From Oikopleura dioica (Eukaryota; Animalia; Chordata), in contig OU015568.1 in assembly GCA_907165135.1 (NCBI GenBank), positions 6,076,001 through 6,140,000 on the forward strand: a stretch of DNA of 64,000 nucleotides. The letters run 5' to 3'. Under the pieces are notes generated by a model. That model was not told where the DNA came from and ran no database searches. It worked only from the letters and a program-made list of their open reading frames with translations. This document shows, piece after piece, positions 1 to 64,000 of this stretch. A program made the position numbers and the translations under genes. The number at the start of each line of letters is the position of its first letter. Positions within the stretch are counted from its first letter, which is position 1.

Positions 1-2729
1 CACTCAAAAATGTTCAGGCAAAGGCCTTTCTCCTAAATTTTCCTCATATCCAGTGCCTCCACCACCGCCTCCAGAGGTCGCCGAGCGACTCTGGTACTTG
101 GAGGCGAGCGCCGCAGGATCCAAGTCAAGATCTTTGGGGTTGATGGCGACTTCTCTGCCTTTAGCGGCCTTGAGATTGTAGAGATGATCGGTACCCATCA
201 TGCCCTTGCCGACAGCCGCCTTCTTCTCCTCGAGAACTTGATAGAGTGGAGGAGGGTTGGACATATCGACAGCCTTTTGAGGCTTTCGTAGTTCCATCGG
301 GGTGTCACTTCCGGCAGGAGGAGCCTCTGACGTGATTCCTTCAAGTTTTTATTATGCTGATAATTTTGACAAAAAGGCTTACCGCTGGGAGTCATGAGAC
401 CATCAGCGATCTGAGAAGCAGGATTAGCTTGAGTAGGGACACGAGTTCCATCCTGGTCTCCCTCATCTTCAGATTCTTCCTCAGAGCCTTCGTCTGAGTC
501 GGACTCGTCAGAATCGCTCTCCATCTCGCCCCAAAGAGCTTCAGAAAGCTTCTAAGCTTCGTATCGAGTGTCATCAATATCAACGCCGAAGACATCACCA
601 TACAAAGGTCTTCCTCGCTCGTCGACTAATGCTCGCTAGCCGAACGAGCAGCCTGAAGGAATGGGTGCGTTGAGACCGGAGTTTTAAGATTGGGGTAGCT
701 AGGGGGAGGTCCGTATCGCTGCATGGCAATAAGCTATGGTGGGGGGGACCTTGTGCGCGTTATTGCCTGTTTGCGATCGATAATTGAGCATAAAATTATC
801 TTTTAGATGTGATTATTATCGACCGTTTCCTAGAGGCATTCCTAAAGCGGTTCGTAAATCATCCGTCAGCTCTCCGGGTTTCAACTCCCTCAAGCGCGTC
901 TCATACTCTTTTCCCTTAATTGCACCGTTTATCATGCCACACTATGCGCTGAGTACCTCGTAGTAGAAATCTCCATGGCGGGTCATCTTCAGTTTAGTCT
1001 GATACCTGAAGAAGGCATCGCGAAGCTTTTGGTAATCGAGGTCGATTTTTCCGAGCTTTAGTCGAACTCGCTGTCGCACTTTTTTCTTCGTCGATTGTTC
1101 GGCTTCTTTTTGTTGAAGCGCCTCTCGCATTTCCATGATTCCAGAAACTCGGGGAGCTCGAATGGGGGCTCTTCAATACCACGCTTTGCGGAGAGATATT
1201 TTCGCTGAATCAAGTTGGGTGAACTTGTTCTAAATCATATCTAGTTCACCTTGTAAGACCAATGACGTGGTACAGGGACGCTATTACGGCCAGATTTTAG
1301 GAGGACAGGAAGCTTTGGATCCATGGCTAAATGAAAAAGTTTAAAATGTTTGGGGATAATATCTTACAAGTAACATCGTGCATTTCAATAAGATCAGGTC
1401 GTTCGACAATCTGCTTCAACTCGGCAACAGTCAGCCTTGATTGTTTTTTGAGCTTCTTCTTTGAGAGTTTTTCCTTATCATCACCCTTTTTGTCGTCATC
1501 ATCCGAGTCTTCCATCATGTTATCATTCTCGTGGTCGACTGTTTGATAGCCTGAATATTAATTAGCTTCAAAAGAAGTCGTACTGAACTACCTGATTTCT
1601 TTTGCACTTCAGGCATCACCATCTCCGCTGCCCTAAACGCCTCGAAGACTCTTTTGAACTAGATGGATCCAAATCCGGCTCCTCGGCAATGTAGTCAATT
1701 TCAAAGCCCTTATCTGTCTTCTTTTTCGCGTTATTCTTGTCATTTCCAGAGTCGTTACCAGTCTCATGACCTGAGTCATTTTCACTGCGCTTTTCCTCTT
1801 TTCTTCGCTTTTTCTTGAGCTTTTTACGTTGAGCTTTCGTAAGTTGCTTGCCGTTTTCATCGATAAGAGCTACTTTTGGCTTTTCAGGAGCTAGGGCAGT
1901 CAGTTGAACTCCGATTTGACCTCTGGAGCTTCTTGCGTCCATCTAGCTTCTTCCCTCGTTCTTTCTTCGCCGCGCGTTCGCCTTCGCCTTCGCCGTCAAC
2001 AGGAGTCTCTGGCTCCATCGAGTCTTTTTCTTTGTTAGAGGCTTGATGAAGAACTTCTGACTTCATATTAGAAATGGCTTCCGCTACATCTTCTTCGGAC
2101 ATTCTTCTTGAGCGGGTTGTTTATCTGCCTGCAGCTGCGAAATGTCCGGCTTGATGTCAAATACGGGGGTACTAGATGGTGGAGCTTCTTGTCCTTTCTC
2201 AGGCTCTTGTTCTTTTTCTGGCTCATCTTCTGCGGGAGGCTCCTGGCTCGATGGCTTCTTTGACTTGAAAACAGGCAGTGAGGCAGCAGCTTGCTCGGGT
2301 TCAGCTACGGGCTCTTCCACAGCTGCTGTTTCCCGCTCTGCCTCGGGTTCAGCCGGAAGTTCTTGGCTAGATGGCTTCTCAGTTTTGAAATCAGGCAATG
2401 AAGCTGTAGGCTCTTCGGCAACTGGTACCTCTTCCTCTTGCTCGCGCGCGACTTCTTGGCTCGAGGTGACTTCTGACTTGAGGTCGAGAACGGGGGCTGC
2501 TTCTCATCCCACAGGTGCTTGTTCAGGAGCTGCAGCGGCTTCTTGCGCATTCAGGAATTCAGTCAGTCTGAAGATAAGTAATTAGTGGAGGCCCACCGTG
2601 GAATTGTATTTAGAGAAACCCTTACCTTTCTTGGAGATCAGCCTTCTTGCCTTTTTGGTCAAGCCCATGTGTCTTACAGAGTTCTTTTAGGTCCACAACC
2701 CGAAGTCCCTGGAGATCGGGGTGAACCAT
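1..2729 (-). pseudogene. SF3B2: Splicing factor 3B subunit 2 (SAP145), intron-containing, disrupted copy; 3' end at or near the window start
   Basis: N-terminal SAP-like exon MVHPDLQGLRVVDLKELCKTHGL (ATG 2729), then RLTVAELKQIVERPDLIEMHDVT, NSVPVPRHW, GKIDLDYQKLRDAFF, AMQRYGPPPSYPNL and PPPLYQVLEEKK. Lesions: ~10-nt deletion near 1145 (PEF..TGIMEM), TGG>TAG at 734-736 with an extra C, and loss of YHAGGWGKPP with a TAG near 635. Confidence 0.85.
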
Positions 2730-2919
2730 TCTTAACAAATTTGCATTTTTATCAAGTTGAAGTTATATTAGGTAATTATTGAAGGCAAATGTGGCACAAA
2801 GATGAAAAATTTGAAGAAAGAAAATTTGGAATGCAGAAAAGCGGATTAGGTAAATACAAAGAAGTTATAAATCATCAACGACTTCAATGACGATGCCTTC
2901 TGATGAGAAGTCCAGCTGT

Positions 2920-3490
2920 TCAGAAGATGACTAGAAAAAATAGAGAACGATCTTGGAAAAACCCTTCCAGTGTCGTGGGAAGGTATCTCATAAAATCTTG
3001 CAGTAACTCTACGCTTATAAAAAGCACGGCTGTTACAAACAGTTGACCCATCACGTATATCCTCCGACGTTTCGTGACTGCTTCGATTTTCGAGCCTTCT
3101 GGGATAAACGAGATCGCGAGGTCTTCGTTCATTTTGATTGTGAAGTGCCTTTTATATTTGAGCCTTCCATGGATCACCTAATGAAACCATTGATACAAAG
3201 CGAGTTTGAAACTCTTGTTTACCCTTTTGAAAAGCTCGAAGGTTGTGTAAACTTGATCAAGGCTACGCGTCGTCGAATTCCTTCCTGGTCTCTGAAATCA
3301 TCGAATTCCCATGAACATTTTGATGATACGCATGCAGAATCTGAACCAGCTGATAATTTATAGTCCATCGAAAGAACTGATCCAAATTAAATTTGCCGCC
3401 TTTGTATTTCTGGAATGAGCTCTGGATGAAGGTCGAAAATCGTCTACCCTCGTCGGGGATCGATGATGAAGAGGTTTTTATCTGTTTCTA
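2920..3490 (-). other. Unidentified coding-like fragments with an in-frame stop/frameshift
   Basis: Reading SSSIPDEGRRFSTF...EFDDA* then LDQVYTTFELFK, a GT-AG intron, then the 2920-3177 ORF with a hydrophobic C-terminus. No family recognised. Confidence 0.3.
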
Positions 3491-3506
3491 ATCGCACATA
3501 GCTATA

Positions 3507-4090
3507 GATGAATTTAAAAAACTTTTTGCAGGCAAAATCCTGACTTTGCCTACTTTTATATTCAGGAGAAAGCCCGTAAAATTCTGAGTCGACTGGACGA
3601 GACTCAGACGAAAACCGTCAGACGATGACGTCATAAATGACGCTAGAAGTTGTCAAAAATGGCGATTTTGGGCAAACTTTGAGTCACTTTTGGGCTTTTT
3701 GACGGAATTTTTAATGTTCTATAGTTCAAATTGATCCCTGTGAAAAACTGTACTAAGGTTTTTCATGATTTTTCATTTCGTCGAAATTTTTTTCGGAAAA
3801 TTCTAGAGCCAAGTTTTTCAAAATTTTTCTTAATCCGTAAAAACCTTAGTGCAGTTATTAAAAAGCTTTCATTTAAGCTATCAAACACCGAAAAATTCAA
3901 GCAGGAACGCCGTTAAAAGAAGACTCAAAGTTTCGGCTTTTTGTAACCTTCTGACGTCATTTGTGACGTCATTCTCTAGAAAATTTTTAAAACGATTTGG
4001 TCGAATCGACTCAAAATTTTGCAGGCTTTCTTACGGGCTGAAAATCTGACCACGTTAGAATTCTGCTTGCAAAAAGTTTTTAAATTCATC
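3507..4090. mobile_element. Non-autonomous DNA transposon (MITE), 584 bp
   Basis: Termini GATGAATTTAAAAA(A)CTTTTTGCA.. / ..TGCAAAAAGTTTTTAAATTCATC with further imperfect inverted similarity inside; flanked by ATA on both sides; no ORF. Confidence 0.75.
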
Positions 4091-4113
4091 ATAAGGAAAT
4101 ATTCAAAGCGTAC

Positions 4114-4392
4114 CTAACAAAAGATCGGAAAACTGTGCACCGCTCCAATTGTTCGCTGCATTCCACTCATTGACCCCCGATCCGGAACCGATTTCAACTG
4201 CTAGACCAGGCTTTTCTTTGGAAATAATCAACAAGCGCTACAAAACATACTACAATATCTGACTTCCTTGCCTAAACATTTATCCTGAAGTTCCTTTTCA
4301 ATGCCATCAAGAAAGACAAAAGAATCCTCAGAAGGCTCATACACAGAATCGGTATAATCATACCATGCTGAATAATCTGGCGTTGGACGCAT
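4114..4392 (-). pseudogene. N6AMT1: HemK2/N6AMT1 (Mtq2)-like methyltransferase fragment
   Basis: MRPTPDYSAWYDYTDSVYEPSEDSFVFLDGIEKEL, then AVEIGSGSGV (SAM motif I). The DINP segment is missing and no NPPY motif follows. Confidence 0.7.
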
Positions 4393-4643
4393 TCTTAATT
4401 TTTACCATATCAGTTTTATTGAAATTTACAAGTTGCCAGTATTTTAAATTTTCAGAATATCTTCTTTCATCCTTGATGAAATTTTCGGCAGTCCGAGTGA
4501 GCTCCCAATCTGATGCAATCTAAAATGGAAAAGACGTTAATTTAAAATCATAGTAAGGCGACAAAGGCAGTGAATAAAGAGTATAAAAGTGAGGTGATAA
4601 GTGAAAATGTGAACTATATACAGTGAGAAAGAAGGAAAGGGGT

Positions 4644-7600
4644 TTAGTATTTTTCCTTCACCCGTGGGTCGCCTTGTTTCAGAAGAGTACGGTGTCTGTC
4701 TTTGAGGTTGATATTCGTCCTCGTCGTATCACGGAAAGACTTGTTCCAGATCTTGATCCAGTCTTTTCCGTATTGATCGAGGCCAGCAATCAGCTTGGCG
4801 TCCTCGTCCTAAAATAATAACAATTAAAGATTTAAATCATTTATTAAGAGCTTACTTCAGTCCACTTCTTTCTTTTCTGCGGGGCAGGGGTTGATATAGA
4901 CCTTGTTGCTGCCCGCGAAGCTGGTCGGCTTGACTCCGCCCGCGAAGCTGGTCGGCTCGACGCTGCCCGCGAAGCTGGTTGGACTGACCCTTCGCTGGCT
5001 GACTCGTCAGACTAAAGTGAAGTTAGAGTACTTTTTCATGATTTCAAATCGTTACCTCTTCTCGTTGATTCGAATCAACAGGAGTGTCTACTCTGCTCTC
5101 GTTGCTATCTTTAGTAATGATATAAAAGAATTAGTTGACTATCACTATGATGGTCTCATGAAAATAATCATATTTGTGAATTTACAATTTTATATCATTT
5201 CCTGAATCGATGTTTTGTACTCCGCGAAGAACTGTGAATTCGAAGTCTTTCAAAGGCGATTCGTTAATGAGTTGTAGCAGTTTAGACAGCTTGATTTTGT
5301 TTTTGACGGAGCATTTCACACCGTTGAAGCAAATCAGAATATCTCCAACACGAAGCCCAGCTTTATCTGCTTCCGACCCTGGGACAACCTCGCAGATGTC
5401 GATTCCTGTTTCGCTCGATTCTTTTTCTCGAAGCCTGAGCCCTATTGGGCGCTGAATGTTCTTTGCATCTTTGAAGATGAATGTTCTTTCAACATATACT
5501 TCTCGCGGATCTCTTGTCTCCACGGAAGAACTGATGCTTCTCGGAGGCTTTCGAGCGACAGAAGGGATTATTTTTCGATATTTTTTCTTCATCGGAATCG
5601 ACTTTTTCTTTGATTTAGATGGTGACTTCTCTGGTGATCGTAATTTGGTTAGCTTCGGCATGCTGGCTGTTGGCGATCTATTTCTTCTCCGAGGACGACT
5701 TTGCGGTCGACGAACTTCCTCATCCTCGCTCGAGTTCAAGAAGCTCATGCTAGCTGTTGGGGATCTATTTCTTTTCCGAGGAGGACTTTGCGGTCGACGA
5801 ACTTCCTCATCCTCGCTCGAGTCCAAGAAGCTAGAAAGATCAGCATCTAGTGGCATCGCTGGAGGTGTTAAATTCTTGCTGCACGTTGGTTCGTCATGCC
5901 TCAGTTTCGCACTCTTTTCTTTGGTTGCTTTCTTTTGACTTAGCTTCATCTTTCCGACGCCTCTAATTGGACTGTCATTATCAAATGCAGAAGACAAGTC
6001 CGAAATCTCGCTCAGGGCATCTCTTCCTGGACGACGAGCAATGGTGATATCCAAAGCTGGCTTAAGAATCGTCGGCTTTGAAGCGCTTTTCTTAGGCGGT
6101 ACATTTTCTTTCTCGTGCTTGCTCCTTTTCGCTGCGTGATCTTTCGCGCTTGCTTCGCCCTGCGCGTTCTTTTCAGGAGTCTGAAGCTTTCTCTTGTTTG
6201 AGGTGGGAAACATAAATTCGCGAACGTCCTCTCTGTCAATTGGCGCGGGTGGGGATTGATCATGTTCAGGCGATAGTGCTTGTCGATCCTCCGCAGATTC
6301 ATCGAACAAAGCTTGCTGCGACCAGTTATGAGCTGACTCCTGCTCTTCTCGTGGCTGCGAGCGTTCCTGACTTTGCGATTTGGAAGATTTAGACTTCGAA
6401 GGTCCCGGCTTTTCTTTTGTAGGCTTTTCCGCTACTGGAAGACGCTTTTTGAAACGGCTTGATGATCCTGGAACGGGCTCCGAAAAATTCACATTGGGTA
6501 CTTTTGGCTCCCAAGAAATCGCATTTTCAAGTTCTCGATTCAAGGGATCGCTCGAATCTCGTGCAGGGTTTCTTTTTGCAATAAAAGCCCTTGCGAATTC
6601 CAGACGTCGACTTATTCCGCCAGCTTGTGCTTTGCGACAGGCTTCAGCCAACGATTTTTTCACCTCTTCACGAGTTGGTTTTGCTCTCGATCTCGGCATT
6701 TTTCTGTTAACTCTTTTTGCTGTTTAGCCTGATCTGCTTGCTTGTTAATCTTCTTTGTTTCAGAATTCCTCGTCGGCGATTTGAGCTTCGCAAAGTAATC
6801 GTCATCTAAATCCTCGTCGAAAGTCTTCTGTGTCGCTGAGGCTTGCTCCAAGGTTGGAGAAGTGGGAGGCGTAAAAATTTTTCGTTAGTCCCTTGTAACT
6901 CTTGTCGAGGTTGAATTTGAGTTGCCGATGTTGACTCATGTCGAGCTTGAGTTGCTTGTGTTGACTGTTGTGAGTCGAGAACAAGCGCTGTGTGGTTTAA
7001 AAGATCGCTCGCTCGCTGAGTCTGGTTCATCTCTTCTTGCGACTTTTCTTCTTGAGACTCTTCGGCGCATAAGTTCTGCACATCGTGAGTCCTTCTTGTT
7101 CTCCCTTCAGTCTCTCGTAGCGTCTCTCCAGAAACCTGTGACCAGGAATCTTTTGTTTCGACCTTTTTGATTTCCCTGTCGTATCTCCCGAGGACGCCAT
7201 GATTATCTCCGGGGTATCCATCGGTTCTTCCTGATTTTCATTGAAGAGGCTTCGACGAAGCTTTCTCGGGGGCTGTGGAGGTGAAGCGGGTGCTGATTGA
7301 TCAGTCTTACTGGGCGTTTTCGGTAGACTCTTTTCAGGCGTTTTGTAGACGGAGGAACCTTGAGAGGAGTTAGCTTCTTCTTCGTCTTGCTGGGAAATCT
7401 GCGTAGTATCAATTGGCTGCAGCTCATCATCGAAAAGTTCTCCGCTGACGGAGAGGGAGATCTCTGGATCCGAAGGCACCTCATCATTGAGTAGTTCACC
7501 ACTGACTGATACGGAAATTCCAGCGATCCCTTCTTCGGATCCCAGAGTATTCTCAGAGACTTTTGCTAAACAGAAGGTAAGGATTCAGTAAAAGAGTCAA

Positions 7601-8184
7601 TAACTTACGAGATGGTTTGACAGCTTTGTTTTGCTTCTTTTCCGCTCTTGGTGTTTTAGGTGAATGCTCTGTGCGATTCTTATCTGGAGTAGCATCAGTT
7701 GTGCTTTGAGAAAACTCAGCAGCTCGCTCCATCATCTCATATCGGCTCAGTTGAGAAAGTTGAGTTTCCTGAGTTCCCCAGCCATCGGGGCTCTTCTGAG
7801 ATTGGAGAAGCTCCGCTAACGGTATTCGAGGGGAAATCTCAGTTGATTCCTTCGCAGAACTTGTCTTTCGTTGCGGACTCGGCGCTATAATTCGAGTTTA
7901 TTTTCAATATTTATTTGATCGATTACTTGGTTGGTCGGGATCAAGATCTGAGACCAGCTTCGAGTTGGATGATTTGTTAGAAGTCTTCTTCGGCGATATG
8001 AAGTGGGGTGAAGGCTGCGAAATCTCAGCAGCTCGTTCCAGCGGGGGATATCTACGCGGAATTGCATGAAAATACGTCAGCTGGCTTTAATTTTACCTAT
8101 TTCTGATGATTCACCCTCGTGAATGAGACGCTCTCCCGAATTATCATCCGACGAAGGGAATTCATCACTCTCTTTTAGTTTCAT
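4644..8184 (-). CDS. Large low-complexity protein with a PDZ domain and a C-terminal telobox-type Myb domain
   Basis: ORF 5182-6699 ends in a PDZ (PIGLRL..ICEVVPGSEADKAGLRVGDILICFNG). Short downstream exons give QKRKKWTE|DEDAKLIAGLDQYGKDWIKIW..TRTNINLKDRHRTLL* (stop 4644-4646). Upstream ORFs (7027-7479, 6806-7081, 6660-6851) join after single-base corrections, so the single-gene model is inferred. Confidence 0.6.
4908..4985 (-). repeat. 27-bp coding tandem repeat x3 (PASRAxSSR)
   Basis: GCCCGCGAAGCTGGT recurs at 4911, 4938 and 4965. Confidence 0.9.
5659..5832 (-). repeat. 87-bp coding duplication x2 (SSEDEEVRRPQS..RNRSPTASM)
   Basis: The two copies start 87 nt apart (5659, 5746); visible in the ORF translation. 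Confidence 0.9.
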
Positions 8185-8455
8185 TTTCAATCCGATAGCG
8201 CACTGTCTGAACAAAAAATATGGGATCCTTTCTCTACTCTTTTCGTAGAGTCTGCCCTCAAATGGCGACGGCCGAGCAGCAAAAATGAGAAAAGGATTCT
8301 CGAAAAATGAGTATTTTCAAATGATGCTCCGACTCGCCTTGATCGCAGTCTTTCGATCAGATAAAAATGATCGTTTAGACATGGACGAATCAAAAAGTAG
8401 ATAGAATATTTTTCGACATGTTTTTGGATATTAAAATTGGCAGTAATCGGTTTTT

Positions 8456-10130
8456 TTAAAAAGAAGGACTCGTTGCTTGAAACTCCTTGAGGCTCTTTTC
8501 CATTTGCTCCGCGCGAAATATCACTTCCGCTTCTTCATCCAACGCCGGTTTTCGCCATTTTCGAGGAGATATGTCCGCCAGTCCGCCGAGAATCTCTCGC
8601 ATAAAATAAGGAGGGACGCGTTCGTTATTCTCGACGATGTGAGCGAATCCTCCGCCACCGCCAAATTCGACGGCAATATGACCTAAAATCAATTCATCTT
8701 TGGTTTCTCATCATTTTCTCACCTAATTTTTGAACCTTTTTGAAATGGCTCATTTCTTTCATCGTGTTTATCACAGCCTCGTTGATTGCCCACATGTCTT
8801 CTGCATCTTGAAACGCTTTCTGGAAGTACATTGGCCCCATTTCAGCCTCCTCCATGTCGATTGGAACGCATTCCGTGACAAAATGCGGGAAACCCTTCGT
8901 CTTCGTCGCTAGAGCAGTTAGCAAGGAACTAATCGACACTGGAATTAAGAGAAGCTGCTGTAAGATGGTGAGTAATTGCATAGCGTGTCCATTGCAAAAA
9001 ATAGGTTCAGTTGAGAAAAAGCTTTGAATTGTCCAGGCATTCCACCGAATTTGTTTGGCATGCCACCAAATGTCAGGTTGACCGAATGGATTCTGAAATG
9101 TTTATCAAAAATAAAACTTGAGATGGACTTCTACCGGTGCTCCTGCCATGCCGGGCATATGTGCAGAGTTCGCCAACATGAGTTGAGGCGCCATGATCAT
9201 CGGCTGCTCGGGCTCTTCGGCTTTTTCGACCTCTTTCGCATTCCTATTCTTTTCTACATTTTCCAGTGTTTCGATTCGGAGGATCGTTTCACGAAGAGTC
9301 TAGATTCAAGATAAGCATAAAAATCATCATCATTTGTTACCTAGATAAAGTAAGGCATGGCAAAGTCCTGGATTCTGTTTCCCCACGATTGCTCGAGAAC
9401 AACGTCGGGTCGCATGAGGTCGTAACAGGTGTAGAGGCAGGCAGCAATGGAATGAGGAAGGAAAAGAACAGTTCCACGCTGGGAAAGGCGGCAGACAGCA
9501 ACAAGTCGACAACTTCGATCATCGTCAGCGAGATGCTCTCTGCTGCGAAGAGTGACGCGCATCTGGGCTCGAGCTTCTCTCGGAAGCCGGAAAGGCGCAG
9601 TTCGGGAAAGAGGCGCTCGAATTGCTCCACCAAAGAGTGGAGGGGCTCGTGAGCGAGCAGCGCCGCGTACAAACTATGCGACACCTTCATCATTTAATCG
9701 TTCGCCGTGTCACTAGTCAGAAGCGTTAGGAGTCCTGTCAATAGATTCGATTGGACTCACCAGAAATCGACGATATATTTGAACAAATAAACGACTTCGG
9801 GAGAGGAAGAAGACAGCCGCGCTAGTTTCAAAATCGCCTTCGAGGTTTGGCCGATTTGTTTTTCGCTGGAAAAGGTGACTTCTTTGTTCAAGAACATCCA
9901 GTGCTCGTGCATTCCCGACTCGTTGTCCATCGTTACGTCTGGAATACACTAAAACGATCAAATTGATGACCACTGAAAAACAGCCGTTTTTACCTCGATG
10001 GAATTGTCGATATCGTAATCGAGGTCGAAGATGTCCTTTCCAGAGATTTCCCACTGCGTCACTTTTCCAGCAGCGTTTCCTGCAGCTGCGAAACTGAGAG
10101 GTTCATCAAAATATTCGTCAGGGGCGCTAA
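8456..10130 (-). CDS. Uncharacterised multi-exon gene, apparently with at least one in-frame stop near 9700
   Basis: Chained exons ([10 protein letters not shown].., [17 protein letters not shown].., ORFs 9337-9693, 8694-8981, 8456-8692) separated by short introns; family not recognised. Confidence 0.45.
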
Positions 10131-10199
10131 TTGACTAAGAAACTAGATTAAACTTTCAGCTTTTCGAGTGTAACTGTACTTGTCTACACTGTAGGGGCA

Positions 10200-10800
10200 C
10201 TTCTGAATTCTTCTTTTGAGCAGCATCGCCGCGTGTGGACACATGAAGAGAAAGGACTGGCTGGGAGGATTTTCTGGTAAGTCGTCCGGCAGGTGGTCAC
10301 CGAACACTGCGAAATCGTTACATTTTGAATTGAATCTCTTTTTTACCTTGTGCTTGAACATTTCGTTCTTGAAGGAGTTTCTGCGTTCTTTCTCTAGCAG
10401 CTCATCATCCTCGGAAAAGGCACTTGATTTGGCAATGGAGGCAAAAGCTGTTCGCAATTCTGAGTGATTTTATCTTGTCCCAGAGAGAGTCCGCGAGCAG
10501 TTAGCCCTGTTCCAGCTCGTTGAGGAAGGCATTGTGCGCGATGATCACTTCGTTCAGGTCATTTGCTTTCTCGACCTGAAAATGATCCAGTTTGGTGCGA
10601 CCAAGAAGGACTTACCTTTTCGGCGAAGACTGCCCAAGATGTCTCGCTGATTTCGAAGTGAATGTAGTACTGCAGCTGGCCGATGAAGTGGATCATTTCG
10701 AATTGCAGAATGTTGCTGATGAAGAACACTTCCTTCACTAGACAGTTCATTAGTTACACTAATCCTTGATCCTCAGTACCTTCGCTTATTTCCCGCGAGC
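10200..10800 (-). pseudogene. TUBGCP3: Gamma-tubulin complex component 3, C-terminal fragment only
   Basis: NILQFEMIHFIGQLQYYIHFEISETSWAVFAEK|VEKANDLNEVIIAHNAFLNELEQG* matches GCP3 [31 protein letters not shown]. In-frame TAA follows and no N-terminal part lies upstream. Confidence 0.75.
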
Positions 10801-10807
10801 CATGCGT

Positions 10808-11062
10808 TCGAGCGATCCAGAATTTCTGAATACTCGATTCCGCTCATTTCATTCTTTTCTAAATATCAGACATCCTTTTTGATTGTTTTTTTTTTTTCAG
10901 TATCAAAGAAGAATTAAGAGTTTTGTCTTGACGGCTCTACAAAAATAGAAGGTTAGAAAAGTAGACGATGGTCCTCGAATGTCAAAGAGACGGGAAGTTT
11001 GAAAAATACAGTTAGTCGTTGGATTGCTGCAAAATGATATTTTTGTCCTGCTCGATCTTCTC
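10808..11062 (-). repeat. Diverged local duplicate of ~15340-15600 (IFT20 3' end, spacer, XRCC1 start)
   Basis: GAGCGATCCAGAATTTCTGAATACTCGATT..GACGGCTCTACAAAA..GGTTAGAAAA..GAAAAATACAGTTAGTCGTTG is shared by both loci with scattered substitutions. Confidence 0.9.
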
Positions 11063-11885
11063 GGTCGAGACGGTTTATCAAGAAGAAAAACGGGCAAAAG
11101 CTTATGATGCATTGACTGAATCGCCTGCTACTTACTGAGGAAGCTCCCTACTTCATCATGACGAGCTCTAGAATACTTTTTAACTTGCAGTGCTTCAAAA
11201 ATTGTGCTATAAAAATGCTTCAAAATAAACAAGCTGCTGTTACTGCAACAACGAAGAACAGATAAATCTTTCAATTTTTGAAAAGTGTATTTCTTTATAC
11301 AAATAAATAAGTTAAATTCGTAACCACTCAAGTTTCACTTCATTCCGAAATCAAGCGGCCGCGGGAAACTCCTGATCCGAACCGTTTTCTCGTTCAGATG
11401 TCGCTAGAGTTGGTTCTCCGCGGGACTTGACTTGGGAAAAATATGGTTTGATAGTAGCACAAGCAACGAGGTAAAAGAGAATATGTTGTTTTGGGAGAGT
11501 TTCAATTCTGAAAAGAGAGTATTTTTTCTTTCTCAAGGAGAAAGGAGTGAAGTCATTTTGGCACCAGAAAAGAAGGCCAAAATTGTTTCAGTTAAAAACA
11601 TCCTAAATAAATAAATGCTTAAGAATTGACAGTTCGATCCTTAACTCCGCAACTGGAATTCGACAAAAATTGTCGAAACGTCATCATGACCCCCATCTTT
11701 GATTGGTGAATAGCCTAATTATCAATCATCGATTGGCTCTATGAGTTGACGTGGCTTTAGTTCCAGTTGCGGAGTTAAGGGCCAAGAAAAGGCAAAGTTG
11801 AACACCTCAAAAAAGGGGTCAGAAACCCATTTGTTCACCATTAGTTCTTCAATTTGAATGAAGTCAAAAGTAGGCCTTGGAAATT

Positions 11886-13294
11886 TCAGTAGAGAAGAAA
11901 AAGTTGATAGAAAAAAGGACGAGAAGATACGAAAAGAGAAAGGCGAAGAGAGCATGTTGAATCTTGAATTTTTAGACGGAAGTTTAAAAAAGAAAAATGA
12001 TATAGTGCCGAAAGAATAAAAGTGCCGAGGTCGGACACAACAGAAACGATGACCGTTACGTCGTCCATTTTGCCGCCGGTGTAGTGGAAGCCGGCGCTTT
12101 TGGCGGCGAGCGCGAAGGGAGAAACGTACGATTTGTTGAGCGCGTTCTTGTGCGCGCGCGAGGCTAGGCACTTTGCCGTGCGCTCCAGGTCTGAAGAAGA
12201 GGAGTTAAAGGGTTGAAAGGGTTGAGGAGGCAGACCTTGAGTGTGGATTTGATCGGCGTGGGGAAGATACGAGAGTTCCTGGAGTAGCACTTCGTCGGGG
12301 ACGTTGTCGAACAGACCATCGGTAGCTGTGACGATTAGATCTCCCTGGAAAAAATTAGGTTAGTAGAGCAATTGATCAGAATACGTCGTAAACCCAGATT
12401 CACCGATTCAAAATCGCGTATTCAAGAAAAACATAAAACTTTTAACGGCGCGTCCAAAAGACAAACCACGGGACTTTCTATCTGTCTTGAAAACTTACCG
12501 GGTGCGTGACGAATTTCTTTTCGTGTGCATCAGACGGCATATCAGCGATAAATCGCAGACTTGGCGGCGCATAAGCCAGTTGCTTAAAAATCGTTTATGG
12601 AAAATTTTAACTGATTTCTGTACCTTTGGAATGTTAAACTTGTGCGTCTGTTTTTCACTCCTGTCTATGATTTCGCCGTTGCGGACAATTAGGTAGCCCG
12701 AGTCGCCGAGATTCGCCGTCGTCAGGATTCCCGTTTCCTGCTCGAAGGAGAGGATGCAAACTGTCGATGAACCCACGATTTGGAAGTTTTTCTTTTTGTT
12801 CAGCAACAAAAGCTGAAAGAAAAGTGTGCTCATTATCTTGTCTCTCATGGTTATTGAATACTTTCTGAGCATCAGCAGAATCTGAAGATTCTTTTCATGC
12901 ACTTACCTTATTGTAAGAGTCGTCGATGAGACGCATGGGATCCTCTTGCTTCTTGTTGGCCATATGATGGCCCATATCTTTGCAGATTCGCATCAGGGAG
13001 GAGGACTCCTCCTGGAGGAGAAGACGGAAGGATCGAACCCGCGATCCCGCCAGCCTCCCACGCCGTCAGCGATGCCGATGTAGTCTGAAACGTCGATGAG
13101 AAAGAGGTCAATCGGAGGGGCTTACCTTTTCTACGACTGTTGGTTAGAGCGAAGCAGGCATCCTCGCCGAACTTCTGAATGGTAGCCAGAGCGCTTTGTC
13201 CAGAAGTGCATCTGATGTTTTGCGACACTTTCGAGAAGCCAGCAGCTGCCCAGTTCAGTTGCGAAATCTTCACAATTATCGGTGGCAACGGGTC
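11886..13294 (-). pseudogene. PPTC7: Protein phosphatase PTC7 homolog, frameshifted by a 14-nt insertion
   Basis: FGEDACF, IGIADGVGGWR, ANLGDSGY, TDGLFDN and GGKMDDVTVIVSVV motifs. 14-nt insertion at ~12998-13020 and 12-nt insertion at ~12958-12978; no clear in-frame ATG after the upstream acceptor. Confidence 0.7.
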
Positions 13295-13389
13295 CTGAAA
13301 ATAAAATTGGTGAAAATGAATCAAAATCAAAATGGATCATCGATGTGTTTATGGGTGAATTTATTGACAGTTCTTTTTATTTTCAAAAA

Positions 13390-15379
13390 TCAGACAGTGT
13401 ATCTCGCGTCAAAGGGAGAAATGAGCCTTTCATATTTTATGCAGTCTTTGATCCACTTCGGTTTCGCCAAAATCAGCTTCTTGTTGCTCTTGTATTCGCT
13501 GATGCTTTCCTTCGATTCGCAAATTATGTGCGACAAGAAAGGTACTTCTTTTTTCTTAATGAGGTTTTTCAGCTTCCTTTCAAGGTTATTACGAGTACCT
13601 TGACTTTTCCTCCTCTTTCTCGAATCGCCGTGGCGATCTTTTTTCTATTCTTCAGCTTCTCGTCGACGATGAAAATGTAGGGCGCAAAAAGAAGCTCCTT
13701 TTCTTTGATTTTTGGGTCGAGCTCGAAGTCCTGCAGAGAAGAGTCCTCGTTGTTTTCCATCGTTTTCACCCACTTTCCCATTTTCGTCATCAGTTCACAA
13801 ATCACTAAAAATAAGTAGGAAACAATTTGATAATCCGACGAACCTTCAGTTGGAGCTTTCTTTTGAGCCTCCTCCCGTAGCTGCGGCTTCAGAATCCTCA
13901 CGTCCTCGAGCTCTTCCTCCGAATCCGGGATCGTCTCCACCACTTGCTCGCTCGTATCAGATCCACTTGTCCAGCCAGGATCACTTTCAACTTGCGGCTC
14001 TTCTGTTTCGCTTTCGTCTTCGTCCGAGCTGTTAACTGGCGCTAATGAAAACTCCTTCCAAGGCAGCTTTGTCCGCTGAGAAGATTGAGCGAAGACCCAT
14101 TCTTTTTTCATTATCTTTCCTCTTCCAAGGAACTGATTGTATTTCGGCGTCCCCGCGACCGAGCAAATCAGATGAGTGACTCTGCCAGTGACATCGCGCT
14201 CGTACTGGCCGCCCATGTTCAAAACTGCTTGTCGAATGTTTGATCGCTCCGGGTTAACGAAGCCGGACAAGGCAATCGTCATCCCCCTCATGATTTGATT
14301 GAACGGAAGCGCTGGAGCAGGCCTGGACGAAGTCTTCTGTTTTTTCGCAGGCGAGTCTTGAAAATTCGCAAATCTCTTTCTTGCCGCTTCTTTCTTTTTC
14401 TTCTCGTCTGCTTGGACGGTGTTCTTGATCATGTTTTGAAGCGCGGAGTTTGGAATGGTGCGAACTTGCGTCGTTCGCTGGATGATCGGAGAAGAGCGAT
14501 TCGAAGAAGAGGATGGCGATGTTATCGAAACTTGGGAAGACGTGGAGGGCTTCAAATGGGAATGCTTGTTTTTGAGAGTTTTGTTTCCCGCGTTCAAATC
14601 GTAGTTGATCTTCATTGGTCTTTTTGCCGGTTTTCAACTGTTTTCATTTATCAATGCTTTTAGGAATGAAAAACCAGAACCTGTCGTCGATGATTTTGTA
14701 GCTCTTGCTCGAAGTAGAGATTTCAACACTCGAAAGCGCAGATCTGTCGAGAAAGTCGTTTCCGTCGAACTCTTCTTTCGAACTTTTCTCTTCATTCTTC
14801 TTTCTCTCCGCTTCTTCTTCCTTCAGTCTCTTCAGAGCATTCAGCTGTTTCTGGCGAATCTTGCTTTCCTGATTCACAGTCCGCGAAGCTGGGATTTCGC
14901 TACGGCAGACGATGAATGTGATTCCGTACGGTTTCGTTTTGACGTGCGGCTGGGCGATGTTTAGGCGCAGTTTGTCCCATTTTTTGTCGCGATTCGCTTT
15001 CAGGAAATCGTAGTTGGTCGATAAATGCACTTTGCGCTCGTTCATTCGGTTCCGGCAGTCGACTGGGCTCATGAAAGTGCCGGACAGAAACGCGAACCAC
15101 TGACGTCATTGAATGAAATAAAAAAAAGAAGAGTAGTACCTGATTTGGCTCGTTTTCGTGGCCAACTTCGACTTCAAAAGTCGCCGATCCGGCGTTTCCA
15201 ATGTCGATTGCTTGAATTTTGAACTCTTTCTTGAACTTGATCTCGACATGGCCTTCTCGATCGGCAGCAGGAACCAGCCAAGCTTGTCGCTTTTGAAAGT
15301 CGATTAGATTTTCCGCTGGATACTTTGGCGCCACTTCGTTCGAGCGATCCAGAATTTCTGAATACTCGATTTCGCCCAT
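13390..15379 (-). CDS. XRCC1: DNA repair protein XRCC1
   Basis: N-terminal domain (AENL..IDIGNAGSATFEVEVG..FMSP..KKWDKLR), BRCT1 (ALSGFVNPERSNIRQ..THLIC..TPKYNQ..KEWV) and a C-terminal BRCT (KPKWIKDC). Confidence 0.93.
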
Positions 15380-15546
15380 TTCATTCTTTTCTGAAAATCA
15401 GACATGCTTTTTTTTGATTGTTTTTTCAGTATAAAAGAAGAATTTAGAGTTTTGTCTTGACGGCTCTACAAAAAAGAAGGTTAGAAAAATAGACGATGGT
15501 GCTTAGAAATGTCAAAGAGAGGTGCTATGAAGTTTGAAAAATACAG

Positions 15547-16040
15547 TTAGTCGTTGAATTGCTGCAAAATGATATTCTGGCTTTGCTCGATCCTCTTGAG
15601 AGCGTCGTGTTCAGCTCGGAGTCGCTCTGCTTGCAGCTTTTGTTCTTCGATTTTCTCGAGCAAGGCTATCTGAATTTTGAAATCGATTCTTGGTCTACTA
15701 GCTCGTCGGTTCTTACCTTTTCGAGTTCGGCCTCTCGTGTGACTGCTTGTAATTTGGCGCGAGCAGCGATCGCGATCAGTTTTCGTTGCTTCACTTGCTC
15801 GGCTAGCTTTGCTGACTCTTCGGAAAAGTCTTTGAGAATTCGCTGGAGGTCCTGGACGTCCATCACGAATCTGTCGGTGCAGGTCTTTGCGTTCTCTAAA
15901 GAAAAAATCAGATATGGCAGAAACATGAGGACCTTACGGGCGGAATCAGCTGATTTAGAATCAACGACTCGAATTTGCGAGATGTCGTCCATGAAGAGCC
16001 CATAGCTCTCGAGAATGGCTTTTGAATCGATCTCTTCCAT
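15547..16040 (-). CDS. IFT20: Intraflagellar transport protein 20
   Basis: ESYGLFMDDISQIRVVD..KLIAIAARAKL..AERLRAEHDALKRIEQSQNIILQQF* parallels IFT20; two very short introns. Confidence 0.85.
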
Positions 16041-16182
16041 GATTTCTTAACTAAACCCGACGTTTTTCGGTGATGATTTGGTGAAACAAGCAAGTAGTTG
16101 AACTCTCGAATTAAGGATTTACGGAAGGAAAAACATGAAAGGGCAATTGAAATTGAAAATTGAAGCGGAAATCACAGGTAAA

Positions 16183-17937
16183 TTAACAGGATAGAACTTT
16201 CGACGTTAGGACTGCTTTTGCGACTAAAAAAAAATCGTTTAAAAGCCGAATAACTTTTTTAAAACCTGAAATAGCTTGAAGAGTTTCAAGATAACATCTG
16301 CTCTCGTCAAGCCAGGGCTGAAATATCCTCCTCAGCTCGCCAGAAGATTGATTCATGATTTTCACCGCTGTTTCGACATCGTCTTTTTGAAGGGCGAAAA
16401 GAAAGCCGGAGAGAAGTTGGTCTACTTCGGAGAAACCGGATTTCCGCAAGTATTCGCTCATTTCCGCTGGTTTCGACCAGCTGTAGAATTTCGATCGCAA
16501 GAAAGAAAGATTCTCGGCGAGAATTCCGTGGTTCTCCGCGTTTATCAATCCTACCAAATTGAATCTTTATAACCAAAAGGCTCTTCAATAGAGACGAAAA
16601 TTTTTACCTTTTTCCCGCGCCAAAGAGGCCATTTTTTCAACGACTTCTTTTGACTCTGTTGAAATCGGATTAAAAACGCTTTTTCTTTGAAGAGAGACTC
16701 TATCAGTCACTTCAGAAATCGAGAAGACTTCAGAGAGTCGATATCCCAAACACGGAGCGACGGAAATCGAAGGCAAGGAAGAGTTTAGCAGTTTTTCTTC
16801 CAAGTCACTCAGTTCTCGCAGCAGTCTTTGGAGATAAACGTGCCTTTGGGTGGAATATAACTCGCTGAGCCACACTTCTGAAGCTGGAAGATATTTTTCC
16901 TTGGCGGCTGCGTCTTCTGCTGCTGCGGATTCCAGAGCTGCAGAGAGTTTTTCACTTTCGCCAAGAACTTGAAAATAACTAAAAGAAGAAGCGCTTTGGC
17001 TACAAACCTGAAAGTTTTAATTGAAGGTTTTTCATCGCAACAATTTCAAGATCTGCATTCATCTTCTCTTCCAATTCTTGCGAAAATTGTGCTCTTTGAA
17101 GCTCCAGCTGCGAATTCAAACACTCGATCCGCTCCCTCAAATTCTCCAGAAACTTCTCGCCCAATTCCTCTTCGAATTCCTCCTTCACCTCTTCGTACAG
17201 TGCTTTTACTGACTCATCGAATCGCTTCTCCAGCTGGGTCAGCTTAAGATCATACTCGGCCTTGACGCGTGCTTGGGCGGCTGGAAGATTGGCGCTTCTG
17301 TGTCGCTCGATGTAATCGTTCTCGCCGCTTTTTAGCTCGTCCAGTTGCTTTTTCAATTTGTTTTTGTAAAAGAACATCGAGCAGACTACGTTGTCCAGTT
17401 CTAGCGAAGAGAAAGAGTCGTCCTCGAAAGCGCCAAGAGCATCTTTTGGAATCGAATCTGAATTCGTCCTCAATCCCCCATTTTTGTCAAAGCAAACTTA
17501 CCATTTCGCAAGTCGATTAACGCCGAAAGCTTTCCTTTAATCGACTGCAGCTTTTCAGCACGATCTTGAAGAGCTTCAACTCCTTCGAGATCTTCAAGAC
17601 AAGCAGCGCTGTTTTGCGAGGCCTCCAGTGTCACTTCGACGTTTTGAATGATTTGCTCGACTTCTTCGAGTTTCTGGAAGAGCGCCCACTGGAGGGAGAG
17701 CTGGTCTTCGGCAGATTTAAGGGATGTGTTCATGGACTTGTACTGCAGCTTGCAAAGTTGGGAGAAAGACGAGTTCAGTTCCTCCATCGCCATTCTCGTC
17801 GTTTGCAAAAGCGTCTCGATGTGAGAAGCGGATTCTCTTTCTTCGTCTTTAGCAGCTACGGTAACTGTTCGCTTGCTCGCCAAAAAGGAGCCCGCCGCAG
17901 CGAGTGAAAGAGGTTTTACGATTCGATATTTCCACAT
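16183..17937 (-). CDS. IMMT: Mitofilin / MICOS subunit MIC60
   Basis: N-terminal targeting-like sequence, long coiled coils, and C-terminal mitofilin motif DDVETAVKIMNQSSGELRRIFQPWLDESRCYLETLQ. Confidence 0.8.
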
Positions 17938-18134
17938 TCAGTCCTGAATGAAACAAATTCAAATTCAGCCGACTCAAGTTTTATTAGATTATTTTTGATA
18001 ATTACAGTTTCAAAATTTGTACATTTTTTGAAGGATCAGAATAGCTTTATCATATTTTTGTAGGATTTTACGTAGCTGGCGGCAGTTTTCAGTTTCCAAG
18101 ACATATTCTGAAGTCTATTTGAAAACAAAGAAAT

Positions 18135-19847
18135 CTAAGCTCGAGCTACCATTTTACTATTTTGCCTCTCTCGAGCAGCAATGAGCAAACTATCCACGTC
18201 TGTACTTGGCCCGAGAACGGCCACAGCCGGGTCAGATTCTAGTAGCTTCTTTGCCATTCTTTTAACGTCCTCGATGGTAACTTTGTCGATTTGCTTCACG
18301 ATTTGATTTGGATTCTGAGGCGCGCCAAGAGCGACCGTGTCTTTCGCGAAGATTTCCATCATTTCCGCCTTGATCTCCAAGTCGCGCAAATATGAATTCA
18401 GGAGCTGGTTTTTCGACTGCATCAGTCCTGGAGAACGCATCCAGCCATCGTAAGAGCCCTCAACAAAGAATAAGGGCTTACGCTAAAAATCCACTTATCC
18501 TTACCTTCGATATCCTTTCCAGCATCAGAATACCATTATTAACGGCCAGTTGTTCGCAATTGTCGCCTCCTTGGCCGAAAATAATAAAACTGCCCGCATC
18601 CTCAAACTCTTTATAAATCGCCTTGAAGTGGTTCCACAAGTTCTGCTCCATCGGATTCGCCAAGATCTGCGTGCACAAGAGACTGGTGATTCCTTTCCCC
18701 GGGCCGCCCGATTCGAAGTAGCTTTGGCCGCCCAGCATGGCGCGTAATACGTGGCAGGTGTAGCGATCTGGGTCGTTGATACTCGGAGCTTCCCAGGCGA
18801 TTGAAGAGTAAGTTTGTGAATTGCTCTCGTCGCCGAGAATCGAGAACGAAGATGAACCAGAAATCAAGTGCGCCGCTCCACCCGTCCAAACTGCCGGTTC
18901 GGATGAAAGACTGAATATTTAATTCGCACGATAAATAATCTGGACAGTTTACCTTGATTGAGAAATCCCAAAAGACGGATCTACGGCCAAAGAAAGAAGC
19001 GGCTTGACTGATTCGACAAGCTCTTCCATTTCCATTCCCACGGCCACAATGACGGGGTCTTTTCGGAAGTAATTTTGGCTTCGAAAATCAGCGATCTCTC
19101 TAGCTATTTTCAGGCTAGAGCCAGGAATTCTCTCGTGCATGCTTCGCTTGATTCCAAGACCACGAGTCGAGTGATTGAAGCCTGCATGAATAGCCAACTC
19201 GCAAATTTCATTAACTCGGACAGCTTCAAATTCGTTATGCTTTAGTTCATTTTCCACCGAAGCCAGGGCTTCTTCAATGCAGTTCTCAGTGAGCATCGGT
19301 TGAAATGCCGTGTCGAAGAGCACTTTGATTCCCTCTGAAATGTGCTTGTTCATGATGGACAAGGCGTAGATCGTCGTTTCATGGTCGCTTTGAGCGTCGA
19401 AAATTGCCCCGCATTTGTCCAGATAATCCTGTTTTCAAGGTTTAGAAATCATTGAAATCAAGAAAGAGAATCCAAAAGATTGAATTTTAAAGTTTTGACC
19501 CGTTCCCGAATTTCATTTCTACTTTCAAAAGAGCTGCATTTCCCAAAAGCGAGTGCTTGGTCAAGATGACTGATTCCAGGAGAAAAGGCGCCAGTATGCC
19601 TCGATCCCGCGGCAAAACACAATCCAACAGTCGTGTGAGTTCCATGTCGAGACGGGCGCGTGACCAGAGTCAAAGAGCGAAATTCGTCAATGGGAATCTT
19701 TTTGATTTCGGTCTTGAAGGGGTCTTTATTGAGTTCGACGAAGGACTCGTTTTCAAACTTCGCCAAAGAGGGAGATCGGAGGGCTACTCGATTGTTCCTG
19801 CGACTACTCCGCGAAAGAAAAGACGAAAAAACGCGACTTCGAATCAT
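18135..19847 (-). CDS. PMPCA: Mitochondrial processing peptidase alpha-like, copy 1
   Basis: M16 features AGSRH..GISHLDQALAF, LDKCGAIFDAQSDHETTIYA, and Gly loop LGGQSYFESGGPGKGITSLL. Confidence 0.8.
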
Positions 19848-19975
19848 CTTTTTCTGAAAGAAGATTCATCAGAAGATAAGTGGAATTGGTGAAAGGTGTA
19901 TTTGACGAGGAAAAAAGTTTGAACAAGTAGAAACGTCGTTTAGGTAATAAATCGTTTTGACAGTGGTTTGGGAAA

Positions 19976-22715
19976 TTACGCAGCAGCGGTTTCAGCAACC
20001 GGCTGGTCTTCGGGTTGATAGACAGAGGCTGCGTTTTCCGGACTCAGGAGTTGATCCCAGTCGACATTGACGCTCATGACCTCCTTTTCAAGCCAAGCTT
20101 TGTAGCGACTCCCGAAATTCGGCGGCAGGCGAATCTTGAAATCTGATTTGAAAATATTTGCGGGCTTAAAAATGTAACCTCATTGAACTTGGCGATGTGT
20201 CCAGTTTTGGTCCACTCCTGATCTTCGGGGAGGTAAACTATTCTGTTGAAGGAGGAGCAGGTCTGCGTGATTTTATTCTCCTCTTGAACTGAAGACTCCT
20301 TGTCCGGCTCTGCGTTGAAGAAAGCCCAGTCGTCTGTCAAATGATGGCGCACCATGCTGAAATTATCGAAATTGTTTCAAAAATCCAAAAACCCAAATAC
20401 CCGTAAATTCCGGAAACCACGTCCATATTATTTTTCCTCCACTGTCTTCCCAAAAATCGCGCGTGAAGCTTGATGACTTTCAAAACGTAGAGTTGGAAAA
20501 CACCGTGTTTGACCAAAAGCGTCTTTTTGAAAATGTTGGTGGCTTTGTACTTGACCAGCCAAATGACGCGCCAAGGCTTTCCTTTCATGATTTTGACGAG
20601 TATTCCCAGGAAACAAATTGAAGAGAACATGTTTCGCCAGCAGTAGGGCATCTGCTCCTCTGTCGCTCGTTCTATCAGTGCTTGGATGATTGGCAGCCCT
20701 AGAAATTGCTCCTTTTTTAAGGCGAAAGACGGTCAATTACCTCGAATAGCATTTCGCAAGTCTAGCTTTGGAATTTGATTTCTTTGAGTTACGAAGACCG
20801 TCATGTTCTGGTTGAAAAACTTGGCGATTAGCGGAAAGCAGTTGGAGCCGTACAAGTGATGGGAAAGATATTCAAATTGGTGGACGTGGTTGACTTTGAG
20901 ATGCTTCATCAAAAGCAGGATAAATCCAGAGATTGCTTTTGTCACGATTTCTTTGTGGCGGCTGACGTCGAGTCCGATCAGCATGACAGGAAGTTTGAAG
21001 AGCTGCGTTCCTTCTTTTTTGGGTTGAGAATGAATTTATAACAGTAATTGCTGCCCGATTTCTAAAGCTTGTGAACCCTTCCTAATTGAATAGAATGCGG
21101 CCCCATCTGATCCTGCATGAATATATCGCTTTTATTCGCAGTCGGCGCCGCTGCCAGCAATAATTTCAACAGCGAAATCACGTACATCGATAGATTCTGC
21201 CAGATCCGCTCGTACAACTTCTCGATCGAAGAAGTTTCCTTTTTGTACGGTTTCGTAAGTTGGTGTTTCTCCGTTTCAGCCCATTTTTCACGCTGGACAT
21301 CGGCAAGGCTTTTATAAATGTATTTGTCCATGATTTTCATGCTGTTCTGGATCGGTTTCGGCAGTCCGAAGCGATTCTGAACCGCGGCGAGCATTTGCGC
21401 CTCTGTTTTTGGATATTTGAAGCTGTAGTCGAGGTATTTCGAGCGCGCCATTCGGATGAAGTCGTCCATCTCGCTCAGCGTCACTTTCGGCTTCCAGGGA
21501 AGATAAGGATACGTCCACGTGGCCAGAGGACTGTCAAAGCTCGGGCCTAGAGAGCTCTCCGACTCTCTGGACGGGCTGGTCGGCCGCGAAGACGTCAAAC
21601 TCGGCCTTCTGGAGCCGCGACCGAGCGTGGGAGCGGGAGTAGACGGCCTATTCTCCGGATTTTCGTCATCCAAATTGTCGAATTCGTCTTCCAGCTCGCT
21701 TGTATTCCGCTTTTGATTTCGCTGAAGCTTGGGTCTGTGCTGCGGGCCGTTGTAGTCAATCTGCCCTTCCGCCATGTTCATCACCATTGTGTCGATGTGA
21801 GTCGTCACTGGCGTCAGTTCTCGCATGATTTCAGCAGGATTCTCGATCTCCGGAAGTCCTGCTTCTCGCCGCTTTCCGTTTTTATTCTTGTGAGCTTCGT
21901 TCAATCCACCGAAAGTCGCCAATGTTAATTTCCACATCAGAAGGACAGCTTTTTTTCATCGGAATTACAGGAGCTAAAAATTGCAAATGAACAAGTGGAT
22001 TATCGATTCATCAGCTCTTACCTAACGACGACGAGTTAACATCGACCAGAATCATCAACAAATCGTCGATGTACTCGACCGAGTGTTGCAAACTCTCCTT
22101 GAAAGAAAAGTGCACTTTCTGCCACTCTTCGCTGTCCGACGGCGCCGGCGGTCTTCTCAAAATTTCCACGATCGTGTAAACCACCGAAAAGAGCAGTCGA
22201 ATGAGCACTTGATGTCCTGAGTCGTCCTCCATTGGTGCTTTCAAAATATCCTTGCACTCGGCGAGCAGGAGGCGCATGAACTTGTGAAAGTAGTCCAACT
22301 TGGTCAGATGGTAGCTGCAGTTGCGGATTTCGTGGATCAGCTCCGCGTCCAGTTCTTTTTGCTCTTCCGGCGAGACGTCTTTCTGCGGATTGTCGATCGT
22401 CTCGTTTCGCATTTCCAGAGTGGTTCCTCCTTGAAGCCCGCAAAGAAGAACTCGGCATCCTTTGATCTGAACTTCGACGTCGTCGCTGCCGAGCATCGTC
22501 GCCGCCGCAATCCAGTACTCGTCCGAACCAAAGACATGCTGTTCTTGAAGCTCCTCGGCGGCTTTTCGGTTCAAAGTGAAATCCGTGCATTCGACATAAG
22601 CGTACTGCTCTTCTATCTCCACCAGCAGACTGTCACTATCGGCGAACTCGAAATCCATCTGGTTCGGAATTCCAGTGTATCCCGGCATCGCGATTTCTCG
22701 AACCCGATTTCTCAA
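19976..22715 (-). CDS. STRIP1: Striatin-interacting protein (FAM40/STRIP)
   Basis: DFEFADSDSLLVEIEEQYAYVE, LDVSRHKEIVTKAISGFILLLMKHLKVNHVHQFEYLSHHL, RHHLTDDWAF and WLEKEVMSVNVDWDQLL*. Confidence 0.9.
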
Positions 22716-22839
22716 AAATCTTCTAAAAAACTCGCTCTCAGAAGAAAACTATAATATGAATTGTTTGGATAGCAGCTTGGATTGAAGAACTTTCAGTACT
22801 CGTAAGTTTTATCGCCTATTCTGACATATTGCTTGCCAA

Positions 22840-25800
22840 TTAGAGGTTGGTTATTGAACTGCGCCATGCACACTTTTTGGTGCAGATCTGAATCATCCCC
22901 CCGTACTTAATTTTATTTAATAAAGAAATCTTGCTTTGAAAATACCTTTCTCCGAGAATAGAAATTGCAGGTATACTAGTGTTGATCATTTTAGCGGCTA
23001 AATTTGAAACATCCTTCTTCGTCACTTTCGCCACTTCTTGATAGAACTCCTCTGGCCTCTGAGGATGTCCGTAAACGAGAGCTTCGCGGGCGAAATCTTC
23101 CATCATTTGAGCTTTTACTTCCAAGTGGCGCATATTGCTCATTGTCCACTGGTTGATCGCCGTCTGCAGCTGCGCTTCTGTGAAATTTCCCTGAAACGGT
23201 AGTTAAGGCTAGCTGTTAGAAATATGGCTTGCATGCCATCTGCATGCTCAAGAGGCGCTAGAAAAATCGGAATAAATAGAAACAAGAATCAAAAACTTTG
23301 TCTAAATCTAATATGAAATGAAAATACAATTCGCTTAATTCCGGACTATGTTATTCTTTATGAAATGGAGCGCCAAAATGGCCTGGTTTTTTCCAATTAT
23401 AGCATGGTATCTTTTAAGAAAACTCACATTTTCCAACTGTTTCATCACATTAATACACGTCTGATATCCTTGCTTAATATTTTCCTTCTGGCACATTCCA
23501 TAAATTCCAAATATTCCAGAGTCTTCGAACTCTCGATAAAACGCCTAAAAGCATTCATAAAAAACCACAGTGAAAGAAAAACCTTGAAAGCTGAGAAATT
23601 CTGTCCAACGAGCGAGCCCAAAACTCTGTAAAGAATCGTAGTCAATCCTTTTCCAGCGCCGCCGGATTCGAAGCTTCTGCCTCCTCCAAGAAGAGCTCGG
23701 AGAACATGAGCAGTTGCTCGGTCTTTGCTGTTGTAACTTGGCGCTTCCCAGGACATACTGAATTGCTTCGTTAGTTCACGAATGATCGAAAAAGAGGCTT
23801 ACCAAAAATAAGACTCGCTGATTTCTTCTCCAATCGAAAACGAATTGACGGCCTCTTCGTTTTGGTGAACAAAGCCTCCAGTCCACTGCGACAAATACTC
23901 CTTCCTTTCTTCTTTCGTTGTTTCTCCCCAAGTCGGATTTTCCATCAAATGAATATTCTTCGAAACAGCATTTTCCAGCTCGTCGGGAGTGACTCCAATT
24001 CCAACGAAGGAAGGAGGCGTCTGAAGATAGCTTCCTTTTCGGTGCTGAAGCAGGTGCTCTCCCCAGATTTGAATAGTCTCGGCATTGGTGCATTCGGCGA
24101 TCGATTCTTCTGGCATCATTCGTTTTAGTCCGATTGTATTACCTCTTATTGGGATCTTAGATTCGTTAGACTCCCTCGTCCCCTAAGGTCACTTGCTTAT
24201 CTAGATCGAGCTTTGCTCGGTCGCCGCCGTGTATTTCTCTTCATTCGGTAATTCACGCAGTTCGTGAATTAACCTCTATTTTACTCCAGCTCGAAATACA
24301 GACGTCAAAGATACTTTACTCGTTTTCTTCACTCGTCCAGATATAGAGAGCAGGCAAACTACGCTAGAAGTGGGAGATTCAGCAGAAGCTAGGATCCCTT
24401 CAGTGGTATCAGAGTAGTCCCGTTGGAGAAAAGGTAAATTTTCCGCCATCGACAACCGAAGTTTCGCAACTTGGACGCTGATTGGCCGTCAGCGGAGTCG
24501 AGGGGAACCGAATCACCAACCGCCACCGCGCCGCCGGAGAAACTCCACTCAGAGAATTTTCCGCGCCGCACCACACCAACACCACCCCGAGCGAGCGCCA
24601 CCACACGAGCGCCACCACGACCCACGCGCCGAAAGTCGCGCCCACGCAACCACGCACGCACGCCGGGGAAAACCTAAAATACTGAGAAAACATAATTCTT
24701 TCGCCACTTTTCACCAAAAATCGAGAGAAGTTTACGAAGAATCGACCCTTGGACCAGACCTTGAAATTTCGACAATCGCTGGACAGAGAAATCGTCGGGC
24801 GTTTGCGCAAAAGGCACCTCAGCTCATCATATTGCGACTTTTAGTCGCAGTATTTTCTGAGGGCCTGAAAGGTAATCCAAGGCCCATAAACCCTTACTGC
24901 CGATATATTTCGAGCTATGGCGGCGAACAAATCACTGCTAGAAACCGTCACCGAAATAAGAAGCATAAACGATCGAGTAAACTACCTCGAAGAACAAGTG
25001 CGAAATGACGAATCACTAAAGCCAAGCCTAGAGCCCTTGATCACAGAAAGCAGAGTAAAATTAGAACAGCTCAGTACAACGCTTCTTACCTGCGAGCTCG
25101 ATCAAGGAAAAGACTCTACGAATGCGACAATGAGAGAAGAAGCATGGGTGGCCACTACCTGGTCTCGTCACGTCCAAGACTTGCCGAAGCTGGACGCCGC
25201 ATGCAACACATCTTTCAACACCTTCTTGGGCAGAGCCGACATTTATCACCGCGCCTACGTCCGCGACAGACCTTCACGTGAACAGCCTTTCATCGCAGCA
25301 GTGTACAGCCACTTCGACTTGAACATCGAACGCTCACTTGGAACCGAATTTCTGAATTGTCAAGACTGGAAATCGGCCAAGGCGCTGCTAGAGAAATCAT
25401 TCGCCGCGAAGAGTCACTACTTACTGAAGCTAAGCGAAGTTTTCGACGTCGAATACGACCATTCGAAGCCGTTTGCACACTACACCGCCAACGTCTTGCA
25501 AAAGATGAACGAGGCGAAGCAAGCGACTTTGAACTCTTACCGACAAGAGAAGTCAGCCGACGCCGGGGTCGATGAAATATTTGACATATTCTCGACGATG
25601 ATGCTGTACTTGAATCTTAGGAAAGAAGAACCAGACGTTTTCAACGCAATCCTTCCAAGCCTATCAAAAGTTTACGATATCAACGAACTCTGCCGTCTCG
25701 CCCAATCCACAAGACAGAATCGAGTTGACAGCGCGACCGTCTCCCAGCACTTCAACAGAAATAAGAACAAAAAGAAGAAGAATGCTAAGCGCGCCAGCAA

Positions 25801-28800
25801 CGATTCTAAGGATGGGAAAGACGATAAACAACCAGAATCCAAGAAGATAAATACGACTAAGAACGTTGAAGATTTCCAACCATTCGACGTTCACTTTTAC
25901 ACAGTGAAGAAGAAGCGACCAGGAAAGGCTTATTTCGCTTCGGCTACCATCATTACGGGCTCTAAAAGTTTTGACGTATCGATGGAAGTCGACAGCGGAG
26001 CCGAGTCCTCCTGTCTGTCCGCTGCTTACGTTCCCGACGAATTTCTCCAGATGCTGAAGCCCTGTCCCTTCAAGGTCACCGGTTTCAGCCCAAATATTCC
26101 CGCCGAGCAGCCGATGGGTATCCTTCCCTGCCGCTTATCATTCAATGGTGGCCCTGCGTTCTCCTTGAATCTCACCATCATGCCAGGCAGTAAATACCCA
26201 AGTCTACTGGGCCGCGATATACTAGAGAATGCGATGACGGACAGCTTCACAGTCGACAATAAGAATCGTACTCTCTCATTTTGCTACAACGAAGCCTTCA
26301 CACAAACTGAGACTCAAGTGGTGAAGCTGGACGGAGTGAAGCGGACCAAAATCAAGAAATACTTGACGACTAGATCAGCGGTCAAAGACAGCGATCGGTC
26401 CCGCACTCAACCACCACGAGAAGTCCCAAAGCTGGACGCGCCGAACAAGAACGCAGCCAGGTGCCCCATTCAGCTAGCGAAGCAAAAACTCGGAATAACC
26501 CTACCAGCAGACGCAGACCCGGGGCAAAAGAAGATGGTCGCCGAGCTGTGTTTGGAATTCGACGACAGATTCGGCTGCGACGGTCAAAAAATGGGTGAAT
26601 TCCCGTTCGAGATCGAAATCCCGACTGATGGTACGAGTCGAAACATCAGTCAACACCCGATTCCGCAAGCTTTTCATGGTCAGGTCAGCGATCACATCTC
26701 CGAACTGCTCGAAACGAAAATAATAGAAGAGATCAAAGACCAGAAAGGGTTTAACAGCCCGGTATTGCCTATTCCTAAGAAATCTGGGGAAATGCGCTTC
26801 TGCATCAACTACAAAAACAGCCTGAACAAATGCCTCTCCGACAAATCCGACCCTTACCATCTCCCAAGCATGGAGGATACGATCGCGAACATTGGACCGG
26901 GCAATAAGTTTTTCGCCACAGTTGATCTACGAAGTGGATATTGGCAGTGCCCTGTAAAGAAAAGCGACAGGTACAAGACTTCCTTCCAGTGGGGTGGGAA
27001 ATCTTACGCCTTCTGCAGACTACCATTCGGTTATCGATGCTCGGGGAATATATTCTCGCGCGTCGTAAACACAATTCTCGACTCAAGCCCCACCAGGAAA
27101 AAGATGCTTTCTTATATCGATGACATAGTGTGTTTTGGGAAGACTTTCAGCTGCTATTACAACACTCTCCGAAACCTATTCATCGCGCTCCGCAAGTTTA
27201 ACGCTAAACTCAAGGGCGAAAAGTGCTCTTTCCTACAATCCGAAGCTCACTTTTTGGGCCGAATCATCAACGAAGATGGAATCAAACCGGACCCTGCGCA
27301 AGTCTCCGCTCTTCGTCAGATGAAACCCCCACGCTCCCAAAAGGAGTTAGCTTCATTAATCGGGTCATTGAATTGGATCCGAGGTTTTCTAGAAACGAAA
27401 ATGGGCGAAGCTATTTCATCCGGTTGCTTCTCGAGCAGAATGAAGCCCATAAACGATGTTCGAAATTCGGCGAACGAAACAAATTGTTTCAAGTGGACCA
27501 AAGAAGCGGATTTGGCGCTCAAGGAAATTCAACGACGACTCTCCGAGACTCCAGTCATAAGTTTTCCTAACTTTGACGAGTCTTTTCATCTCTACACAGA
27601 CGCGAGCCTGTACGCAGCGGGTGGCGTCCTGCTACAAGAGTATGGCGGGAGAGTGCACCTAGTAAGCGCGATTTCCCACACCTTCAACAAAGCTGAAAGA
27701 AAATGGAACACTTCAGAAAAGGAAATGTTTAGCATTGTCTGGTGCTGCGAGCGACTGGAAAAGCTCCTGAAAGGTAGATTCTTTCAGATTCACACAGACC
27801 ACCGATCTTTGATCTTCCTACACAAAAAGAAGTTCAAGAATTCTAAAATAAGCCGATGGCAAAGCCGATTGGAAGAATTCGATTTTCACATTGTCTACAT
27901 CAAGGGATCAGAAAATCAATTCGCCGACTTTATGAGCCGCAGACCTGGCGAGGACGACAAATCACTTGGATACGACTCCGAGTTTCCCGTTGGTCGCGAG
28001 TACGAAATCGACAAGAATTCACCAGTACGTGTCTTCGTCCCTTTCTGGAACGAAAATCAGTTTCCGGAGAAAATCACTTTATCAGAGGTGAAGATACATA
28101 AGGTAAACGTCAAGGCTATCGCGGCGCCAATGGAGATTCCGTTGGTGTCAGCGAATTATAATAACATTCTGGACTATCAAAGGGAGGACTCTGCTCTGAG
28201 TGCAATCATCACTTTTCTGGAATCTGGTAAGGAGCCACTGGACATAAAATCGCTGGTGAAGGACTCCGACCACCGACAATCGTCTCTACTCAAGATGGAA
28301 AAAGCTCTGTTCCTGGATAACACTACCGGGTGCTTGATGTGTCAATTCAAATCTGGCGCGCGGGCGGTGGTACCGGAAGCGGTAAAAAGTCACTTTCTCT
28401 TTCTAGCTCACGACTTGTCCGGTCATCTGGGCGAGCCGCGGACTTTAGAGCGATTAGAGGACGTTTGGTGGCCTTCATTTCAAGACGATGTTTCTAACTA
28501 CGTCCACAGCTGCGTCCCTTGCCTACGCAGAAAAGGATCTGCTGGAACTCGTACCAAACCGCCACTTGGAACCCTTCGTCGTGGAAAAACAGCTGGCGAA
28601 TCGATTCAGATCGATTTCGCTTGTATGCCTCCCGCTGGCGGATTCAAGTATTATTTGGTGGTGGCGGACACTTTCTCTCGCTACACTTGGTGCATTCCGA
28701 CACGGTCCGACACTGCTATCTGCGCCGCAAAAGCGCTCATCTACAAGGTCTTCCTTCCCATGGATTTCTTGCCGAAACATCTACACAGTGACAGAGGTAC

Positions 28801-31196
28801 CCACTTCTGCGCAAGCGTGATTGACGAAATGTGTAAGCTTAACCAGATAAAACATACAATAAGTACCGCATTTCACCCTCAATCAAACGCTTTCGCAGAA
28901 AGAGCGAATCGGACTATCAAAAACAGTCTATTCTGCATGGTCAACTCATCTTCCGGTCGAAAAACTTGGGCCGACTGCGTTCCCCACGTGATGCGCGCGC
29001 TCAATAGTGTGAAAAACAAAAGCACGAAAATTTCACCGCGAGAAGTTTGGTTTGGCCGAAAAAGTACTTTCACCCACTCTACTGGCGCAGAAATGACAGC
29101 GGAAACACCTCAGGTGTTTGGTCTCAATGTGGGAGCTTTAGCGAAATCGGCGGAAGCCATTGTGAAAACTGCGATGGAAGCTGCTGACCGAGCCATGGAG
29201 CACAGGCTGAAAAACGAGCCTAAGCCGAGACCAATCCCCGCTGGCGCTGTCGTGTACATTAAGCGAGAAAACCTGACCGACGCTAAAAGCAAGAAGGAAC
29301 GCTGGGTAGGTCCCCTGAAAGCCGTTTCGAGCAACGACTGGGTCGTCATGGTCGAAGATAAAAAAGGACAACGTGATTTCATCCATCGAGAACACGTGGT
29401 TCACGCCGCAGAACGAAATCACGACTTACGCTGGATTGATTACTACGAGGCCGAGTACGTATTCCCACATTTAACCGAAATCGTTAAGTCGAAAGTCCCA
29501 CAAAAATCGCCTGTTCCTACTTCCAAACCGATGGAAAAGTCCGGGTCGAAGTCGCATGGGGGGAGGAAATCTTCTCAGGTCGCGTCGACTCCGATGGTTG
29601 CTATGGAAAAACCGCCAAGATCATCTCTATCACCTATTTTGGAAAGTAGACGCCGATTGGACATGGAAAATCTGGGAGATACAACCGCTACATCTATTTT
29701 GGACTCGTCGGTAGCTCCAGCCGAGCCGTCAGATCGCTGGTACTCTGGTGGTACTCTTTATGAAACTGCCGAGGACATGTCAGCTGATGCTACAGTGATT
29801 TCGGAGGTTGCTGCGCCCGACAATAGCCATATGTCAGTCGATAAACAAAATTCAACAGTAGTTGAGGGCTCAGCAACTGAAAACAGCAAGAAAAGAACCC
29901 GTCCAAAGTCTTCACCAGATCGTCAATACTCAGCCGGCGCCGATCCGAATGCGACTTTAACCGAAGTTGGAGCAGCTCATCTCCCGAAACATACAAAACG
30001 AGCACACCGTGAAACGAGGCCCGTCGAACCTCTAAACATCGGCACAAACTCGGGTCAGTCATACGACTAAGCGCAAGTACTGCCCCACTCAGGTCCCCTA
30101 TTCATCGACCGGGGCCTGAAAAGGTACGGAAATTATCACAGTTTACCGTCGCCGACGTATTTTGAGTTCTTCTACATGTGCAGCTACTCCTTCATGTCAT
30201 CACCGCTCGGACATCACGAAAACTTCGCATCTGATTCAAGCTTTTTCCCAAAAAAGGGTTTTTTAACGCGAATCAGACTGCCTCGACGTTTCGAACCTGC
30301 CATGTTACTCATCTTACGCTTATACTCCTGCAAAAATCACACACTTTGGCCTTAGAGGACGTTTCAGTCTCATGGGGGGTATTGGGATCTTAGATTCGTT
30401 AGACTCCCTCGTCCCCTAAGGTCACTTGCTTATCTAGATCGAGCTTTGCTCGGTCGCCGCCGTGTATTTCTCTTCATTCGGTAATTCACGCAGTTCGTGA
30501 ATTAACCTCTATTTTACTCCAGCTCGAAATACAGACGTCAAAGATACTTTACTCGTTTTCTTCACTCGTCCAGATATAGAGAGCAGGCAAACTACGCTAG
30601 AAGTGGGAGATTCAGCAGAAGCTAGGATCCCTTCACTCTTTAACTGGCTTTCAAAATATCAGTCTACCCCGCTAATATTGACCATTCAGGAGAAAATATT
30701 TTTTTAAAGCCTCTTTCCTATAACCAGCTTGACAGGCCAGATCTAAGATTTCCTTGTCGCGAATGAGCTCATATTTTAGATACTTCAAATCGTTATCGAC
30801 ATTTTGCAAGGCTTCGGAAAGCGTTTCCAAATTCACAACCGGGCGAAAAACCGTCTCCATCAAAAGCTGGACGCCTTCTTTTAGCGCTCCTCGTTTGATG
30901 CTCAGCGCAAAGATCGTCGCTTCCTGGTCTGTCTGGCAGTCGCAAATTCCACCGTTCATTTCCAAAAACTCTCTGACTTGCGTTCTCGAAGCAAAAGAAT
31001 CTAGGGTCGCTCCAAAGGCCATTTTCTCGTCCAAGTGGGCGACGCCGTTTGGAATATCGACTGTATTCCGTGCCCCAGCGCGCAGAATAATCGCAATTGT
31101 GCAGTAATTTCCGTGAAGAGCAGATCGAGAGTAGAGATTCACATCGGAAGCTTTTGCTGAAAGAATTCTGTTTTCTAGGGATGAAAATTTAACCAT
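22840..31196 (-). CDS. PMPCA: Mitochondrial processing peptidase alpha-like, copy 2, split by LTR element 1
   Basis: 5' exon 30718-31196 (RAGARN..GVAHLDEKMAF..NGGICDCQ) continues after the element as RGNTIGLKR, then WEAP..LGGGRSFESGGAGKGL. The 3' end is uncertain. Confidence 0.78.
24147..24402 (+). repeat. 5' LTR, copy 1
   Basis: TATTGGGATC...GATCCCTTCA; direct repeat of 30380-30635. Confidence 0.95.
24917..30070 (+). CDS. Gag-pol polyprotein (PR-RT-RH-IN), 1717 aa
   Basis: DSG protease, YIDD RT, DAS/TDH RNase H, HHCC (HDLSGH..CVPC) and DDE integrase in Ty3/gypsy order; single ORF. Confidence 0.97.
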   Translation: MAANKSLLETVTEIRSINDRVNYLEEQVRNDESLKPSLEPLITESRVKLEQLSTTLLTCELDQGKDSTNATMREEAWVATTWSRHVQDLPKLDAACNTSFNTFLGRADIYHRAYVRDRPSREQPFIAAVYSHFDLNIERSLGTEFLNCQDWKSAKALLEKSFAAKSHYLLKLSEVFDVEYDHSKPFAHYTANVLQKMNEAKQATLNSYRQEKSADAGVDEIFDIFSTMMLYLNLRKEEPDVFNAILPSLSKVYDINELCRLAQSTRQNRVDSATVSQHFNRNKNKKKKNAKRASNDSKDGKDDKQPESKKINTTKNVEDFQPFDVHFYTVKKKRPGKAYFASATIITGSKSFDVSMEVDSGAESSCLSAAYVPDEFLQMLKPCPFKVTGFSPNIPAEQPMGILPCRLSFNGGPAFSLNLTIMPGSKYPSLLGRDILENAMTDSFTVDNKNRTLSFCYNEAFTQTETQVVKLDGVKRTKIKKYLTTRSAVKDSDRSRTQPPREVPKLDAPNKNAARCPIQLAKQKLGITLPADADPGQKKMVAELCLEFDDRFGCDGQKMGEFPFEIEIPTDGTSRNISQHPIPQAFHGQVSDHISELLETKIIEEIKDQKGFNSPVLPIPKKSGEMRFCINYKNSLNKCLSDKSDPYHLPSMEDTIANIGPGNKFFATVDLRSGYWQCPVKKSDRYKTSFQWGGKSYAFCRLPFGYRCSGNIFSRVVNTILDSSPTRKKMLSYIDDIVCFGKTFSCYYNTLRNLFIALRKFNAKLKGEKCSFLQSEAHFLGRIINEDGIKPDPAQVSALRQMKPPRSQKELASLIGSLNWIRGFLETKMGEAISSGCFSSRMKPINDVRNSANETNCFKWTKEADLALKEIQRRLSETPVISFPNFDESFHLYTDASLYAAGGVLLQEYGGRVHLVSAISHTFNKAERKWNTSEKEMFSIVWCCERLEKLLKGRFFQIHTDHRSLIFLHKKKFKNSKISRWQSRLEEFDFHIVYIKGSENQFADFMSRRPGEDDKSLGYDSEFPVGREYEIDKNSPVRVFVPFWNENQFPEKITLSEVKIHKVNVKAIAAPMEIPLVSANYNNILDYQREDSALSAIITFLESGKEPLDIKSLVKDSDHRQSSLLKMEKALFLDNTTGCLMCQFKSGARAVVPEAVKSHFLFLAHDLSGHLGEPRTLERLEDVWWPSFQDDVSNYVHSCVPCLRRKGSAGTRTKPPLGTLRRGKTAGESIQIDFACMPPAGGFKYYLVVADTFSRYTWCIPTRSDTAICAAKALIYKVFLPMDFLPKHLHSDRGTHFCASVIDEMCKLNQIKHTISTAFHPQSNAFAERANRTIKNSLFCMVNSSSGRKTWADCVPHVMRALNSVKNKSTKISPREVWFGRKSTFTHSTGAEMTAETPQVFGLNVGALAKSAEAIVKTAMEAADRAMEHRLKNEPKPRPIPAGAVVYIKRENLTDAKSKKERWVGPLKAVSSNDWVVMVEDKKGQRDFIHREHVVHAAERNHDLRWIDYYEAEYVFPHLTEIVKSKVPQKSPVPTSKPMEKSGSKSHGGRKSSQVASTPMVAMEKPPRSSLSPILESRRRLDMENLGDTTATSILDSSVAPAEPSDRWYSGGTLYETAEDMSADATVISEVAAPDNSHMSVDKQNSTVVEGSATENSKKRTRPKSSPDRQYSAGADPNATLTEVGAAHLPKHTKRAHRETRPVEPLNIGTNSGQSYD
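30380..30635 (+). repeat. 3' LTR, copy 1
   Basis: Follows the PPT and is followed by TSD CTCT. Confidence 0.95.
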
Positions 31197-31225
31197 GCGT
31201 ATTTGAAAAACATCAATTAATCAGT

Positions 31226-31392
31226 GGGAACCGTTTTAACGGGAAAATTCTTCCGGGTGCCAAATTAACGGATTTAAAATCACATAACAGTACAAAGAAG
31301 TGAGTAAAATCAGTTAACTTTGACACCCCTAGAGCATCAAATCCATTATCTTGGCACCCGCTAGACGAACTTTTCCGTTAAAATGGTAGCCC
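31226..31392. mobile_element. Small MITE-like inverted repeat in the divergent promoter region
   Basis: GGGAACCGTTTTAACGGGAAAA..CGGGTGCCAA / TTGGCACCCG..TTTTCCGTTAAAATGGTAGCCC; no clear TSD. Confidence 0.6.
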
Positions 31393-31984
31393 TTTAATAA
31401 AGGACCTATATAAATTCGTGGAAAAAACTACATCCCTTTTCCTTTTTCAACCCTAAAAGGATCCGGCGTTTTCGACGTAAATTCCAGTTTTTCAAAACCA
31501 GCCAACGGTTCCCTCAGCGCCGCCTGATTCTTCAGCCTTTTGCAAATCGACAAACTTCTTCCAAAGACTCTCCTCATCGCGATTTTCAATCTTCCCAAAT
31601 TTCAACGGAACCAACTTTCCTCTTTAGCGTCGCGAGAAAATGGTGCGCTCTTTTTGCTCTGATTGGCGCCCGCTAAAATCAATCCGAAAAACTGGAACAG
31701 AAAGAAAGAGAGAGACGCATTTTTCGAATTTTCATTTTTTTAGAGAAAAGACTTTTCCAAGAAATTTTCTTTACTTTCAGCCGAGAGAATTATTAAACTT
31801 ATAACACTTCATTTTTTTTGAACTTATAAAATTATTTTATTTTTCATTGTAATAATCATTGATTTGTCGTAAAGCTGCGTGCGGCTTTTCAAGATTTTCA
31901 TTTTGAAAAAGCCGCAAGCGGGTTTTGAGTCGTAGTTCAACTCAAAACGAAGTAATTCGAATATTGTTTTCCGGATTTCTCAGC

Positions 31985-32240
31985 TATTGGGATCTTAGAT
32001 TCGTTAGACTCCCTCGTCCCCTAAGGTCACTTGCTTATCTAGATCGAGCTTTGCTCGGTCGCCGCCGTGTATTTCTCTCCATTCGGTAATTCACGCAGTT
32101 CGTGAATTAACCTCTATTTTACTCCAGCTCGAAATACAGACGTCAAAGATACTTTACTCGTTTTCTTCACTCGTCCAGATATAGAGAGCAGGCAAACTAC
32201 GCTAGAAGTGGGAGATTCAGCAGAAGCTAGGATCCCTTCA
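31985..32240 (+). repeat. 5' LTR, copy 2
   Basis: Same 256-bp LTR; carries TCTCTCCATT where copy 1 has TCTCTTCATT. Confidence 0.95.
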
Positions 32241-32751
32241 GTGGTATCAGAGTAGTCCCGTTGGAGAAAAGATAAATTTTTCCGCCATCGACAACCGAAG
32301 TTTCGCAACTTGGACGCTGATTGGCCGTCAGCGGAGTCGAGGGGAACCGAATCACCAACCGCCACCGCGCCGCCGGAGAAACTCCACTCAGAGAATTTTC
32401 CGCACCACACCAACACCACCCCGAGCGAGCGCCACCGCACGAGCGCCACCACGACCCACGCGCCGAAAGTCGCGCCCACGCAACCACGCACGCACGCCGG
32501 GGAAAACCTAAAATACTGAGAAAAACATAATTCTTTCGCCACTTTTCACCAAAAATCGAGAGAAGTTTACGAAGAATCGACCCTTGGACCAGACCTTGAA
32601 ATTTCGACAATCGCTGGACAGAGAAATCGTCGGGCGTTTGCGCAAAAGGCACCTCAGCTCATCATATTGCGACTTTTAGTCGCAGTATTTTCTGAGGGCC
32701 TGAAAGGTAATCCAAGGCCCATAAACCCTTACTGCCGATATATTTCGAGCT

Positions 32752-35700
32752 ATGGCGGCGAACAAATCACTGCTAGAAACCGTCACCGAAATAAGAAGCA
32801 TAAACGATCGAGTAAACTACCTCGAAGAACAAGTGCGAAATGACGAATCACTAAAGCCAAGCCTAGAGCCCTTGATCACAGAAAGCAGAGTAAAATTAGA
32901 ACAGCTCAGTACAACGCTTCTTACCTGCGAGCTCGATCAAGGAAAAGACTCTACGAATGCGACAATGAGAGAAGAAGCATGGGTGGCCACTACCTGGTCT
33001 CGTCACGTCCAAGACTTGCCGAAGCTGGACGCCGCATGCAACACATCTTTCAACACCTTCTTGGGCAGAGCCGACATTTATCACCGCGCCTACGTCCGCG
33101 ACAGACCTTCACGTGAACAGCCTTTCATCGCAGCAGTGTACAGCCACTTCGACTTGAACATCGAACGCTCACTTGGAACCGAATTTCTGAATTGTCAAGA
33201 CTGGAAATCGGCCAAGGCGCTGCTAGAGAAATCATTCGCCGCGAAGAGTCACTACTTACTGAAGCTAAGCGAAGTTTTCGACGTCGAATACGACCATTCG
33301 AAGCCGTTTGCACACTACACCGCCAACGTCTTGCAAAAGATGAACGAGGCGAAGCAAGCGACTTTGAACTCTTACCGACAAGAGAAGTCAGCCGACGCCG
33401 GGGTCGATGAAATATTTGACATATTCTCGACGATGATGCTGTACTTGAATCTTAGGAAAGAAGAACCAGACGTTTTCAACGCAATCCTTCCAAGCCTATC
33501 AAAAGTTTACGATATCAACGAACTCTGCCGTCTCGCCCAATCCACAAGACAGAATCGAGTTGACAGCGCGACCGTCTCCCAGCACTTCAACAGAAATAAG
33601 AACAAAAAGAAGAAGAATGCTAAGCGCGCCAGCAACGATTCTAAGGATGGGAAAGACGATAAACAACCAGAATCCAAGAAGATAAATACGACTAAGAACG
33701 TTGAAGATTTCCAACCATTCGACGTTCACTTTTACACAGTGAAGAAGAAGCGACCAGGAAAGGCTTATTTCGCTTCGGCTACCATCATTACGGGCTCTAA
33801 AAGTTTTGACGTATCGATGGAAGTCGACAGCGGAGCCGAGTCCTCCTGTCTGTCCGCTGCTTACGTTCCCGACGAATTTCTCCAGATGCTGAAGCCCTGT
33901 CCCTTCAAGGTCACCGGTTTCAGCCCAAATATTCCCGCCGAGCAGCCGATGGGTATCCTTCCCTGCCGCTTATCATTCAATGGTGGCCCTGCATTCTCCC
34001 TGAATCTCACCATTATGCCAGGCAGTAAATACCCAAGTCTACTGGGCCGCGATATACTAGAGAATGCGATGACGGACAGCTTCACAGTCGACAATAAGAA
34101 TCGTACTCTCTCATTTTGCTACAACGAAGCCTTCACACAAACTGAGACTCAAGTGGTGAAGCTGGACGGAGTGAAGCGGACCAAAATCAAGAAATACTTG
34201 ACTACTAGATCAGCGGTCAAGGATAGCGATCGATCCCGCACTCAACCGCCACCAAAAGTCCCAAAGCTGGACGCACCTAACAAGAACGCAGCCAGGTGCC
34301 CCATTCAGCTAGCGAAGCAAAAACTCGGAATTACCCTACCAGCAAACGCCGACCCGGGGCAAAAGAAGGTGGTCGCCGAGCTGTGTTTGGATTTCGACGA
34401 CAGATTCGGCTGCGACGGTCAAAAAATGGGTGAATTCCCATTCGAGATCGAAATCCCGACTGATGGTACGAGTCGAAACATCAGTCAACACCCTATTCCG
34501 CAAGCTTTTCATGGCCAGGTCACTGATCACATCTCCGAACTGCTCGATACGAAAATAATAGAAGAGATCAAGGACCAGAAAGGGTTTAATAGCCCCGTTC
34601 TGCCAATCCCTAAGAAATCTGGGGAAATGCGCTTCTGCATCAACTACAAGAACAGCTTGAACAAATGCCTCTCCGACAAATCCGACCCATATCATCTTCC
34701 GAGCATGGAGGATACGATCGCGAACATTGGACCGGGCAACAAGTATTTCGCCACAGTTGATTTGCGGAGCGGATATTGGCAGTGCCCTATTAAGAAAAGC
34801 GATAGGTATAAGACTTCCTTCCAGTGGGGTGGGAAATCTTACGCCTTCTGCAGATTACCTTTCGGTTATCGATGCTCGGGGAATATATTCTCGCGCGTCG
34901 TAAACACGATTCTCGACTCAAGCCCCACCAGGAAGAAGATGCTTTCTTATATCGATGACATAGTATGTTTTGGGAAGTCTTTCAGCTGCTATTACAACAC
35001 TCTCCGAAACCTATTCATCGCGCTCCGCAAGTTTAACGCTAAACTCAAGGGCGAAAAGTGCTCTTTCCTACAATCAGAAGCTCACTTTTTGGGCCGAATC
35101 ATCAACGAAGAAGGAATCAAACCGGACCCTGCGCAAGTCTCCGCCCTTCGTCAGATGAAACCCCCACGCTCCCAAAAGGAGTTAGCTTCATTAATCGGGT
35201 CATTGAATTGGATCCGAGGTTTTCTAGAAACAAAAATGGGCGAAGCTATTTCATCCGGTTGCTTCTCGAGCAGAATGAAACCCATAAACGATGTTCGAAA
35301 TTCGGCGAACGAAACAAATTGTTTCAAGTGGACCAAAGAAGCGGATTTGGCGCTCAAGGAAATTCAACGACGACTCTCCGAGACTCCTGTCATAAGCTTT
35401 CCTAACTTTGACGAGTCTTTTCACCTCTACACAGACGCGAGCCTGTACGCAGCGGGTGGTGTTCTGCTACAAGAGTATGGCGGGAGAGTGCACCTAGTAA
35501 GCGCGATTTCCCACACCTTCAACAAAGCTGAAAGAAAATGGAACACTTCAGAAAAGGAAATGTTTAGCATTGTCTGGTGCTGCGAGCGACTGGAAAAGCT
35601 CCTGAAAGGTAGATTCTTTCAGATTCACACAGACCACAGATCTTTGATCTTCCTACACAAAAAGAAGTTCAAGAATTCTAAAATAAGCCGATGGCAAAGC

Positions 35701-37905
35701 CGATTGGAAGAATTCGATTTTCACATTGTCTACATCAAGGGATCAGAAAATCAATTCGCCGATTTTATGAGCCGCAGACCTGGCGAGGACGACAAATCAC
35801 TTGGATACGACTCTGAGTTTCCCGTTGGTCGCGAGTACGAAATCGACAAGAATTCACCAGTACGTGTCTTCGTCCCTTTCTGGAACGAAAATCAGTTTCC
35901 GGAGAAAATCACTTTATCAGAGGTGAAGATACATAAGGTAAACGTCAAGGCTATCGCGGCGCCAATGGAGATTCCGTTGGTGTCAGCGAATTATAATAAC
36001 ATTCTGGACTATCAAAGGGAGGACTCTGCTCTGAGTGCAATCATCACTTTTCTGGAATCTGGTAAGGAGCCACTGGACATAAAATCGCTGGTGAAGGACT
36101 CCGACCACCGACAATCGTCTCTACTCAAGATGGAAAAAGCTCTGTTCCTGGATAACACTACCGGGTGCTTGATGTGTCAATTCAAATCTGGCGCGCGGGC
36201 GGTGGTACCGGAAGCGGTAAAAAGTCACTTTCTCTTTCTAGCTCACGACTTGTCCGGTCATCTGGGCGAGCCGCGGACTTTAGAGCGATTAGAGGACGTT
36301 TGGTGGCCTTCATTTCAAGACGATGTTTCTAACTACGTCCACAGCTGCGTCCCTTGCCTACGCAGAAAAGGATCTGCTGGAACTCGTACCAAACCGCCAC
36401 TTGGAACCCTTCGTCGTGGAAAAACAGCTGGCGAATCGATTCAGATCGATTTCGCTTGTATGCCTCCCGCTGGCGGATTCAAGTATTATTTGGTGGTGGC
36501 GGACACTTTCTCTCGCTACACTTGGTGCATTCCGACGCGGTCCGACACTGCTATCTGCGCTGCAAAAGCGCTCATCTACAAGGTCTTCCTTCCCATGGAT
36601 TTCTTGCCGAAACATCTACACAGTGACAGAGGTACCCACTTCTGCGCAAGCGTGATTGACGAAATGTGTAAGCTTAACCAGATAAAACATACAATAAGTA
36701 CCGCATTTCACCCTCAATCAAACGCTTTCGCAGAAAGAGCGAATCGGACTATCAAAAACAGTCTATTCTGCATGGTCAACTCATCTTCCGGTCGAAAAAC
36801 TTGGGCCGACTGCGTTCCCCACGTGATGCGCGCGCTCAATAGTGTGAAAAACAAAAGCACGAAAATTTCACCGCGAGAAGTTTGGTTTGGCCGAAAAAGT
36901 ACTTTCACCCACTCTACTGGCGCAGAAATGACAGCGGAAACACCTCAGGTGTTTGGTCTCAATGTTGGAGCTTTAGCGAAATCGGCGGAAGCCATTGTGA
37001 AAACTGCGATGGAAGCTGCTGACCGAGCCATGGAGCACAGGCTGAAAAACGAGCCTAAGCCGAGACCAATCCCCGCTGGCGCTGTCGTGTACATTAAGCG
37101 AGAAAACCTGACCGACGCTAAAAGCAAGAAGGAACGCTGGGTAGGTCCCCTGAAAGCCGTTTCGAGCAACGACTGGGTCGTCATGGTCGAAGATAAAAAA
37201 GGACAACGTGATTTCATCCATCGAGAACACGTGGTTCACGCCGCAGAACGAAATCACGACTTACGCTGGATTGATTACTACGAGGCCGAGTACGTATTCC
37301 CACATTTAACCGAAATCGTTAAGTCGAAAGTCCCACAAAAATCGCCTGTTCCTACTTCCAAACCGATGGAAAAGTCCGGGTCGAAGTCGCATGGGGGGAG
37401 GAAATCTTCTCAGGTCGCGTCGACTCCGATGGTTGCTATGGAAAAACCGCCAAGATCATCTCTATCACCTATTTTGGAAAGTAGACGCCGATTGGACATG
37501 GAAAATCTGGGAGATACAACCGCTACATCTATTTTGGACTCGTCGGTAGCTCCAGCCGAGCCGTCAGATCGCTGGTACTCTGGTGGTACTCTTTATGAAA
37601 CTGCCGAGGACATGTCAGCTGATGCTACAGTGATTTCGGAGGTTGCTGCGCCCGACAATAGCCATATGTCAGTCGATAAACAAAATTCAACAGTAGTTGA
37701 GGGCTCAGCAACTGAAAACAGCAAGAAAAGAACCCGTCCAAAGTCTTCACCAGATCGTCAATACTCAGCCGGCGCCGATCCGAATGCGACTTTAACCGAA
37801 GTTGGAGCAGCTCATCTCCCGAAACATACAAAACGAGCACACCGTGAAACGAGGCCCGTCGAACCTCTAAACATCGGCACAAACTCGGGTCAGTCATACG
37901 ACTAA
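32752..37905 (+). CDS. Gag-pol polyprotein, 1717 aa, copy 2
   Basis: Same motifs as copy 1; 11 amino-acid differences, all in the PR-RT linker and RT. Confidence 0.97.
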   Translation: MAANKSLLETVTEIRSINDRVNYLEEQVRNDESLKPSLEPLITESRVKLEQLSTTLLTCELDQGKDSTNATMREEAWVATTWSRHVQDLPKLDAACNTSFNTFLGRADIYHRAYVRDRPSREQPFIAAVYSHFDLNIERSLGTEFLNCQDWKSAKALLEKSFAAKSHYLLKLSEVFDVEYDHSKPFAHYTANVLQKMNEAKQATLNSYRQEKSADAGVDEIFDIFSTMMLYLNLRKEEPDVFNAILPSLSKVYDINELCRLAQSTRQNRVDSATVSQHFNRNKNKKKKNAKRASNDSKDGKDDKQPESKKINTTKNVEDFQPFDVHFYTVKKKRPGKAYFASATIITGSKSFDVSMEVDSGAESSCLSAAYVPDEFLQMLKPCPFKVTGFSPNIPAEQPMGILPCRLSFNGGPAFSLNLTIMPGSKYPSLLGRDILENAMTDSFTVDNKNRTLSFCYNEAFTQTETQVVKLDGVKRTKIKKYLTTRSAVKDSDRSRTQPPPKVPKLDAPNKNAARCPIQLAKQKLGITLPANADPGQKKVVAELCLDFDDRFGCDGQKMGEFPFEIEIPTDGTSRNISQHPIPQAFHGQVTDHISELLDTKIIEEIKDQKGFNSPVLPIPKKSGEMRFCINYKNSLNKCLSDKSDPYHLPSMEDTIANIGPGNKYFATVDLRSGYWQCPIKKSDRYKTSFQWGGKSYAFCRLPFGYRCSGNIFSRVVNTILDSSPTRKKMLSYIDDIVCFGKSFSCYYNTLRNLFIALRKFNAKLKGEKCSFLQSEAHFLGRIINEEGIKPDPAQVSALRQMKPPRSQKELASLIGSLNWIRGFLETKMGEAISSGCFSSRMKPINDVRNSANETNCFKWTKEADLALKEIQRRLSETPVISFPNFDESFHLYTDASLYAAGGVLLQEYGGRVHLVSAISHTFNKAERKWNTSEKEMFSIVWCCERLEKLLKGRFFQIHTDHRSLIFLHKKKFKNSKISRWQSRLEEFDFHIVYIKGSENQFADFMSRRPGEDDKSLGYDSEFPVGREYEIDKNSPVRVFVPFWNENQFPEKITLSEVKIHKVNVKAIAAPMEIPLVSANYNNILDYQREDSALSAIITFLESGKEPLDIKSLVKDSDHRQSSLLKMEKALFLDNTTGCLMCQFKSGARAVVPEAVKSHFLFLAHDLSGHLGEPRTLERLEDVWWPSFQDDVSNYVHSCVPCLRRKGSAGTRTKPPLGTLRRGKTAGESIQIDFACMPPAGGFKYYLVVADTFSRYTWCIPTRSDTAICAAKALIYKVFLPMDFLPKHLHSDRGTHFCASVIDEMCKLNQIKHTISTAFHPQSNAFAERANRTIKNSLFCMVNSSSGRKTWADCVPHVMRALNSVKNKSTKISPREVWFGRKSTFTHSTGAEMTAETPQVFGLNVGALAKSAEAIVKTAMEAADRAMEHRLKNEPKPRPIPAGAVVYIKRENLTDAKSKKERWVGPLKAVSSNDWVVMVEDKKGQRDFIHREHVVHAAERNHDLRWIDYYEAEYVFPHLTEIVKSKVPQKSPVPTSKPMEKSGSKSHGGRKSSQVASTPMVAMEKPPRSSLSPILESRRRLDMENLGDTTATSILDSSVAPAEPSDRWYSGGTLYETAEDMSADATVISEVAAPDNSHMSVDKQNSTVVEGSATENSKKRTRPKSSPDRQYSAGADPNATLTEVGAAHLPKHTKRAHRETRPVEPLNIGTNSGQSYD

Positions 37906-38214
37906 GCGCAAGTACTGCCCCACTCAGGTCCCCTATTCATCGACCGGGGCCTGAAAAGGTACGGAAATTATCACAGTTTACCGTCGCCGACGTATTTTGA
38001 GTTCTTCTACATGTGCAGCTACTCCTTCATGTCATCACCGCTCGGACATCACGAAAACTTCGCATCTGATTCAAGCTTTTTCCCAAAAAAGGGTTTTTTA
38101 ACGCGAATCAGACTGCCTCGACGTTTCGAACCTGCCATGTTACTCATCTTACGCTTATACTCCTGCAAAAATCACACACTTTGGCCTTAGAGGACGTTTC
38201 AGTCTCATGGGGGG

Positions 38215-38470
38215 TATTGGGATCTTAGATTCGTTAGACTCCCTCGTCCCCTAAGGTCACTTGCTTATCTAGATCGAGCTTTGCTCGGTCGCCGCCGTGT
38301 ATTTCTCTCCATTCGGTAATTCACGCAGTTCGTGAATTAACCTCTATTTTACTCCAGCTCGAAATACAGACGTCAAAGATACTTTACTCGTTTTCTTCAC
38401 TCGTCCAGATATAGAGAGCAGGCAAACTACGCTAGAAGTGGGAGATTCAGCAGAAGCTAGGATCCCTTCA
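38215..38470 (+). repeat. 3' LTR, copy 2
   Basis: Follows the PPT and is followed by TSD CAGC. Confidence 0.95.
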
Positions 38471-38507
38471 CAGCCAAGAATTAAACTTTTTCTGTTTCAG
38501 ACTTGGG

Positions 38508-41212
38508 ATGTCGGGAATAAACACTCCGATGAAGGAACTCTCCTTAGAGTTTTCCTTCACGGAGTCGACCAAAGAGGAGCAGACGGATGAAAAAATGAAT
38601 GTCGACGAGAATATGCTCCCAAAGTGCACTTCCGACGCGGAAATTCAGCCCAAAAGAGCGCTAGGTATGATTTTTTTCTATTTTCAAACTCTGATGAAGT
38701 ATTTCAGTGTTCGACGATGTGCCAGAGCTTTCTGAGGATGAGGAAGTCGATCAAAATTCGAACATCAATCTTCCGCCGCCAGAGCTCTCAGAGGAAGAAA
38801 TGGAAATCGAGGACAAGGAAAATCTCAAGCCTGCAGATCTTCCCCAGCCAAAAGAGAAAATCCTCATAAGTAAGTTCCCATTTCCAAGATAATGAAAAAT
38901 ATTAACAAATTCTCTTTCAGAGGAGCCAGATTTTCCAGCGCCAGCGATCGAAGTTCCCGAAGAGCCGAAAGAAAGCCGCATTTTGTCGCCAAAGAAAGGC
39001 GTCAAGGTGAACACTGCGCACACGCCGAGCTACATGCGCGGAACGGCCAGTTCCAGCGCCAAAACGCCGAAAAAAGGTGGAGAAAAAGTGCCGGAAGAGA
39101 AGAAGAGAGAGATGCCGAAGCCCGGCTTCTCGACGAAATTCAGCAAACCAACGACCAAGAAGTATGGCATTGCTGCATCTCTTTGCAAGAAAGAAGCCAC
39201 CAAGCCGGTCGTGAGCAAAGCTGCTTCTGGCCAGTCGAGTTCTTCGCGCTTCGGTTTCCAGCCGCCGAAAAAGCTCGCTTCTCGCCCAGCAACGGCTCCT
39301 TCGAAACCTGTTGCCCCGAAGCCGACAGCGATGAAATCAAAAACAGAAACAGCTGCTCGAGGACGGCCAACAGTCGCGACAAAAACAACGACAAAATCAA
39401 AAACCGTCACCGCGCCCAAACGACCAGTCAGTGCTCGTCCTGCTTTTGGATCTAGCGCGAAGCCGGCCAAACCAGTTGTCAGTTCTCGACCGGCGAGTGC
39501 GAAACCAACGGTCGATCGAGCGAAGAGCACGCTGACTTCGCGAGTTGGTACCGGATCGGCGCCAAAGCCAAGTACGATGAGTGCGAAGAGTTCGATTCCA
39601 CCGCGGCCAGCTTCAGCCAAGCCACGACCGGCTACTACTTCAACTTCTGCCAGTCGATTTGGCGCAGTTGCAAAGACTGGCGTGAGTAAAACTGAGAGAA
39701 AGCCTGGTGCACCAAAAAAAGAGGAAGCGAAGAAGGTCGTCCAGCCGACCTCTTCAAAGGTGAAGCCAGGTGTGGTTCAGCCAAAGGTTGTCTCACGATT
39801 CGGGCAAGCTTCAGCTTCCAGCAAGAAAGAAGTGCAGAAAGTTAAGCCAGCGAGTAGTACTGCACCAGGAAAGAGCACGGCAGCGACGATTCCGAAGCCA
39901 AAGATTCCGTCTTCGACGATGGAAAAGTCTGAAAAGTCGAAGCCGCTTACGGCCAAGGCAGTTGAGGTTACTGAGAGACTTTTGAGCAAGACGCCAAAAA
40001 CGCCTCGTGATAAACCAGCAGAGTCGAAGACTCCTGCTTCTTCCTCTGCATCTATGAAAGCGAAAACACCAGTGCGACCGAAAACTCCAGTGGCGAAAAC
40101 ACCAGCTAAAACTCCTGGAAAGATGAGCTCTAAGACGCCCACTGGAGCGACTGGCAAGAGTGCGAAGAAAGAAGAGGCGAAGAAGCGTCGTCGAACTCGC
40201 TACTCGATCACTCAAGAGGCGACGGAGAAAATGTCGGAAGCGTTTTCGAAGTGTGCCAAGAACAGAGTCGAAGCGAACGAGTCGCTCTTCAAAGACTTGA
40301 ACGAGGACGACCAAAACGACGCTGAAAGCAATTTGGTGGTGCAGGCGATTGAAAACCTGATCCAGTCGGCGAAGGAACAGAACTTGCCAAGCCACAACTT
40401 GCTCGATCTGTTGACAGGAATGAGAGACGATCTCGGCGAAGATATTGCCATGGTCACCTGCTACTGGGCGGCGAAAATCGACGTCTTGATGAAATTAGGT
40501 AAAACTCATTCTTTCTCCGTCAATTTATCATAAAATTAAAGGCTCGAAAGCTTGTGAAATCAAAGAGGAGCTCGAAACAGCGACAAAATCGAATCCAATC
40601 CCAGCGTCCGACTTCGCCAAGCTCAAAAAAGAAACACTGGAGAAGATGTCTGAACCTGGATTCGACGAGCGAGGTGCCACTCCAGATCCGGAAGCGACAA
40701 TTCCGCTCGAGGACGATGAAATGCTCGAGCTTTCGATCGTCAACATGCCTCCCTTCGAGGAACCAGCTCCTGCTCCGACAGTTTCTGTTGAGGCGCCTAC
40801 TCCTGAGCCGGAATCATTCGTTGAGCCAATGTCTACCGAGCAAACACTGGCCAATCTGACCGAGATGAACAACAAGCAGGATGCTACCTTGCTCCGCTTT
40901 GTGGTAAGTTTCAGTAAAATTGGTCCCATCTGAGTTCATTTCTAGGTTCGAAAAACCAAGTGCAAGGATCTCTCAAAATTGATCGTCACTCCAGTACGGC
41001 GATCAAAGCGGATCGCCAATAAAACGCCTGGAAAGACGCCTGGCACTCCGACTACTCGAACTCCCAGAGCCGAGGTAAGATATTCTTCTTATTGTTCACA
41101 AATAACGATTCTTATCTAGCTGGACATCACCGATCTGAAAGAACTCCACAACAACACCGAAATCGGTTTCTTGGAGAACCCAAAACTCAACCTCGACTCC
41201 GTTCTTGAGTGA
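38508..41212 (+). CDS. CKAP2-like microtubule-associated protein
   Basis: Long basic Pro/Ser/Thr region with TPSYMRGTASS, then CYWAAKIDVL and a C-terminal LIVTPVRRSKRI resembling CKAP2 YWICLA and TPVRRSRRL. Confidence 0.55.
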
Positions 41213-41445
41213 TTCATTCTCGCCATTTTCACCACCTTCACACAAAATGTATATACTCACTAATAAAAACTAACGTTCACTTTTCACATTCCCGCACCCA
41301 ATTTCACCCCTGCCAAAATCTACTGTTCACATTCCCGAATAAAATGGAAACATTTTAACATGTGCAGTAAATTCTGTCTCTTTATTTGCATCTTCGCATT
41401 TTCAATTAGAAATCCTAGAAATCGGTTTTGGTTGAATTCGAAAGG

Positions 41446-43628
41446 ATGAGTCAGAAAAAAGCGCGTACATTTGATCTCCAAGCGATGCTTGGAGAGACTC
41501 TCAAGACTGCCCAAGAGAGTAGCCGTGAAACTTTAGCCCGGCGAGAGGAGGAGGAGAAAAATCGTCAAAAGTCGGCGAAAAAACGGACTGTAAGCGAGGT
41601 TGAATCAAAGCCATCCAAACCTGCTGAGCCGGCGCCAGAATCTGACGGAGAAGATGTTGGTCCTGCTCTTCCTCCCGGCTTCGTCATTCCTAACATGCAA
41701 GAACTCGCTAAAAAGTCTGAGGAAAATGCGAAGAAAGAAGAAGAGCAAGACTCTGACAGTGACTCAGAGTCAGATGATGAGGTATTTTTAGTCGGTTGAA
41801 TCAATTCTTACTTACTATTACTTTAGCAAGACAATGAGCGAAGAATGACGCTTCCGATAACTAGTCGCATTGCGCTCAACCACGGAAGTAAACCAGTGCA
41901 AGCACTTTGCCTTGATCCTCCGGGCGGGCGACTTTTAACAGGAGCAGATGACTACAACATGAAATTCTGGGATTTTCCCGGAATGACCAACACTTTCGAG
42001 CCATTCCGCTACATGGAGCCGCAAGAAGGCTATCACGTGCGAGACTTGTCGTATTCCGTCACCGGCGACAACATTCTAGTGGTGACTGGATCGATGCAGC
42101 CTATTTTGTACGACAGAGACGGTTTTCTCGTCGGCACTTGCGTCAAAGGCGACAGCTACTTGATGGACTCGTCGAAGACTGAAGGGCATCAGGCGATGTG
42201 TAACGCCGGCCAGTTTCATCCTTTTGAGAGAGAATGGATGGTTACCTGCGCCAATGATGGAACCATTCGGTAAGCTTAGAAAATGGGGAAACAAAGATTG
42301 AGATTTTAAGGCAATGGAATGTCGAAGATCGGGAAAAAGACATGTTCGGCTGTATAGTAATGAAACAATACGACTGCAGAAAAGTGCGAAATCGACAAGG
42401 AAAGCGGGCGACTCCTACTGCGCTCACTTACTGTCGTCAAGGAAAGCTGCTGGCGAGTGGGAACGACGATGGCTCAGTTCAGATTTGGGATCATAGAAGA
42501 ATCGTCTCTCCGAAAATAAGAATTTGGAACTGTCATCCGGCGGGGAGAGAATAACCTGCTGTACTTTTTCGTACGACAACACAATCGTGGCGACGAGATG
42601 CCTCGATGGAACGATGAAGCTCTTCGATCTCAGAAACACGAAGCAAGCGCTCTTTGTTAGGGACAACTTGCCGGCGCGTTATGACGGAACTAAAATTGCG
42701 TTCTCGCCGAATGACAAAATCATCTGTGTTGGAACTTCCGGCGAGAGAGTCAAAAAGGGCGTTCAAAAGCCCGGGGAGTTGAAGTTTTTCTTGAGAGACG
42801 ACATGTCCGAAGTCAAATCTGTTCCGGTAATTTTCTAAATTCTTTATAATCGTCCTTGAGAATCGTTTTAGTTGCAATCGGGATCGGCAATCGGAATTTT
42901 ATGGCATCACAGAATCAATCAAATTATCTATGGAACGTCCGATGGAAAAGCTTGCGTCTACTTCGATGAAAAAGTGTCTCATAGAGGGGCGAAGCTATGT
43001 GTTTCGAAGCGAAAGAAAGCTGCAGAATTCGTGGAAATGGACGCCAATGTCCACGTCGTCGTTCCTTTCCAACCAAAGAACTTCAGGGAGCCGAAACCAT
43101 CTTCCAAAGAAACTCAATTTGTCAAGGTATTAATCAGTGCCTCCGCAGTTTCCTCTACTATAGAATTTAGGCGAGGAAAAATGCTCAAGCTTCTCATGCG
43201 CCAGAAGCACCGCTCAATCCTACAATGGCTGGTCAGCTCGGTCGACTCAATGCTCCAAATGGGACGCTGCACAAGTTTATCGCCAAAGAGGTCTTTCAAG
43301 TTGACGTTTCTCTTTTCAAAAGTGAATTCAGATTGCAATGAAAACCTCAGATGACGATCCAACTTTGATTCGTCAGAAGATTCTCAGACACGCCTACAAA
43401 GCTGAAGAAGAAGGCAACCTTATCAACGCTGCTTATTCACAAACACAGCCTGTCAACGTTCTAGGTGACTTTTCTTTCCTCAATCTTTCGCTTACTAAAA
43501 TTCAAGCGGAGCACAAAACGCTGGAAGACGAAGATGCAGAGTTCAACCAGCCTATGTGGAAACGAATGAAATATCAAGACGACAAGAAGAAGGGCAAAAT
43601 CGTCGTCGATGAAGAAAAACTTGTCTGA
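41446..43628 (+). CDS. WDR70: WD repeat protein 70
   Basis: RTFDLQAM, HGSKPVQALCLDPPGGRLLTG..DYNMKFWDF.GM, YDRDG..CVKGDSYL.D..KTEGH, and LWHHRINQI. One apparent 1-nt homopolymer deletion near 42545. Confidence 0.92.
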
Positions 43629-43795
43629 ATCTCATTTTCTAGTCTTATTTTCTGCCAAACGGATAACACGAATCATTCTTCATTACTTTTAATCCTTGTT
43701 GATTTTGATTTATGATTCGGTTTTATTAACATTTCTTTTTGGAGGAAGAGTTGAATGTACATATCAATCAGAGGTAGCAACTATATGAACTATTT

Positions 43796-46700
43796 TTACA
43801 TATCGATTCGTGCAGGGACGTTTTCAGGCAGGAGATATTCATATGGAACTCTCCACGATTTGTTTCTAAAATGCAATCAGCAAAACGGGATGATCCAGGA
43901 ACAAACCGTTCGTTAATCTTTTTTCCAATATCCTTGACGTCCTGGGTAAATTCTTCAAGTATCTTTATAGCGCTTTCCTCTGTGAATAGCTTCATGGGAA
44001 ACTCGCCCAGAAAGACCTGAAGTTAATATGTCAAAAATTTATTTGACTCGAGGGCGCGTACCTCGTCGGCTGGTGGGGTTGACAATGTGTGCGAGACGGC
44101 CATTTGCGCGCACATCAGGTCTTGATCTGGCAGCGTGTTCATTATGTCTTCCATTGTCACCTTTTTCGGGGCTCAAAATGAGCTCCTCCCTCGGCATAAA
44201 GTTAACTATTTCAAGCCCCTTTCCTTATCTTTGTCAACTGGAGCTGGCTGTCTGAGAAGAACTGGATGCGCGGGTGGATTTCCATAGATGTCGAACATGG
44301 GATTTCCTTCTGCGGCGTGTTGAACACTCGACATAAAGATGATTCCAGTGAGAAGATGAATTAGCTCGTCCTGAAATGAGTGGAAAGTGCGTCTTTTCAT
44401 CGCGATCTCTTACCTTTGTGCTGAGCTCGTTTGGTAGCTTGTCGTCATCAGCGTACGCGAATCCAAATTTCTAAAAAACAATCATTTAACTTTCCAATTA
44501 GCGATTAGTGATTGTGGCTGGCGGCAGATGTTGGAAGTGCCTAATGGCGACCATCTATCTTCACTAACCTTTGACTCCTTCATGAAGTCTTGTAATTCGC
44601 TGTCTTGGACAACATCACCGTCGCTCTTGTAATACAGCTCGATGATTCGACGCGTGTACTTTTGATCGCCGACCAGTAGAGCAGCGAGTCGTCTCGGTAG
44701 CCGTACTCTTTTATCTATTGACTCGTATTTTACCCATATAAGCATGTCCAATTTACCTTTGAATCAAGAACTCCCGCTTCGCGAGACATTTGGGCACGTC
44801 AAAGTCCTCAATCGACCACTTTTTGAAGCCTCTTTTGAGAAGTTCAAGATGTCCCCGCCGCCTTGGATACATAAATAAACTGGCATTTCAATCAATCTGT
44901 AATTACCAGTGGACATGACACGGTCAATGGTACCTCCGGGACTGATCATGACTCCCCTAGCATATGAATCGACAGCAATGATATGCTAGACATTGGCTTA
45001 TTATTAAAAGAAGAAGAGCGTCCGTATTGACTCAATACAGATGCTCGAGAAGAGCGACTCCCGGAAGTAACTGAGCGTACCTGCAGATGAGTGAACATGA
45101 AGCGGAAAAGAGGATGATTTCGCGAAACACGGCGGCGGAGTGCGATTGCAAACGGCTCCGTCACCATGTGCGTGAACAACAAATGCTCATTCAGTTGCTG
45201 GATCTGAAATAAAATGATTTTGTTTGAAAGTTTCTTTTACAGATTCATCAACTGACTGAACATACAGAGAATGAGCGGTGCCACGAGTGGATAAGTACAT
45301 CAATCAAGAATTAAATCAAGACGAAAGTCCGCTTGCATATTAATCAGATACCTAGAGATGTGGTTTTGCCAGTGTTTGCCCCTGGGACGCCTTCCCCCAT
45401 TTCCCGGCCGATGGTGTTCAGCGCGAGGTGGAAGGGTGTATGAGTGGCCAGCAACTTTCTGAGGGGGTGCACGATGCTCAAATTGCGGATCATGGCAACC
45501 ACAAAGGGCTCGGGCGCCAAGTGACACCGGAGCAAATGTTCAGTCACTTGTTGAATCTGACTCGGCCTGAATTAGGCAAGCCCGCAAATTGGAATTTCTT
45601 ACCTGTCCGTTGGCGCTGTTGAAAAACATCTTCGCCAGCAACCACGCGTTTGGTGGATCTTTTGGGGTGAACACGGGATTGTTTTCTTCCTTATTCGAGA
45701 ATAATTGAATCGCCAGTGGCTCGAGGAAGCCTTCATTGTTACAGTAAAGGACGAGCAGGGGCGCGCAAGTGTAGTTTTTCGTCTAATGAGAATCAATTTC
45801 AATTAGAGTCTGGCGGAAGTCACATAATTTACCTTGAGTATTGGGTGATCGCCGCACGGGATTCCTTCCAGATAGTTCGATAATAGCTGGATAATAATAA
45901 AAACACGGTGATGAGTTTGTCAGATGACCTTTCTTTCAGAAGATCACTGAACCTCAAACTTTCAGTTTAAATTTGAATATAAATAAGTTAAAAACTATTC
46001 CTTCAAGAATCGAGTTGTCTACCATGAAGATGCGGCCATCGAGTAAAGCGTTCTGATAAGTGACTCCACTTGGGAGGCATTTTTCCAAATCAGCTGTTGT
46101 GATGGAGTAGTACTTTGGAAGGCTCTTGAAAACCCTCTGCACCCCGGTTGGTCTGAATATTCGATTCAAAGGACAAGTGGGGAATCATTTCTCTTACCTG
46201 CATCCATTGATTTGTTGTCGGGCGAATTCGAGGTCGGATCTATAAAAATTAACTATTTTGATAAAGATGGATAGTAATGGGTACCGCCAGTTATGCCAGC
46301 AGTCGTGATTGATTTCCCGATTTTTCATCGTTGGAATAAGCAAGAGTTTGTGCACATCTTCCAGCGAGTCGAAATTTCTAAAGATTCCCACGAAGCGATT
46401 GAGGAGCAGATTTTTGAGACCAGTCGCGCGACAGTTGTGGAACTCGGCATCGCGTTCGGCCGACCATTGCGAGTTTCTTGGAAGATCTCTGTGCTGCTCT
46501 GCTTGGAGATGCCCATTCAGGCCGTATGTGAGGTCTTCTTTCTCTGGCTCCGCTCGCCAGCGATAGGTCGTTCGCTGTTTTCGGAGATATTCTTCTCGGA
46601 ACTTTCGTTTGACTTCAAGACTATCGTCTTGTGGGAGATATGCGGTACCCTCGGCGGTCGTCGCTCCGTCTGTTACCCATTCGTAGAAGGGGAAGAAATA

Positions 46701-47158
46701 TTCTTTCGACTTTTCGGGGTTTACTGAGTTCGCGATCAAGGAAAAAATAGGAGAATTTGAAAACCCGTCCTTCATAATAACTTTGACATACTCCACATAC
46801 CAATCAGGAGAGAGCCCCTTGTCCTTTATCACTAAAAAAGATGCTAGAAGAAGAAAAAAAGCAGGTTCTTACGAAGTTTGCAGAGAAGAGGCGTTCCAAT
46901 ATTCTTCATTTTGATGATGAACTTGTCTGAATTTCCTCTCTCAAAGTCATCGCGAAAAAAGTTATCAATTTTTGTCGGTTTCGTAGAACTGTCCTCGCCG
47001 ATCAGTTGAATCTTCACGTCTGCATCTGTGCCCGCTGCTTTCGTGTTTCCAGTTTTGACGACGACTTTGTAGGTGATCTCTTCGGCGAAGGGGTCTCCGA
47101 AGTCGATCGACTTGGTCTTGCTGTTGATGCAGTAGGCTAGTCTCTTCATCAGTGCCAT
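43796..47158 (-). CDS. Lipoxygenase (PLAT + LOX domain) with alternative active-site exons
   Basis: PLAT YKVVVKTG..AGTDADV..DFERG; WLLAKMFF; HLLxxH (two versions); YRDD; QHAA; C-terminus PYEYLLPENVPARIDM*. Confidence 0.92.
44907..45203 (-). CDS. Lipoxygenase alternative module B (exons 45081-45203 and 44907-44985; 202 nt, phase 0 to 1)
   Basis: CAG|IQQLNEHLLFTHMVTEPF..HPLFRFMFTHLQ|GT..AG|HIIAVDSYARGVMISPGGTIDRVMST-G|GT. Confidence 0.85.
45352..45556 (-). CDS. Lipoxygenase alternative module A (one exon, 205 nt, phase 0 to 1)
   Basis: CAG|IQQVTEHLLRCHLAPEPF..HPLRKLLATH..LNTIGREM..TTSL-G|GT. Confidence 0.85.
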
Positions 47159-48051
47159 GTACTGGCTCGCTTCTTCCGTTCTCTTCTGCGCGGTTCGCTC
47201 CTCGGGGAATCGCCAGCCACAAAATTATCAATTGTCGCGGAACAGCGCCGCCGCTGCCAGCTCAGAATCGTCGACGACGCTCTCCTTCCCGTTTTGGATT
47301 CAGTTCAACTCCCATTTAATTCATTTATCAAAATTAGAATTAAATTGAGCCCCTCTTTCAAAGCAGTGTATACTTTGCCCTGCTGATAGATCAAATAATG
47401 ATTAAATACTGAATCGACCTTTTCTTTGGCCCAGTTTGATTCAAAAACGAGCCTTTTTCTTGACTCTTGATTTGCATGATAATTTCTAAATGATCATTAT
47501 CGCCAATTCAGCTGCTGAAGTTCAGCTGAACTCTGTCCAAGACTCAAGACAGCTTAGTCTTTACTTTCCGATGAAGAGATGAAATCCCGAGTGTCATAAT
47601 CGGATGACAGGGAATAGGAAAAAGTGCTCATCCGCGATTCCATTCCTTTCAAATTAGCCTCGCCTAGAAATTTCTGATGATGCAAAAAGAGCTAATGTTA
47701 TGTCTACTGCTGGGAAATAAATACAGTATAGTTCGGGACGGTCAAATTTGTAACTGACAGAATGCGCAATTATCAGAATACAATTTTGAGGCAGACGATC
47801 TTTTGAATATTTCATGATTTCAGGTTCATTGTCTGAATCTTCTCGCAACTACGATTTTCCCAACATAAACAATACTTGGTTCTCATATTGGCCTACGTAC
47901 TATCCAAATAATGAACCCAAAATAGCAGCAAGCGCCGCGTGGGTTAGTAAATCCTTGTACCGCTTGTTTTGTATTCTACCGGAGGGTGAGTTGCCAGGAC
48001 AAAAGTAGTAAAAGCACGGTCGAGAAGAAATCCATGTTGAATTTTTAGTTT

Positions 48052-50777
<2,726 letters not shown>

Positions 50778-50891
50778 AAGATTGAAAATTTCAATAAATA
50801 ATTGAGCTTTTTTTTTGTTTATTTGAACTTTTGAAATATGAGTATAAATTCTTCTATTTTTATAATTTTTTGCAAAACTTTAAATTTTTAG

Positions 50892-53149
50892 TCATGAAAT
50901 CGTGGTTAAATTCTGCCGCTCGAGAGTTTCATTGCTGCAAGATTCGATTTGGCCGAGCTCTTTGAGCGATCGAGCTTGCGATCTTCTCGGTCGTCGCGCT
51001 TGACTGTGAATTTTGAAGCCGATGAAAAAAGCGGCCAAGTTTCCGCAAATGGCAATGACGAGAAGAACGAGCGGAAAGTTGGTCACTAGAACGAGCCATC
51101 TAATTTGCTGCCCGAATTTTGTCAAGAGGCCGGGATGATCGACCGCTGAGAATGTTTGGGAGAGCCAGAAAGCTAGAAATTTTGGGTAAAAAGGGGGGAT
51201 AAATGATTATTACCTGGAATGATAGTATTGTTCTTCGGCTTTCCCGGGTGGAAATTTTTGCTGACGAAAGTGTTTAATTGAAAGCGCTTTGCTGCTTCCA
51301 GAATTATCCCCGTCATTGGCTCGACTTTTATGAACGAAGAGTGTTCTTCGATAGACGGCCTGAAAAATGAATAAGAGCTTCGGCTCTGCGTTAATTCACT
51401 GACCTGACGTTGAACAGATTCTCGAGCCCTTTAGCAGCGTAGAGAAAATGAGGAAGCGAAGCAATTAGCGGCGCAGATTCGCCAAACGTCAGCTCCATGC
51501 AGCTCGACAGGTCAATCATCCCGTCTCGATTCGTCAGTCCTCTTTTCCAATAGCCCCGGTTATTTTCCTTCTTCAGCTCTTCCAGCGGTACGTTGTAGAC
51601 GTCCACCTTGATTTTGCTCACTCTCGATTGCTCCGTCCTTTCAAAATACAAGCTCCGACAAAGAAGATCGACGAAAATATCGAGTCGGCTGGCATTTGCT
51701 AGTGGGGGGACCATGGGCGAGTTACTATCAGAGCCTTGAAGCGTGAAAGCATCTGGACTGAACCAGATATCAGAAAGGTCTTTTCGCCCGTTCCAAGAGG
51801 TGATTTTTCCAGTGTCTTTTACATTTTGCTTCGAGGATTTTGGCATTTGATTTGATCAAGCGATCGGCTTTCTGCATCATTTATTTTTTGAGAAAACAGG
51901 CCGGGCCATAGCCGCAAGCGGCTTTCCAGTTGAATTAACGGGCCAAATTTTGTTTATGCGAATTACCGCACTTGCGGTTTTTCGTTATCGAGTTTTAGCG
52001 CGTGTACCCGATCAACCGGATCTGTGAGAAATTCAAAATCCTTTCCTTTCCAGACTTTGCTTCAAACTCAAAACTTTTGGATTCATTTTGATTCATGAAA
52101 AAGCCGAATTCAGTCGTGTCAGTTTGCCCGTACGACTTGAGCTTCTGCAGGACGGGATCCGAGTAGCCCCAGATTACGGATGTAGGGCGCGTAGGTTCTG
52201 CATGCAGACCCCGGGTCTGCAAAATGCAGACCGCGGGTCTGCACATGAAAAAATTGTAACAGAATTTAAGATTAAACAGGCGCTTTGTTGCGCTCCGCGC
52301 CTGATGTTAGAGAAAACTTCATTTTCTAACATTTCTAAATCAAAACGGGCCAAAGGAGCCAAAATTTTGATCGTCAATGCAGACCCCGGGTCTGCATTTT
52401 GCAGACCCCGGGTCTGGCAGAACCTACGCGCCCGACATCCCAGATTACCTCTTCGATCGAGTGCTTTTGGATTAGGCTCCAATCACTTGGGATAAACGAG
52501 CGCGCCAGCCCCTTCATAAACATGTTCATCTTGGCCAGGCGCTTCTCGACGACGAGGAACGGCACGTTGATGTGATAAATCGTCTCTTTGCCAGTCACTT
52601 TGCATTTTGGGTCGTCCTTTCTTTCAGCGAATTTCTGCTTGTTGCGATAAAAGACTGAAGCACTAGTTGAATCACCAAAGGACTGATTATTGATTCAAAA
52701 AATGATCCGGGCTCATTTCTTATTTAGTAAAAAATCAAACGGAAAAGAAAGGAGAATCTGCGAGAACAAACCTGAGTCATTCTCCTCTCTTATGTCAATT
52801 TTCTTCACAAAGTTCGCGAAGCAATACGGCCCGATTTCAGCTATCGCCGGGGTCAACCCTTTTGCCACTTCTGTCGGATTGGTGATGTTCCAGATGTAAA
52901 AGTCGAAGTTGGAATGGATCTTTGCGCCCTCTGGATTTTTTGGTTCCTCCCAAATCTGCCACAAAAGTCCGTTTTCAGAAGAAAGGTAGAATATTTTGTG
53001 GATGATCCAGTTGCAGGCCAGCGTGCCGATGTCTATGCAATCAATTTACAGTCGAAGAGGACTGTCTTTCTACCTGTAATGTAGAGTAAGAAGGAAGCAA
53101 CGAGGATCAACAGCGACAAACATAGCAAAATCCAGAAGCACTTGAGCAT
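50892..53149 (-). CDS. CD36/scavenger receptor class B family protein with an exonic MITE
   Basis: N- and C-terminal TM segments, FYIWNITNP..EIGPY, VIWGYSDP, GSD..PP, CRS and SLPHFLYA. Confidence 0.88.
52178..52440. mobile_element. 263-bp MITE with ~65-bp TIRs and 8-bp TSD (CAGATTAC)
   Basis: GGATGTAGGGCGCGTAGGTTCTG.. / ..CAGAACCTACGCGCCCGACATCC, with palindromic TGCAGACCCCGGGTCTGCA subunits; TSD at 52170-52177 and 52441-52448. Confidence 0.92.
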
Positions 53150-54314
53150 TGGCTGCTTTTCTAAATTTCAGAAATCGAAATTCTCTCCAAAAATCGGTCA
53201 ACTTTTACAAAACTTGGAAGCCATTAAACTCGAAAAACATTGTCTCATGCTAAAGAAAAAAAAGGAGAAAAGGGAGAGTTGTCTCGTTCATCTCTTTGGC
53301 GACGAAAATATCGATCCCATCAAAAAGGCAAGTTTAGGTCGTTGCCGCGAAAAGAGCCTTCATTAGGCGCTAATTAAAAACGATGCAGACGTCGTCATAA
53401 TTATCCGATAATTCTGCAATATGCTGGCAAAGGGGAGCGTTAACGAATTCGAGTTGAAATTACTTTACTTGCTGCTTTCATTTCATCTTCCATTATTTTC
53501 CGCAGGTCATCTCTTTTTCCGAGTCTCAAAGTAGTCAAGATAGTACTAAACGATTGGAGTACCTAGCAGCTATTTTTGTCAGGAGCTAATCCAGAAACAA
53601 AAAGGTCGAAAGAGAATTTAAATTCAAGTGTAGCTCGAGGCTGCAAATAGCATAATCTGCGACAATGATTGAAAGACGGCTTCTTCGAAATTTGAATACC
53701 TGAAAGTTTCTGCGTGTTTTTCATTTTCTCTTTTCGAAAATAACCCGGCGGAAGTTCTTTTCAGACTTTTTAAATACAAAGCTTCTGTTTAGTCGATTCC
53801 GAATCTTGTGATTTCTGCAGCAGTCTATCCGGAGCTCGAGATTAATCAAAATCGTTTTTACGCTTTTTACGAAAAGATAAGTCACATTCTTTTTTAACTC
53901 GCCTTTTGGGCCTTTTTGCAACAATTGCGTAAACTTTTACTGAAAAACGCATGACGCCTTTTTTGTTAAAAGGTGTTCAGTTTCTTTTCAGTTTTAGTTC
54001 AATTTGAGTTGGCTGATTCAGTCCAGCGATTTGCGATTTGAGTCAATCGAACTTTGAGAAAATTGAGCTGGAGAGGATTCTAGCGTCGATTTGCTTGCTT
54101 GTTGTCGTCTGGGTTGAGTCTGTCTGAGTTGAAGTTGTCTCACATCAGCGCTTTTGTCAACAATGTCAGTGTTGTCAATAAATTATTGAATCAAGGAAGC
54201 CTTCGTTGTGTATTTATGGAAATCTGCTTTTATCAATTTTGGTAAGAGATCGTGAATTCAGTTCTTGCGATTACTTTCCATTAAAAGTTAAAATTTTTAG
54301 AAGCTCAGATTTTA

Positions 54315-54566
54315 GAAAGCTTCTTTTGCAACTTTCGACTTTCTAAAGCTGGAATCAGTAGTCAAACCAAGAACCCAAAAATGGACAATACTTTGGCTTG
54401 ACTATTCCATGCTAGAGCAACTTTATTCTTTCAGAAAAGGAGCTATCTTGACAGAATAAAACTGTTCTAGCATGGAATAGTCAACCTGAAATACTGTCTA
54501 TTGCTGGCTACTTGGTTTGACTACTGATTTCAGCATTAGAAAGTCAAAAGTCGCAAAAACAGTTTC
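54315..54566. mobile_element. ~250-bp foldback/MITE-like hairpin
   Basis: TTTTGCAACTTTCGACTTTCTAAAGCTGGAATCAGTAGTCAAACCAAG and TTGACTATTCCATGCTAG each have an inverted counterpart in the right half. Confidence 0.8.
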
Positions 54567-54584
54567 GGCTAAACTTGCTCCCCA

Positions 54585-54800
54585 GTAGCCACGTGGGGCA
54601 GTTCGATCCTACGTGCCGCTAAAAAGTGCCACGACGGGCGGACCGTACTGTACCGTACCACAAGCCTGTCTGCGGCTTCACTAGACCGAAAATCGAACCA
54701 GGGGATAACCAATCGAGGGGCGCGGATCGAAAGCGGCGGCGAATGGGGGCGCCGCGCGGGGGTGGCCGAGCGGCTAAATCCTCCTTCGCCGCGCTGCCCC
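54585..54800 (+). promoter_or_regulatory. GC/CpG-rich putative promoter of the zinc-finger array gene
   Basis: GC-rich island in an AT-rich context with CACGTG and CCAAT, upstream of a probable non-coding exon (donor AAG|GTAACT near 54977). Confidence 0.45.
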
Positions 54801-55154
54801 GGCTCACTTCGACCAACGCAGCCCAGAGAAAAACTCGCCCAACGACTCTCTCGATCTCCCCATTTTAGCGACAATCCCCATCTTTGAATTAACAACGATA
54901 CCCCGAAAATAGAGAAACCCCGAGAAGACTCAACGAAGCTTGTTTTGAAAACAGAAAGAAAACAACAAACAGAAAGGTAACTTTATTTTCACTCAAAATT
55001 ATTGCTTTTGTATTGAATTATTAAGACTGAGTTATTTAATTCTAGATGCTTAAATCCCTCCTAGAGCAATCAAAAAAGCCTCTAGAACTCTTGATTGTCT
55101 GGATTAACGAATTTTCATTCAATTAATCTTTACTCGATGTCTTTTTTCAGAGAA

Positions 55155-56075
55155 ATGGATCTGAACTACCGCGAATCGGACGAAGAAGTCGTCAAGATCG
55201 AGCCCAACTCTTCGATGAGCATGGACGGCCAAGACATGACATTCGGCCTCGGAACCGGCCTCGACCAGCTTCCCTTCGGAGCCATTCCCAGTCAACAAGC
55301 AGTCGCGCAGCCAGCACCCCGAACCCCAGCCAACCCTACTGGCGGCAAGAAAGTGTCTGGGCGAGTAGAACGAGCTGCCAGAATCGCGGAATTATTCGAC
55401 GCTGGATCTCCTCGAGTCCGACTTGACCACTTCGTCTACAAAGGTATTTAAAAAGCGGGTGAATGCGTCTCATTTTGACGGCATTCTTGAGCCGACCGAG
55501 ACATTGAAAATTAGTAAGAAGAGTAGCAAAAGTTGCGTAGATGAGTTTCATAATCGATCGGCTCAGGACTGCGCGATTCTTCCTTTTTTTGATGATGAAA
55601 ATGAAAAGGTGGGGCGGGTCGGCCCGCACGCAACAGAAACCGCACTCCGCGGCTTAAAACCATTGAATTAGTTTTTCGAATTGAAATGGCTCTATTCCTG
55701 CCCCTTTTTAATGAAAAAAAAAATGTTCTGAAGCGACAAAGTAGGCAGTCGTAGGCTCGGCAACCTGTGTAAAAACTGAGTCAGGTCCTGGATCGTAAAT
55801 GAAAAGCTTTTTAGAACCCTGACTCAGGTTTTCTGCACAGGTCGCCAAGCCCAGTCCGTCCGGGCTCACCCTCCCCATTATTTCGTTTTTCGATAAAATC
55901 GGTGACGAGCTTAGTTTTAAAGATAACTCAAAAGAAGTAAGCTAATGTTAAATTCAGTCGATGACAATCCGGTCTTCGACGCTGCTCGAGTCTTTCTGGA
56001 CGGCGAGTGTCAAAACCTTGTCTATTGCTGTGACCCGAAATGCGCCGAAAAACCCACCTTCAAACGATTTTTTAG
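55155..56075 (+). CDS. Constant 5' coding exons (55155-55443, 55958-56075) of a BED/C2H2-like zinc-finger gene
   Basis: MDLNYRESDEEVVKIEP..HFVYK-V|DDNPVFDAARVFLDGECQNLVYCCDPKCAEKPTFKRFF-AG|GCAAG; GC-type donor in phase 2, matching the phase of the downstream units. Confidence 0.75.
55754..55851. repeat. ~100-bp imperfect inverted repeat in intron
   Basis: GGCTCGGCAACCTGTGTAAAAACTGAGTCAGG / CCTGACTCAGGTTTTCTGCACAGGTCGCCAAGCC. Confidence 0.75.
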
Positions 56076-56079
56076 GCAA

Positions 56080-56097
56080 GGGTCACAATCATCCCGC
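56080..56097 (+). promoter_or_regulatory. Putative docking site for mutually exclusive splicing
   Basis: GGGTCACAATCATCCCGC; its reverse complement GCGGGATGATTGTGACCC matches the motif upstream of the array acceptors. Confidence 0.8.
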
Positions 56098-56461
56098 AAA
56101 AATCAGGTTTTTAAAACCGTTTTATTTTTATGTTTCTCCTTTATTACTAACCTCGTCGTTTTATTTCGAAAAAAGACAAAAAGAACAGATGATTTCATTA
56201 TTTTTATTTATCGAATTTTTTTATTCATTCAAATCACCGTGATTTTTTTAATTCAAAATTTGTGCTGGTAAACTCTTTCGCTTGTGCTGGCAAGTTTCTT
56301 TCATTTTTCGTGTTTCGAGCTTCGAAAAAGCTCCAAAAACGAAGAAGAAATTTACCAGTACAAGCAAAATCGAAGAGGAACCAGCTGAAATGCCAAAAAT
56401 CGAGCTTTGAGTCCATAATCGTTGAAAAAAAGGTCCATTTTTTTGTGGCCCTTTTGACCAG

Positions 56462-59400
56462 TGGTCTGCGAGATAAAACACCTCACAAGGGTAATTTTCT
56501 GCGACACCACGTCAATCGCCATTCACAGTTCAAAATTCAAGCCCTGGGATTTATTCAAAAAGGATTCTAGTGATCCTTCGGCAAGTGCATTCAAACGCGG
56601 CCCGGGGAACTTGTCCTCCCAGCGATTGTACCTTCATAAGTTCACGATGCTCACGCATCATACTCGCCACCATCAAGGGTCGGGATTGTCTGCTTTTCTG
56701 GCTCTGTCCTTTTTTCACGAGTATTGTGACCCTCCCTTACTGCCCCTTCAAGCCCGGCGCTGGCTTGTATAAAAAGCGCTACTATCTCAAAAACTATCTT
56801 CTCGCGGCGCATCACAACTGTAAACATCTCAAAATTAGATCGATCTGTAACAATTTCGAGTTGGGATTAGACTCGACTTCTTCCCTTTTTGTGACCCGGA
56901 TCAAGGGCGACCGATAGTTCGAAGTTGAAGCGGCATCACCAGAGAAACCATTTTTCGCAAATGGAGAAACTCTTAGGCCCGGCTTTGTTTTTCACTTTTC
57001 ATGATTGTGTCCCTTCGCTAAAGGGGCCAGGAATCCATGGCTCAGACTAAATTCGAAGCTGAGCACAACATTGAGGCTCGGCGAATGTACATTCATCGAG
57101 GGAGCATGCTCCGCCATCACAACCGGCAGCACTCGCTCGACAGTCAAATTAGACTCAGTGAGATTTTTCTAGGCCTGGGATTTTGAAGTAGGATGATTTT
57201 GATCCTTTCTAGTGGCTTTTCGAGCCCTCTGGCCAAATACTTTCACAAGAGGAACATGATCGGCCACCACAATTTCAATCATCACGGGCGAGAAATACTC
57301 GGATAGGGATTGACTTGATCTTTGTTTAATTTTGTGATCCTCCAAAGTGGGTTTTGTCAAACAACGCTCAGCAAAAGTAAAAAGTTCTCTTTTAAAAAAG
57401 GGAACTTTTTAATTCACCACGACAGAAATCATTTTCGAAAAGATCAAAAGATTCTTCGTAAATTGGCAGGAACGGGTTTTTCTAGTGGGCTTGGTTTTTT
57501 GTACTTTGTGATCCTTTGAAGTGGCTACGATCAGACAAAAAAAGATGATCAGCCAGAACAAGTTCCATTGCCACAAATGGATGTTTATGAAACACCACAA
57601 CAGAAACCACCTCCCGAAAATTTCAGAAACGGATTTTATGTGTTTTGTGACCCTAGATTAGAGGATATAGAGCAGACAATGTAGCGGCAATGACACTTAA
57701 AAAATCGACAATGCTCGGCCACCACCAGGCCAACCACCGATTTATATCCGGTAGAGCTACTGTGGCGAAGCCCAGACTCGTTTTGGGATTTCAGTTTTTT
57801 AGAAAGAACGTATAATTTATTGTGACCCGGAATCAGAGGATACCGAGCTGACAAAGTTTCAAAATTCATGTTTCGAAAAGCGACAATGCTTGCCCACCAC
57901 GAGTCCCATCACCGACTTGTTCCCGGGAGGGGTGTTGGGCGGCCCCGTTCGAATTTCGTTTTGGGATCGCAGTTTTTGATACAATGATTTTTTGATTGAA
58001 TCATATTTTTATTTGAAGCTTTATTCTTAGTTTACTTTGTGACCCAGAAGTAGAGGCTATAGAACTGACAGCAGTTCCATGTTGATCAAAAAGTCCTACA
58101 TGCTCAGCCACCACAAATGCAACCACCGATCTGTGCCCGGCAGGGCCACTGTGGCGAAAAGATTTGTTGTTTCGGGATTTCAGATCTTCGTATTCATTTC
58201 TTTTGAGTACTCGTTATCAATGAACTCTTCCAAGTTCAAATTGTGACCCAGAATTAGACCATATAGAACGCGCGGTAATAGACTGAAGCTCAGCAGGTGG
58301 GACATGGTCGGCCACCATGAGCGGAATCACTCGGAACACGCCGGACTCTCGAAAAAGCAAATCTTGATATGGGATTTCAGATTTCATATTCTTTTCTTTT
58401 TGTGACCCAAATTAGAGGATACAGAACTAACAACATAAAAATGATGCTCAAAAAGTCGAAAATGATCAGCCATCATCAATGTAATCACGGATCTGTCTAC
58501 GGATCTCGCTGGACTGTCGAGAAAACGGATTTACTCCCGTGTAACAATTTTAGGGTAGGGTGGGTTGCGTCATTTCAGCGCTGCGCTCCCGGTACAATAC
58601 CTACCACACCGCCCGCAGCAAGCGCCTTTCTCAAAAAGCGCCATCTCTATTGGATTTTACGCTCGCTGCGGGCAGTGTGGTAGGTATTGTACCGGGAGCG
58701 CAGCGCTGAAATGACGCAACCCACCCTACCCTAAAATTGTTACAAGGGAGTAGTTTTGGGATTGTTAAACCTTTTGAGCTTGTTTTCTGTGACTCTTAGA
58801 AAAGCGGACTTCAGAAAGAAATGTCTTACTTTCACAAAACTAAGATGATGGCCCATCATCGAAATCAGCACAAAGATAAAGTATCGGATTTCAAAATTTC
58901 TTGATCATCTTTTTCGTTGAGTATTTTTCTCATTATTTTGTGACTCTTTCAAAAGTGGATATCAAAAAGGACGGAAAAAAGGCAGCGTATATTTTCATAG
59001 ATTCACGATGATGCGGCATCATAACAATTGCCACGACAATAATAGTGGACTTAACTGGCTGGGAAAAAAACTCGTCGCGTCAGAAGTTTGGGATTAGGAA
59101 CTTTGAATTATTTTCATGTGAAATACATTTGAGCGTTTCTTTTTTGTGACTCTTGGAAAAGCGGATACGAGTCAAAGAAAAATATCTTATATCTCCACAA
59201 AATTGGTTTTACTGGACATCATAAATACCACCACAAGAAAGATAAATCGATTAAATCAGTTATGGGTTCGAATATTTTAAATGTTTTCTTTCCATGATAA
59301 ATTTTTGAATTATCATCAGAATCATTATTTTTCCGGGAGTTTTTTAAAATGAATTTGTGACTCAATCAAAGCGGATATCAGAAAAGGCCAGACCATTCGC

Positions 59401-62400
59401 AATTTTACATTCACAAATATCGAATGCTTCTGCATCACAAAAACCACACCAAGAATCAATCGGCGCCGACAGTTTCGGATTTTACTTGATAAATTTTTTT
59501 TTCAATAAGAAAACTCATTTTTGTGACTCTTGAAAAAGCGGTTATCGAGGCATGGAAAACGGCGTTTTCAAATTTTTGCTGCACAAAAAAACAATGCTTC
59601 GGCATCATAAAATTAACCACGATTATTTTTATTCGCCACCAGTGAGGGATTAGAGACGAGTGACCCTTTCGTAGCGGCTGTTCGATCGACCTTCGATCGA
59701 AATCGTCGAAAATTTTCATCCACAAGCAGAAAATGCTTGGCCACCACAAGAACAATCACACTTTCAAAAAAACAGGGGATCGCTTGGGTTGACCAACGAG
59801 GGATTGGTCGCAGAGAATATTTGTTTAAAAGTTTTAAATTGAGTAGAAGTCAGTATCAATCCTTTTCTGACTTGATTTGTGACTCTATTGAAGTGGATAT
59901 CAGAAAAAGATTCTTCGATCGAAATCATCGAAAATTATCATCCACAAACAGAAAATGATTTGCCACCATAAAAATCATCATACGCCGAAGAACTATCAAA
60001 GTAGTTTTCTTGCCCAAGAAGGGAATCGGGCGTAACATGATCAGTTGTCTTTCTCTTACCCTAGAATCAATGATAATTTATAAATCAACTCATACGTGAC
60101 CCTTGACCTAAGAGGGGCTCGATATATCAAGCCCGCGAAGGATAAAATGATGCGCCACCATGAAAACAATCATTTAAATTACAGTGATAGATTTCCATTT
60201 GCAGGAAGGGATGAATTTTCTTGTGACCTTCTTCAGTGGCTATCGAACGGACTGTAAATCGCTTAGTTTGAATCGTTATGCTATGCTTGCTCATAACAGC
60301 AGAAATCATAAGATTTCGACAAAACAAGTGCGGATTTTATGAAGAATTTTTAAAAAATTATATAATATATTGTGATCCGATAAGGGGCTATGACCCAACA
60401 ACCGCTTGCGGAATGAAAAAACATAATATGATGGGCCACCACAATCGTAATCACGGTAGAAAAATGGTTGAATTGAACATTGATTTCAAAGCAAAGGGAT
60501 TTTTATAGAATCTCATCATCTTTTCGTGATATATTGTGACTCTTGAAAGCGCGGTAGATACGAGTAGGCGTGGAACACCTGGTAGAAATCCTTATGTTCA
60601 AAAGCAGAAAATGTTGCTTCATCATAAGCACAAGCACGAAAGCATAAATGCTAATTGGAGAGTTCAAGTTCGGGATTATTTTTGTGACTCTTATAGAGGA
60701 ATTTACTACAAAGCAATTCATAAGTGTTCGATGATGCAGCATCACAGAAATAACCATTTGAAAATAAATGGCTGCTGCCATTCAGGCTTTCGGGTTTTAT
60801 AGCTTTTCAATTTTTTTCTGTGGTCTTTTTGTGACTCTTTCCAGAGGAATAGACAACAACAGAACACTCACAATTCACAAGAGTTCGATGCTAAAGCATC
60901 ACAGATGGAATCACGTGAAAGTTAACTCAGGCTTTTGGGGTTTTAAGATTTTCAAGAGGAGATTTTTTGTGGTGTTTTTGTGACTCTTGCTAGAGGAATC
61001 TTCGGCAGCGCGAAATTTACACTCAAGAAAAGTGCGATGCTACAGCATCACAGATGCAATCACGCGAAACTTAATTCAGGCTTTTTGGGGTTTAGGATTT
61101 TCCAAAGAAAGCGGTTTTCATCGAAGACAATCATTTTGGGTTTCATACCAGGTAGTTTTCCAAAGTGAAAGATTTTTTCTGTGGTCTTTTTGTGACTCTT
61201 TCAAGAGGAATTTGCAACAACAAAACTCTCTCAATTCACAAGAGTACGATGCTAAAGCATCACCGATGTAATCATGTGAAAGTAACTTCAGGCTTTTGGG
61301 GTTTATGATTTCTCGGAGTGGGCAATTTTTTCTGTGGTGTATTGCGACCCTTGCTAGAGGAATATTCAATCGTTCAATTCACAAATTTTCGATGATGCAG
61401 CATCACAATAATAATCATCACGGGAGAAATAAATCAGGTTTTCGGGTTTTAGGATTTTTTGAAATCTTTTTTTTATGATGTGACCCAGTACAGTCCCTAC
61501 ATTAGATCTTCGATTCACAAGGCAACAATGCTGAGGCATCATAAAGCTAATCATTCCTCCCAAAAAGCAGCGAGAGCTCAAACAGGAAAGCGGGATATTG
61601 TGATCTTTGGTAGAGGCTTCCAGCGTGGTTCCAGGGGAATCAATTCGATTCATAAATGCACTATGTTGAAGCATCATGGTTACAACCATGCGACAACAAA
61701 ATCAGGCCTTTTGGGTTTAGCTATTTCTTCTGAATTCGGGATATTGTGATCTTTGACAGTGGTTTTCAGCGTTCCAGCCATAAGAGGAAAACTTACATTC
61801 ACAAGCAGACGATGCTCAGTCATCATGACCGTGAGCACGGGAAAGCTTTGGAGAAAACACTTTTTAACTGAAATCATGATTTTCGTGACCCTTTTAAGTG
61901 GATTGACTAAGAGACGAGAGCATGAGCCTTTAGGTCCTCATCGAAAGTCGATGCTTAGACATTCTGACACTCATCACGGTACTAATTTTCAACGTAAAGG
62001 CGAGGATTTTTTGAAAATGACGAGACTTTTCGGCCCAATTTTAATAGACGGGATTCTTCGAGACTGAAATGATTGTGACCCAAATTTTTAGTGGAATGGA
62101 GCGCAGAAGAGCTTTCAATACTTTGAAGCCTCAACGCTCAAAGTTCTATCAGCACTCGGATAATAATCATGGCACTTATTATCGGTTCTTACGGGGCGTA
62201 GGAACGGGATTTAACTATTGTGACTCTTTTCAAAGCGGAATGAGGCCAAAAGGGCAATATAAAGCTGATAAAAGTAACATGGAAGTTCACAAGCGTAATT
62301 TCAATTCGCACTCGGACCATAACCACGGAACGAATATTGTTCAGTCCGAAATGTTTGCTAGATTAGAGCGGGATATGAAGAATTAATCTTTCCTTCTTAT

Positions 62401-64000
62401 TGTGGCCCTTTTTCAAAGTGGAATGAGACCCAATGGCACTACAATTCATACATCCGCTATGAGACAGCATCATAAGTGGAATCATTTTTCGAAATTGGAA
62501 AAAGGCTTTTGGGCTTTTATAATGAGATATTTTTGTGTACCCTTTCGAAAGCGGAATGAGACCGAGCGGAAAAGATATTCACAAGCACAACTTCAATTCG
62601 CACCATTTTCATAACCATGGAACGAATATGATGAAGTCCAAAGTATCCGGCAAATTAGAGCGGGATAGAATCTCAGTCTTGAAAAACACCATTTTCTTAC
62701 TCATATCATCTCATATTCATATCATCACTGTCTCCTGATTTCGATAAATCTCGATTGTGACCCCAACTAGTGGCTACGCGGGTGGTTATGAAAACCTTCA
62801 TAACAAGAAACTGAATTTCCACAAAAGAACTATGGTCACCCATCACAGGAATAATCATAAATCAGCCGGGGATTGTATTTGTGAAATTTTTGCGAGATGT
62901 TTTGTGACTCTGAAAGTCAATCTGCTTGCCGATTTATCCATAAGGGGAGCTTGAATCGACACCACAAAACTCATCATTTGTCGAAAGAATGGGAATTTAG
63001 ACTTGATTGTGACCCATTTGATAGTGGCATTTCTAAAAAAGAGATTTGCCTCAAGAAACAAATCTCGATTGAAAGTGAGAAAAAATATGGCTATTACATC
63101 CACAATAAATCTTTTGTTGGACATCATACCATCCATCATTTGCCAAAAAAAGAATAAAGTCGGGGTTGATTTTTCATTTTTTTTTATTTCGAGGTTGATT
63201 GTGATCCATTGTTAGCGGACTGCATTTCAGAAACAGAGCAATTTACAACAACAAAAAACAATTTTTGCAGCATCACAAAAAACACGGCCATTTTGAAAAA
63301 GGGATTGAAAGTAATTGTGACCTTGTAAAGTGGCGTGGACGTAAGAACAAAATCTAAAATAACCAAAAAACTTCACATGTCTTCGCATCACATCGCTCAT
63401 CATTCGCAAAATACAAGGAAAAAAGCAAAGGGATGAATTTTCAATTCATTGTGATCCTCTAAAGTTCCCCGTCGACTCAAAAACTAGACTTGCATCACTA
63501 CCGCCAGCATATGAAAAAAGTAATGACCAGAGCTCAGATGGGCGAGCTTCTCGGCCCGCGTCTGAAAGCTTTGATTCGCGAAGGGAAGGGGGATGAAATT
63601 GTATTTTGTTAAACGATTGTGGCCCTTTCTAGCGCTATTGATGTTCGATGTAAGAATCCAGCGATAAATGCGAAGCATACGCTCTCCCATCATGTCGCTA
63701 GTCACCTGAATATTCAAAAAATTGGAAAAGCCAACACGGCAATTTTGCTAGAAATTGTTCGAGCCTCTGAAGCGTATCAAGAGTTGGGATGGCTTTTTTC
63801 GCTATCTCTTGTTTTTTTAATTGCGGATTTGATTTTTAAAATTGTGATCCTTTGTCTAGTGGAGTTGATGTAAGAAAGAAAAACCCAATAATCCATCACC
63901 ATAGTTTCCTCTGCCATCACCTGATAAATCACCGTCGAGTTTATATCGCAAGAGGTACTAATGTCGAAACTTTGCGTTTTATGTTGCAAGGGAGGGATTA
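56462..64000 (+). CDS. Array of at least 45 candidate mutually exclusive exons, each encoding a His half of a zinc finger
   Basis: Unit = TTGTGAYYY, ~5-9 nt, AG | N GGN TAY.. (xGY..HKxxMxxHHxxNH..). First exon bases: 56462, 56586, 56753, 56906, 57024, 57213, 57348, 57522, 57662, 57837, 58054, 58258, 58416, 58805, 58956, 59162, 59372, 59539, 59675, 59894, 60113, 60237, 60385, 60550, 60697, 60845, 60994, 61206, 61358, 61494, 61614, 61760, 61899, 62092, 62236, 62419, 62552, 62771, 62917, 63025, 63216, 63331, 63465, 63633, 63860. Confidence 0.85.
58534..58750. mobile_element. 217-bp Tc1/mariner-type (Stowaway-like) MITE with TA TSD inside array exon 13
   Basis: TA|CTCCC..GGGAG|TA with ~85-bp near-perfect TIRs; removing it restores KTDLVLG, like sibling exons ending RLVLG and NFVLG. 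Confidence 0.92.

What the first reader, a model, noticed from the sequence alone, without database searches (positions are those of the whole stretch)
44907..45556. Lipoxygenase with two mutually exclusive active-site modules: Gly versus Ala at the R/S stereo-determinant
Seen: after WLLAKMFFNSANGQ there are two paralogous versions of the iron-binding helix, A (205 nt, one exon) and B (123+79 nt). Both run phase 0 to phase 1, so including both would frameshift. Counting from the first His of HLLxxH, position 44 is Gly in A (LNTIGR) and Ala in B (VDSYAR), aligning without gaps to Ala410 of human ALOX5 (INTKAR). Established: this Coffa-Brash residue is Gly in most R-LOXs and Ala in most S-LOXs. 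Inference: one gene may switch product position or chirality by splicing.
Basis: partly seen in the sequence, partly recalled or inferred. Interest (0 to 1): 0.88.

Follow-up and report, generated by a model that had tools for sequence, protein, structure and literature searches.

The report
Lipoxygenase with two swappable active-site exons
A planktonic tunicate's lipoxygenase gene has two alternative versions of the exon block that builds its iron-binding catalytic core, and no transcript was seen with both. One version has the glycine typical of R-type enzymes and the other the alanine typical of S-type enzymes; selection has kept both in at least five lineages, and a conserved RNA hairpin switch probably makes the choice.

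Summary
A minus-strand lipoxygenase gene (47158-43796) has two homologous modules after exon 5: A (45556-45352) and B (45203-45081 plus 44985-44907). Both run from phase 0 to phase 1. A has Gly and B has Ala at the Coffa-Brash position.

Apparent frameshifts after the modules are homopolymer errors in the assembly. With read-supported fixes, the isoforms are complete at 706 and 705 aa.

RNA shows exon5->B1->B2->exon7 in two RNA-seq runs and two environmental transcript contigs. One metatranscriptome contig shows A->exon7 with B skipped. No transcript with both modules was seen. The exon5->A joint was not observed.

Both modules occur in five lineages found in marine metagenomes. They form separate A and B clades, Gly and Ala never vary, and dN/dS is about 0.02-0.03.

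New here: the A-B intron holds one conserved island. It is antisense to the acceptor and first ~21 nt of both A and B. Duplex energies lie far beyond shuffles, and two base pairs show compensatory changes. This looks like a docking/selector toggle.

The R/S product switch is untested. The swap replaces the whole arched helix, not one residue.

I found no paper describing this. The scan holds about 32 other mutually-exclusive-exon notes on this genome, none on this gene.

The parts
43796..47158 (-). Whole lipoxygenase gene: N-terminal PLAT domain plus LOX catalytic domain, about 17 exons. Isoform A is 706 aa and isoform B is 705 aa after read-supported homopolymer fixes.
   Evidence: Gene model. 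Pfam PLAT and Lipoxygenase matches. The 3' half is confirmed by the spliced contig L008 and by X10 joints. It is the only LOX copy in the window.
45603..45782 (-). Constitutive exon 5 (..PLAIQL..WLLAKMFFNSANGQ). It ends in phase 0 and its donor serves both modules.
   Evidence: loose ends reading AKMFFNSANG next to B1; L008 has E5 contiguous with B1.
45352..45556 (-). Module A (205 nt, 68 aa plus 1 nt). It carries HLLRCH, the two His iron ligands, ALNTIGR with Gly at codon 45409-45407, and a Gly/Pro-rich tail.
   Evidence: X10 contig 4 joins 45352 directly to 44861, reading SLGGGGH in frame. Orthologues were found. dN/dS is 0.013/0.72.
45536..45559 (-). Selector A: the acceptor CAG plus the first 21 nt of module A, complementary to the docking element (22/24).
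   Evidence: I2; stem present in MFE and centroid; -32.0 kcal/mol, 0/300 shuffles; strongest of 256 exon-start x intron pairs in the gene.
45204..45351 (-). Intron between module A and B1 (148 nt).
   Evidence: Across the six loci it does not align apart from one island.
45232..45263 (-). Docking element: an intronic antisense copy of the module's 5' end (ATGTTCAGTCAGTTGATGAATCTG plus 8 nt), 29-60 nt upstream of the B1 acceptor.
   Evidence: (the only invariant block, ATGTTC..T....T).
45183..45214 (-). Selector B: the polypyrimidine tract, acceptor and first 21 nt of B1. It forms a local hairpin with the docking element (17-nt loop).
   Evidence: I1; -24.7, 2/300; hairpin is MFE and centroid, z -2.4; 109/126 cells paired across the 6 loci.
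45081..45203 (-). Module B, first exon (123 nt): IQQLNEHLLFTH..FTHLQ, with both His ligands.
   Evidence: E5->B1 joints appear in X20, X21 and X10 and in L008.
44907..44985 (-). Module B, second exon (79 nt): HIIAVDSYARGVMISPGGTIDRVMST(G). Ala is codon 44961-44959.
   Evidence: B1->B2 and B2->exon7 joints have 6-22 reads per run. The orthologous single-exon B aligns without gaps to 8R-LOX.
44757..44861 (-). Constitutive exon 7 (GGGHLELLKRGF..RGVLDSK). It accepts from A or from B2. The window lacks one base in each of two homopolymer runs here.
   Evidence: table 4 (X1 insertions behind 44852 and 44772).

Best explanation
This is one lipoxygenase gene of an Oikopleura-type appendicularian. An old tandem duplication gave it two versions of the exon block that encodes the helix with the two His iron ligands and the following arched helix over the substrate channel. 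The two versions are spliced in a mutually exclusive way.

Shown:
- Each mRNA seen carries A or B, never both.
- Any other combination breaks the frame.
- Both versions are old and under strong purifying selection.
- A always has Gly and B always has Ala at the Coffa-Brash position.

Inferred, with good support: the choice is steered by competing RNA structures. One conserved element in the A-B intron is antisense to the 3' splice site and first ~21 nt of both modules.
- If it pairs with A, the A acceptor is hidden and module A is looped out, so exon 5 joins B.
- If A has already been used, or the element instead closes the local hairpin over the B acceptor, B is hidden and A joins exon 7.

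Inferred, with weak support: the two enzymes differ in the oxygenation product (chirality, position, or more), because the swap changes the Coffa residue, the Sloane-type positions and the whole arch.
For: Splicing: E5->B1, B1->B2 and B2->E7 joints have 3-22 reads in X20 and X21. X10 contig 5 reads E5-B1-B2. X10 contig 4 joins A's donor 45352 directly to 44861 in frame, skipping 494 nt. One X21 read ends exactly at A's donor boundary, as computed from the depth bins. No A->B1 joint was seen. L008 is a spliced B-isoform transcript.

Frame lock.

Intact gene: the X1 DNA contig repairs the frame.

Conservation: A plus B are present in W, L009, L006/L001, L002-5 and L007. Further A-type exon ORFs all carry ALNTIGR. 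The A clade has support 99/97 and the B clade 100/99, each holding all five lineages. dN/dS between W and L009 is 0.013/0.72 for A and 0.007/0.22 for B.

RNA element:
- Inverted repeats in the window.
- Duplex energies of -19 to -34 kcal/mol against shuffle means of -9 to -16, with 0-7 of 300 shuffles as low, in all six loci and for both A and B.
- It is the only conserved island in the intron.
- The local hairpin with B's start is both MFE and centroid in all six loci, z -2.0 to -4.3.
- 109/126 paired cells against 35-50 when shifted, with two compensatory pairs tracking synonymous exon changes.
- The element fits A-specific and B-specific bases in each lineage.
- The A stem is the strongest of 256 within-gene pairs.

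The pattern fits the duplication model of Ivanov and Pervouchine (PMC6071210).
Against: - The A isoform rests on one 156-nt metatranscriptome contig at depth 3.2 and one read. The E5->A joint was not seen.
- X20 and X21 come from a population only 88-95% identical. Module A differs by about 13% between W and L009, so the near-absence of A cover there may be a mapping artefact. The A:B ratio is unknown.
- The compensatory changes come from essentially one lineage split (L006/L001 versus the rest).
- A and B starts are homologous and coding-constrained, so dual complementarity is partly automatic.
- The fold of the whole 441-nt region is not better than shuffles (z -1.2).
- The B duplex in the window alone is only 2.5 SD from the within-gene mean.
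- The direction of the effect (pairing hides the exon) is inferred.
- There are no enzymology data. The Ala/Gly rule has exceptions.
- Module A lacks the invariant arched-helix Leu.
- Both isoforms have Gly where the Asn/His/Ser iron ligand sits.
Confidence: 0.8

Rival explanations
1. Mutual exclusivity comes only from the reading frame (mis-spliced forms removed by nonsense-mediated decay) and ordinary splice-site competition. On this view the antisense element is a leftover of an inverted partial duplication with no role in exon choice.
For: Every wrong combination gives an early stop. A and B starts are homologous, so one antisense copy matches both by descent. The whole-region fold is not significant.
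Against: The element is the only invariant island in an intron that otherwise cannot be aligned between lineages with saturated synonymous divergence. It keeps its place 57-123 nt before B. It follows synonymous exon changes with compensatory changes. Duplex and hairpin energies beat shuffles in all six loci.
Confidence: 0.22
2. Module A is a little-used relic or a decoy whose inclusion has no enzymatic purpose, so the gene in practice makes only the B enzyme.
For: B dominates every RNA data set with reads and L008. B is more conserved than A, about 85-93% against about 70% between lineages. A lacks the invariant Leu of the arched helix.
Against: A has dN/dS of about 0.02, with 24 synonymous against 2 non-synonymous changes. 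It has an intact frame and splice sites in five lineages, and invariant His ligands, Gly and tail motif. A spliced in-frame A->E7 contig exists at a depth similar to the B contig in X10. Low A cover in X20 and X21 may be a threshold artefact.
Confidence: 0.07
3. The isoforms do differ in function, but not as an R/S pair. Isoform A may use another substrate or carry out another reaction (for example hydroperoxide transformation), or it may act as a regulator, because its arch is rebuilt.
For: A's segment after the Coffa site is Gly/Pro-rich, one residue longer, and has Gly at the position of the invariant Leu. It aligns to solved LOX structures only up to the Coffa site (query residues 2-52/53 of 68), whereas B aligns over its full length. 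The tail motif is strongly conserved. The Ala/Gly rule fails in some LOXs.
Against: Gly is invariant in A and Ala in B over all lineages, as expected if that position matters. A's best structural match is an R-lipoxygenase with Gly, 11R-LOX.
Confidence: 0.4

Closest known systems
Competing-RNA-structure control of mutually exclusive exons (Dscam exon 6, 14-3-3zeta, human ATE1 exons 7a/7b; duplication model of Ivanov and Pervouchine 2018, PMC6071210)
   Same: One docking sequence is complementary to two selector sequences that arose by tandem exon duplication, and only one pairing can form at a time. In ATE1 the shared partner is an intronic element (R3), for which two others compete (abstract of PMC7797038).
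   Different: Here the selectors are the 3' splice sites plus the first ~21 coding nucleotides of the alternative exons themselves. Pairing should therefore hide an exon rather than expose it, and synonymous codon positions co-vary with the intron. The organism is a chordate with ~45-nt introns. No experiment has been done.
Chicken beta-tropomyosin exons 6A/6B (from my own knowledge, not checked here)
   Same: A two-exon mutually exclusive pair in which a secondary structure that sequesters one exon and its flanks represses it.
   Different: That structure hides one exon in a tissue-specific way. Here one element can hide either exon.
Mutually exclusive exon pairs that retune an enzyme (PKM exons 9/10, from my own knowledge; ATE1 7a/7b)
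   Same: Homologous exons of nearly equal length swap a functional segment of one enzyme.
   Different: Here the swapped block holds two metal ligands and the main stereo- and regio-determinants of the catalytic site. No such case turned up for any lipoxygenase.
Coffa-Brash Ala/Gly stereo-determinant of lipoxygenases (coral 8R-LOX, 11R-LOX, human 5-LOX)
   Same: Module A carries Gly and is most like 11R-LOX. Module B carries Ala at the aligned position. Most R-LOXs have Gly and most S-LOXs have Ala (PMC6612559).
   Different: In known cases the residue distinguishes separate genes or engineered mutants, not splice forms of one gene. Exceptions to the rule exist, and these modules differ at many more positions.

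Membership tests
Lipoxygenase (PLAT + PF00305) | N-terminal PLAT domain and LOX catalytic domain | tested here: met
   PF01477 E 1e-10 and PF00305 E 2e-36. The C-terminal half matches 8R-LOX at 1.7e-52.
Lipoxygenase (PLAT + PF00305) | Two His iron ligands in HxxxxH and a third His in the QHAA motif | tested here: met
   HLLRCH in A and HLLFTH in B. QHAA aligns to 8R-LOX QHAA.
Lipoxygenase (PLAT + PF00305) | Asn/His/Ser axial ligand four residues after the third His | tested here: not met
   HAAEGN aligns without gaps to HAAVNF, so Gly sits at that position with Asn one residue later. This is conserved in L006, L007 and L009. The ligand is described in PMC7436259.
Lipoxygenase (PLAT + PF00305) | C-terminal carboxylate ligand (usually Ile) | tested here: inconclusive
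   The protein ends ..PARIDM, and this ending is conserved. The ligand is the main-chain carboxylate, so Met may serve.
Mutually exclusive homologous exons | Adjacent homologous exons with the same phases, whose joint inclusion or joint skipping breaks the frame | tested here: met
Mutually exclusive homologous exons | Transcripts with each alternative alone and none with both | tested here: met
   B alone is seen in many reads and two contigs. A alone is seen in one contig plus one read, and the E5->A joint was not seen. No A->B1 joint was seen. Depth is modest.
Mutually exclusive homologous exons | Both alternatives conserved under purifying selection | tested here: met
Docking/selector competing RNA structures | One sequence complementary to a site at each alternative exon, using the same nucleotides | tested here: met
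Docking/selector competing RNA structures | Conservation and covariation of the pairings | tested here: met
   Island of conservation. 87% of cells paired against 28-40% when shifted, with 2 compensatory pairs. Few independent events.
Docking/selector competing RNA structures | Disrupting or restoring the pairing changes exon choice | not testable with these tools
   Needs a minigene, morpholino or structure-probing experiment.
R- versus S-lipoxygenase by the Ala/Gly rule | Gly or Ala at the aligned Coffa position | tested here: met
R- versus S-lipoxygenase by the Ala/Gly rule | Product chirality measured | not testable with these tools
   Needs recombinant enzymes and chiral LC-MS.

The most novel reading that the evidence does not exclude
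A chordate gene uses a conserved RNA toggle to build either an R-type (Gly) or an S-type (Ala) lipoxygenase active site. The toggle is an intronic antisense copy of the exon start that can mask either of two acceptors. One locus would then make oxylipins of opposite chirality or position on demand. This would be the first natural case of lipoxygenase stereocontrol by splicing. It would also be a docking/selector system whose selectors are coding sequence.
Probability: 0.3. Interest if true: 0.88.

Novelty: new variant of a known kind. Interest (0 to 1): 0.77.

Why it matters
Lipoxygenase position and chirality decide which lipid mediators an animal makes. So far these properties have been attributed to separate genes or to engineered point mutants. 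Here nature keeps two full versions of the catalytic helix pair in one gene, differing at the classic Gly/Ala determinant and across the whole arched helix. That is a ready-made pair of chimeras for testing what really sets stereo- and regio-control.

The conserved antisense element makes this compact two-exon system a tractable model for RNA-structure-guided exon choice in a chordate. The pairing constrains synonymous codon positions, so the mechanism can be tested directly with compensatory mutations.

Tried and rejected
- Pseudogene reading. With canonical sites the raw window gives stops after the modules. I rejected this because the Illumina DNA contig X1, the X10 contigs and the RNA reads carry the missing homopolymer bases, and the repaired isoforms are complete.
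- A second alternative pair at the duplicated LEGI motif (candidate exon 45886-45833). I rejected this because the spliced contig L008 reads ..SILEG|(I/V)PCG.HPILK|T.NYTCAP. This implies a GA..AG intron at 46000-45865 whose ends share GAAGGAAT.
- Exon 8 starting at 44707. I replaced this with 44714.
- B2 alone against solved structures found nothing. I used single-exon orthologues of B instead.
- A word-indexed protein search with A found only two genomic exon ORFs and no spliced A fragments.
- The 'two stretches' in P0068 and P0044 are not duplications.
- The fold of the whole 441-nt region is not better than shuffles. Only the specific stems are.
- I computed the pair counts in a script rather than with the count of structure pairs, to avoid typing a long structure string.
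- Literature searches for a lipoxygenase with mutually exclusive exons, for Oikopleura mutually exclusive exons and for Oikopleura lipoxygenase found nothing relevant.
Full report
**What is there**

The region lies in a minus-strand gene that runs from the ATG at 47158 to the stop at 43796. It encodes an N-terminal PLAT domain and a lipoxygenase catalytic domain. The upstream exon ends at 45603 in phase 0 with ..WLLAKMFFNSANGQ. Two homologous coding modules follow it:
- Module A is 45556-45352, 205 nt in one exon.
- Module B is 45203-45081 (123 nt) plus 44985-44907 (79 nt).

All these exons have canonical AG/GT sites, and both modules run from phase 0 to phase 1. They match the same segment of the Pfam lipoxygenase profile, positions 345-396/410. 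In the ungapped first 52 positions they are 21/52 identical. Each carries the HxxxxH pair of iron-ligand histidines.

Module A has Gly (codon 45409-45407, TIGR) and module B has Ala (codon 44961-44959, SYAR), 43 residues after the first His. HMMER aligns A's ALNTIGRE without gaps to 11R-LOX AINTLGRN and to 5-LOX AINTKARE. A single-exon orthologue of B (AVDSYARG) aligns over its full length, without gaps, to coral 8R-LOX AIDTIGRK.

**A correction: the gene is not broken**

With canonical splice sites the raw window gives stop codons straight after either module. Laying an Illumina-derived DNA contig of the same organism (X1) on the gene gave 0 substitutions and 8 gaps. All gaps are extra bases in homopolymer runs, including behind 44852, 44772 and 44659 (table 4). 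An X10 RNA contig also carries the base inserted behind 44659. The apparent frameshifts are therefore assembly errors.

With those bases restored, and with three splice sites corrected from RNA evidence, both isoforms are complete at 706 aa (A) and 705 aa (B). The three corrections are:
- Exon 8 starts at 44714.
- An in-frame GA..AG intron lies at 46769-46710.
- A GA..AG intron lies at 46000-45865.

Including both modules gives a stop six codons into B1. Skipping both, or joining A to B2, also gives early stops.

**Are both modules used, one at a time?**

Two bulk RNA-seq runs of the same species label (X20, X21) gave reads 88-95% identical to the window, so they come from another population. 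In each run they show:
- exon5->B1: joint reads, plus loose ends that read AKMFFNSANG next to B1;
- B1->B2;
- B2->exon7, reading TGGGGH in frame.

Each joint has 3 to 22 reads per run.

A marine metatranscriptome (X10, contigs 95-99% identical) holds one contig reading exon5-B1-B2. It holds another that joins A's last base 45352 directly to exon 7 at 44861. That contig reads SLGGGGH in frame and skips the 494 nt that contain B1 and B2. The depth bins of X21 also imply a single read that covers 45352-45538 and stops exactly at A's donor boundary (table 2).

A JGI contig (L008) is a spliced B-isoform transcript from a close lineage. It confirms the whole 3' gene model.

No A->B1 joint was seen, and the exon5->A joint was not covered.

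One caveat matters. Module A differs by about 13% in nucleotides between the window and the close lineage L009, whereas B differs by about 5%. Reads from X20 and X21 on A may therefore have failed my 88% threshold, and the A:B ratio is unknown.

**Conservation**

A search of 1.84 billion representative proteins with module A returned about ten short exon ORFs from marine metagenomes. They are 69-81% identical to A and all carry ALNTIGR. I fetched their contigs and scanned metagenome contigs with module B. This gave genomic loci from four further lineages:
- L009 and L010;
- L006, L001 and L011;
- L002 to L005;
- L007.

All of them carry exon 5, then A, then B, then exon 7, in that order. Gly in A and Ala in B never vary.

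Intron positions inside the modules do differ. A is split in L002 and L007. B is unsplit there, and it is split at another place in L006. The modules have therefore been kept while the gene structure around them changed.

In a tree of the module region, the A copies form one clade (support 99/97) and the B copies another (100/99). Each clade holds all five lineages, so the duplication is older than their split. Its relation to other lipoxygenases is unresolved.

Between the window and L009, A has 24 synonymous and 2 non-synonymous differences (dS 0.72, dN 0.013). B has 9 and 1 (dS 0.22, dN 0.007). Both modules are therefore translated and constrained.

**A conserved RNA element that can pair with either module**

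The A-B intron of the window holds a 24-32 nt element (45263-45232). It is the reverse complement of two sites:
- the acceptor plus first 21 nt of A (45559-45536; 22/24 match, 272 nt away);
- the acceptor plus first 21 nt of B1 (45214-45183; 25/32 match, with a 17-nt loop).

The long-range stem with A appears in both the MFE and the centroid fold of the 441-nt region, although that region as a whole folds no better than shuffles (z -1.2).

The same arrangement is present in all six loci. An ATGTTC-containing element sits 57-123 nt before B's acceptor. Its best duplexes with the A start and the B start are -19 to -34 kcal/mol, against shuffle means of -9 to -16, and 0-7 of 300 shuffles do as well.

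In an alignment of the introns this element is the only invariant block apart from the splice sites.

Folded locally, the hairpin between the element and B's start is both the MFE and the centroid structure in all six loci, with z from -2.0 to -4.3. The hairpin encloses B's branch region, polypyrimidine tract and acceptor.

Over 22 proposed pairs, 109 of 126 cells are paired, against 35-50 when the partner is shifted by 1-3 columns. Two pairs change on both sides: A-U to G-C at the Asn codon third position, and G-C to A-U at the Leu codon first position. The intron is thus following synonymous changes in the exon.

In each lineage the element is a hybrid that fits some A-specific and some B-specific bases. 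It uses U opposite the A/G third position of the Glu codon, so it can pair with either version.

Within the gene, the A-start pairing is the strongest of 256 exon-start by intron combinations, and the B-start pairing ranks third.

**How it most likely works**

Shown: the exon choice is exclusive in the transcripts seen, and wrong combinations are out of frame.

Inferred: the element acts as a single docking site for two selectors that are the exon starts themselves.
- Pairing with A hides A's 3' splice site and loops A out, so exon 5 meets B.
- If A was spliced first, or the local hairpin forms, B's acceptor is hidden and A's donor goes on to exon 7.

The two pairings use the same nucleotides, so only one can exist at a time.

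This is the pattern predicted when a stem-loop arm is duplicated together with an exon (Ivanov and Pervouchine 2018, PMC6071210). It resembles the ATE1 and Dscam-type systems. The differences are that the selectors here are coding sequence plus the acceptor, and that pairing should repress the exon rather than expose it. The direction of the effect and its size are untested.

**What the two enzymes might do**

The module spans both His ligands, the Coffa-Brash position, and the arched helix with the positions equivalent to the Sloane determinants.

Most S-lipoxygenases have Ala and most R-lipoxygenases have Gly at the Coffa position, and Ala-to-Gly exchanges raise the share of R products. However, zebrafish LOX1 and a Myxococcus enzyme do not follow the rule (PMC6612559).

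Module B is a canonical-length arch, with Met at the place of the invariant Leu that positions the substrate. That Leu is L546 in soybean LOX-1, and mutating it to Ala costs about 100-fold in activity (PMC7436259). Module A has Gly at that place. Its tail is one residue longer and Gly/Pro-rich, and the tail is itself strongly conserved. It aligns to solved lipoxygenases only as far as the Coffa site.

I therefore consider a difference in product profile likely. A clean R/S switch is only one of several possibilities.

Both isoforms also share two family-wide oddities:
- Gly sits where the Asn/His/Ser iron ligand normally sits (QHAAEGN).
- The C-terminal residue is Met.

**Comparison with what is known, and novelty**

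Mutually exclusive exon pairs that retune an enzyme, and RNA-structure control of such pairs, are both known kinds. Full-text searches found no description of a lipoxygenase with mutually exclusive exons, of mutually exclusive splicing in Oikopleura, or of an Oikopleura lipoxygenase.

Earlier notes of this scan name the genome as Oikopleura dioica. They list about 32 other 'mutually exclusive' findings on other genes, and a docking/selector array 10 kb away in this same window. None of them concerns this gene. I did not test those notes. They made me look for RNA pairing here, and they suggest this genome uses the device often.

I rate the finding a new variant of a known kind. It is a real, conserved and expressed exon swap at the catalytic heart of a lipoxygenase, with a testable RNA toggle. 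Its biochemical consequence is still open.

Read laying was given 3,551 letters.

Noticed in passing
window 43700-47250: The window assembly lacks single bases in homopolymer runs compared with an Illumina-based contig of the same organism: 8 gaps and 0 substitutions in 3.5 kb, behind 43735, 43792, 44472, 44659, 44772 and 44852. Apparent frameshifts elsewhere in this assembly may be the same artefact.
   Followed up: yes
window 46710-46769 (-): An in-frame 60-nt GA..AG intron lies inside what looks like one long ORF in the linker after the PLAT domain. It is spliced out in an X10 metatranscriptome contig.
   Followed up: partly
window 45865-46000 (-): A GA..AG intron whose two ends share the 8-nt repeat GAAGGAAT, so the exon end LEGI appears twice in the DNA. 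The joint is inferred from spliced contig L008 of a close lineage. A similar repeat (CATCC.ATT.G.AAG) flanks the intron that splits module A in L007 at about 2585-2675. This hints at intron gain by local duplication.
   Followed up: partly
window 44161-44223 (-): A third non-canonical GA..AG intron in the same gene. Its removal is seen in an X10 contig.
   Followed up: partly
window 44224-44370 and 43796-43865 (-); L006, L007, L009: All lineages have QHA(A/S)(E/D)GN, with Gly at the position of the Asn/His/Ser iron ligand. All whose C-terminus is covered (L006, L008, L009) end in ..RIDM instead of the usual C-terminal Ile. This is an atypical metal site shared by both isoforms.
   Followed up: partly
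L002, L006, L007 compared with window modules: Intron positions inside the modules differ between lineages. A is split in L002 and L007. B is unsplit there and is split after HPLY in L006, but after THLQ in the window and L009. This shows fast intron turnover around conserved coding sequence.
   Followed up: partly
window 45081-45203 and 44907-44985, compared with L009: Synonymous divergence in module B (dS 0.22) is a third of that in module A (dS 0.72) between the same two lineages. This may reflect extra RNA-level constraint on B.
   Followed up: no
protein P0004 (891 aa): A plant-type lipoxygenase model that contains two tandem copies of the same iron-helix segment (HQLANHWLRTH.. and HQLVSHWLRTH..). 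It may be an unrecognised tandem exon duplication or a mis-modelled alternative pair in another lipoxygenase.
   Followed up: no
window 44891-44902 (-): The intron after B2 contains TTACAGATTGAT, which is 92% complementary to the 3' part of the docking element (I5). It could be a third pairing partner or chance.
   Followed up: no

What the first reader, a model, noticed from the sequence alone, without database searches (positions are those of the whole stretch)
55155..64000. Dscam-like array of at least 45 alternative exons completing a split zinc finger
Seen: constant exon 2 ends YCCDPKCAEKPTFKRFF-AG at a phase-2 GC donor. Downstream, 45 units spaced ~110-390 nt apart each open with AG|N-GGN, so the junction codon is always AGN (Ser/Arg). 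Most read cleanly through xGY-(variable loop)-HKxxMxxHHxxNH, e.g. SGFSSPLAKYFHKRNMIGHHNFNH, RGYRADNVAAMTLKKSTMLGHHQANH, RGIYYKAIHKCSMMQHHRNNH. The units are separated by T-rich, often stop-containing spacers, so they do not form one ORF. Inference: one exon is chosen per transcript, giving 45 or more finger variants from one gene. The array runs off the window. I know of no described chordate transcription factor built this way.
Basis: partly seen in the sequence, partly recalled or inferred. Interest (0 to 1): 0.97.

Follow-up and report, generated by a model that had tools for sequence, protein, structure and literature searches.

The report
Dscam-style exon array diversifying a zinc finger
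A small planktonic chordate (Oikopleura-type) gene carries at least 45 alternative mini-exons, each supplying a different second half of a zinc-finger-like domain. They appear to be chosen one at a time by RNA base-pairing, as in the insect Dscam gene; I found no published description of this in a chordate or for a nucleic-acid-binding-type domain.

Summary
Downstream of constant exon 2 (55958-56075, GC donor, phase 2), the window holds 44 in-frame units plus one frameshifted unit. Each has a phase-2 acceptor and an open frame through a conserved psi-x-x-H-H-x3-H helix.

- **Docking site and selectors.** A 35-nt block just after the exon-2 donor is almost invariant across six lineage sequences. 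It is complementary to a selector (GGGAT...TTGTGACCC) 4-10 nt before every acceptor. Mean duplex energy is -24.9 versus -13.8 kcal/mol in controls.
- **RNA signature.** Selector variants are mostly wobble-compatible.
- **Splicing evidence.** Environmental metatranscriptome contigs from sister lineages show exon 2 spliced to three different units. They also show two different units spliced, through non-canonical GC/GG donors at the GGGAT motif, to a large downstream constant part (O. dioica CBY18270/E4X4Q2).
- **One unit per mRNA.** Splice phases (2/2, 1/1) keep the frame with one unit and break it with 0, 2 or 3.
- **Second docking site.** A candidate (AAATCCCA) sits before the downstream acceptor.
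- **Domain.** It has no Pfam match and is weakly BED-like. An unsplit paralogue lies in the constant part.

No full-length single-molecule transcript was seen, and there is no RNA from this strain. No publication was found.

The parts
55155..55443 (+). Constant coding exon 1 (ATG at 55155; phase-1 GT donor after 55443). A probable 5' UTR intron lies at 54977-55150.
   Evidence: 64-77% identical proteins in 11 database clusters. Spliced to exon 2 in L001, L002 and L010.
55958..56075 (+). Constant exon 2. It encodes the beta-sheet and the Cys pair (C-x4-C) of the split domain and ends with AG of a phase-2 junction codon.
   Evidence: The protein is identical in all lineages, with synonymous DNA changes.
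56076..56110 (+). Docking block at the start of the variable intron. It comprises the GC donor (GCAAG), the core GGGTCACAAT (56080-56089), the distal ATCCCG (56091-56096) and a small A5/T5 hairpin.
   Evidence: The only GGGTCACA in 64 kb. Identical in 6 lineage sequences except one C/T. Pairs with all selectors.
56145..56151 (+). TACTAAC box (a perfect branch-point consensus). It is the only copy in the window and is conserved in all lineages within otherwise diverged intron sequence.
   Evidence: Its role as a shared branch point is inferred only.
56394..64000 (+). Array of 45 variable cassette exons with their selectors and GGGAT-type donor motifs. It runs off the window.
56462..56562 (+). 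Unit 1 (SGL...HHVNRH). The 3' end is predicted.
56586..56677 (+). Unit 2. The 3' end is predicted.
56743..56864 (+). Unit 3 (SPFKPGAG...). In this genome it is preceded by TG, not AG.
   Evidence: The orthologue is joined to exon 2 in L001/P0008. Window sequence.
56906..56976 (+). Unit 4 (short). The 3' end is predicted.
57024..57172 (+). Unit 5 (RGQESMAQTKFEAE...). Donor CTAG|GCCTGGGAT.
   Evidence: The orthologous donor is used in L014/P0023 (...QIFL|ASQ). Orthologue alignment.
57213..57301 (+). Unit 6 (SGFSSPLAKYFHKRNMIGHHNFNH). The 3' end is predicted.
57348..57469 (+). Unit 7. The 3' end is predicted.
57522..57610 (+). Frameshifted unit. The acceptor frame (SGY...) and the His helix (KFHCHKWMFMKHHNRNH) differ by one base across an A8 run. 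This is either a pseudo-exon or a homopolymer assembly error.
57662..57786 (+). Unit 8 (RGYRADNVAAM...). The 3' end is predicted.
57837..57925 (+). Unit 9. An alternative donor lies at 57964.
58054..58175 (+). Unit 10.
58258..58370 (+). Unit 11.
58416..58558 (+). Unit 12. The donor is uncertain and is followed by a 246-nt spacer.
58805..58902 (+). Unit 13. The donor is unclear.
58956..59089 (+). Unit 14.
59162..59265 (+). Unit 15.
59372..59487 (+). Unit 16. The donor is unclear.
59539..59645 (+). Unit 17.
59675..59775 (+). Unit 18.
59894..60021 (+). Unit 19.
60113..60204 (+). Unit 20.
60237..60331 (+). Unit 21.
60385..60497 (+). Unit 22.
60550..60671 (+). Unit 23.
60697..60785 (+). Unit 24 (RGIYYKAIHKCSMMQHHRNNH).
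60845..60930 (+). Unit 25. Donor TCAG|GCTTTTGGG.
60994..61079 (+). Unit 26.
61206..61291 (+). Unit 27.
61358..61437 (+). Unit 28. Candidate GT donor.
61494..61585 (+). Unit 29.
61614..61705 (+). Unit 30. Its selector CGGGATATTGTGATC matches the docking site contiguously.
61760..61839 (+). Unit 31. It has a contiguous selector like unit 30; the donor is unclear.
61899..61999 (+). Unit 32.
62092..62201 (+). Unit 33.
62236..62369 (+). Unit 34.
62419..62504 (+). Unit 35.
62552..62661 (+). Unit 36.
62771..62868 (+). Unit 37.
62917..63008 (+). Unit 38. The start is atypical (AG|TCA) and the donor is unclear.
63025..63139 (+). Unit 39. It has a long loop and no phase-1 donor candidate before the stop at 63155, so it may be a terminal or dead unit.
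63216..63301 (+). Unit 40. Donor AAAG|GGATTG, the same type as the junction seen in L015.
63331..63431 (+). Unit 41.
63465..63583 (+). Unit 42 (short loop).
63633..63787 (+). Unit 43.
63860..63954 (+). Unit 44. It is the last unit in the window; the array continues beyond 64000.
   Evidence: Earlier scan note s1-386982 (unchecked).

Best explanation
This is one protein-coding gene of an Oikopleura dioica-type larvacean. Its layout is two constant 5' exons, a cluster of about 45 cassette exons in the window (probably about 55 in all), and a large constant 3' part beyond the window. That 3' part is orthologous to O. dioica CBY18270.1/E4X4Q2.

**The domain.** Exon 1 (3' end) and exon 2 encode a helix, a three-stranded sheet and a C-x4-C knuckle. 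Each cassette encodes a variable loop, the helix with the two His ligands (H-x4-H) and a variable tail. Each mRNA therefore completes the N-terminal zinc-finger-like (BED-like) domain with one of many alternative halves.

**Choice of cassette (inferred).** The choice is made by competing RNA pairing:
- The first 35 nt of the intron after exon 2 act as the docking site. The core GGGTCACAAT starts at intron position +5.
- This site can pair with only one of the selectors (GGGAT...ATTGTGACCC(TT)), each lying 4-10 nt before a cassette acceptor.
- Pairing puts that acceptor next to the exon-2 donor.

**The other side of the cassette.** The non-canonical donor at the GGGAT motif (G|GGAT, GG|GAT or AG|GCYTGGGAT) can pair with AAATCCCA, 8-15 nt before the acceptor of the downstream constant exon.

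**Why one unit.** Both splice sites of a cassette look weak by themselves. The array contains no copy of either complementary motif, so cassettes cannot dock to each other. The splice phases break the frame with 0, 2 or 3 cassettes.

**Shown versus inferred.**
- Shown: the array; the complementarity, its conservation and its wobble pattern; both kinds of splice junction in sister lineages.
- Inferred: that pairing causes the choice; strict one-per-mRNA use; zinc binding; nucleic-acid binding.
For: **Array**
- 44 in-frame units with phase-2 acceptors, none with an internal stop.
- The coding frame stays open up to the GGGAT-like motif in 39/40 units, against 25/40 and 21/40 in the other frames.

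**Docking site and selectors**
- All 12 exact TGTGACCC copies lie at 56029-63008: 11 in the array and one in exon 2. Its reverse complement occurs once in 64 kb, at 56080.
- Mean duplex energy between docking site and selector is -24.9 kcal/mol. Controls give -13.8 (1000 AG windows), -13.3 +/- 1.3 (shuffled docking site; no shuffle reached the observed value) and -11.7 (exon bodies).
- The same test in the Bergen reference locus gives -27.2 versus -15.5, p = 6e-10.

**RNA-level signature**
- In the selector core there are 29 substitutions that keep pairing by G.U wobble, against 11 that break it.
- TTGTG, where any change would break pairing, is almost invariant.

**Strand asymmetry in the array**
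- GGGAT 29 versus ATCCC 0; TGTGAC 26 versus GTCACA 0.

**Conservation**
- The docking block is identical in 6 lineage sequences apart from one C/T, while exon 2 carries synonymous changes and the rest of the intron is unalignable.
- The selector, acceptor and donor motif are conserved islands around an orthologous unit.

**Transcripts**
- Exon 2 is joined at ...TTTTTTAG| to three different units. For L010 this removes about 6.4 kb of the same-lineage genomic locus L011.
- Two different units are joined to ...|CCAGTCAAGCC of the downstream exon.

**Second docking site**
- AAATCCCA lies before the downstream acceptor in 3 lineage forms.
- Pairing with unit donor regions is -14.8 versus -10.1, p = 1.8e-5 in Bergen, and -14.7 versus -10.6 in the window.

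**Domain**
- An unsplit paralogue in the constant part shares the invariant pattern RV-LDGEC..L..C..P.C..KP...K...H....H.
- AlphaFold2 gives pLDDT 80.8 and 77.8. The best fold match for both models is the Hermes transposase BED domain, Z 5.2 and 4.5 over 71 and 69 of 74 residues.

**Background**
- O. dioica has 11-12% non-GT-AG introns and many GA-AG introns (PMC8008620, PMC7072748).
Against: - No contig carries exon 2, one unit and exon 4 together.
- The three exon-2-to-unit contigs continue unspliced into the array or the last intron. L015 starts with 7 nt of upstream intron. Some contigs may therefore be assembled from mixed mature and nascent RNA, or short isoforms ending in the unit may exist.
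- All transcript evidence is from other lineages (64-78% identity in exon 1), not from this genome.
- The downstream constant exon and the second docking site lie outside the window.
- The docking core overlaps intron positions +3 to +6, which U1 and U6 must read. The selector includes a branch-point-like TGAC 9-13 nt from the acceptor. Pairing could therefore hinder as well as help.
- There is no covariation, because both partners are simply conserved.
- Median spacing between units (about 52 nt) equals a normal O. dioica intron, so nothing in the geometry alone forbids unit-to-unit splicing.
- A few units lack a convincing donor or an AG acceptor.
- There is no Pfam hit, and the fold Z-scores are below the tool's noise guide of 7-8.
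Confidence: 0.8

Rival explanations
1. The array is mainly a set of alternative 3'-terminal exons, as in Drosophila lola or mod(mdg4). Exon 2 is spliced to one acceptor and the mRNA ends, or is read to a stop, shortly after the unit. This would give about 170-200-residue proteins. The downstream 510-570-residue protein would be a separate product.
For: - L001, L008 and L010 continue colinear with the genome after the chosen unit and soon reach an in-frame stop.
- P0008 has AATAAA at its stop.
- The last Bergen unit has no G-start phase-1 donor, and L010 keeps the last intron yet ends with a poly(A) signal.
- In some lineages the downstream ORF has its own ATG (P0014, P0029).
- Unit 39 in the window has no donor candidate.
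Against: - P0023 and P0031 show units spliced in frame to the downstream exon.
- The frame is open to the GGGAT motif in 39/40 units.
- The downstream ORF is open and conserved about 70 codons upstream of its first Met in the Bergen lineage.
- Donor-motif pairing with a pre-acceptor element is above controls.
- Both modes may coexist.
Confidence: 0.1
2. The cassettes are real alternative exons, but the docking-selector complementarity is not what selects them. On this reading TTGTGACCC is a branch-point or protein-binding element kept for each acceptor. The complement at the donor would be a relic of the duplication history or would have another role, such as masking the donor.
For: - The selector contains a yUnAy-like TGAC at a distance from the acceptor that would be plausible for a branch point in a short-intron genome.
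- The docking core overlaps the 5' splice-site region.
- Exon 2 itself contains a sense copy, TGTGACCC, at 56029, so duplication history could have seeded the motif.
Against: - A protein site or branch point does not explain the substitution pattern: C>T and A>G are tolerated only where G.U wobble keeps pairing.
- Complementarity extends to the second half (GGGAT/ATCCC), up to 18-21 contiguous pairs in units 30 and 31.
- The intronic docking block is more conserved than the synonymous sites of the exon next to it.
- The exon-2 copy is not conserved at its synonymous site in the Bergen-type sequences (TGC for TGT).
Confidence: 0.1
3. The array is a decaying relic of tandem exon duplications or an assembly artefact, with no present function.
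For: One unit is frameshifted, one has a TG acceptor, and a few have no clear donor.
Against: - 44 of 45 units keep the frame and the ligand residues.
- The motif islands are conserved among lineages.
- Five spliced junctions are seen in RNA-derived contigs.
- Arrays exist in at least four independent assemblies.
Confidence: 0.02

Closest known systems
Drosophila Dscam1 exon 6 cluster (docking site / selector sequence mutually exclusive splicing; PMC4691838, PMC8791459, PMC6071210 for the general mechanism)
   Same: - A tandem array of tens of homologous cassette exons lies between constant exons.
- One conserved docking site sits in the intron after the upstream constant exon.
- A complementary selector sits in front of every variable exon, so only one pairing can form at a time.
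- Array size differs between lineages.
   Different: - The host is a chordate, and the protein is not an Ig-superfamily receptor. The variable part is half of a zinc-finger-like domain.
- The docking site starts at intron position +5, directly on the donor. Selectors end 4-10 nt from the acceptor, so the pairing juxtaposes the splice sites themselves.
- Cassette donors are non-canonical (GC, GG, GA) and carry a motif complementary to a second candidate docking site in front of the downstream acceptor.
- Exons are tiny (about 70-155 nt) and spacers are about 50 nt.
- Nothing here has been tested experimentally.
Drosophila lola and mod(mdg4) (constant BTB exons joined to many alternative zinc-finger-encoding 3' exons). 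This comparison rests on my own knowledge and was not retrieved here.
   Same: One gene yields many isoforms that differ in a zinc-finger module, which implies many binding specificities from one locus.
   Different: - In lola and mod(mdg4) the alternative exons are 3'-terminal, encode whole fingers, and are partly joined by trans-splicing.
- Here the exons are internal cassettes encoding half a finger, and they are joined in cis to a downstream constant part.
BED-type zinc finger of hAT transposases (Hermes BED domain, PDB 8eb5)
   Same: Both predicted models (the split N-terminal domain and the unsplit internal paralogue) have this as their best structural match, covering 69-71 of 74 residues (Z 5.2 and 4.5). 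Both have a CCHH ligand pattern with the His pair on a C-terminal helix.
   Different: - The knuckle is C-x4-C rather than C-x2-C.
- There is no Pfam zf-BED hit even at E <= 10.
- There is no PDB sequence hit.
- The Z-scores are in the range the tool calls common.
Two-exon competing-structure clusters in vertebrates (for example ATE1, DNM1). This comparison rests on my own knowledge and was not retrieved here.
   Same: Competing RNA structures choose between duplicated exons in chordates.
   Different: Those clusters hold 2 exons, not about 45-55, and do not diversify a nucleic-acid-binding-type module.

Membership tests
Docking-site/selector mutually exclusive exon cluster (Dscam1 exon 6 type) | Tandem array of homologous alternative exons flanked by constant exons | tested here: met
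   45 units in the window. The upstream constant exons are in the window. The downstream constant exon is seen in sister loci L003, L010 and L011.
Docking-site/selector mutually exclusive exon cluster (Dscam1 exon 6 type) | A single docking site in the intron next to a constant exon, conserved between species or lineages | tested here: met
   It is unique in 64 kb. A 35-nt block is invariant apart from one C/T in 6 sequences, while the flanking intron diverges.
Docking-site/selector mutually exclusive exon cluster (Dscam1 exon 6 type) | A selector complementary to the docking site upstream of each variable exon | tested here: met
   All 43 acceptors tested pair through the core 56079-56090. 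Mean energy is -24.9 versus -13.8 kcal/mol. The substitution pattern is wobble-biased. The result is replicated in the Bergen locus.
Docking-site/selector mutually exclusive exon cluster (Dscam1 exon 6 type) | Exactly one variable exon per mature mRNA | tested here: inconclusive
   Five junctions of the expected kinds were found and no unit-to-unit junction. The phases allow 1 unit but not 0, 2 or 3. No single contig spans exon 2, a unit and exon 4.
Docking-site/selector mutually exclusive exon cluster (Dscam1 exon 6 type) | Disrupting and restoring the pairing changes exon choice | not testable with these tools
   This needs minigene or genome-editing experiments.
Classical C2H2 (Krueppel-type) zinc finger | C-x2-4-C-x12-H-x3-5-H spacing and a Pfam zf-C2H2 match | tested here: not met
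   The Cys pair (C-x4-C) and His pair (H-x4-H) are 28-45 residues apart. There is no Pfam hit at E <= 10.
BED zinc finger (Pfam PF02892) | C-x2-C...H-x3-5-[HC] signature and a profile match | tested here: not met
   The knuckle is C-x4-C, and there is no Pfam or PDB sequence match.
BED zinc finger (Pfam PF02892) | BED fold (sheet plus C-terminal helix around a CCHH zinc site) | tested here: inconclusive
   The best match for both models is the Hermes BED domain, Z 5.2 (rmsd 3.2, 71 aligned) and Z 4.5 (rmsd 3.3, 69 aligned). This is about 1-1.5 Z above the next rows but below the tool's noise guide. Foldseek found nothing.
lola / mod(mdg4)-type alternative 3'-terminal zinc-finger exons | Each variable exon is terminal, with its own stop and 3' end | tested here: not met
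   At least two units are spliced in frame to a downstream constant exon. Some units may still act as terminal exons.

The most novel reading that the evidence does not exclude
One chordate gene encodes a repertoire of about 55 interchangeable recognition halves for a BED-like zinc finger. Each is selected singly by a two-sided RNA docking system that brings crippled, non-canonical splice sites to the constant donor and acceptor, possibly using one shared, conserved TACTAAC branch point. The repertoire differs about three-fold between sister lineages (about 17 units in the Bergen reference, at least 45 here). This would fit a fast-evolving, single-locus family of nucleic-acid-recognition specificities, used for example against mobile elements or for cell identity. 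It would be a splicing-based counterpart of expanded zinc-finger gene families.
Probability: 0.3. Interest if true: 0.95.

Novelty: new variant of a known kind. Interest (0 to 1): 0.88.

Why it matters
Large docking/selector exon clusters are known essentially from arthropod Dscam1 and a few other arthropod genes. This would be a cluster of the same scale in the sister group of vertebrates, and it evolved independently. It diversifies a putative nucleic-acid-binding module rather than a cell-surface receptor.

The geometry is unusually compact. The docking site sits on the donor, selectors lie a few bases from the acceptors, exons are about 100 nt and spacers about 50 nt. The whole system would fit in a minigene, which makes the long-debated mechanism of one-exon-only choice directly testable. 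It also links that mechanism to Oikopleura's tolerance of non-GT donors.

The locus is unannotated in the reference proteome: only the 3' constant part is modelled, as CBY18270.1. Current gene sets therefore miss it.

Tried and rejected
- **Protein family and structure searches.** Pfam found nothing on exon 1, exon 2, P0008, P0015, P0017 or P0023. PDB sequence searches with P0015 and with the domain profile found nothing relevant. Foldseek against PDB gave no match at E <= 0.001.
- **RNA families and repeats.** Rfam found no family in 54500-64000. Tandem Repeats Finder found no array, because the units are too diverged.
- **Representative-library search with exon 1.** It returned only the same larvacean clusters. 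No database protein is identical to the window's, so the window's own contig could not be fetched and extended.
- **Phase-locking of GGGAT to the reading frame as a donor test.** This is uninformative, because the GGG run offers a G-start intron in every phase. I replaced it with the open-frame test.
- **Steric exclusion by too-short spacers.** Rejected as the general rule. The median predicted spacer is about 52 nt, which equals a normal O. dioica intron; only 9 are 35 nt or shorter (PMC8008620).
- **Canonical CAG|GTTTTT at 56107 as the exon-2 donor.** Rejected. It is phase 0, incompatible with the unit frame, and all three spliced contigs use 56075.
- **A hairpin between the exon-2 copy TGTGACCC (56029) and the docking site as a conserved regulator.** Weakened, because the exon copy varies at its synonymous site in Bergen-type sequences.
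- **AG sites at 'tttacag|g' and 'gcacag|t' before the downstream ORF as its acceptor.** Rejected. They are not conserved between lineages, and the junction seen is ccaaag|CCAGTC.
- **Literature.** Five searches found no description of this locus.

Full report
**1. The observation**

Reading 54800-58400 confirms a coding exon from the ATG at 55155 to 55443, with a phase-1 GT donor. A second exon runs from 55958 to 56075. It ends ...YCCDPKCAEKPTFKRFF plus the dinucleotide AG, followed by GCAAGG.

A loose pattern for the His helix finds 47 places on the + strand of 56112-64000 and 8 on the opposite strand. For 44 of them an AG lies upstream in the phase that makes the junction codon AGN. The frame is then uninterrupted from that acceptor through the last His. 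The unit consensus is [S/R]-G-[aromatic/aliphatic], a loop of 2-30 residues, then psi-H-K-x-x-M-L-x-H-H-x-x-N-H.

- One more unit (acceptor 57522) is shifted by one base across an A8 run.
- One unit (56743) is preceded by TG instead of AG.
- Acceptor spacing is 108-389 nt.
- Tandem Repeats Finder reports no array, so the DNA is old and diverged.

In detail: 45 units, and the array is cut by the end of the window.

**2. The nucleotide signals**

All 12 exact copies of TGTGACCC lie at 56029-63008: 11 in the array and one in exon 2. Its reverse complement occurs once in 64 kb, at 56080, five bases into the intron after exon 2.

Each inter-unit stretch reads: GGGAT(T), a variable spacer, (A/T)TTGTGAC(C/T)C(TT), 4-8 nt, then AG. 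The reverse complement of intron positions 3-21 after exon 2 is CGGGATGATTGTGACCCTT. In units 30 and 31 the two halves are contiguous (CGGGATATTGTGATC).

RNAduplex gives these mean energies between 56076-56112 and the 70 nt before each of 43 acceptors:

| Comparison | Mean energy (kcal/mol) |
|---|---|
| Docking block vs 70 nt before each acceptor | -24.9 |
| 1000 other AG-ending windows | -13.8 |
| Shuffled docking sequences (best -20.3) | -13.3 +/- 1.3 |
| Exon bodies | -11.7 |

Every unit pairs through 56079-56090.

The substitution pattern is that of an RNA helix. In the core, C>T opposite G and A>G opposite U occur 29 times. TTGTG, where any change would break a pair, is almost invariant.

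The array contains 29 GGGAT and 26 TGTGAC but no ATCCC and no GTCACA. Units therefore cannot pair with each other.

**3. Related loci and conservation**

Exon 1 finds eleven protein clusters at 64-77% identity. A pattern scan of metagenome contigs with the end of exon 2 finds seven contigs. Genomic copies are available for these:
- L003 (GCA_977009715.1);
- L005, L006 and L007;
- L011 (O. dioica Bergen reference, FN653025.1).

In all of these, the first 35 nt of the intron are identical to the window apart from one C/T. Exon 2 next to it carries synonymous differences, and the rest of the intron cannot be aligned. The one exception in that diverged stretch is a TACTAAC box, which is also the only TACTAAC in the 64-kb window.

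An orthologous unit aligned across three lineages shows the selector, acceptor, exon and GGGAT donor motif as conserved islands. The Bergen locus has about 13-19 units, so the array has expanded about three-fold in the window's lineage. The docking-selector energy test repeats in the Bergen locus: -27.2 versus -15.5, p = 6e-10.

**4. Transcript evidence**

Three contigs from JGI samples are spliced at exon 2's ...TTTTTTAG|:
- L001/L004 (protein P0008) to a unit orthologous to the window's unit 3;
- L008 to a unit starting RGYRHVD;
- L010 to the last unit of the Bergen-type array.

Comparison of L010 with genomic L011 shows removal of intron 1 and of about 6.4 kb up to the acceptor that follows a selector.

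After the chosen unit these three contigs continue colinear with the genome. L010 runs on through a 583-codon open frame to a poly(A) signal. That frame is O. dioica CBY18270.1/E4X4Q2, annotated as 510 residues.

Members of the same 90% clusters settle the relation. P0023 reads ...MLRHHSRQHSIADQIRLGQIFL|ASQAKNAQQ and P0031 reads ...MIAHHKNNHENTNNTSDSK|ASQAKNAQQ. In their contigs L014 and L015, a unit is joined to ...|CCAGTCAAGCC.

- By comparison with the related genomic-type sequence in L001, the donors are TTTTTAG|GCTTGGGATT and, by analogy, AAAG|GGATTT. These are non-canonical GC and GG donors at the GGGAT motif, both phase 1.
- O. dioica is known for 11-12% non-GT-AG introns and many GA-AG introns (PMC8008620, PMC7072748).
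- In the window, the coding frame stays open from the last His to the GGGAT-like motif in 39 of 40 units, against 25 and 21 of 40 in the other frames.
- 43 of 44 units have a phase-1, G-start donor candidate before the first stop. Those individual positions are predictions.

**5. One unit per mRNA**

The phases read off the junctions are:

| Site | Phase |
|---|---|
| Exon 2 donor | 2 |
| Unit acceptor | 2 |
| Unit donor | 1 |
| Downstream acceptor | 1 |

Every unit is therefore 3n+2 nt long. Skipping all units, or including two or three, shifts the frame. This follows directly from the sequence and the junctions. Strict exclusivity in vivo is inferred. No unit-to-unit junction was seen, but only five junction contigs exist.

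Spacers between predicted donors and the next acceptor have a median of about 52 nt. That is a normal O. dioica intron length, so steric exclusion is not the general answer.

**6. A second docking site**

In L003, L010, L011, L012 and L013 the sequence before the downstream acceptor is ...GTCAAATCCCATACCAAAG|. AAATCCCA is the complement of TGGGATTT.
- In Bergen, pairing of the 31 nt before the acceptor with the 90 nt after each unit's helix averages -14.8 against -10.1, p = 1.8e-5.
- For the window's units it averages -14.7 against -10.6 in control windows. The observed mean also lies beyond every one of 200 shuffles of the docking sequence (shuffle mean -11.7 +/- 1.1, best -14.6).

This is a short helix, and the element lies outside the window, so I rate it as likely but not established.

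**7. The protein**

Aligning the split domain (end of exon 1, exon 2 and a unit) with the constant part shows an unsplit paralogue of the same domain inside the constant region. The shared invariant pattern is D, F, RV-LDGEC, L, C, P, C, KP, K, H and H. Each long isoform would carry one variable and one fixed copy.
- No Pfam family matches and no PDB sequence matches.
- AlphaFold2 on the shallow alignment gives pLDDT 80.8 and 77.8, with a helix, a three-stranded sheet and a C-terminal helix carrying the His pair.
- Foldseek finds nothing.
- The all-against-representatives aligner puts the Hermes transposase BED domain first for both models: Z 5.2, rmsd 3.2, 71 aligned; and Z 4.5, rmsd 3.3, 69 aligned, out of 74 residues. 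That is about 1-1.5 Z above the next rows but within the range the tool calls common.

I therefore call the domain a CCHH, BED-like finger as a lead, not a membership. Zinc binding and nucleic-acid binding are inferences.

**8. Mechanism and rivals**

The best reading is a Dscam1-exon-6-type cluster in which a docking site on the constant donor pairs with one selector at a time. A mirror-image pairing probably acts at the downstream acceptor. My confidence is 0.8 that this is a docking-selector cassette array.

Points against, or still open:
- The docking core overlaps positions the spliceosome must read.
- The selector contains a branch-point-like TGAC very close to the acceptor. This leaves little room for a conventional branch site. 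Together with the unique conserved TACTAAC box, it suggests a shared branch point, but that is speculation.

Rivals:
- Terminal-exon use, as in lola. Some contigs and the last Bergen unit fit it, and it may coexist with cassette use.
- Selection by something other than pairing. The wobble pattern and the extended complementarity argue against it.
- A dead relic. The intact frames, the conservation and the RNA evidence exclude it.

**9. Comparison and novelty**

- The kind of mechanism is known (PMC4691838, PMC6071210, PMC8791459).
- What appears new is the host (a chordate), the scale outside arthropods, the target (half of a zinc-finger-like domain), the splice-site-adjacent geometry, the non-canonical donors and the candidate two-sided docking.
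- Five literature searches found no description.
- The reference annotation models only the 3' constant part.

**Earlier notes from this scan**

Other first-stage notes on the same stretch had already pointed to the docking site, the selector element and the GGGAT motif. I tested these here and they hold. The note that a Cys half-finger downstream implies trans-splicing is better explained by the unsplit paralogous domain in the constant part.

Noticed in passing
window:56145-56151: This is the only TACTAAC (perfect branch-point consensus) in the 64-kb window. It lies 70 nt into the variable intron and is conserved in all six lineage sequences, while its surroundings are not alignable. It could be a branch point shared by all cassette acceptors.
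   Followed up: partly
window:56029-56036: Exon 2 contains a sense copy of the selector core (TGTGACCC, encoding C-D-P). It could pair with the docking site and enclose the donor in a 43-nt loop. In Bergen-type sequences the copy reads TGCGACCC (a synonymous change), so the hairpin is not strictly conserved.
   Followed up: partly
window:57522-57610: One cassette is out of frame by a single base across an A8 run. This is either a pseudo-exon or a homopolymer error in the assembly.
   Followed up: no
window:55748-55862: A long palindrome sits inside intron 1 (arms around 55771-55785 and 55818-55832, extending outwards). It looks like a MITE-type insertion and is absent from the much shorter intron 1 of L003 and L011.
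   Followed up: no
L011:5700-8200 and L011:3970-4560: The Bergen reference array is interrupted by large insertions, including a repeat-flanked element of about 2.5 kb and an ORF-bearing insert of about 600 nt inside a unit. The array is therefore a target of mobile-element insertion, and the variable intron tolerates it.
   Followed up: no
L010 (forward orientation 556-690) and L011:9466-9600: The last Bergen-type unit has an extra Cys/His tail (KCSLHCPAH) and a degenerate donor motif (TTGGTGTTT instead of TTGGGATTT). The L010 contig keeps the following intron, so this unit may give a short, terminal isoform.
   Followed up: partly
P0015 vs P0029 (CBY18270.1 on FN653025.1; CBY10068.1/CBY34479.1 on another scaffold): The O. 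dioica reference project holds two diverged copies of the constant part on different scaffolds. They are alleles, cryptic lineages or paralogues. If paralogues, a second array may exist.
   Followed up: no
window:48052-50700: Upstream on the + strand lies a multi-exon gene whose product carries a mucin-like Thr-rich stretch and a glycoside-hydrolase-family-9-like motif ([10 protein letters not shown]). I recognised the motif by eye and did not test it.
   Followed up: no

Follow-up and report, generated by a model that had tools for sequence, protein, structure and literature searches.

A probable docking-site and selector system for choice among 45 or more alternative exons in the chordate Oikopleura dioica

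Large docking-site and selector systems have so far been a hallmark of arthropod Dscam1, and to our knowledge a system on such a scale is known only from arthropod Dscam. The docking site and selectors of Dscam1 exon 6 were reportedly first described by Graveley in 2005. In the Drosophila genes lola and mod(mdg4), a constant N-terminal part is combined with one of many alternative 3′ exons encoding zinc fingers. Dscam1 exon 6 of Drosophila and other arthropods employs a docking site and selector sequences (PMC3535345, PMC8791459, PMC7430681). The Drosophila genes PGRP-LC, CG42235 and Pip also have competing RNA pairings, in their 3′ variable regions; there, selectors precede the alternative 3′ cassettes, and pairing of a docking site with a selector activates the 3′ splice site close to it (PMC6191721). 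Vertebrates have competing structures that involve two exons, such as those of ATE1 (PMC7797038). The chordate cases of competing pairing found in our literature search were all of this two-exon kind, and in open papers and preprints we found no report of a docking site or of mutually exclusive splicing in Oikopleura.

We have studied a candidate system of this type in a 64-kb stretch of the genome of the tunicate Oikopleura dioica, referred to as the window. The features are listed in Table 1. The gene begins with two constant exons, the junction of which is present in RNA contigs of sister lineages (L001, L003 and L016). The last bases of exon 2 are TTTTTTAG, with GCAAGGGTCACAATCATCCCGC following in the intron; the first intron bases are GCAA at 56076, and the donor is therefore a GC (56076-56077). 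The proposed docking site begins 4 nt past this donor, as an earlier note on this DNA had observed, and its core GGGTCACAA occupies 56080-56088. Downstream lies a tandem array of units, each consisting of a selector, a spacing of 6-10 nt, an acceptor and a short exon. Our count gave 45 units inside the window, in agreement with the numbering used before, and the array runs on beyond the window end. Exon 2 encodes the Cys-rich half (..GECQNLVYCCDPKC..) and the units encode the His-rich half of one Cys/His module; in the phase of exon 2, nearly every unit reads (S/R)G...HKxxMLxHHxxNH. We consider it probable, with good confidence, that the one docking site pairs with one of the many selectors, and thereby chooses the alternative exon.

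Table 1. Positions of the features of the locus within the window
Feature	Position	Strand	Remarks
Constant exon 1	55157..55443	+	ATG at 55157; open reading frame and RNA contigs
Constant exon 2	55958..56075	+	Cys-rich half (..LDGECQNLVYCCDPKCAEKPTFKRFF); final AG is 2 nt of a codon
Selector-like copy CTGTGACCC in exon 2	56028..56036	+	Codons Cys-Cys-Asp-Pro
GC donor and conserved 40-nt intron start	56076..56115	+	Five-lineage comparison
Putative docking site GGGTCACAATCATCCCGC	56080..56097	+	18 nt; only - strand TTGTGAYYY match in 64 kb
TACTAACC, perfect branch-point consensus	56145..56152	+	Invariant in five lineages
Long hairpin between docking site and first unit	56258..56391	+	-55.5 kcal/mol, z -6.9
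Array of 45 units	56443..63868	+	Median spacing 154 nt; continues past window edge
Unit 3 selector	56724..56742	+	Acceptor ends CTG, not AG (56733-56743); exon from 56743
Unit 31 selector AGCGGGATATTGTGATCT	61589..61606	+	GGGAT and TTGTGA halves contiguous; -31.6 kcal/mol
Unit 34 selector ATGATTGTGACCC	62069..62081	+	13-nt perfect docking-site complement

The arrangement shares several features with Dscam1 exon 6. Past a constant exon, the intron contains a single docking site, the one antisense copy of the selector motif in 64 kb; the alternative exons are homologous and form a large tandem array, each of them has a selector in front (45 of 45 units), and all of the selectors would compete for the same docking bases. 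As in Dscam1, conservation within the intron is highest at the docking site, and docking site and selectors are conserved in related genomes, here in five lineages. However, the gene, the sequences and the phylum are different. In Oikopleura the helix would abut both splice sites, at 4 nt from the donor on one side and 6-10 nt from the acceptor on the other, the selectors take up the space where a branch point and pyrimidine tract would usually be, the predicted helix becomes longer along the array, and one used acceptor lacks AG; moreover, where the exon 6 variants of Dscam1 are internal cassettes, the Oikopleura exons are perhaps terminal pieces. Since the gene is unrelated to Dscam, an independent origin is the simplest reading. 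The proposal of an independently evolved chordate version of docking and selection is thus supported by the unique complementarity, by conservation and by the splicing of the donor to three acceptors. The arrangement of selectors 5′ of alternative 3′ exons recalls PGRP-LC, which has about three alternatives against 45 or more in Oikopleura. ATE1 provides another chordate example in which intronic elements compete for pairing and so decide between homologous exons, but cases of that type comprise two exons and long-range helper helices, and lack a large array that depends on one docking site.

The selector motif TTGTGAYYY is strongly concentrated in the array. The window contains 34 matches, against 5.6 (sd 2.4) expected, and none of 100 shuffles reaches 34. 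Within the array there are 32 matches between 56724 and 63850, all of them on the + strand and each ending 6-10 nt upstream of an alternative acceptor, while the sole - strand match in the 64 kb is the docking site. When near variants are included, the motif stands close to the acceptor in all 45 units, so the earlier statement that nearly all units carry it is borne out. From the end of the selector to the start of the exon the distance is 7 nt in 18 units, 8 nt in nine, 9 nt in eight, 10 nt in seven and 6 nt in three. Outside arrays we counted 3 matches in 183 kb of strand, made up of the rest of the window together with the parts of two further O. dioica loci (L017 and L019) that lie outside the array. 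The density is thus 0.016 per kb outside arrays compared with 4.05 per kb (32 in 7.9 kb) within the array, a difference of about 250-fold; the earlier note had not seen the motif in ordinary introns of the window. In these 183 kb of strand it does not precede ordinary acceptors in the manner of a common branch-point or pyrimidine-tract motif, and this rarity indicates that it is not a general branch-point signal.

The units have diverged considerably. Tandem Repeats Finder, run on 55-64 kb, reported no repeats, because the units are too dissimilar; subfamilies can be recognized, neighboring units sharing selector variants such as CTC. Unit 8 (57506-57645) is seemingly frameshifted: the usual acceptor at 57522 gives SGY, after which the His motif is lost, and only an AG lying 13 nt beyond 57522 brings the motif into frame. 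In the tail of unit 13 there is a perfect inverted repeat of roughly 200 bp (58538-58745), a MITE-like insertion that puts the next selector 387 nt away.

The strength of the potential pairing was calculated by folding the sequence 56076-56100 against positions -40 to -1 of each acceptor. The predicted duplexes with the 45 acceptors have a mean energy of -20.9 kcal/mol. By comparison, 3000 other AG sites in the window gave a mean of -9.6 kcal/mol (sd 3.3), and shuffled docking sites gave -8.8 kcal/mol (sd 1.26). More than half of the units (28 of 45) lie beyond the first percentile of the control AG sites, and unit 31 forms the strongest predicted duplex in the window.

We also scored the nine positions of the core individually in the 45 units. 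Of these 405 cells 392 are paired, comprising 362 Watson-Crick pairs and 30 G-U wobbles, with 13 mismatches; thus 30 of the 43 departures from consensus are compatible with wobble, though the units are related by duplication and the counts overstate the number of independent events. The earlier note had held that most variation fits wobble pairing, with GGC in units 1, 36 and 44, and both points stand. Its list of mismatched units (5, 6, 29 and 37) is correct for internal mismatches; units 2, 14, 19, 21, 30 and 33, in which the mismatch falls on one of the first two positions, are not in it. The perfect 13-nt complement that it had placed before unit 34 is present.

The predicted helix lengthens along the array. 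Proximal units have selectors of 9 bp, and distal selectors extend along the next docking bases as GATTGTGACCC, ATGATTGTGACCC or once GGGATGATTGTGACTC; in distal units the match with the docking site spans 11-16 nt. In units 31 and 32, and at position 1550 of L014, the GGGAT and TTGTGA halves are contiguous and the match reaches 15-16 nt. The length of the uninterrupted helix correlates with position in the array in three lineages, with rho = 0.45 (p = 0.002), 0.54 (p = 0.05) and 0.52 (p = 0.01), and in the window the duplex energy correlates with distance (rho = -0.48, p = 0.0009); since the units are related by duplication, these rank correlations are overstated and the p-values generous. 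The added distal bases track the docking sequence, which would not be predicted if the motif were a branch point or a protein-binding site.

To examine conservation we used exons 1 and 2 as queries, and obtained contigs of several other O. dioica lineages in which exon 1 is about 64-77% identical. Within the first 40 nt of the intron, only 2 of 40 columns are variable among five lineages, both of them in a single lineage, and the sole change in the docking core is a C to T opposite G. By comparison, 10 of the 39 third codon positions of exon 2 vary, and none of the first or second positions. The remainder of the intron can barely be aligned, save for the TACTAACC box and the region of the hairpin. 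The selectors are also retained, with a core that is almost always TTGTGACCC in L001, L002, L012 and L014, and they lie 7-11 nt from the acceptor in the other lineages. Compensatory changes in orthologues had been suggested as a check on the pairing. None was found among these lineages, the changes being one-sided and compatible with wobble; because the docking site is almost invariant, this result is uninformative rather than contrary.

Two further structures were noted near the docking site. The selector-like sequence CTGTGACCC of exon 2 can pair with the docking site 43 nt downstream, and a local hairpin formed in this way appears in the minimum-energy fold. We considered it as a possible special structure and rejected it, as it is predicted but not exceptional (z only -1.3); in the Bergen-type lineage the exon carries the synonymous CTGCGACCC instead. 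The long hairpin at 56258-56391 has a counterpart at the same place, with different arm sequences, in three of four other lineages. A search of this intron hairpin against Rfam gave nothing above threshold, with sub-threshold matches that were all miRNA-like. There is also a short inverted repeat (55760-55845, MITE-like) within intron 1 of the gene.

Is the constant donor joined to acceptors that follow selectors? The transcripts available are assembled metatranscriptome contigs of sister lineages, in which three acceptors are represented. The donor of exon 2 is joined to the orthologue of window unit 3 in L001, to a distal unit in L014, and to the last unit of a Bergen-type array in L016, and wherever genomic sequence exists the used acceptor lies 7-8 nt past the selector. 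In L003/L015 intron 1 has been removed and the docking intron retained. Evidently the constant donor is used with several acceptors in sister lineages, each just 3′ of a selector.

The junction in L001 is of an unusual kind. Comparison with the unspliced L013 of the same lineage reveals a 696-nt intron, from AG/GCAAGG to ...TTGTGACCCTGAAATG/CCCC (the solidus marks the junction). The acceptor, ...CCCTGAAATG/CCCC, is thus without AG and lies 7 nt past the selector of the unit 3 orthologue. The corresponding place is CTG in the window, where the reading frame requires the same junction, and CG in L012. Among the 45 units the acceptor trinucleotide is AAG in 22, TAG in 16, CAG in six and CTG in one. 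CAG is normally the preferred acceptor, and the prevalence of weak acceptors fits sites that need help. A DNA rearrangement signal, which was considered as a separate possibility, was rejected: the junctions are splice junctions, and unspliced RNA exists.

The mechanism that we propose is as follows. In the pre-mRNA, the 18-nt docking site close to the exon 2 donor would base-pair with one selector, which may be TTGTGAYYY or as long as GGGATGATTGTGAC in distal units; between its end and the 3′ splice site lie 6-10 nt. Such a helix would loop out the intervening units and set the chosen weak acceptor beside the only donor, and in each transcript exon 2 would be joined to one alternative exon, providing the His-rich half. 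We infer that the pairing causes the choice and that one unit is chosen per transcript; a single docking site would by itself limit each transcript to one alternative exon. The longer distal helices would offset the effects of distance and of later transcription. The selectors occupy the place usual for the branch point and pyrimidine tract, and a stable helix there could hinder U2 and U2AF. We suppose that after the choice the helix would be reopened for the spliceosome (U2).

Other readings of the motif must be weighed. TTGTGAYYY might combine a branch point, its A being that of GTGAC at 10-13 nt from the exon, with the start of a pyrimidine tract, both copied by tandem duplication, and the complement next to the donor would then have no part in selection. 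The spacing from the A to the acceptor is indeed similar to that of CTAAT in intron 1 of the same gene, the array is almost free of CTAAY that might serve as separate branch points, and YYY varies among pyrimidines only, a pattern equally expected of a pyrimidine tract. Yet the motif is some 250 times rarer outside arrays, its A has been replaced by G in three units and by T in two, and the distal matches of 11-16 nt extend well past any branch-point motif. The antisense copy is unique, lies 4 nt from the donor and is conserved above the level of synonymous sites. We therefore regard the reading as improbable in this exclusive form. It can be compatible with choice by pairing if the selector doubles as the branch site, and the selector probably does overlap the branch region of its unit, with its A at 10-13 nt from the exon. 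A splicing protein might instead bind UUGUGAYYY, with the antisense copy being coincidental or having a separate role, and this would agree with a short motif at a fixed position relative to the acceptor. It is hardly credible, however, since it leaves unexplained why a perfect antisense copy should lie 4 nt from the donor, why that copy has been conserved in five lineages, and why selector extensions follow the docking sequence base by base.

The pairing could also be real but inhibitory, the docking site masking the branch region of one unit at a time, or being held by the exon 2 copy, while other factors make the choice. The selectors do overlap the expected branch and pyrimidine region, and CTGTGACCC, 43 nt upstream of the docking site, forms a hairpin with it in the minimum-energy fold. 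But masking one among 45 or more units would hardly alter the outcome, the acceptors used in RNA directly follow selectors, and the longer distal helices agree with activation; furthermore, the local hairpin has a z of -1.3 and its exon arm is altered in one lineage. We find this highly improbable. Finally, the repeats might have no function, and be alike merely from recent duplication of the array, as the variants shared within subfamilies of neighboring units might suggest. To this we give almost no credence: the exons and spacers have diverged beyond detection by Tandem Repeats Finder while the selector core has been kept, the core persists in orthologous arrays whose spacers cannot be aligned, and equal conservation is not seen across the rest of the unit. 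Choice of the exon by pairing of the docking site with a selector is thus the reading that we prefer.

Within this preferred reading, the location of the branch point raises a further possibility. The perfect branch-point consensus TACTAACC, about 70 nt into the intron, is preserved in surroundings that have diverged, and the first AG beyond it is 21-70 nt away and is conserved neither in position nor in kind. The array contains only about six CTAAY. All of the alternative acceptors might share TACTAACC as one branch point, the helix delivering the distant 3′ splice site to it. This would explain the conserved branch consensus lacking a conserved acceptor after it, the near-absence of CTAAY in the units, the fixed spacing of 6-10 nt between selector and acceptor, and the use of a TG/CG acceptor. 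If it were true, the acceptors would have no branch point or pyrimidine tract of their own, would usually be weak (AAG or TAG) and in one case without AG, and RNA pairing would make the choice at the 3′-site step, bridging 0.4 to more than 8 kb. We think it unlikely that a single branch point serves the whole array.

An independently evolved system with 45 alternatives, if true, would show convergence. As a laboratory chordate, O. dioica is small, breeds fast and has a tiny genome, and with units of about 150 nt and helices abutting both splice sites the locus would provide a compact test bed. Questions that could be addressed are how a helix activates a splice site, how a bias due to distance is balanced, and whether a 3′ splice site can be set by geometry and not by AG.

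The pentanucleotide GGGAT is a second recurrent element of the units. The + strand of the array contains 29 copies of it and no ATCCC, and the - strand has no copy. It had been noted as often lying further upstream of the selector, and an exact copy is in fact present within 110 nt 5′ of the selector in 27 of 45 units. We considered GGGAT as the 5′ half of the selector and rejected this, as only a 5-bp core fits the ATCCC of the docking site. Pairing with the docking site would require GGGATGA, whereas the units have the consensus GGGATTT, 58 of 87 copies having T at +5. Duplexes of GGGAT with the 3′ half of the docking site, at -10.9 kcal/mol, are no stronger than those with random flanks around ATCCC (-11.35 kcal/mol, sd 0.81). 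An extension of the docking pairing through GGGAT and ATCCC is thus poorly supported. GGGAT as part of a donor in fixed phase was also rejected: the nearest upstream G[TC] is in phase 0, 1 and 2 in 41, 22 and 5 units respectively, and is not constant. This distribution is not uniform, and could also be produced by coding descent.

A Pfam search of the spliced protein P0008 identified no domain, and the paralogues P0014 and P0016 likewise gave none. The latter are distant homologues in which the Cys/His module is unsplit; P0014 (CBY13542.1) and P0018 are O. dioica proteins present in NCBI and UniProt. Whole finger domains are swapped in lola and mod(mdg4), partly by trans-splicing, whereas the Oikopleura gene divides one Cys/His module between exons, keeping the Cys half constant and varying the His half. 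This points to a protein family in which the His-rich half of a metal-binding module is diversified by splicing.

What follows the chosen exon bears on whether it is a terminal piece or a cassette. The open reading frames of the units remain open as far as GGGAT in about 95% of units, and reach a stop usually 4-70 nt past it, with a few reading into the next unit; in PGRP-LC-type genes too, the alternative 3′ cassettes each end the frame. The RNA contigs are also like the PGRP-LC type in lacking splicing downstream of the chosen unit: past the chosen or last unit, L001, L014, L016, L018 and L020 remain colinear with the genome. Unlike that type, in which each cassette has its own 3′-end formation, the units lack poly(A) signals of their own (four AATAAA and one ATTAAA in 7.9 kb for 45 units). 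The RNA instead runs on through up to 15 later units and into a downstream paralogous coding region. L016 is unspliced from the last unit into the P0018-like coding region and on to a poly(A) signal, the small introns of the paralogue having been removed, judged against the Bergen gene structure.

Database proteins joining exons 1-2 to the downstream region were not found. Nor were mRNAs joining an alternative exon to it found, which is weak evidence since assemblies of many low-coverage isoforms favor the unspliced path. The colinear contigs and the absence of joined proteins favor alternative last coding pieces. Against this, in-frame conservation of the downstream coding region reaches back about 70 codons 5′ of its first ATG, with indels of 12 and 63 nt and differences of 6, 6 and 15 by codon position; the conservation extends to a conserved AAAAG/, which is preceded by a stop. 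This conserved coding sequence 5′ of the ATG, the putative G[TC] sites before GGGAT that are mostly in phase 0 or 1, and the unit frames that stay open as far as GGGAT argue against terminal pieces. We lean slightly towards the chosen exons being terminal coding pieces over cassettes.

At 158-195 in L018, at 60-100 in L020 and just upstream of 10001 in L019, the downstream paralogue with its unsplit Cys/His module is preceded by a block that is identical in three lineages (..GTCAAATCCCATACCAAAGCC..) and contains AAATCCC, the complement of the unit consensus GGGATTT; conservation of the coding type begins there 5′ of any ATG. Pairing of GGGAT with the conserved AAATCCC downstream of the array in the other lineages is calculated at -11.6 kcal/mol, no better than random flanks. 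The Bergen scaffold FN653195 (L017) has a fragment of the paralogue and no array, a gap that is probably an artefact of assembly or haplotype.

Elsewhere in the window, two open reading frames of 1717 aa (24917-30070 and 32752-37905) are 99% identical and have reverse transcriptase, RNase H and integrase domains. They are young copies of one LTR retrotransposon of the Ty3/gypsy type.

Follow-up and report, generated by a model that had tools for sequence, protein, structure and literature searches.

A candidate splice-exchanged reading helix in a BED-like zinc finger of Oikopleura dioica

Can a single gene supply many DNA-binding specificities by exchanging, through splicing, the part of one zinc finger that reads the bases? 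This question is raised by a small, unannotated gene on the + strand of Oikopleura dioica, in which two constant exons are followed by an array of variable 3' exons. In that portion of the reference annotation that we examined, the gene lacks a model, and we found no paper on it in the literature. We analyzed a stretch of 64 kb around it (the window) together with RNA and protein sequences of related lineages. On balance, we favor the explanation that a BED-like finger is completed by a spliced-in helix and that the short DNA sequences bound most likely differ between isoforms.

Constant exons and the variable exon array

Constant coding exon 1 (55155-55443, + strand) begins with the ATG at 55155 and is followed by a phase-1 GT donor at 55444. 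It encodes an N-terminal acidic stretch, a low-complexity linker and, from the domain itself, the first helix and the first strand; the homologues P0001-P0011 show 64-76% identity. A SUMO-type VKIE motif had been noted in the constant part. The motif was indeed present at residues 13-16 (55191-55202, + strand) and, as read from the sequence, may serve as a psi-K-x-E SUMO-consensus-type site; it is retained in 10 of 11 lineage homologues, the eleventh having VKVE, and the paralogues carry VK[S/P/I]E within an acidic context. Constant exon 2 (55958-56075, + strand) encodes the second and third strands and the Cys knuckle, and ends with ..TTT TTT AG in phase 2, directly ahead of a GC donor. Its C-C-D-P-K-C codons (56026-56043, + strand) supply the Cys residues presumed to bind zinc, and these residues are invariant across the paralogues P0017-P0020. 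The DNA of the knuckle codons also holds the word TGTGACCC, which is the selector core described below. Joining of the two constant exons (55443|55958) was seen in 21, 39, and 34 reads of the RNA runs X4-X6 and in the spliced contig L001, and the exon 2 peptides of the window and of L001 are identical (no non-synonymous and 8 synonymous changes).

Downstream of exon 2, the tandem array with its HHxxxH scaffold was confirmed as 45 alternative 3' exons (56462-64000, + strand). The array continues past the end of the window and hence contains at least this number of units. The exons start at 56462, 56586, 56743, 56906, 57024, 57213, 57348, 57535, 57662, 57837, 58048, 58252, 58416, 58805, 58956 (units 1-15), 59162, 59372, 59539, 59675, 59894, 60113, 60237, 60385, 60550, 60697, 60845, 60994, 61206, 61358, 61494 (units 16-30) and 61614, 61760, 61899, 62092, 62236, 62419, 62552, 62771, 62917, 63025, 63216, 63331, 63465, 63633, and 63860 (units 31-45), all on the + strand and about 150 bp apart. 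Between 56505 and 63915, the + strand frames hold 39 HHxxxH motifs, compared to a single further one on the + strand and a single one on the - strand of the window. Each unit follows the layout GGGAT .. TTGTGAYCC (selector) .. AG, then the exon with its stop codon and tail. In phase with exon 2, the unit encodes a peptide that begins with [S/R]G, passes through a loop into HKxxMxxHHxxNH, and runs on for 5-71 unconserved residues after the finger. Between the splice junction and the first His we found 10-33 residues (median 20), which leaves 3-26 ahead of HK; a loop length of about 5 to over 25 residues had been noted. The net charge is positive in all 45 variable peptides.

Spliced RNA was available from a related lineage. 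The contig L001 (protein P0009) joins exon 1, exon 2 and a variable exon and then runs on without splicing across at least 15 more units; its residues 556|557 correspond to window positions 56075|56743. The exon that is joined here is the orthologue of variable unit 3 (56743-56845, + strand), and no donor downstream of it is used. In three RNA runs, 39, 57, and 44 reads left position 56075 into unlike sequence, and the continuations agreed with each other at only 0.47-0.52, compared to 0.88-1.0 at other loose ends. The lineage behind these runs is a diverged one; exons 1 and 2 were covered, at 88-95% identity, and no reads were placed on the variable exons. Exon 2 thus has many different partners at its junction at 56075, and one variable exon is chosen per mRNA. 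In the mechanism that we propose, the single donor of exon 2 would join one 3' exon out of a tandem series of at least 45. Exactly one exon would be used because there is a single donor, and the remainder of the array 3' of the chosen exon would stay in the RNA untranslated. In the reference genome, the gene that comes next downstream starts from an ATG of its own and is a separate paralogue. Polyadenylation at each unit is unlikely, since AATAAA occurs 4 times in the 7.6 kb of the array and about 6 would be expected by chance. We also considered GGGAT after each exon as a non-canonical donor and rejected this reading, since GGGAT is part of the docking-site complement and the spliced RNA of L001 uses no donor past its variable exon.

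The docking site lies directly after the exon 2 donor (56076-56104, + strand), and its reverse complement reads GGGAT..TTGTGACCCTTGC. In RNAduplex, pairing of this site with the 50 nt upstream of every acceptor (45 in all) averaged -22.5 kcal/mol, whereas exon-body controls gave -9.4 kcal/mol (Wilcoxon p 5.5e-9). As in Dscam-type arrays, complementarity between docking site and selectors extended across all 45 units. In 40 of the 45, the first AG downstream of the selector is in the required phase (binomial p 1.4e-14). An exon is probably chosen by pairing of the docking site with the selector ahead of one acceptor.

It might be argued that only the first few units are real exons, while most are decaying duplicates and the remainder is repeat debris of the 3' UTR. 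The sole fully assembled spliced RNA uses unit 3, and two units look damaged, namely 56743, where the window has TG instead of AG just ahead of the junction, and 57535, which carries a frame shift. However, 43 of 45 units have a frame that stays open between an in-phase acceptor and the His pair, selectors are retained throughout the array, and the junction reads at 56075 are heterogeneous. Moreover, unit 21 (60113-60191, + strand), which is orthologous in three lineages, has a dN/dS of 0.016 versus L001. We consider decay of most of the array very improbable.

The exchanged helix and the fold of the domain

We counted residues per position over the 45 units, numbering from the first His as position 0. 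The presumed His ligands are nearly fixed (position 0 in 45/45, +5 in 44/45), a further His stands at +1 in 40/45, and +4 is Asn in 26 and His in 9 units. A conserved hydrophobic residue, usually Met, three positions before the His scaffold and a preceding HK or KK had been described, and both were borne out: position -3 is Met in 30/45 units (Phe in 9, Leu in 5), -6 is Lys in 32/45 (Arg in 6) and -7 is His in 27/45 (Lys in 9); position -8 is occupied by Ile, Leu or Phe. The peptides KGNF, KFTM, RGSM, KRNM, KSTM, KQKM, and KHNM that had been listed as examples were found at -6 to -3 of units 56462, 56586, 57024, 57213, 57662, 59675, and 60385. Entropy exceeded 3 bits at each of -5, -4, -1, +2, and +3 and was high solely there, with a periodicity peak at 90-100 degrees (permutation p 0.015). 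The variable residues hence sit on one helical face. Synonymous codons are mixed in the units (His CAC/CAT about 1:1, Lys AAA/AAG 16:16, all six Leu codons used), and therefore conservation operates on the protein and not on the DNA.

The predicted protein would have about 170-200 residues and contain a single BED-like zinc-finger domain, preceded by a linker and the N-terminal VKIE motif. Exons 1 and 2 provide the constant part of this domain, its first two thirds, which comprises a helix and three strands along with the Cys knuckle; the variable exon adds a loop of variable length, an alpha-helix and both His ligands. Since the helix and the His ligands derive from the variable exon and the Cys knuckle from exon 2, it is across the splice junction that the finger is completed. 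Of the helix, the zinc and core face is fixed, while the opposite face (-5, -4, -1, +2, +3) changes from exon to exon. We infer that the Cys and His residues bind zinc.

The original prediction had proposed a Pfam search and structure prediction on isoforms, and we used the natural spliced isoform P0009 rather than reconstructed window isoforms. Hmmscan against Pfam-A (E up to 10) gave no match for P0009, for P0009:97-170 or for the exon pieces; the constant part contained neither a BTB nor any other Pfam domain. The paralogues P0017-P0020 gave no zf-BED match (Pfam, E up to 1 or 10) and nothing relevant, including P0020 with its 510 aa, for which no Pfam match was obtained. Neither zf-BED (PF02892) nor C2H2 was thus recovered as a family by these searches. 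The Cys pair is Cx4C (or Cx3C) compared to Cx2C in zf-BED, and the last Cys is separated from the first His by 20-43 residues, unlike in BED or C2H2 fingers; classical C2H2 fingers (PF00096) have Cx2-4C x12 Hx3-5H. The His pair Hx4H falls inside the BED range Hx3-5[H/C], and the hydrophobic residue at -3 is placed as in the BED sequence T-S-x-L-x-x-H.

AlphaFold models of the isoform and of a contiguous paralogue both contain a helix at -6 to +4, at a mean pLDDT of just 68-70 and with four of five models per run being poor. For both models, VIA ranked the Hermes transposase's BED domain (8eb5_A) first of 48,161 chains. This best match is weak, with Z 4.5 and 4.4, under the reliability level of VIA itself, an rmsd of 3.2 Å and 69/74 residues aligned. 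Foldseek against the PDB returned nothing below E 0.1 for either model (Hermes BED at E 0.95). Double-stranded RNA-binding domains with a similar helix-three-strand-helix order appeared there at equally weak scores. A PDB sequence profile search yielded chance matches alone (E above 1), and searches of the ESM Atlas by features and by shape yielded weak, unrelated entries. What holds of the proposed recognition helix is the helix itself with two His ligands and variability on one face; the missing Pfam match, the Cx4C knuckle and the weak fold match speak against strict membership in the BED or C2H2 families. We regard a BED-like finger with a swapped reading helix as well supported. The data establish the layout of the gene, splicing through the finger, the pattern of conservation and purifying selection.

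In the crystal structure showing the Hermes BED finger with DNA, base contacts are made by S66, N67 and R70, which are positions -5, -4, and -1 from His71 (PMC10368747). The variable positions of the array coincide with these base-reading positions and with the canonical C2H2 positions 2, 3, and 6. In solved BED and C2H2 complexes, the equivalent helix face lies in the major groove, which makes it most likely that the isoforms differ in the short DNA sequences that they bind. Accepting the same domain and the same splicing, the variable face might instead recognize proteins or RNA, so that the library would diversify the choice of partners. The weak BED matches and the equally weak dsRNA-binding domains speak for such a role, as does the reach of a single finger, which reads just about 4 bp; dimerization through single C2H2 fingers has been reported (bioRxiv 10.1101/2025.09.04.674178). 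We nevertheless judge it rather unlikely, since the variable positions exactly match the base readers of Hermes BED and C2H2 fingers, every variable peptide is basic, and the top structural match is a DNA-bound BED domain. We therefore infer DNA binding with distinct specificities, and one gene probably yields dozens of them. A role at transposon ends, as originally suggested, is speculation.

Conservation of units between lineages

The paralogues P0017-P0020 encode the same domain uninterrupted, with HKxxVxxHHxxxH, and the introns of the paralogue fall at the two positions seen in the array gene. The segment after the finger of the paralogues resembled hAT proteins, which no tool confirmed. 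Three word-index protein searches and a full HMMER scan returned Oikopleura-type sequences alone and did not place the family outside larvaceans.

Single units could be followed between lineages. Variable unit 5 (57024-57150, + strand) is an old orthologous unit present in three lineages, with its L003 orthologue at 3492, and differs from L001 by 5.5 non-synonymous and 21.5 synonymous changes, the latter over 24.3 sites and hence saturated. For unit 3 dN/dS versus L001 is 0.11, and unit 21 has the same residues at -4 and -1 in all three lineages. Pooled orthologous units gave 19 non-synonymous changes over 215.5 sites and 42 synonymous changes over 54.5 sites. These data show purifying selection on the units. 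A comparison of dN/dS across units had also been proposed. On the variable face between paralogous units the ratio is about 0.5 and not above 1, at near-saturated dS, a negative or underpowered result, so that diversifying selection was not demonstrated.

This ratio would also fit a gene whose exons are functionally equivalent, the array having grown by unequal crossing-over while the exposed face drifted and the isoforms remained redundant. The unconserved tails after the His pair and the wide difference in copy number (at least 45 units here versus about 13 in the Bergen reference) are compatible with such redundancy. However, orthologous units retain their own residues at -5, -4, and -1 (12/12 in the four clearest reciprocal-best pairs with L001, at 557, 862, 1781, and 2804) despite saturated synonymous sites, and the identity of the variable face is 52% between orthologues versus 11% between paralogues. 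We consider redundancy improbable, although less so than decay of the array.

Relation to known systems

A BED-like finger with exchanged helices, as favored here, can be taken one step further, namely that each of the at least 45 isoforms binds a different short DNA motif and that one gene with one promoter provides a repertoire of sequence-specific BED-type factors. We put this forward tentatively, as the less probable extension. If true, specificity would be set within a single domain by RNA-pairing-guided exon choice, and the gene would be without precedent both in exchanging recognition helices inside a zinc finger and, among chordates, in having a docking/selector array of Dscam scale. 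Such a repertoire could act in genome defence or as a code of cell identity. To our knowledge, the known splice-diversified zinc-finger genes swap whole fingers, and the known docking/selector arrays provide Ig-domain diversity in receptors of arthropods. In the present gene, the splice site cuts a single finger in two, and a fixed scaffold would receive one of dozens of reading helices. Should the specificities differ, the array would be a natural helix-grafting experiment on a BED-type finger, and its about 45 variants on a matched scaffold could be used to read a recognition code. About 10 kb of DNA would then provide a compact genome with a repertoire of transcription factors, and RNA-pairing-guided exon choice would extend to chordates.

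The domain resembles BED fingers (Hermes, PDB 8eb5/8edg; ZBED factors) in its size of about 75-95 residues, the N-terminal helix with strands, the Cys knuckle and the C-terminal helix with its hydrophobic -3 and His ligands. It differs by the lack of an HMM match, the Cx4C knuckle, a far longer loop from knuckle to helix and the HH doublet. Unlike in hAT BED proteins, the finger is split by an intron, its helix is selected by splicing and a transposase body is absent. Isoforms stop 5-71 residues past the finger and contain neither the RNase-H-like core nor the dimerization domain of a domesticated hAT transposase.

Common 5' exons with many alternative 3' exons that carry their own stops and encode differing zinc-finger surfaces are shared with Drosophila lola, mod(mdg4), and fruitless. 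However, what these genes exchange on a BTB protein is entire fingers (C2H2 pairs or FLYWCH), with 4-31 exons and partly by trans-splicing, whereas here the half with helix and His is swapped alone, among at least 45 exons, without a BTB and with docking/selector pairing; the Cys ligands remain in exon 2.

The exon 6 cluster of arthropod Dscam1 likewise has one docking site by the constant exon, a selector ahead of every variant and dozens of tandem variants. Its exons are internal cassettes, spliced to a constant exon further downstream, that encode Ig half-domains of a surface receptor, and their exclusive use requires a mechanism. In contrast, every unit here ends in a stop codon and L001 is unspliced past the chosen exon; the exons are terminal, exclusivity would come from the single donor, and the product would be a small chordate zinc-finger protein.

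The analogy to KRAB-ZNF genes that had been drawn is a conceptual one and goes no further. Like these and other poly-zinc-finger expansions, the array diversifies the base-reading positions of a conserved scaffold and shows fast turnover of copy number between lineages. Duplication of genes and fingers and many fingers per protein achieve this in KRAB-ZNF expansions, compared to one finger and splicing in Oikopleura.

The variable exons and their residue pattern

The array gene opens with exon 1 (+ strand, from the ATG at 55155 to 55443, followed by a GT donor), which carries the VKIE motif of the constant part at 55191-55202. Exon 2 (+ strand, 55958-56075) ends ..TTT TTT AG in phase 2 and encodes three Cys, one in a strand and two in the C-C-D-P-K-C knuckle that follows. 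Directly 3' of it lies GCAAGGGTCACAATCATCCC, comprising a GC donor and the docking site. A motif scan of the eukaryotic 64-kb window found HHxxxH 39 times in + strand frames between 56505 and 63915; the rest of the + strand has one further copy, and the - strand a single one. Unit borders were set from the TTGTGAYCC element, the AG that follows it and the frame, which gave 45 tandem units in the window (56462-64000) at a spacing of about 105-390 bp; this number is a lower bound, and the array continues past the window end.

Counted from the first His of the motif, His occupies position 0 in all 45 units, +1 in 40 and +5 in 44, while +4 is Asn in 26 and His in 9. Position -3 is Met in 30 of the 45 units and Phe or Leu in the remainder, -6 is Lys in 32, -7 is His in 27 and Lys in 9, and -8 is aliphatic. 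Entropy exceeds 3 bits at each of -5, -4, -1, +2 and +3. Over -8 to +5 it is periodic as in a helix, with a peak at 90-100 degrees (permutation p 0.015), and the variable residues therefore share one face. Conserved residues use their synonymous codons side by side (about 1:1 for His CAC and CAT, 16:16 for Lys AAA and AAG), so that it is the protein and not the DNA that is conserved. These per-position counts bear out the conserved HHxxxH scaffold and variable positions of the original prediction, and all seven four-residue strings quoted in it are present. The loop is variable as described there, the first His lying 10-33 residues from the splice junction. The exon starts encode [S/R]-G-[Y/I/M/F/L], the C-terminal tails past the last His show no conservation, and every one of the 45 variable peptides carries a net positive charge (mean +4.2 over 26 residues).

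Splicing and exon choice

Joined to the leftover bases AG of exon 2, the frame entered at the first AG past the selector stays open as far as the His motif in 40 of 45 units (p 1.4e-14), and in 3 further units an AG in phase lies 5 nt downstream of the first. At unit 3 (56741-56743), TG instead of AG precedes the junction position used in spliced RNA of L001, a 2999 nt JGI contig of a related lineage; in the window lineage this unit is either a dead exon or uses a non-AG acceptor. In unit 57535 (57506-57628) the usual AG leads into a frame without the His motif and an in-frame AG lies 13 nt downstream, after an A run, so a frameshift or a shifted acceptor is probable in this unit.

L001 is spliced as exon 1, exon 2 and variable exon, with the junction exactly at window 56075|56743, and encodes P0009 (196 aa). 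Three oligo-dT RNA-seq runs from a diverged lineage were also compared with the window. The 55443|55958 joint was covered by 21, 39 and 34 reads, and 39, 57 and 44 reads left 56075 into sequence unlike the window. These continuations start with (T/A)GG and reach a consensus agreement of only 0.47-0.52, compared with 0.88-1.0 at other loose ends; exon 2 is therefore joined to many different partners. The variable exons of the window had no read match at 88% or more in these three runs.

A stop codon closes each unit, AATAAA occurs only four times in 7.6 kb of array, and L001 remains unspliced after its variable exon across at least 15 more units. We therefore take the units to be alternative 3' acceptors of a single long terminal region rather than internal cassettes. 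With only one donor, exclusive exon use follows automatically. Duplexes between the docking site (56076-56104) and the 50 nt preceding each acceptor have a mean energy of -22.5 kcal/mol, versus -9.4 kcal/mol for exon bodies (p 5.5e-9), and the GGGAT and TTGTGAYCC motifs both belong to the complement of the docking site.

Exon 2 has a dS of only 0.45 against L001, whereas the variable exons are saturated, a sequence comparison that points to constraint at the nucleotide level. The selector core, TGTGACCC, also occurs within the knuckle codons of exon 2. Duplication of knuckle sequence may have left the selectors behind as relics; alternatively, the docking site may pair with exon 2 itself.

A BED-like finger and its paralogues

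Pfam, including zf-BED and C2H2, gave no match for the exon pieces, the natural isoform P0009 or its relatives. A full HMMER scan with P0009:64-170 recovered, besides lineage variants, four distant paralogues (P0017-P0020) that are 26-29% identical across some 90 residues; two of these bear the title "unnamed protein product [Oikopleura dioica]". Their domain is contiguous: helix, strands and all three Cys recur in it, followed by P-H-K-Y-S-V-R-R-H-H-E-Q-x-H. What the array exons encode is therefore the final, C-terminal third of an existing domain. The C-terminal 100 residues of these paralogues are well conserved, have no Pfam match and are wholly absent from array isoforms. In L003, a stretch of the Bergen reference (GCA_000209535.1), the P0020 gene lies directly downstream of the reference array gene and has introns at the array gene's two intron places. 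Consequently, the finger-splitting intron predates the array.

AlphaFold2 modelled the isoform with pLDDT 69.5 and pTM 0.61, and the paralogue domain with pLDDT 67.8. Both models begin with a helix and three strands, continue through the knuckle and a loop or hairpin, and finish with a helix at -6 to +4. Foldseek returned nothing below E 0.1 for either model. Exhaustive VIA alignment to 48,161 chains ranked the Hermes transposase BED (8eb5_A) first for both, with Z of 4.5 and 4.4, low by the tool's guidance (rmsd 3.2 A, 69/74 residues aligned), and full-length Hermes (8edg_A) second; the low-Z match extends over the entire domain and is common to the two models. The Hermes BED ligands are C51, C54, H71 and C73, its helix T65-R70 lies deep in the DNA major groove, and bases are contacted by S66, N67, R70, Q64 and the main chain of R63 and T65 (PMC10368747). 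S66, N67 and R70 are -5, -4 and -1 from the first His ligand, Q64 is -7, and the hydrophobic L68 is -3. The hypervariable -5, -4 and -1 of the array helix (2, 3 and 6 in C2H2 numbering) thus coincide with base readers, and its Met at -3 with L68.

Several units of L001 and L003 have C, S, A or D in place of the second His of the doublet. Two spare residues could also act as ligands, namely His -7 and the third invariant Cys, which lies in the strand that precedes the knuckle, and a second metal site is possible.

Of the predicted diversified DNA-recognition helix, two parts are well supported: the variable exons swap the half of a BED-like finger that contains the helix and the His, and variation is concentrated on the face that reads bases in related fingers. 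Membership of zf-BED or C2H2 cannot be claimed, given the lack of HMM matches, the Cx4C spacing of the Cys and the length of the loop. We infer that the finger binds zinc, that DNA is its ligand and that isoforms recognize different motifs; the suggested role at transposon ends is speculation.

Selection, copy number and known systems

Pooling three orthologous units of the window and L001 gave 19 non-synonymous changes over 215.5 sites and 42 synonymous over 54.5, with synonymous sites saturated and dN/dS far below 1. Face identity is 52% between reciprocal-best orthologues versus 11% between paralogue pairs, and -5, -4 and -1 are identical in 12/12 cases in the four clearest reciprocal-best L001 pairs (557, 862, 1781, 2804). 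Nearest paralogue units have a dN of 0.50 on the face and 0.13 on the scaffold; with a dN/dS of about 0.5 on the face, diversifying selection there finds no support. That each of the old units keeps its own face residues across lineages argues for unit-specific function.

The reference array gene (L003 2500-9600), for which L003 has no gene call, has exon 1 at around 2510-2814 and exon 2 at around 2950-3075. Only about 13 units lie at 3.4-9.5 kb, and two gaps, one of about 0.7 kb and one of about 2.8 kb, hold none. Against at least 45 units in the window (compared over 55155-64000), this is a great difference in copy number between lineages. Judged by exon identity of 78-95%, the window comes from an Oikopleura lineage that has diverged from that of the reference. 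In a closer lineage, the ORF of P0016 (190 aa) runs through units 2, 3 and 4 and on into unit 6, with which unit 4 is fused; this suggests a deletion polymorphism within the array. Elsewhere in the window, two nearly identical 1717-aa ORFs (+ strand, 24917-30070 and 32752-37905, 7.8 kb apart) both show protease, reverse transcriptase and integrase features and resemble an LTR retrotransposon present in tandem copies.

Our literature search found no paper describing the array gene or its mechanism. The gene has alternative 3' finger exons in common with lola and mod(mdg4), and docking and selector elements in common with Dscam exon 6. Its mechanism combines features of these systems, yet it is different from both.
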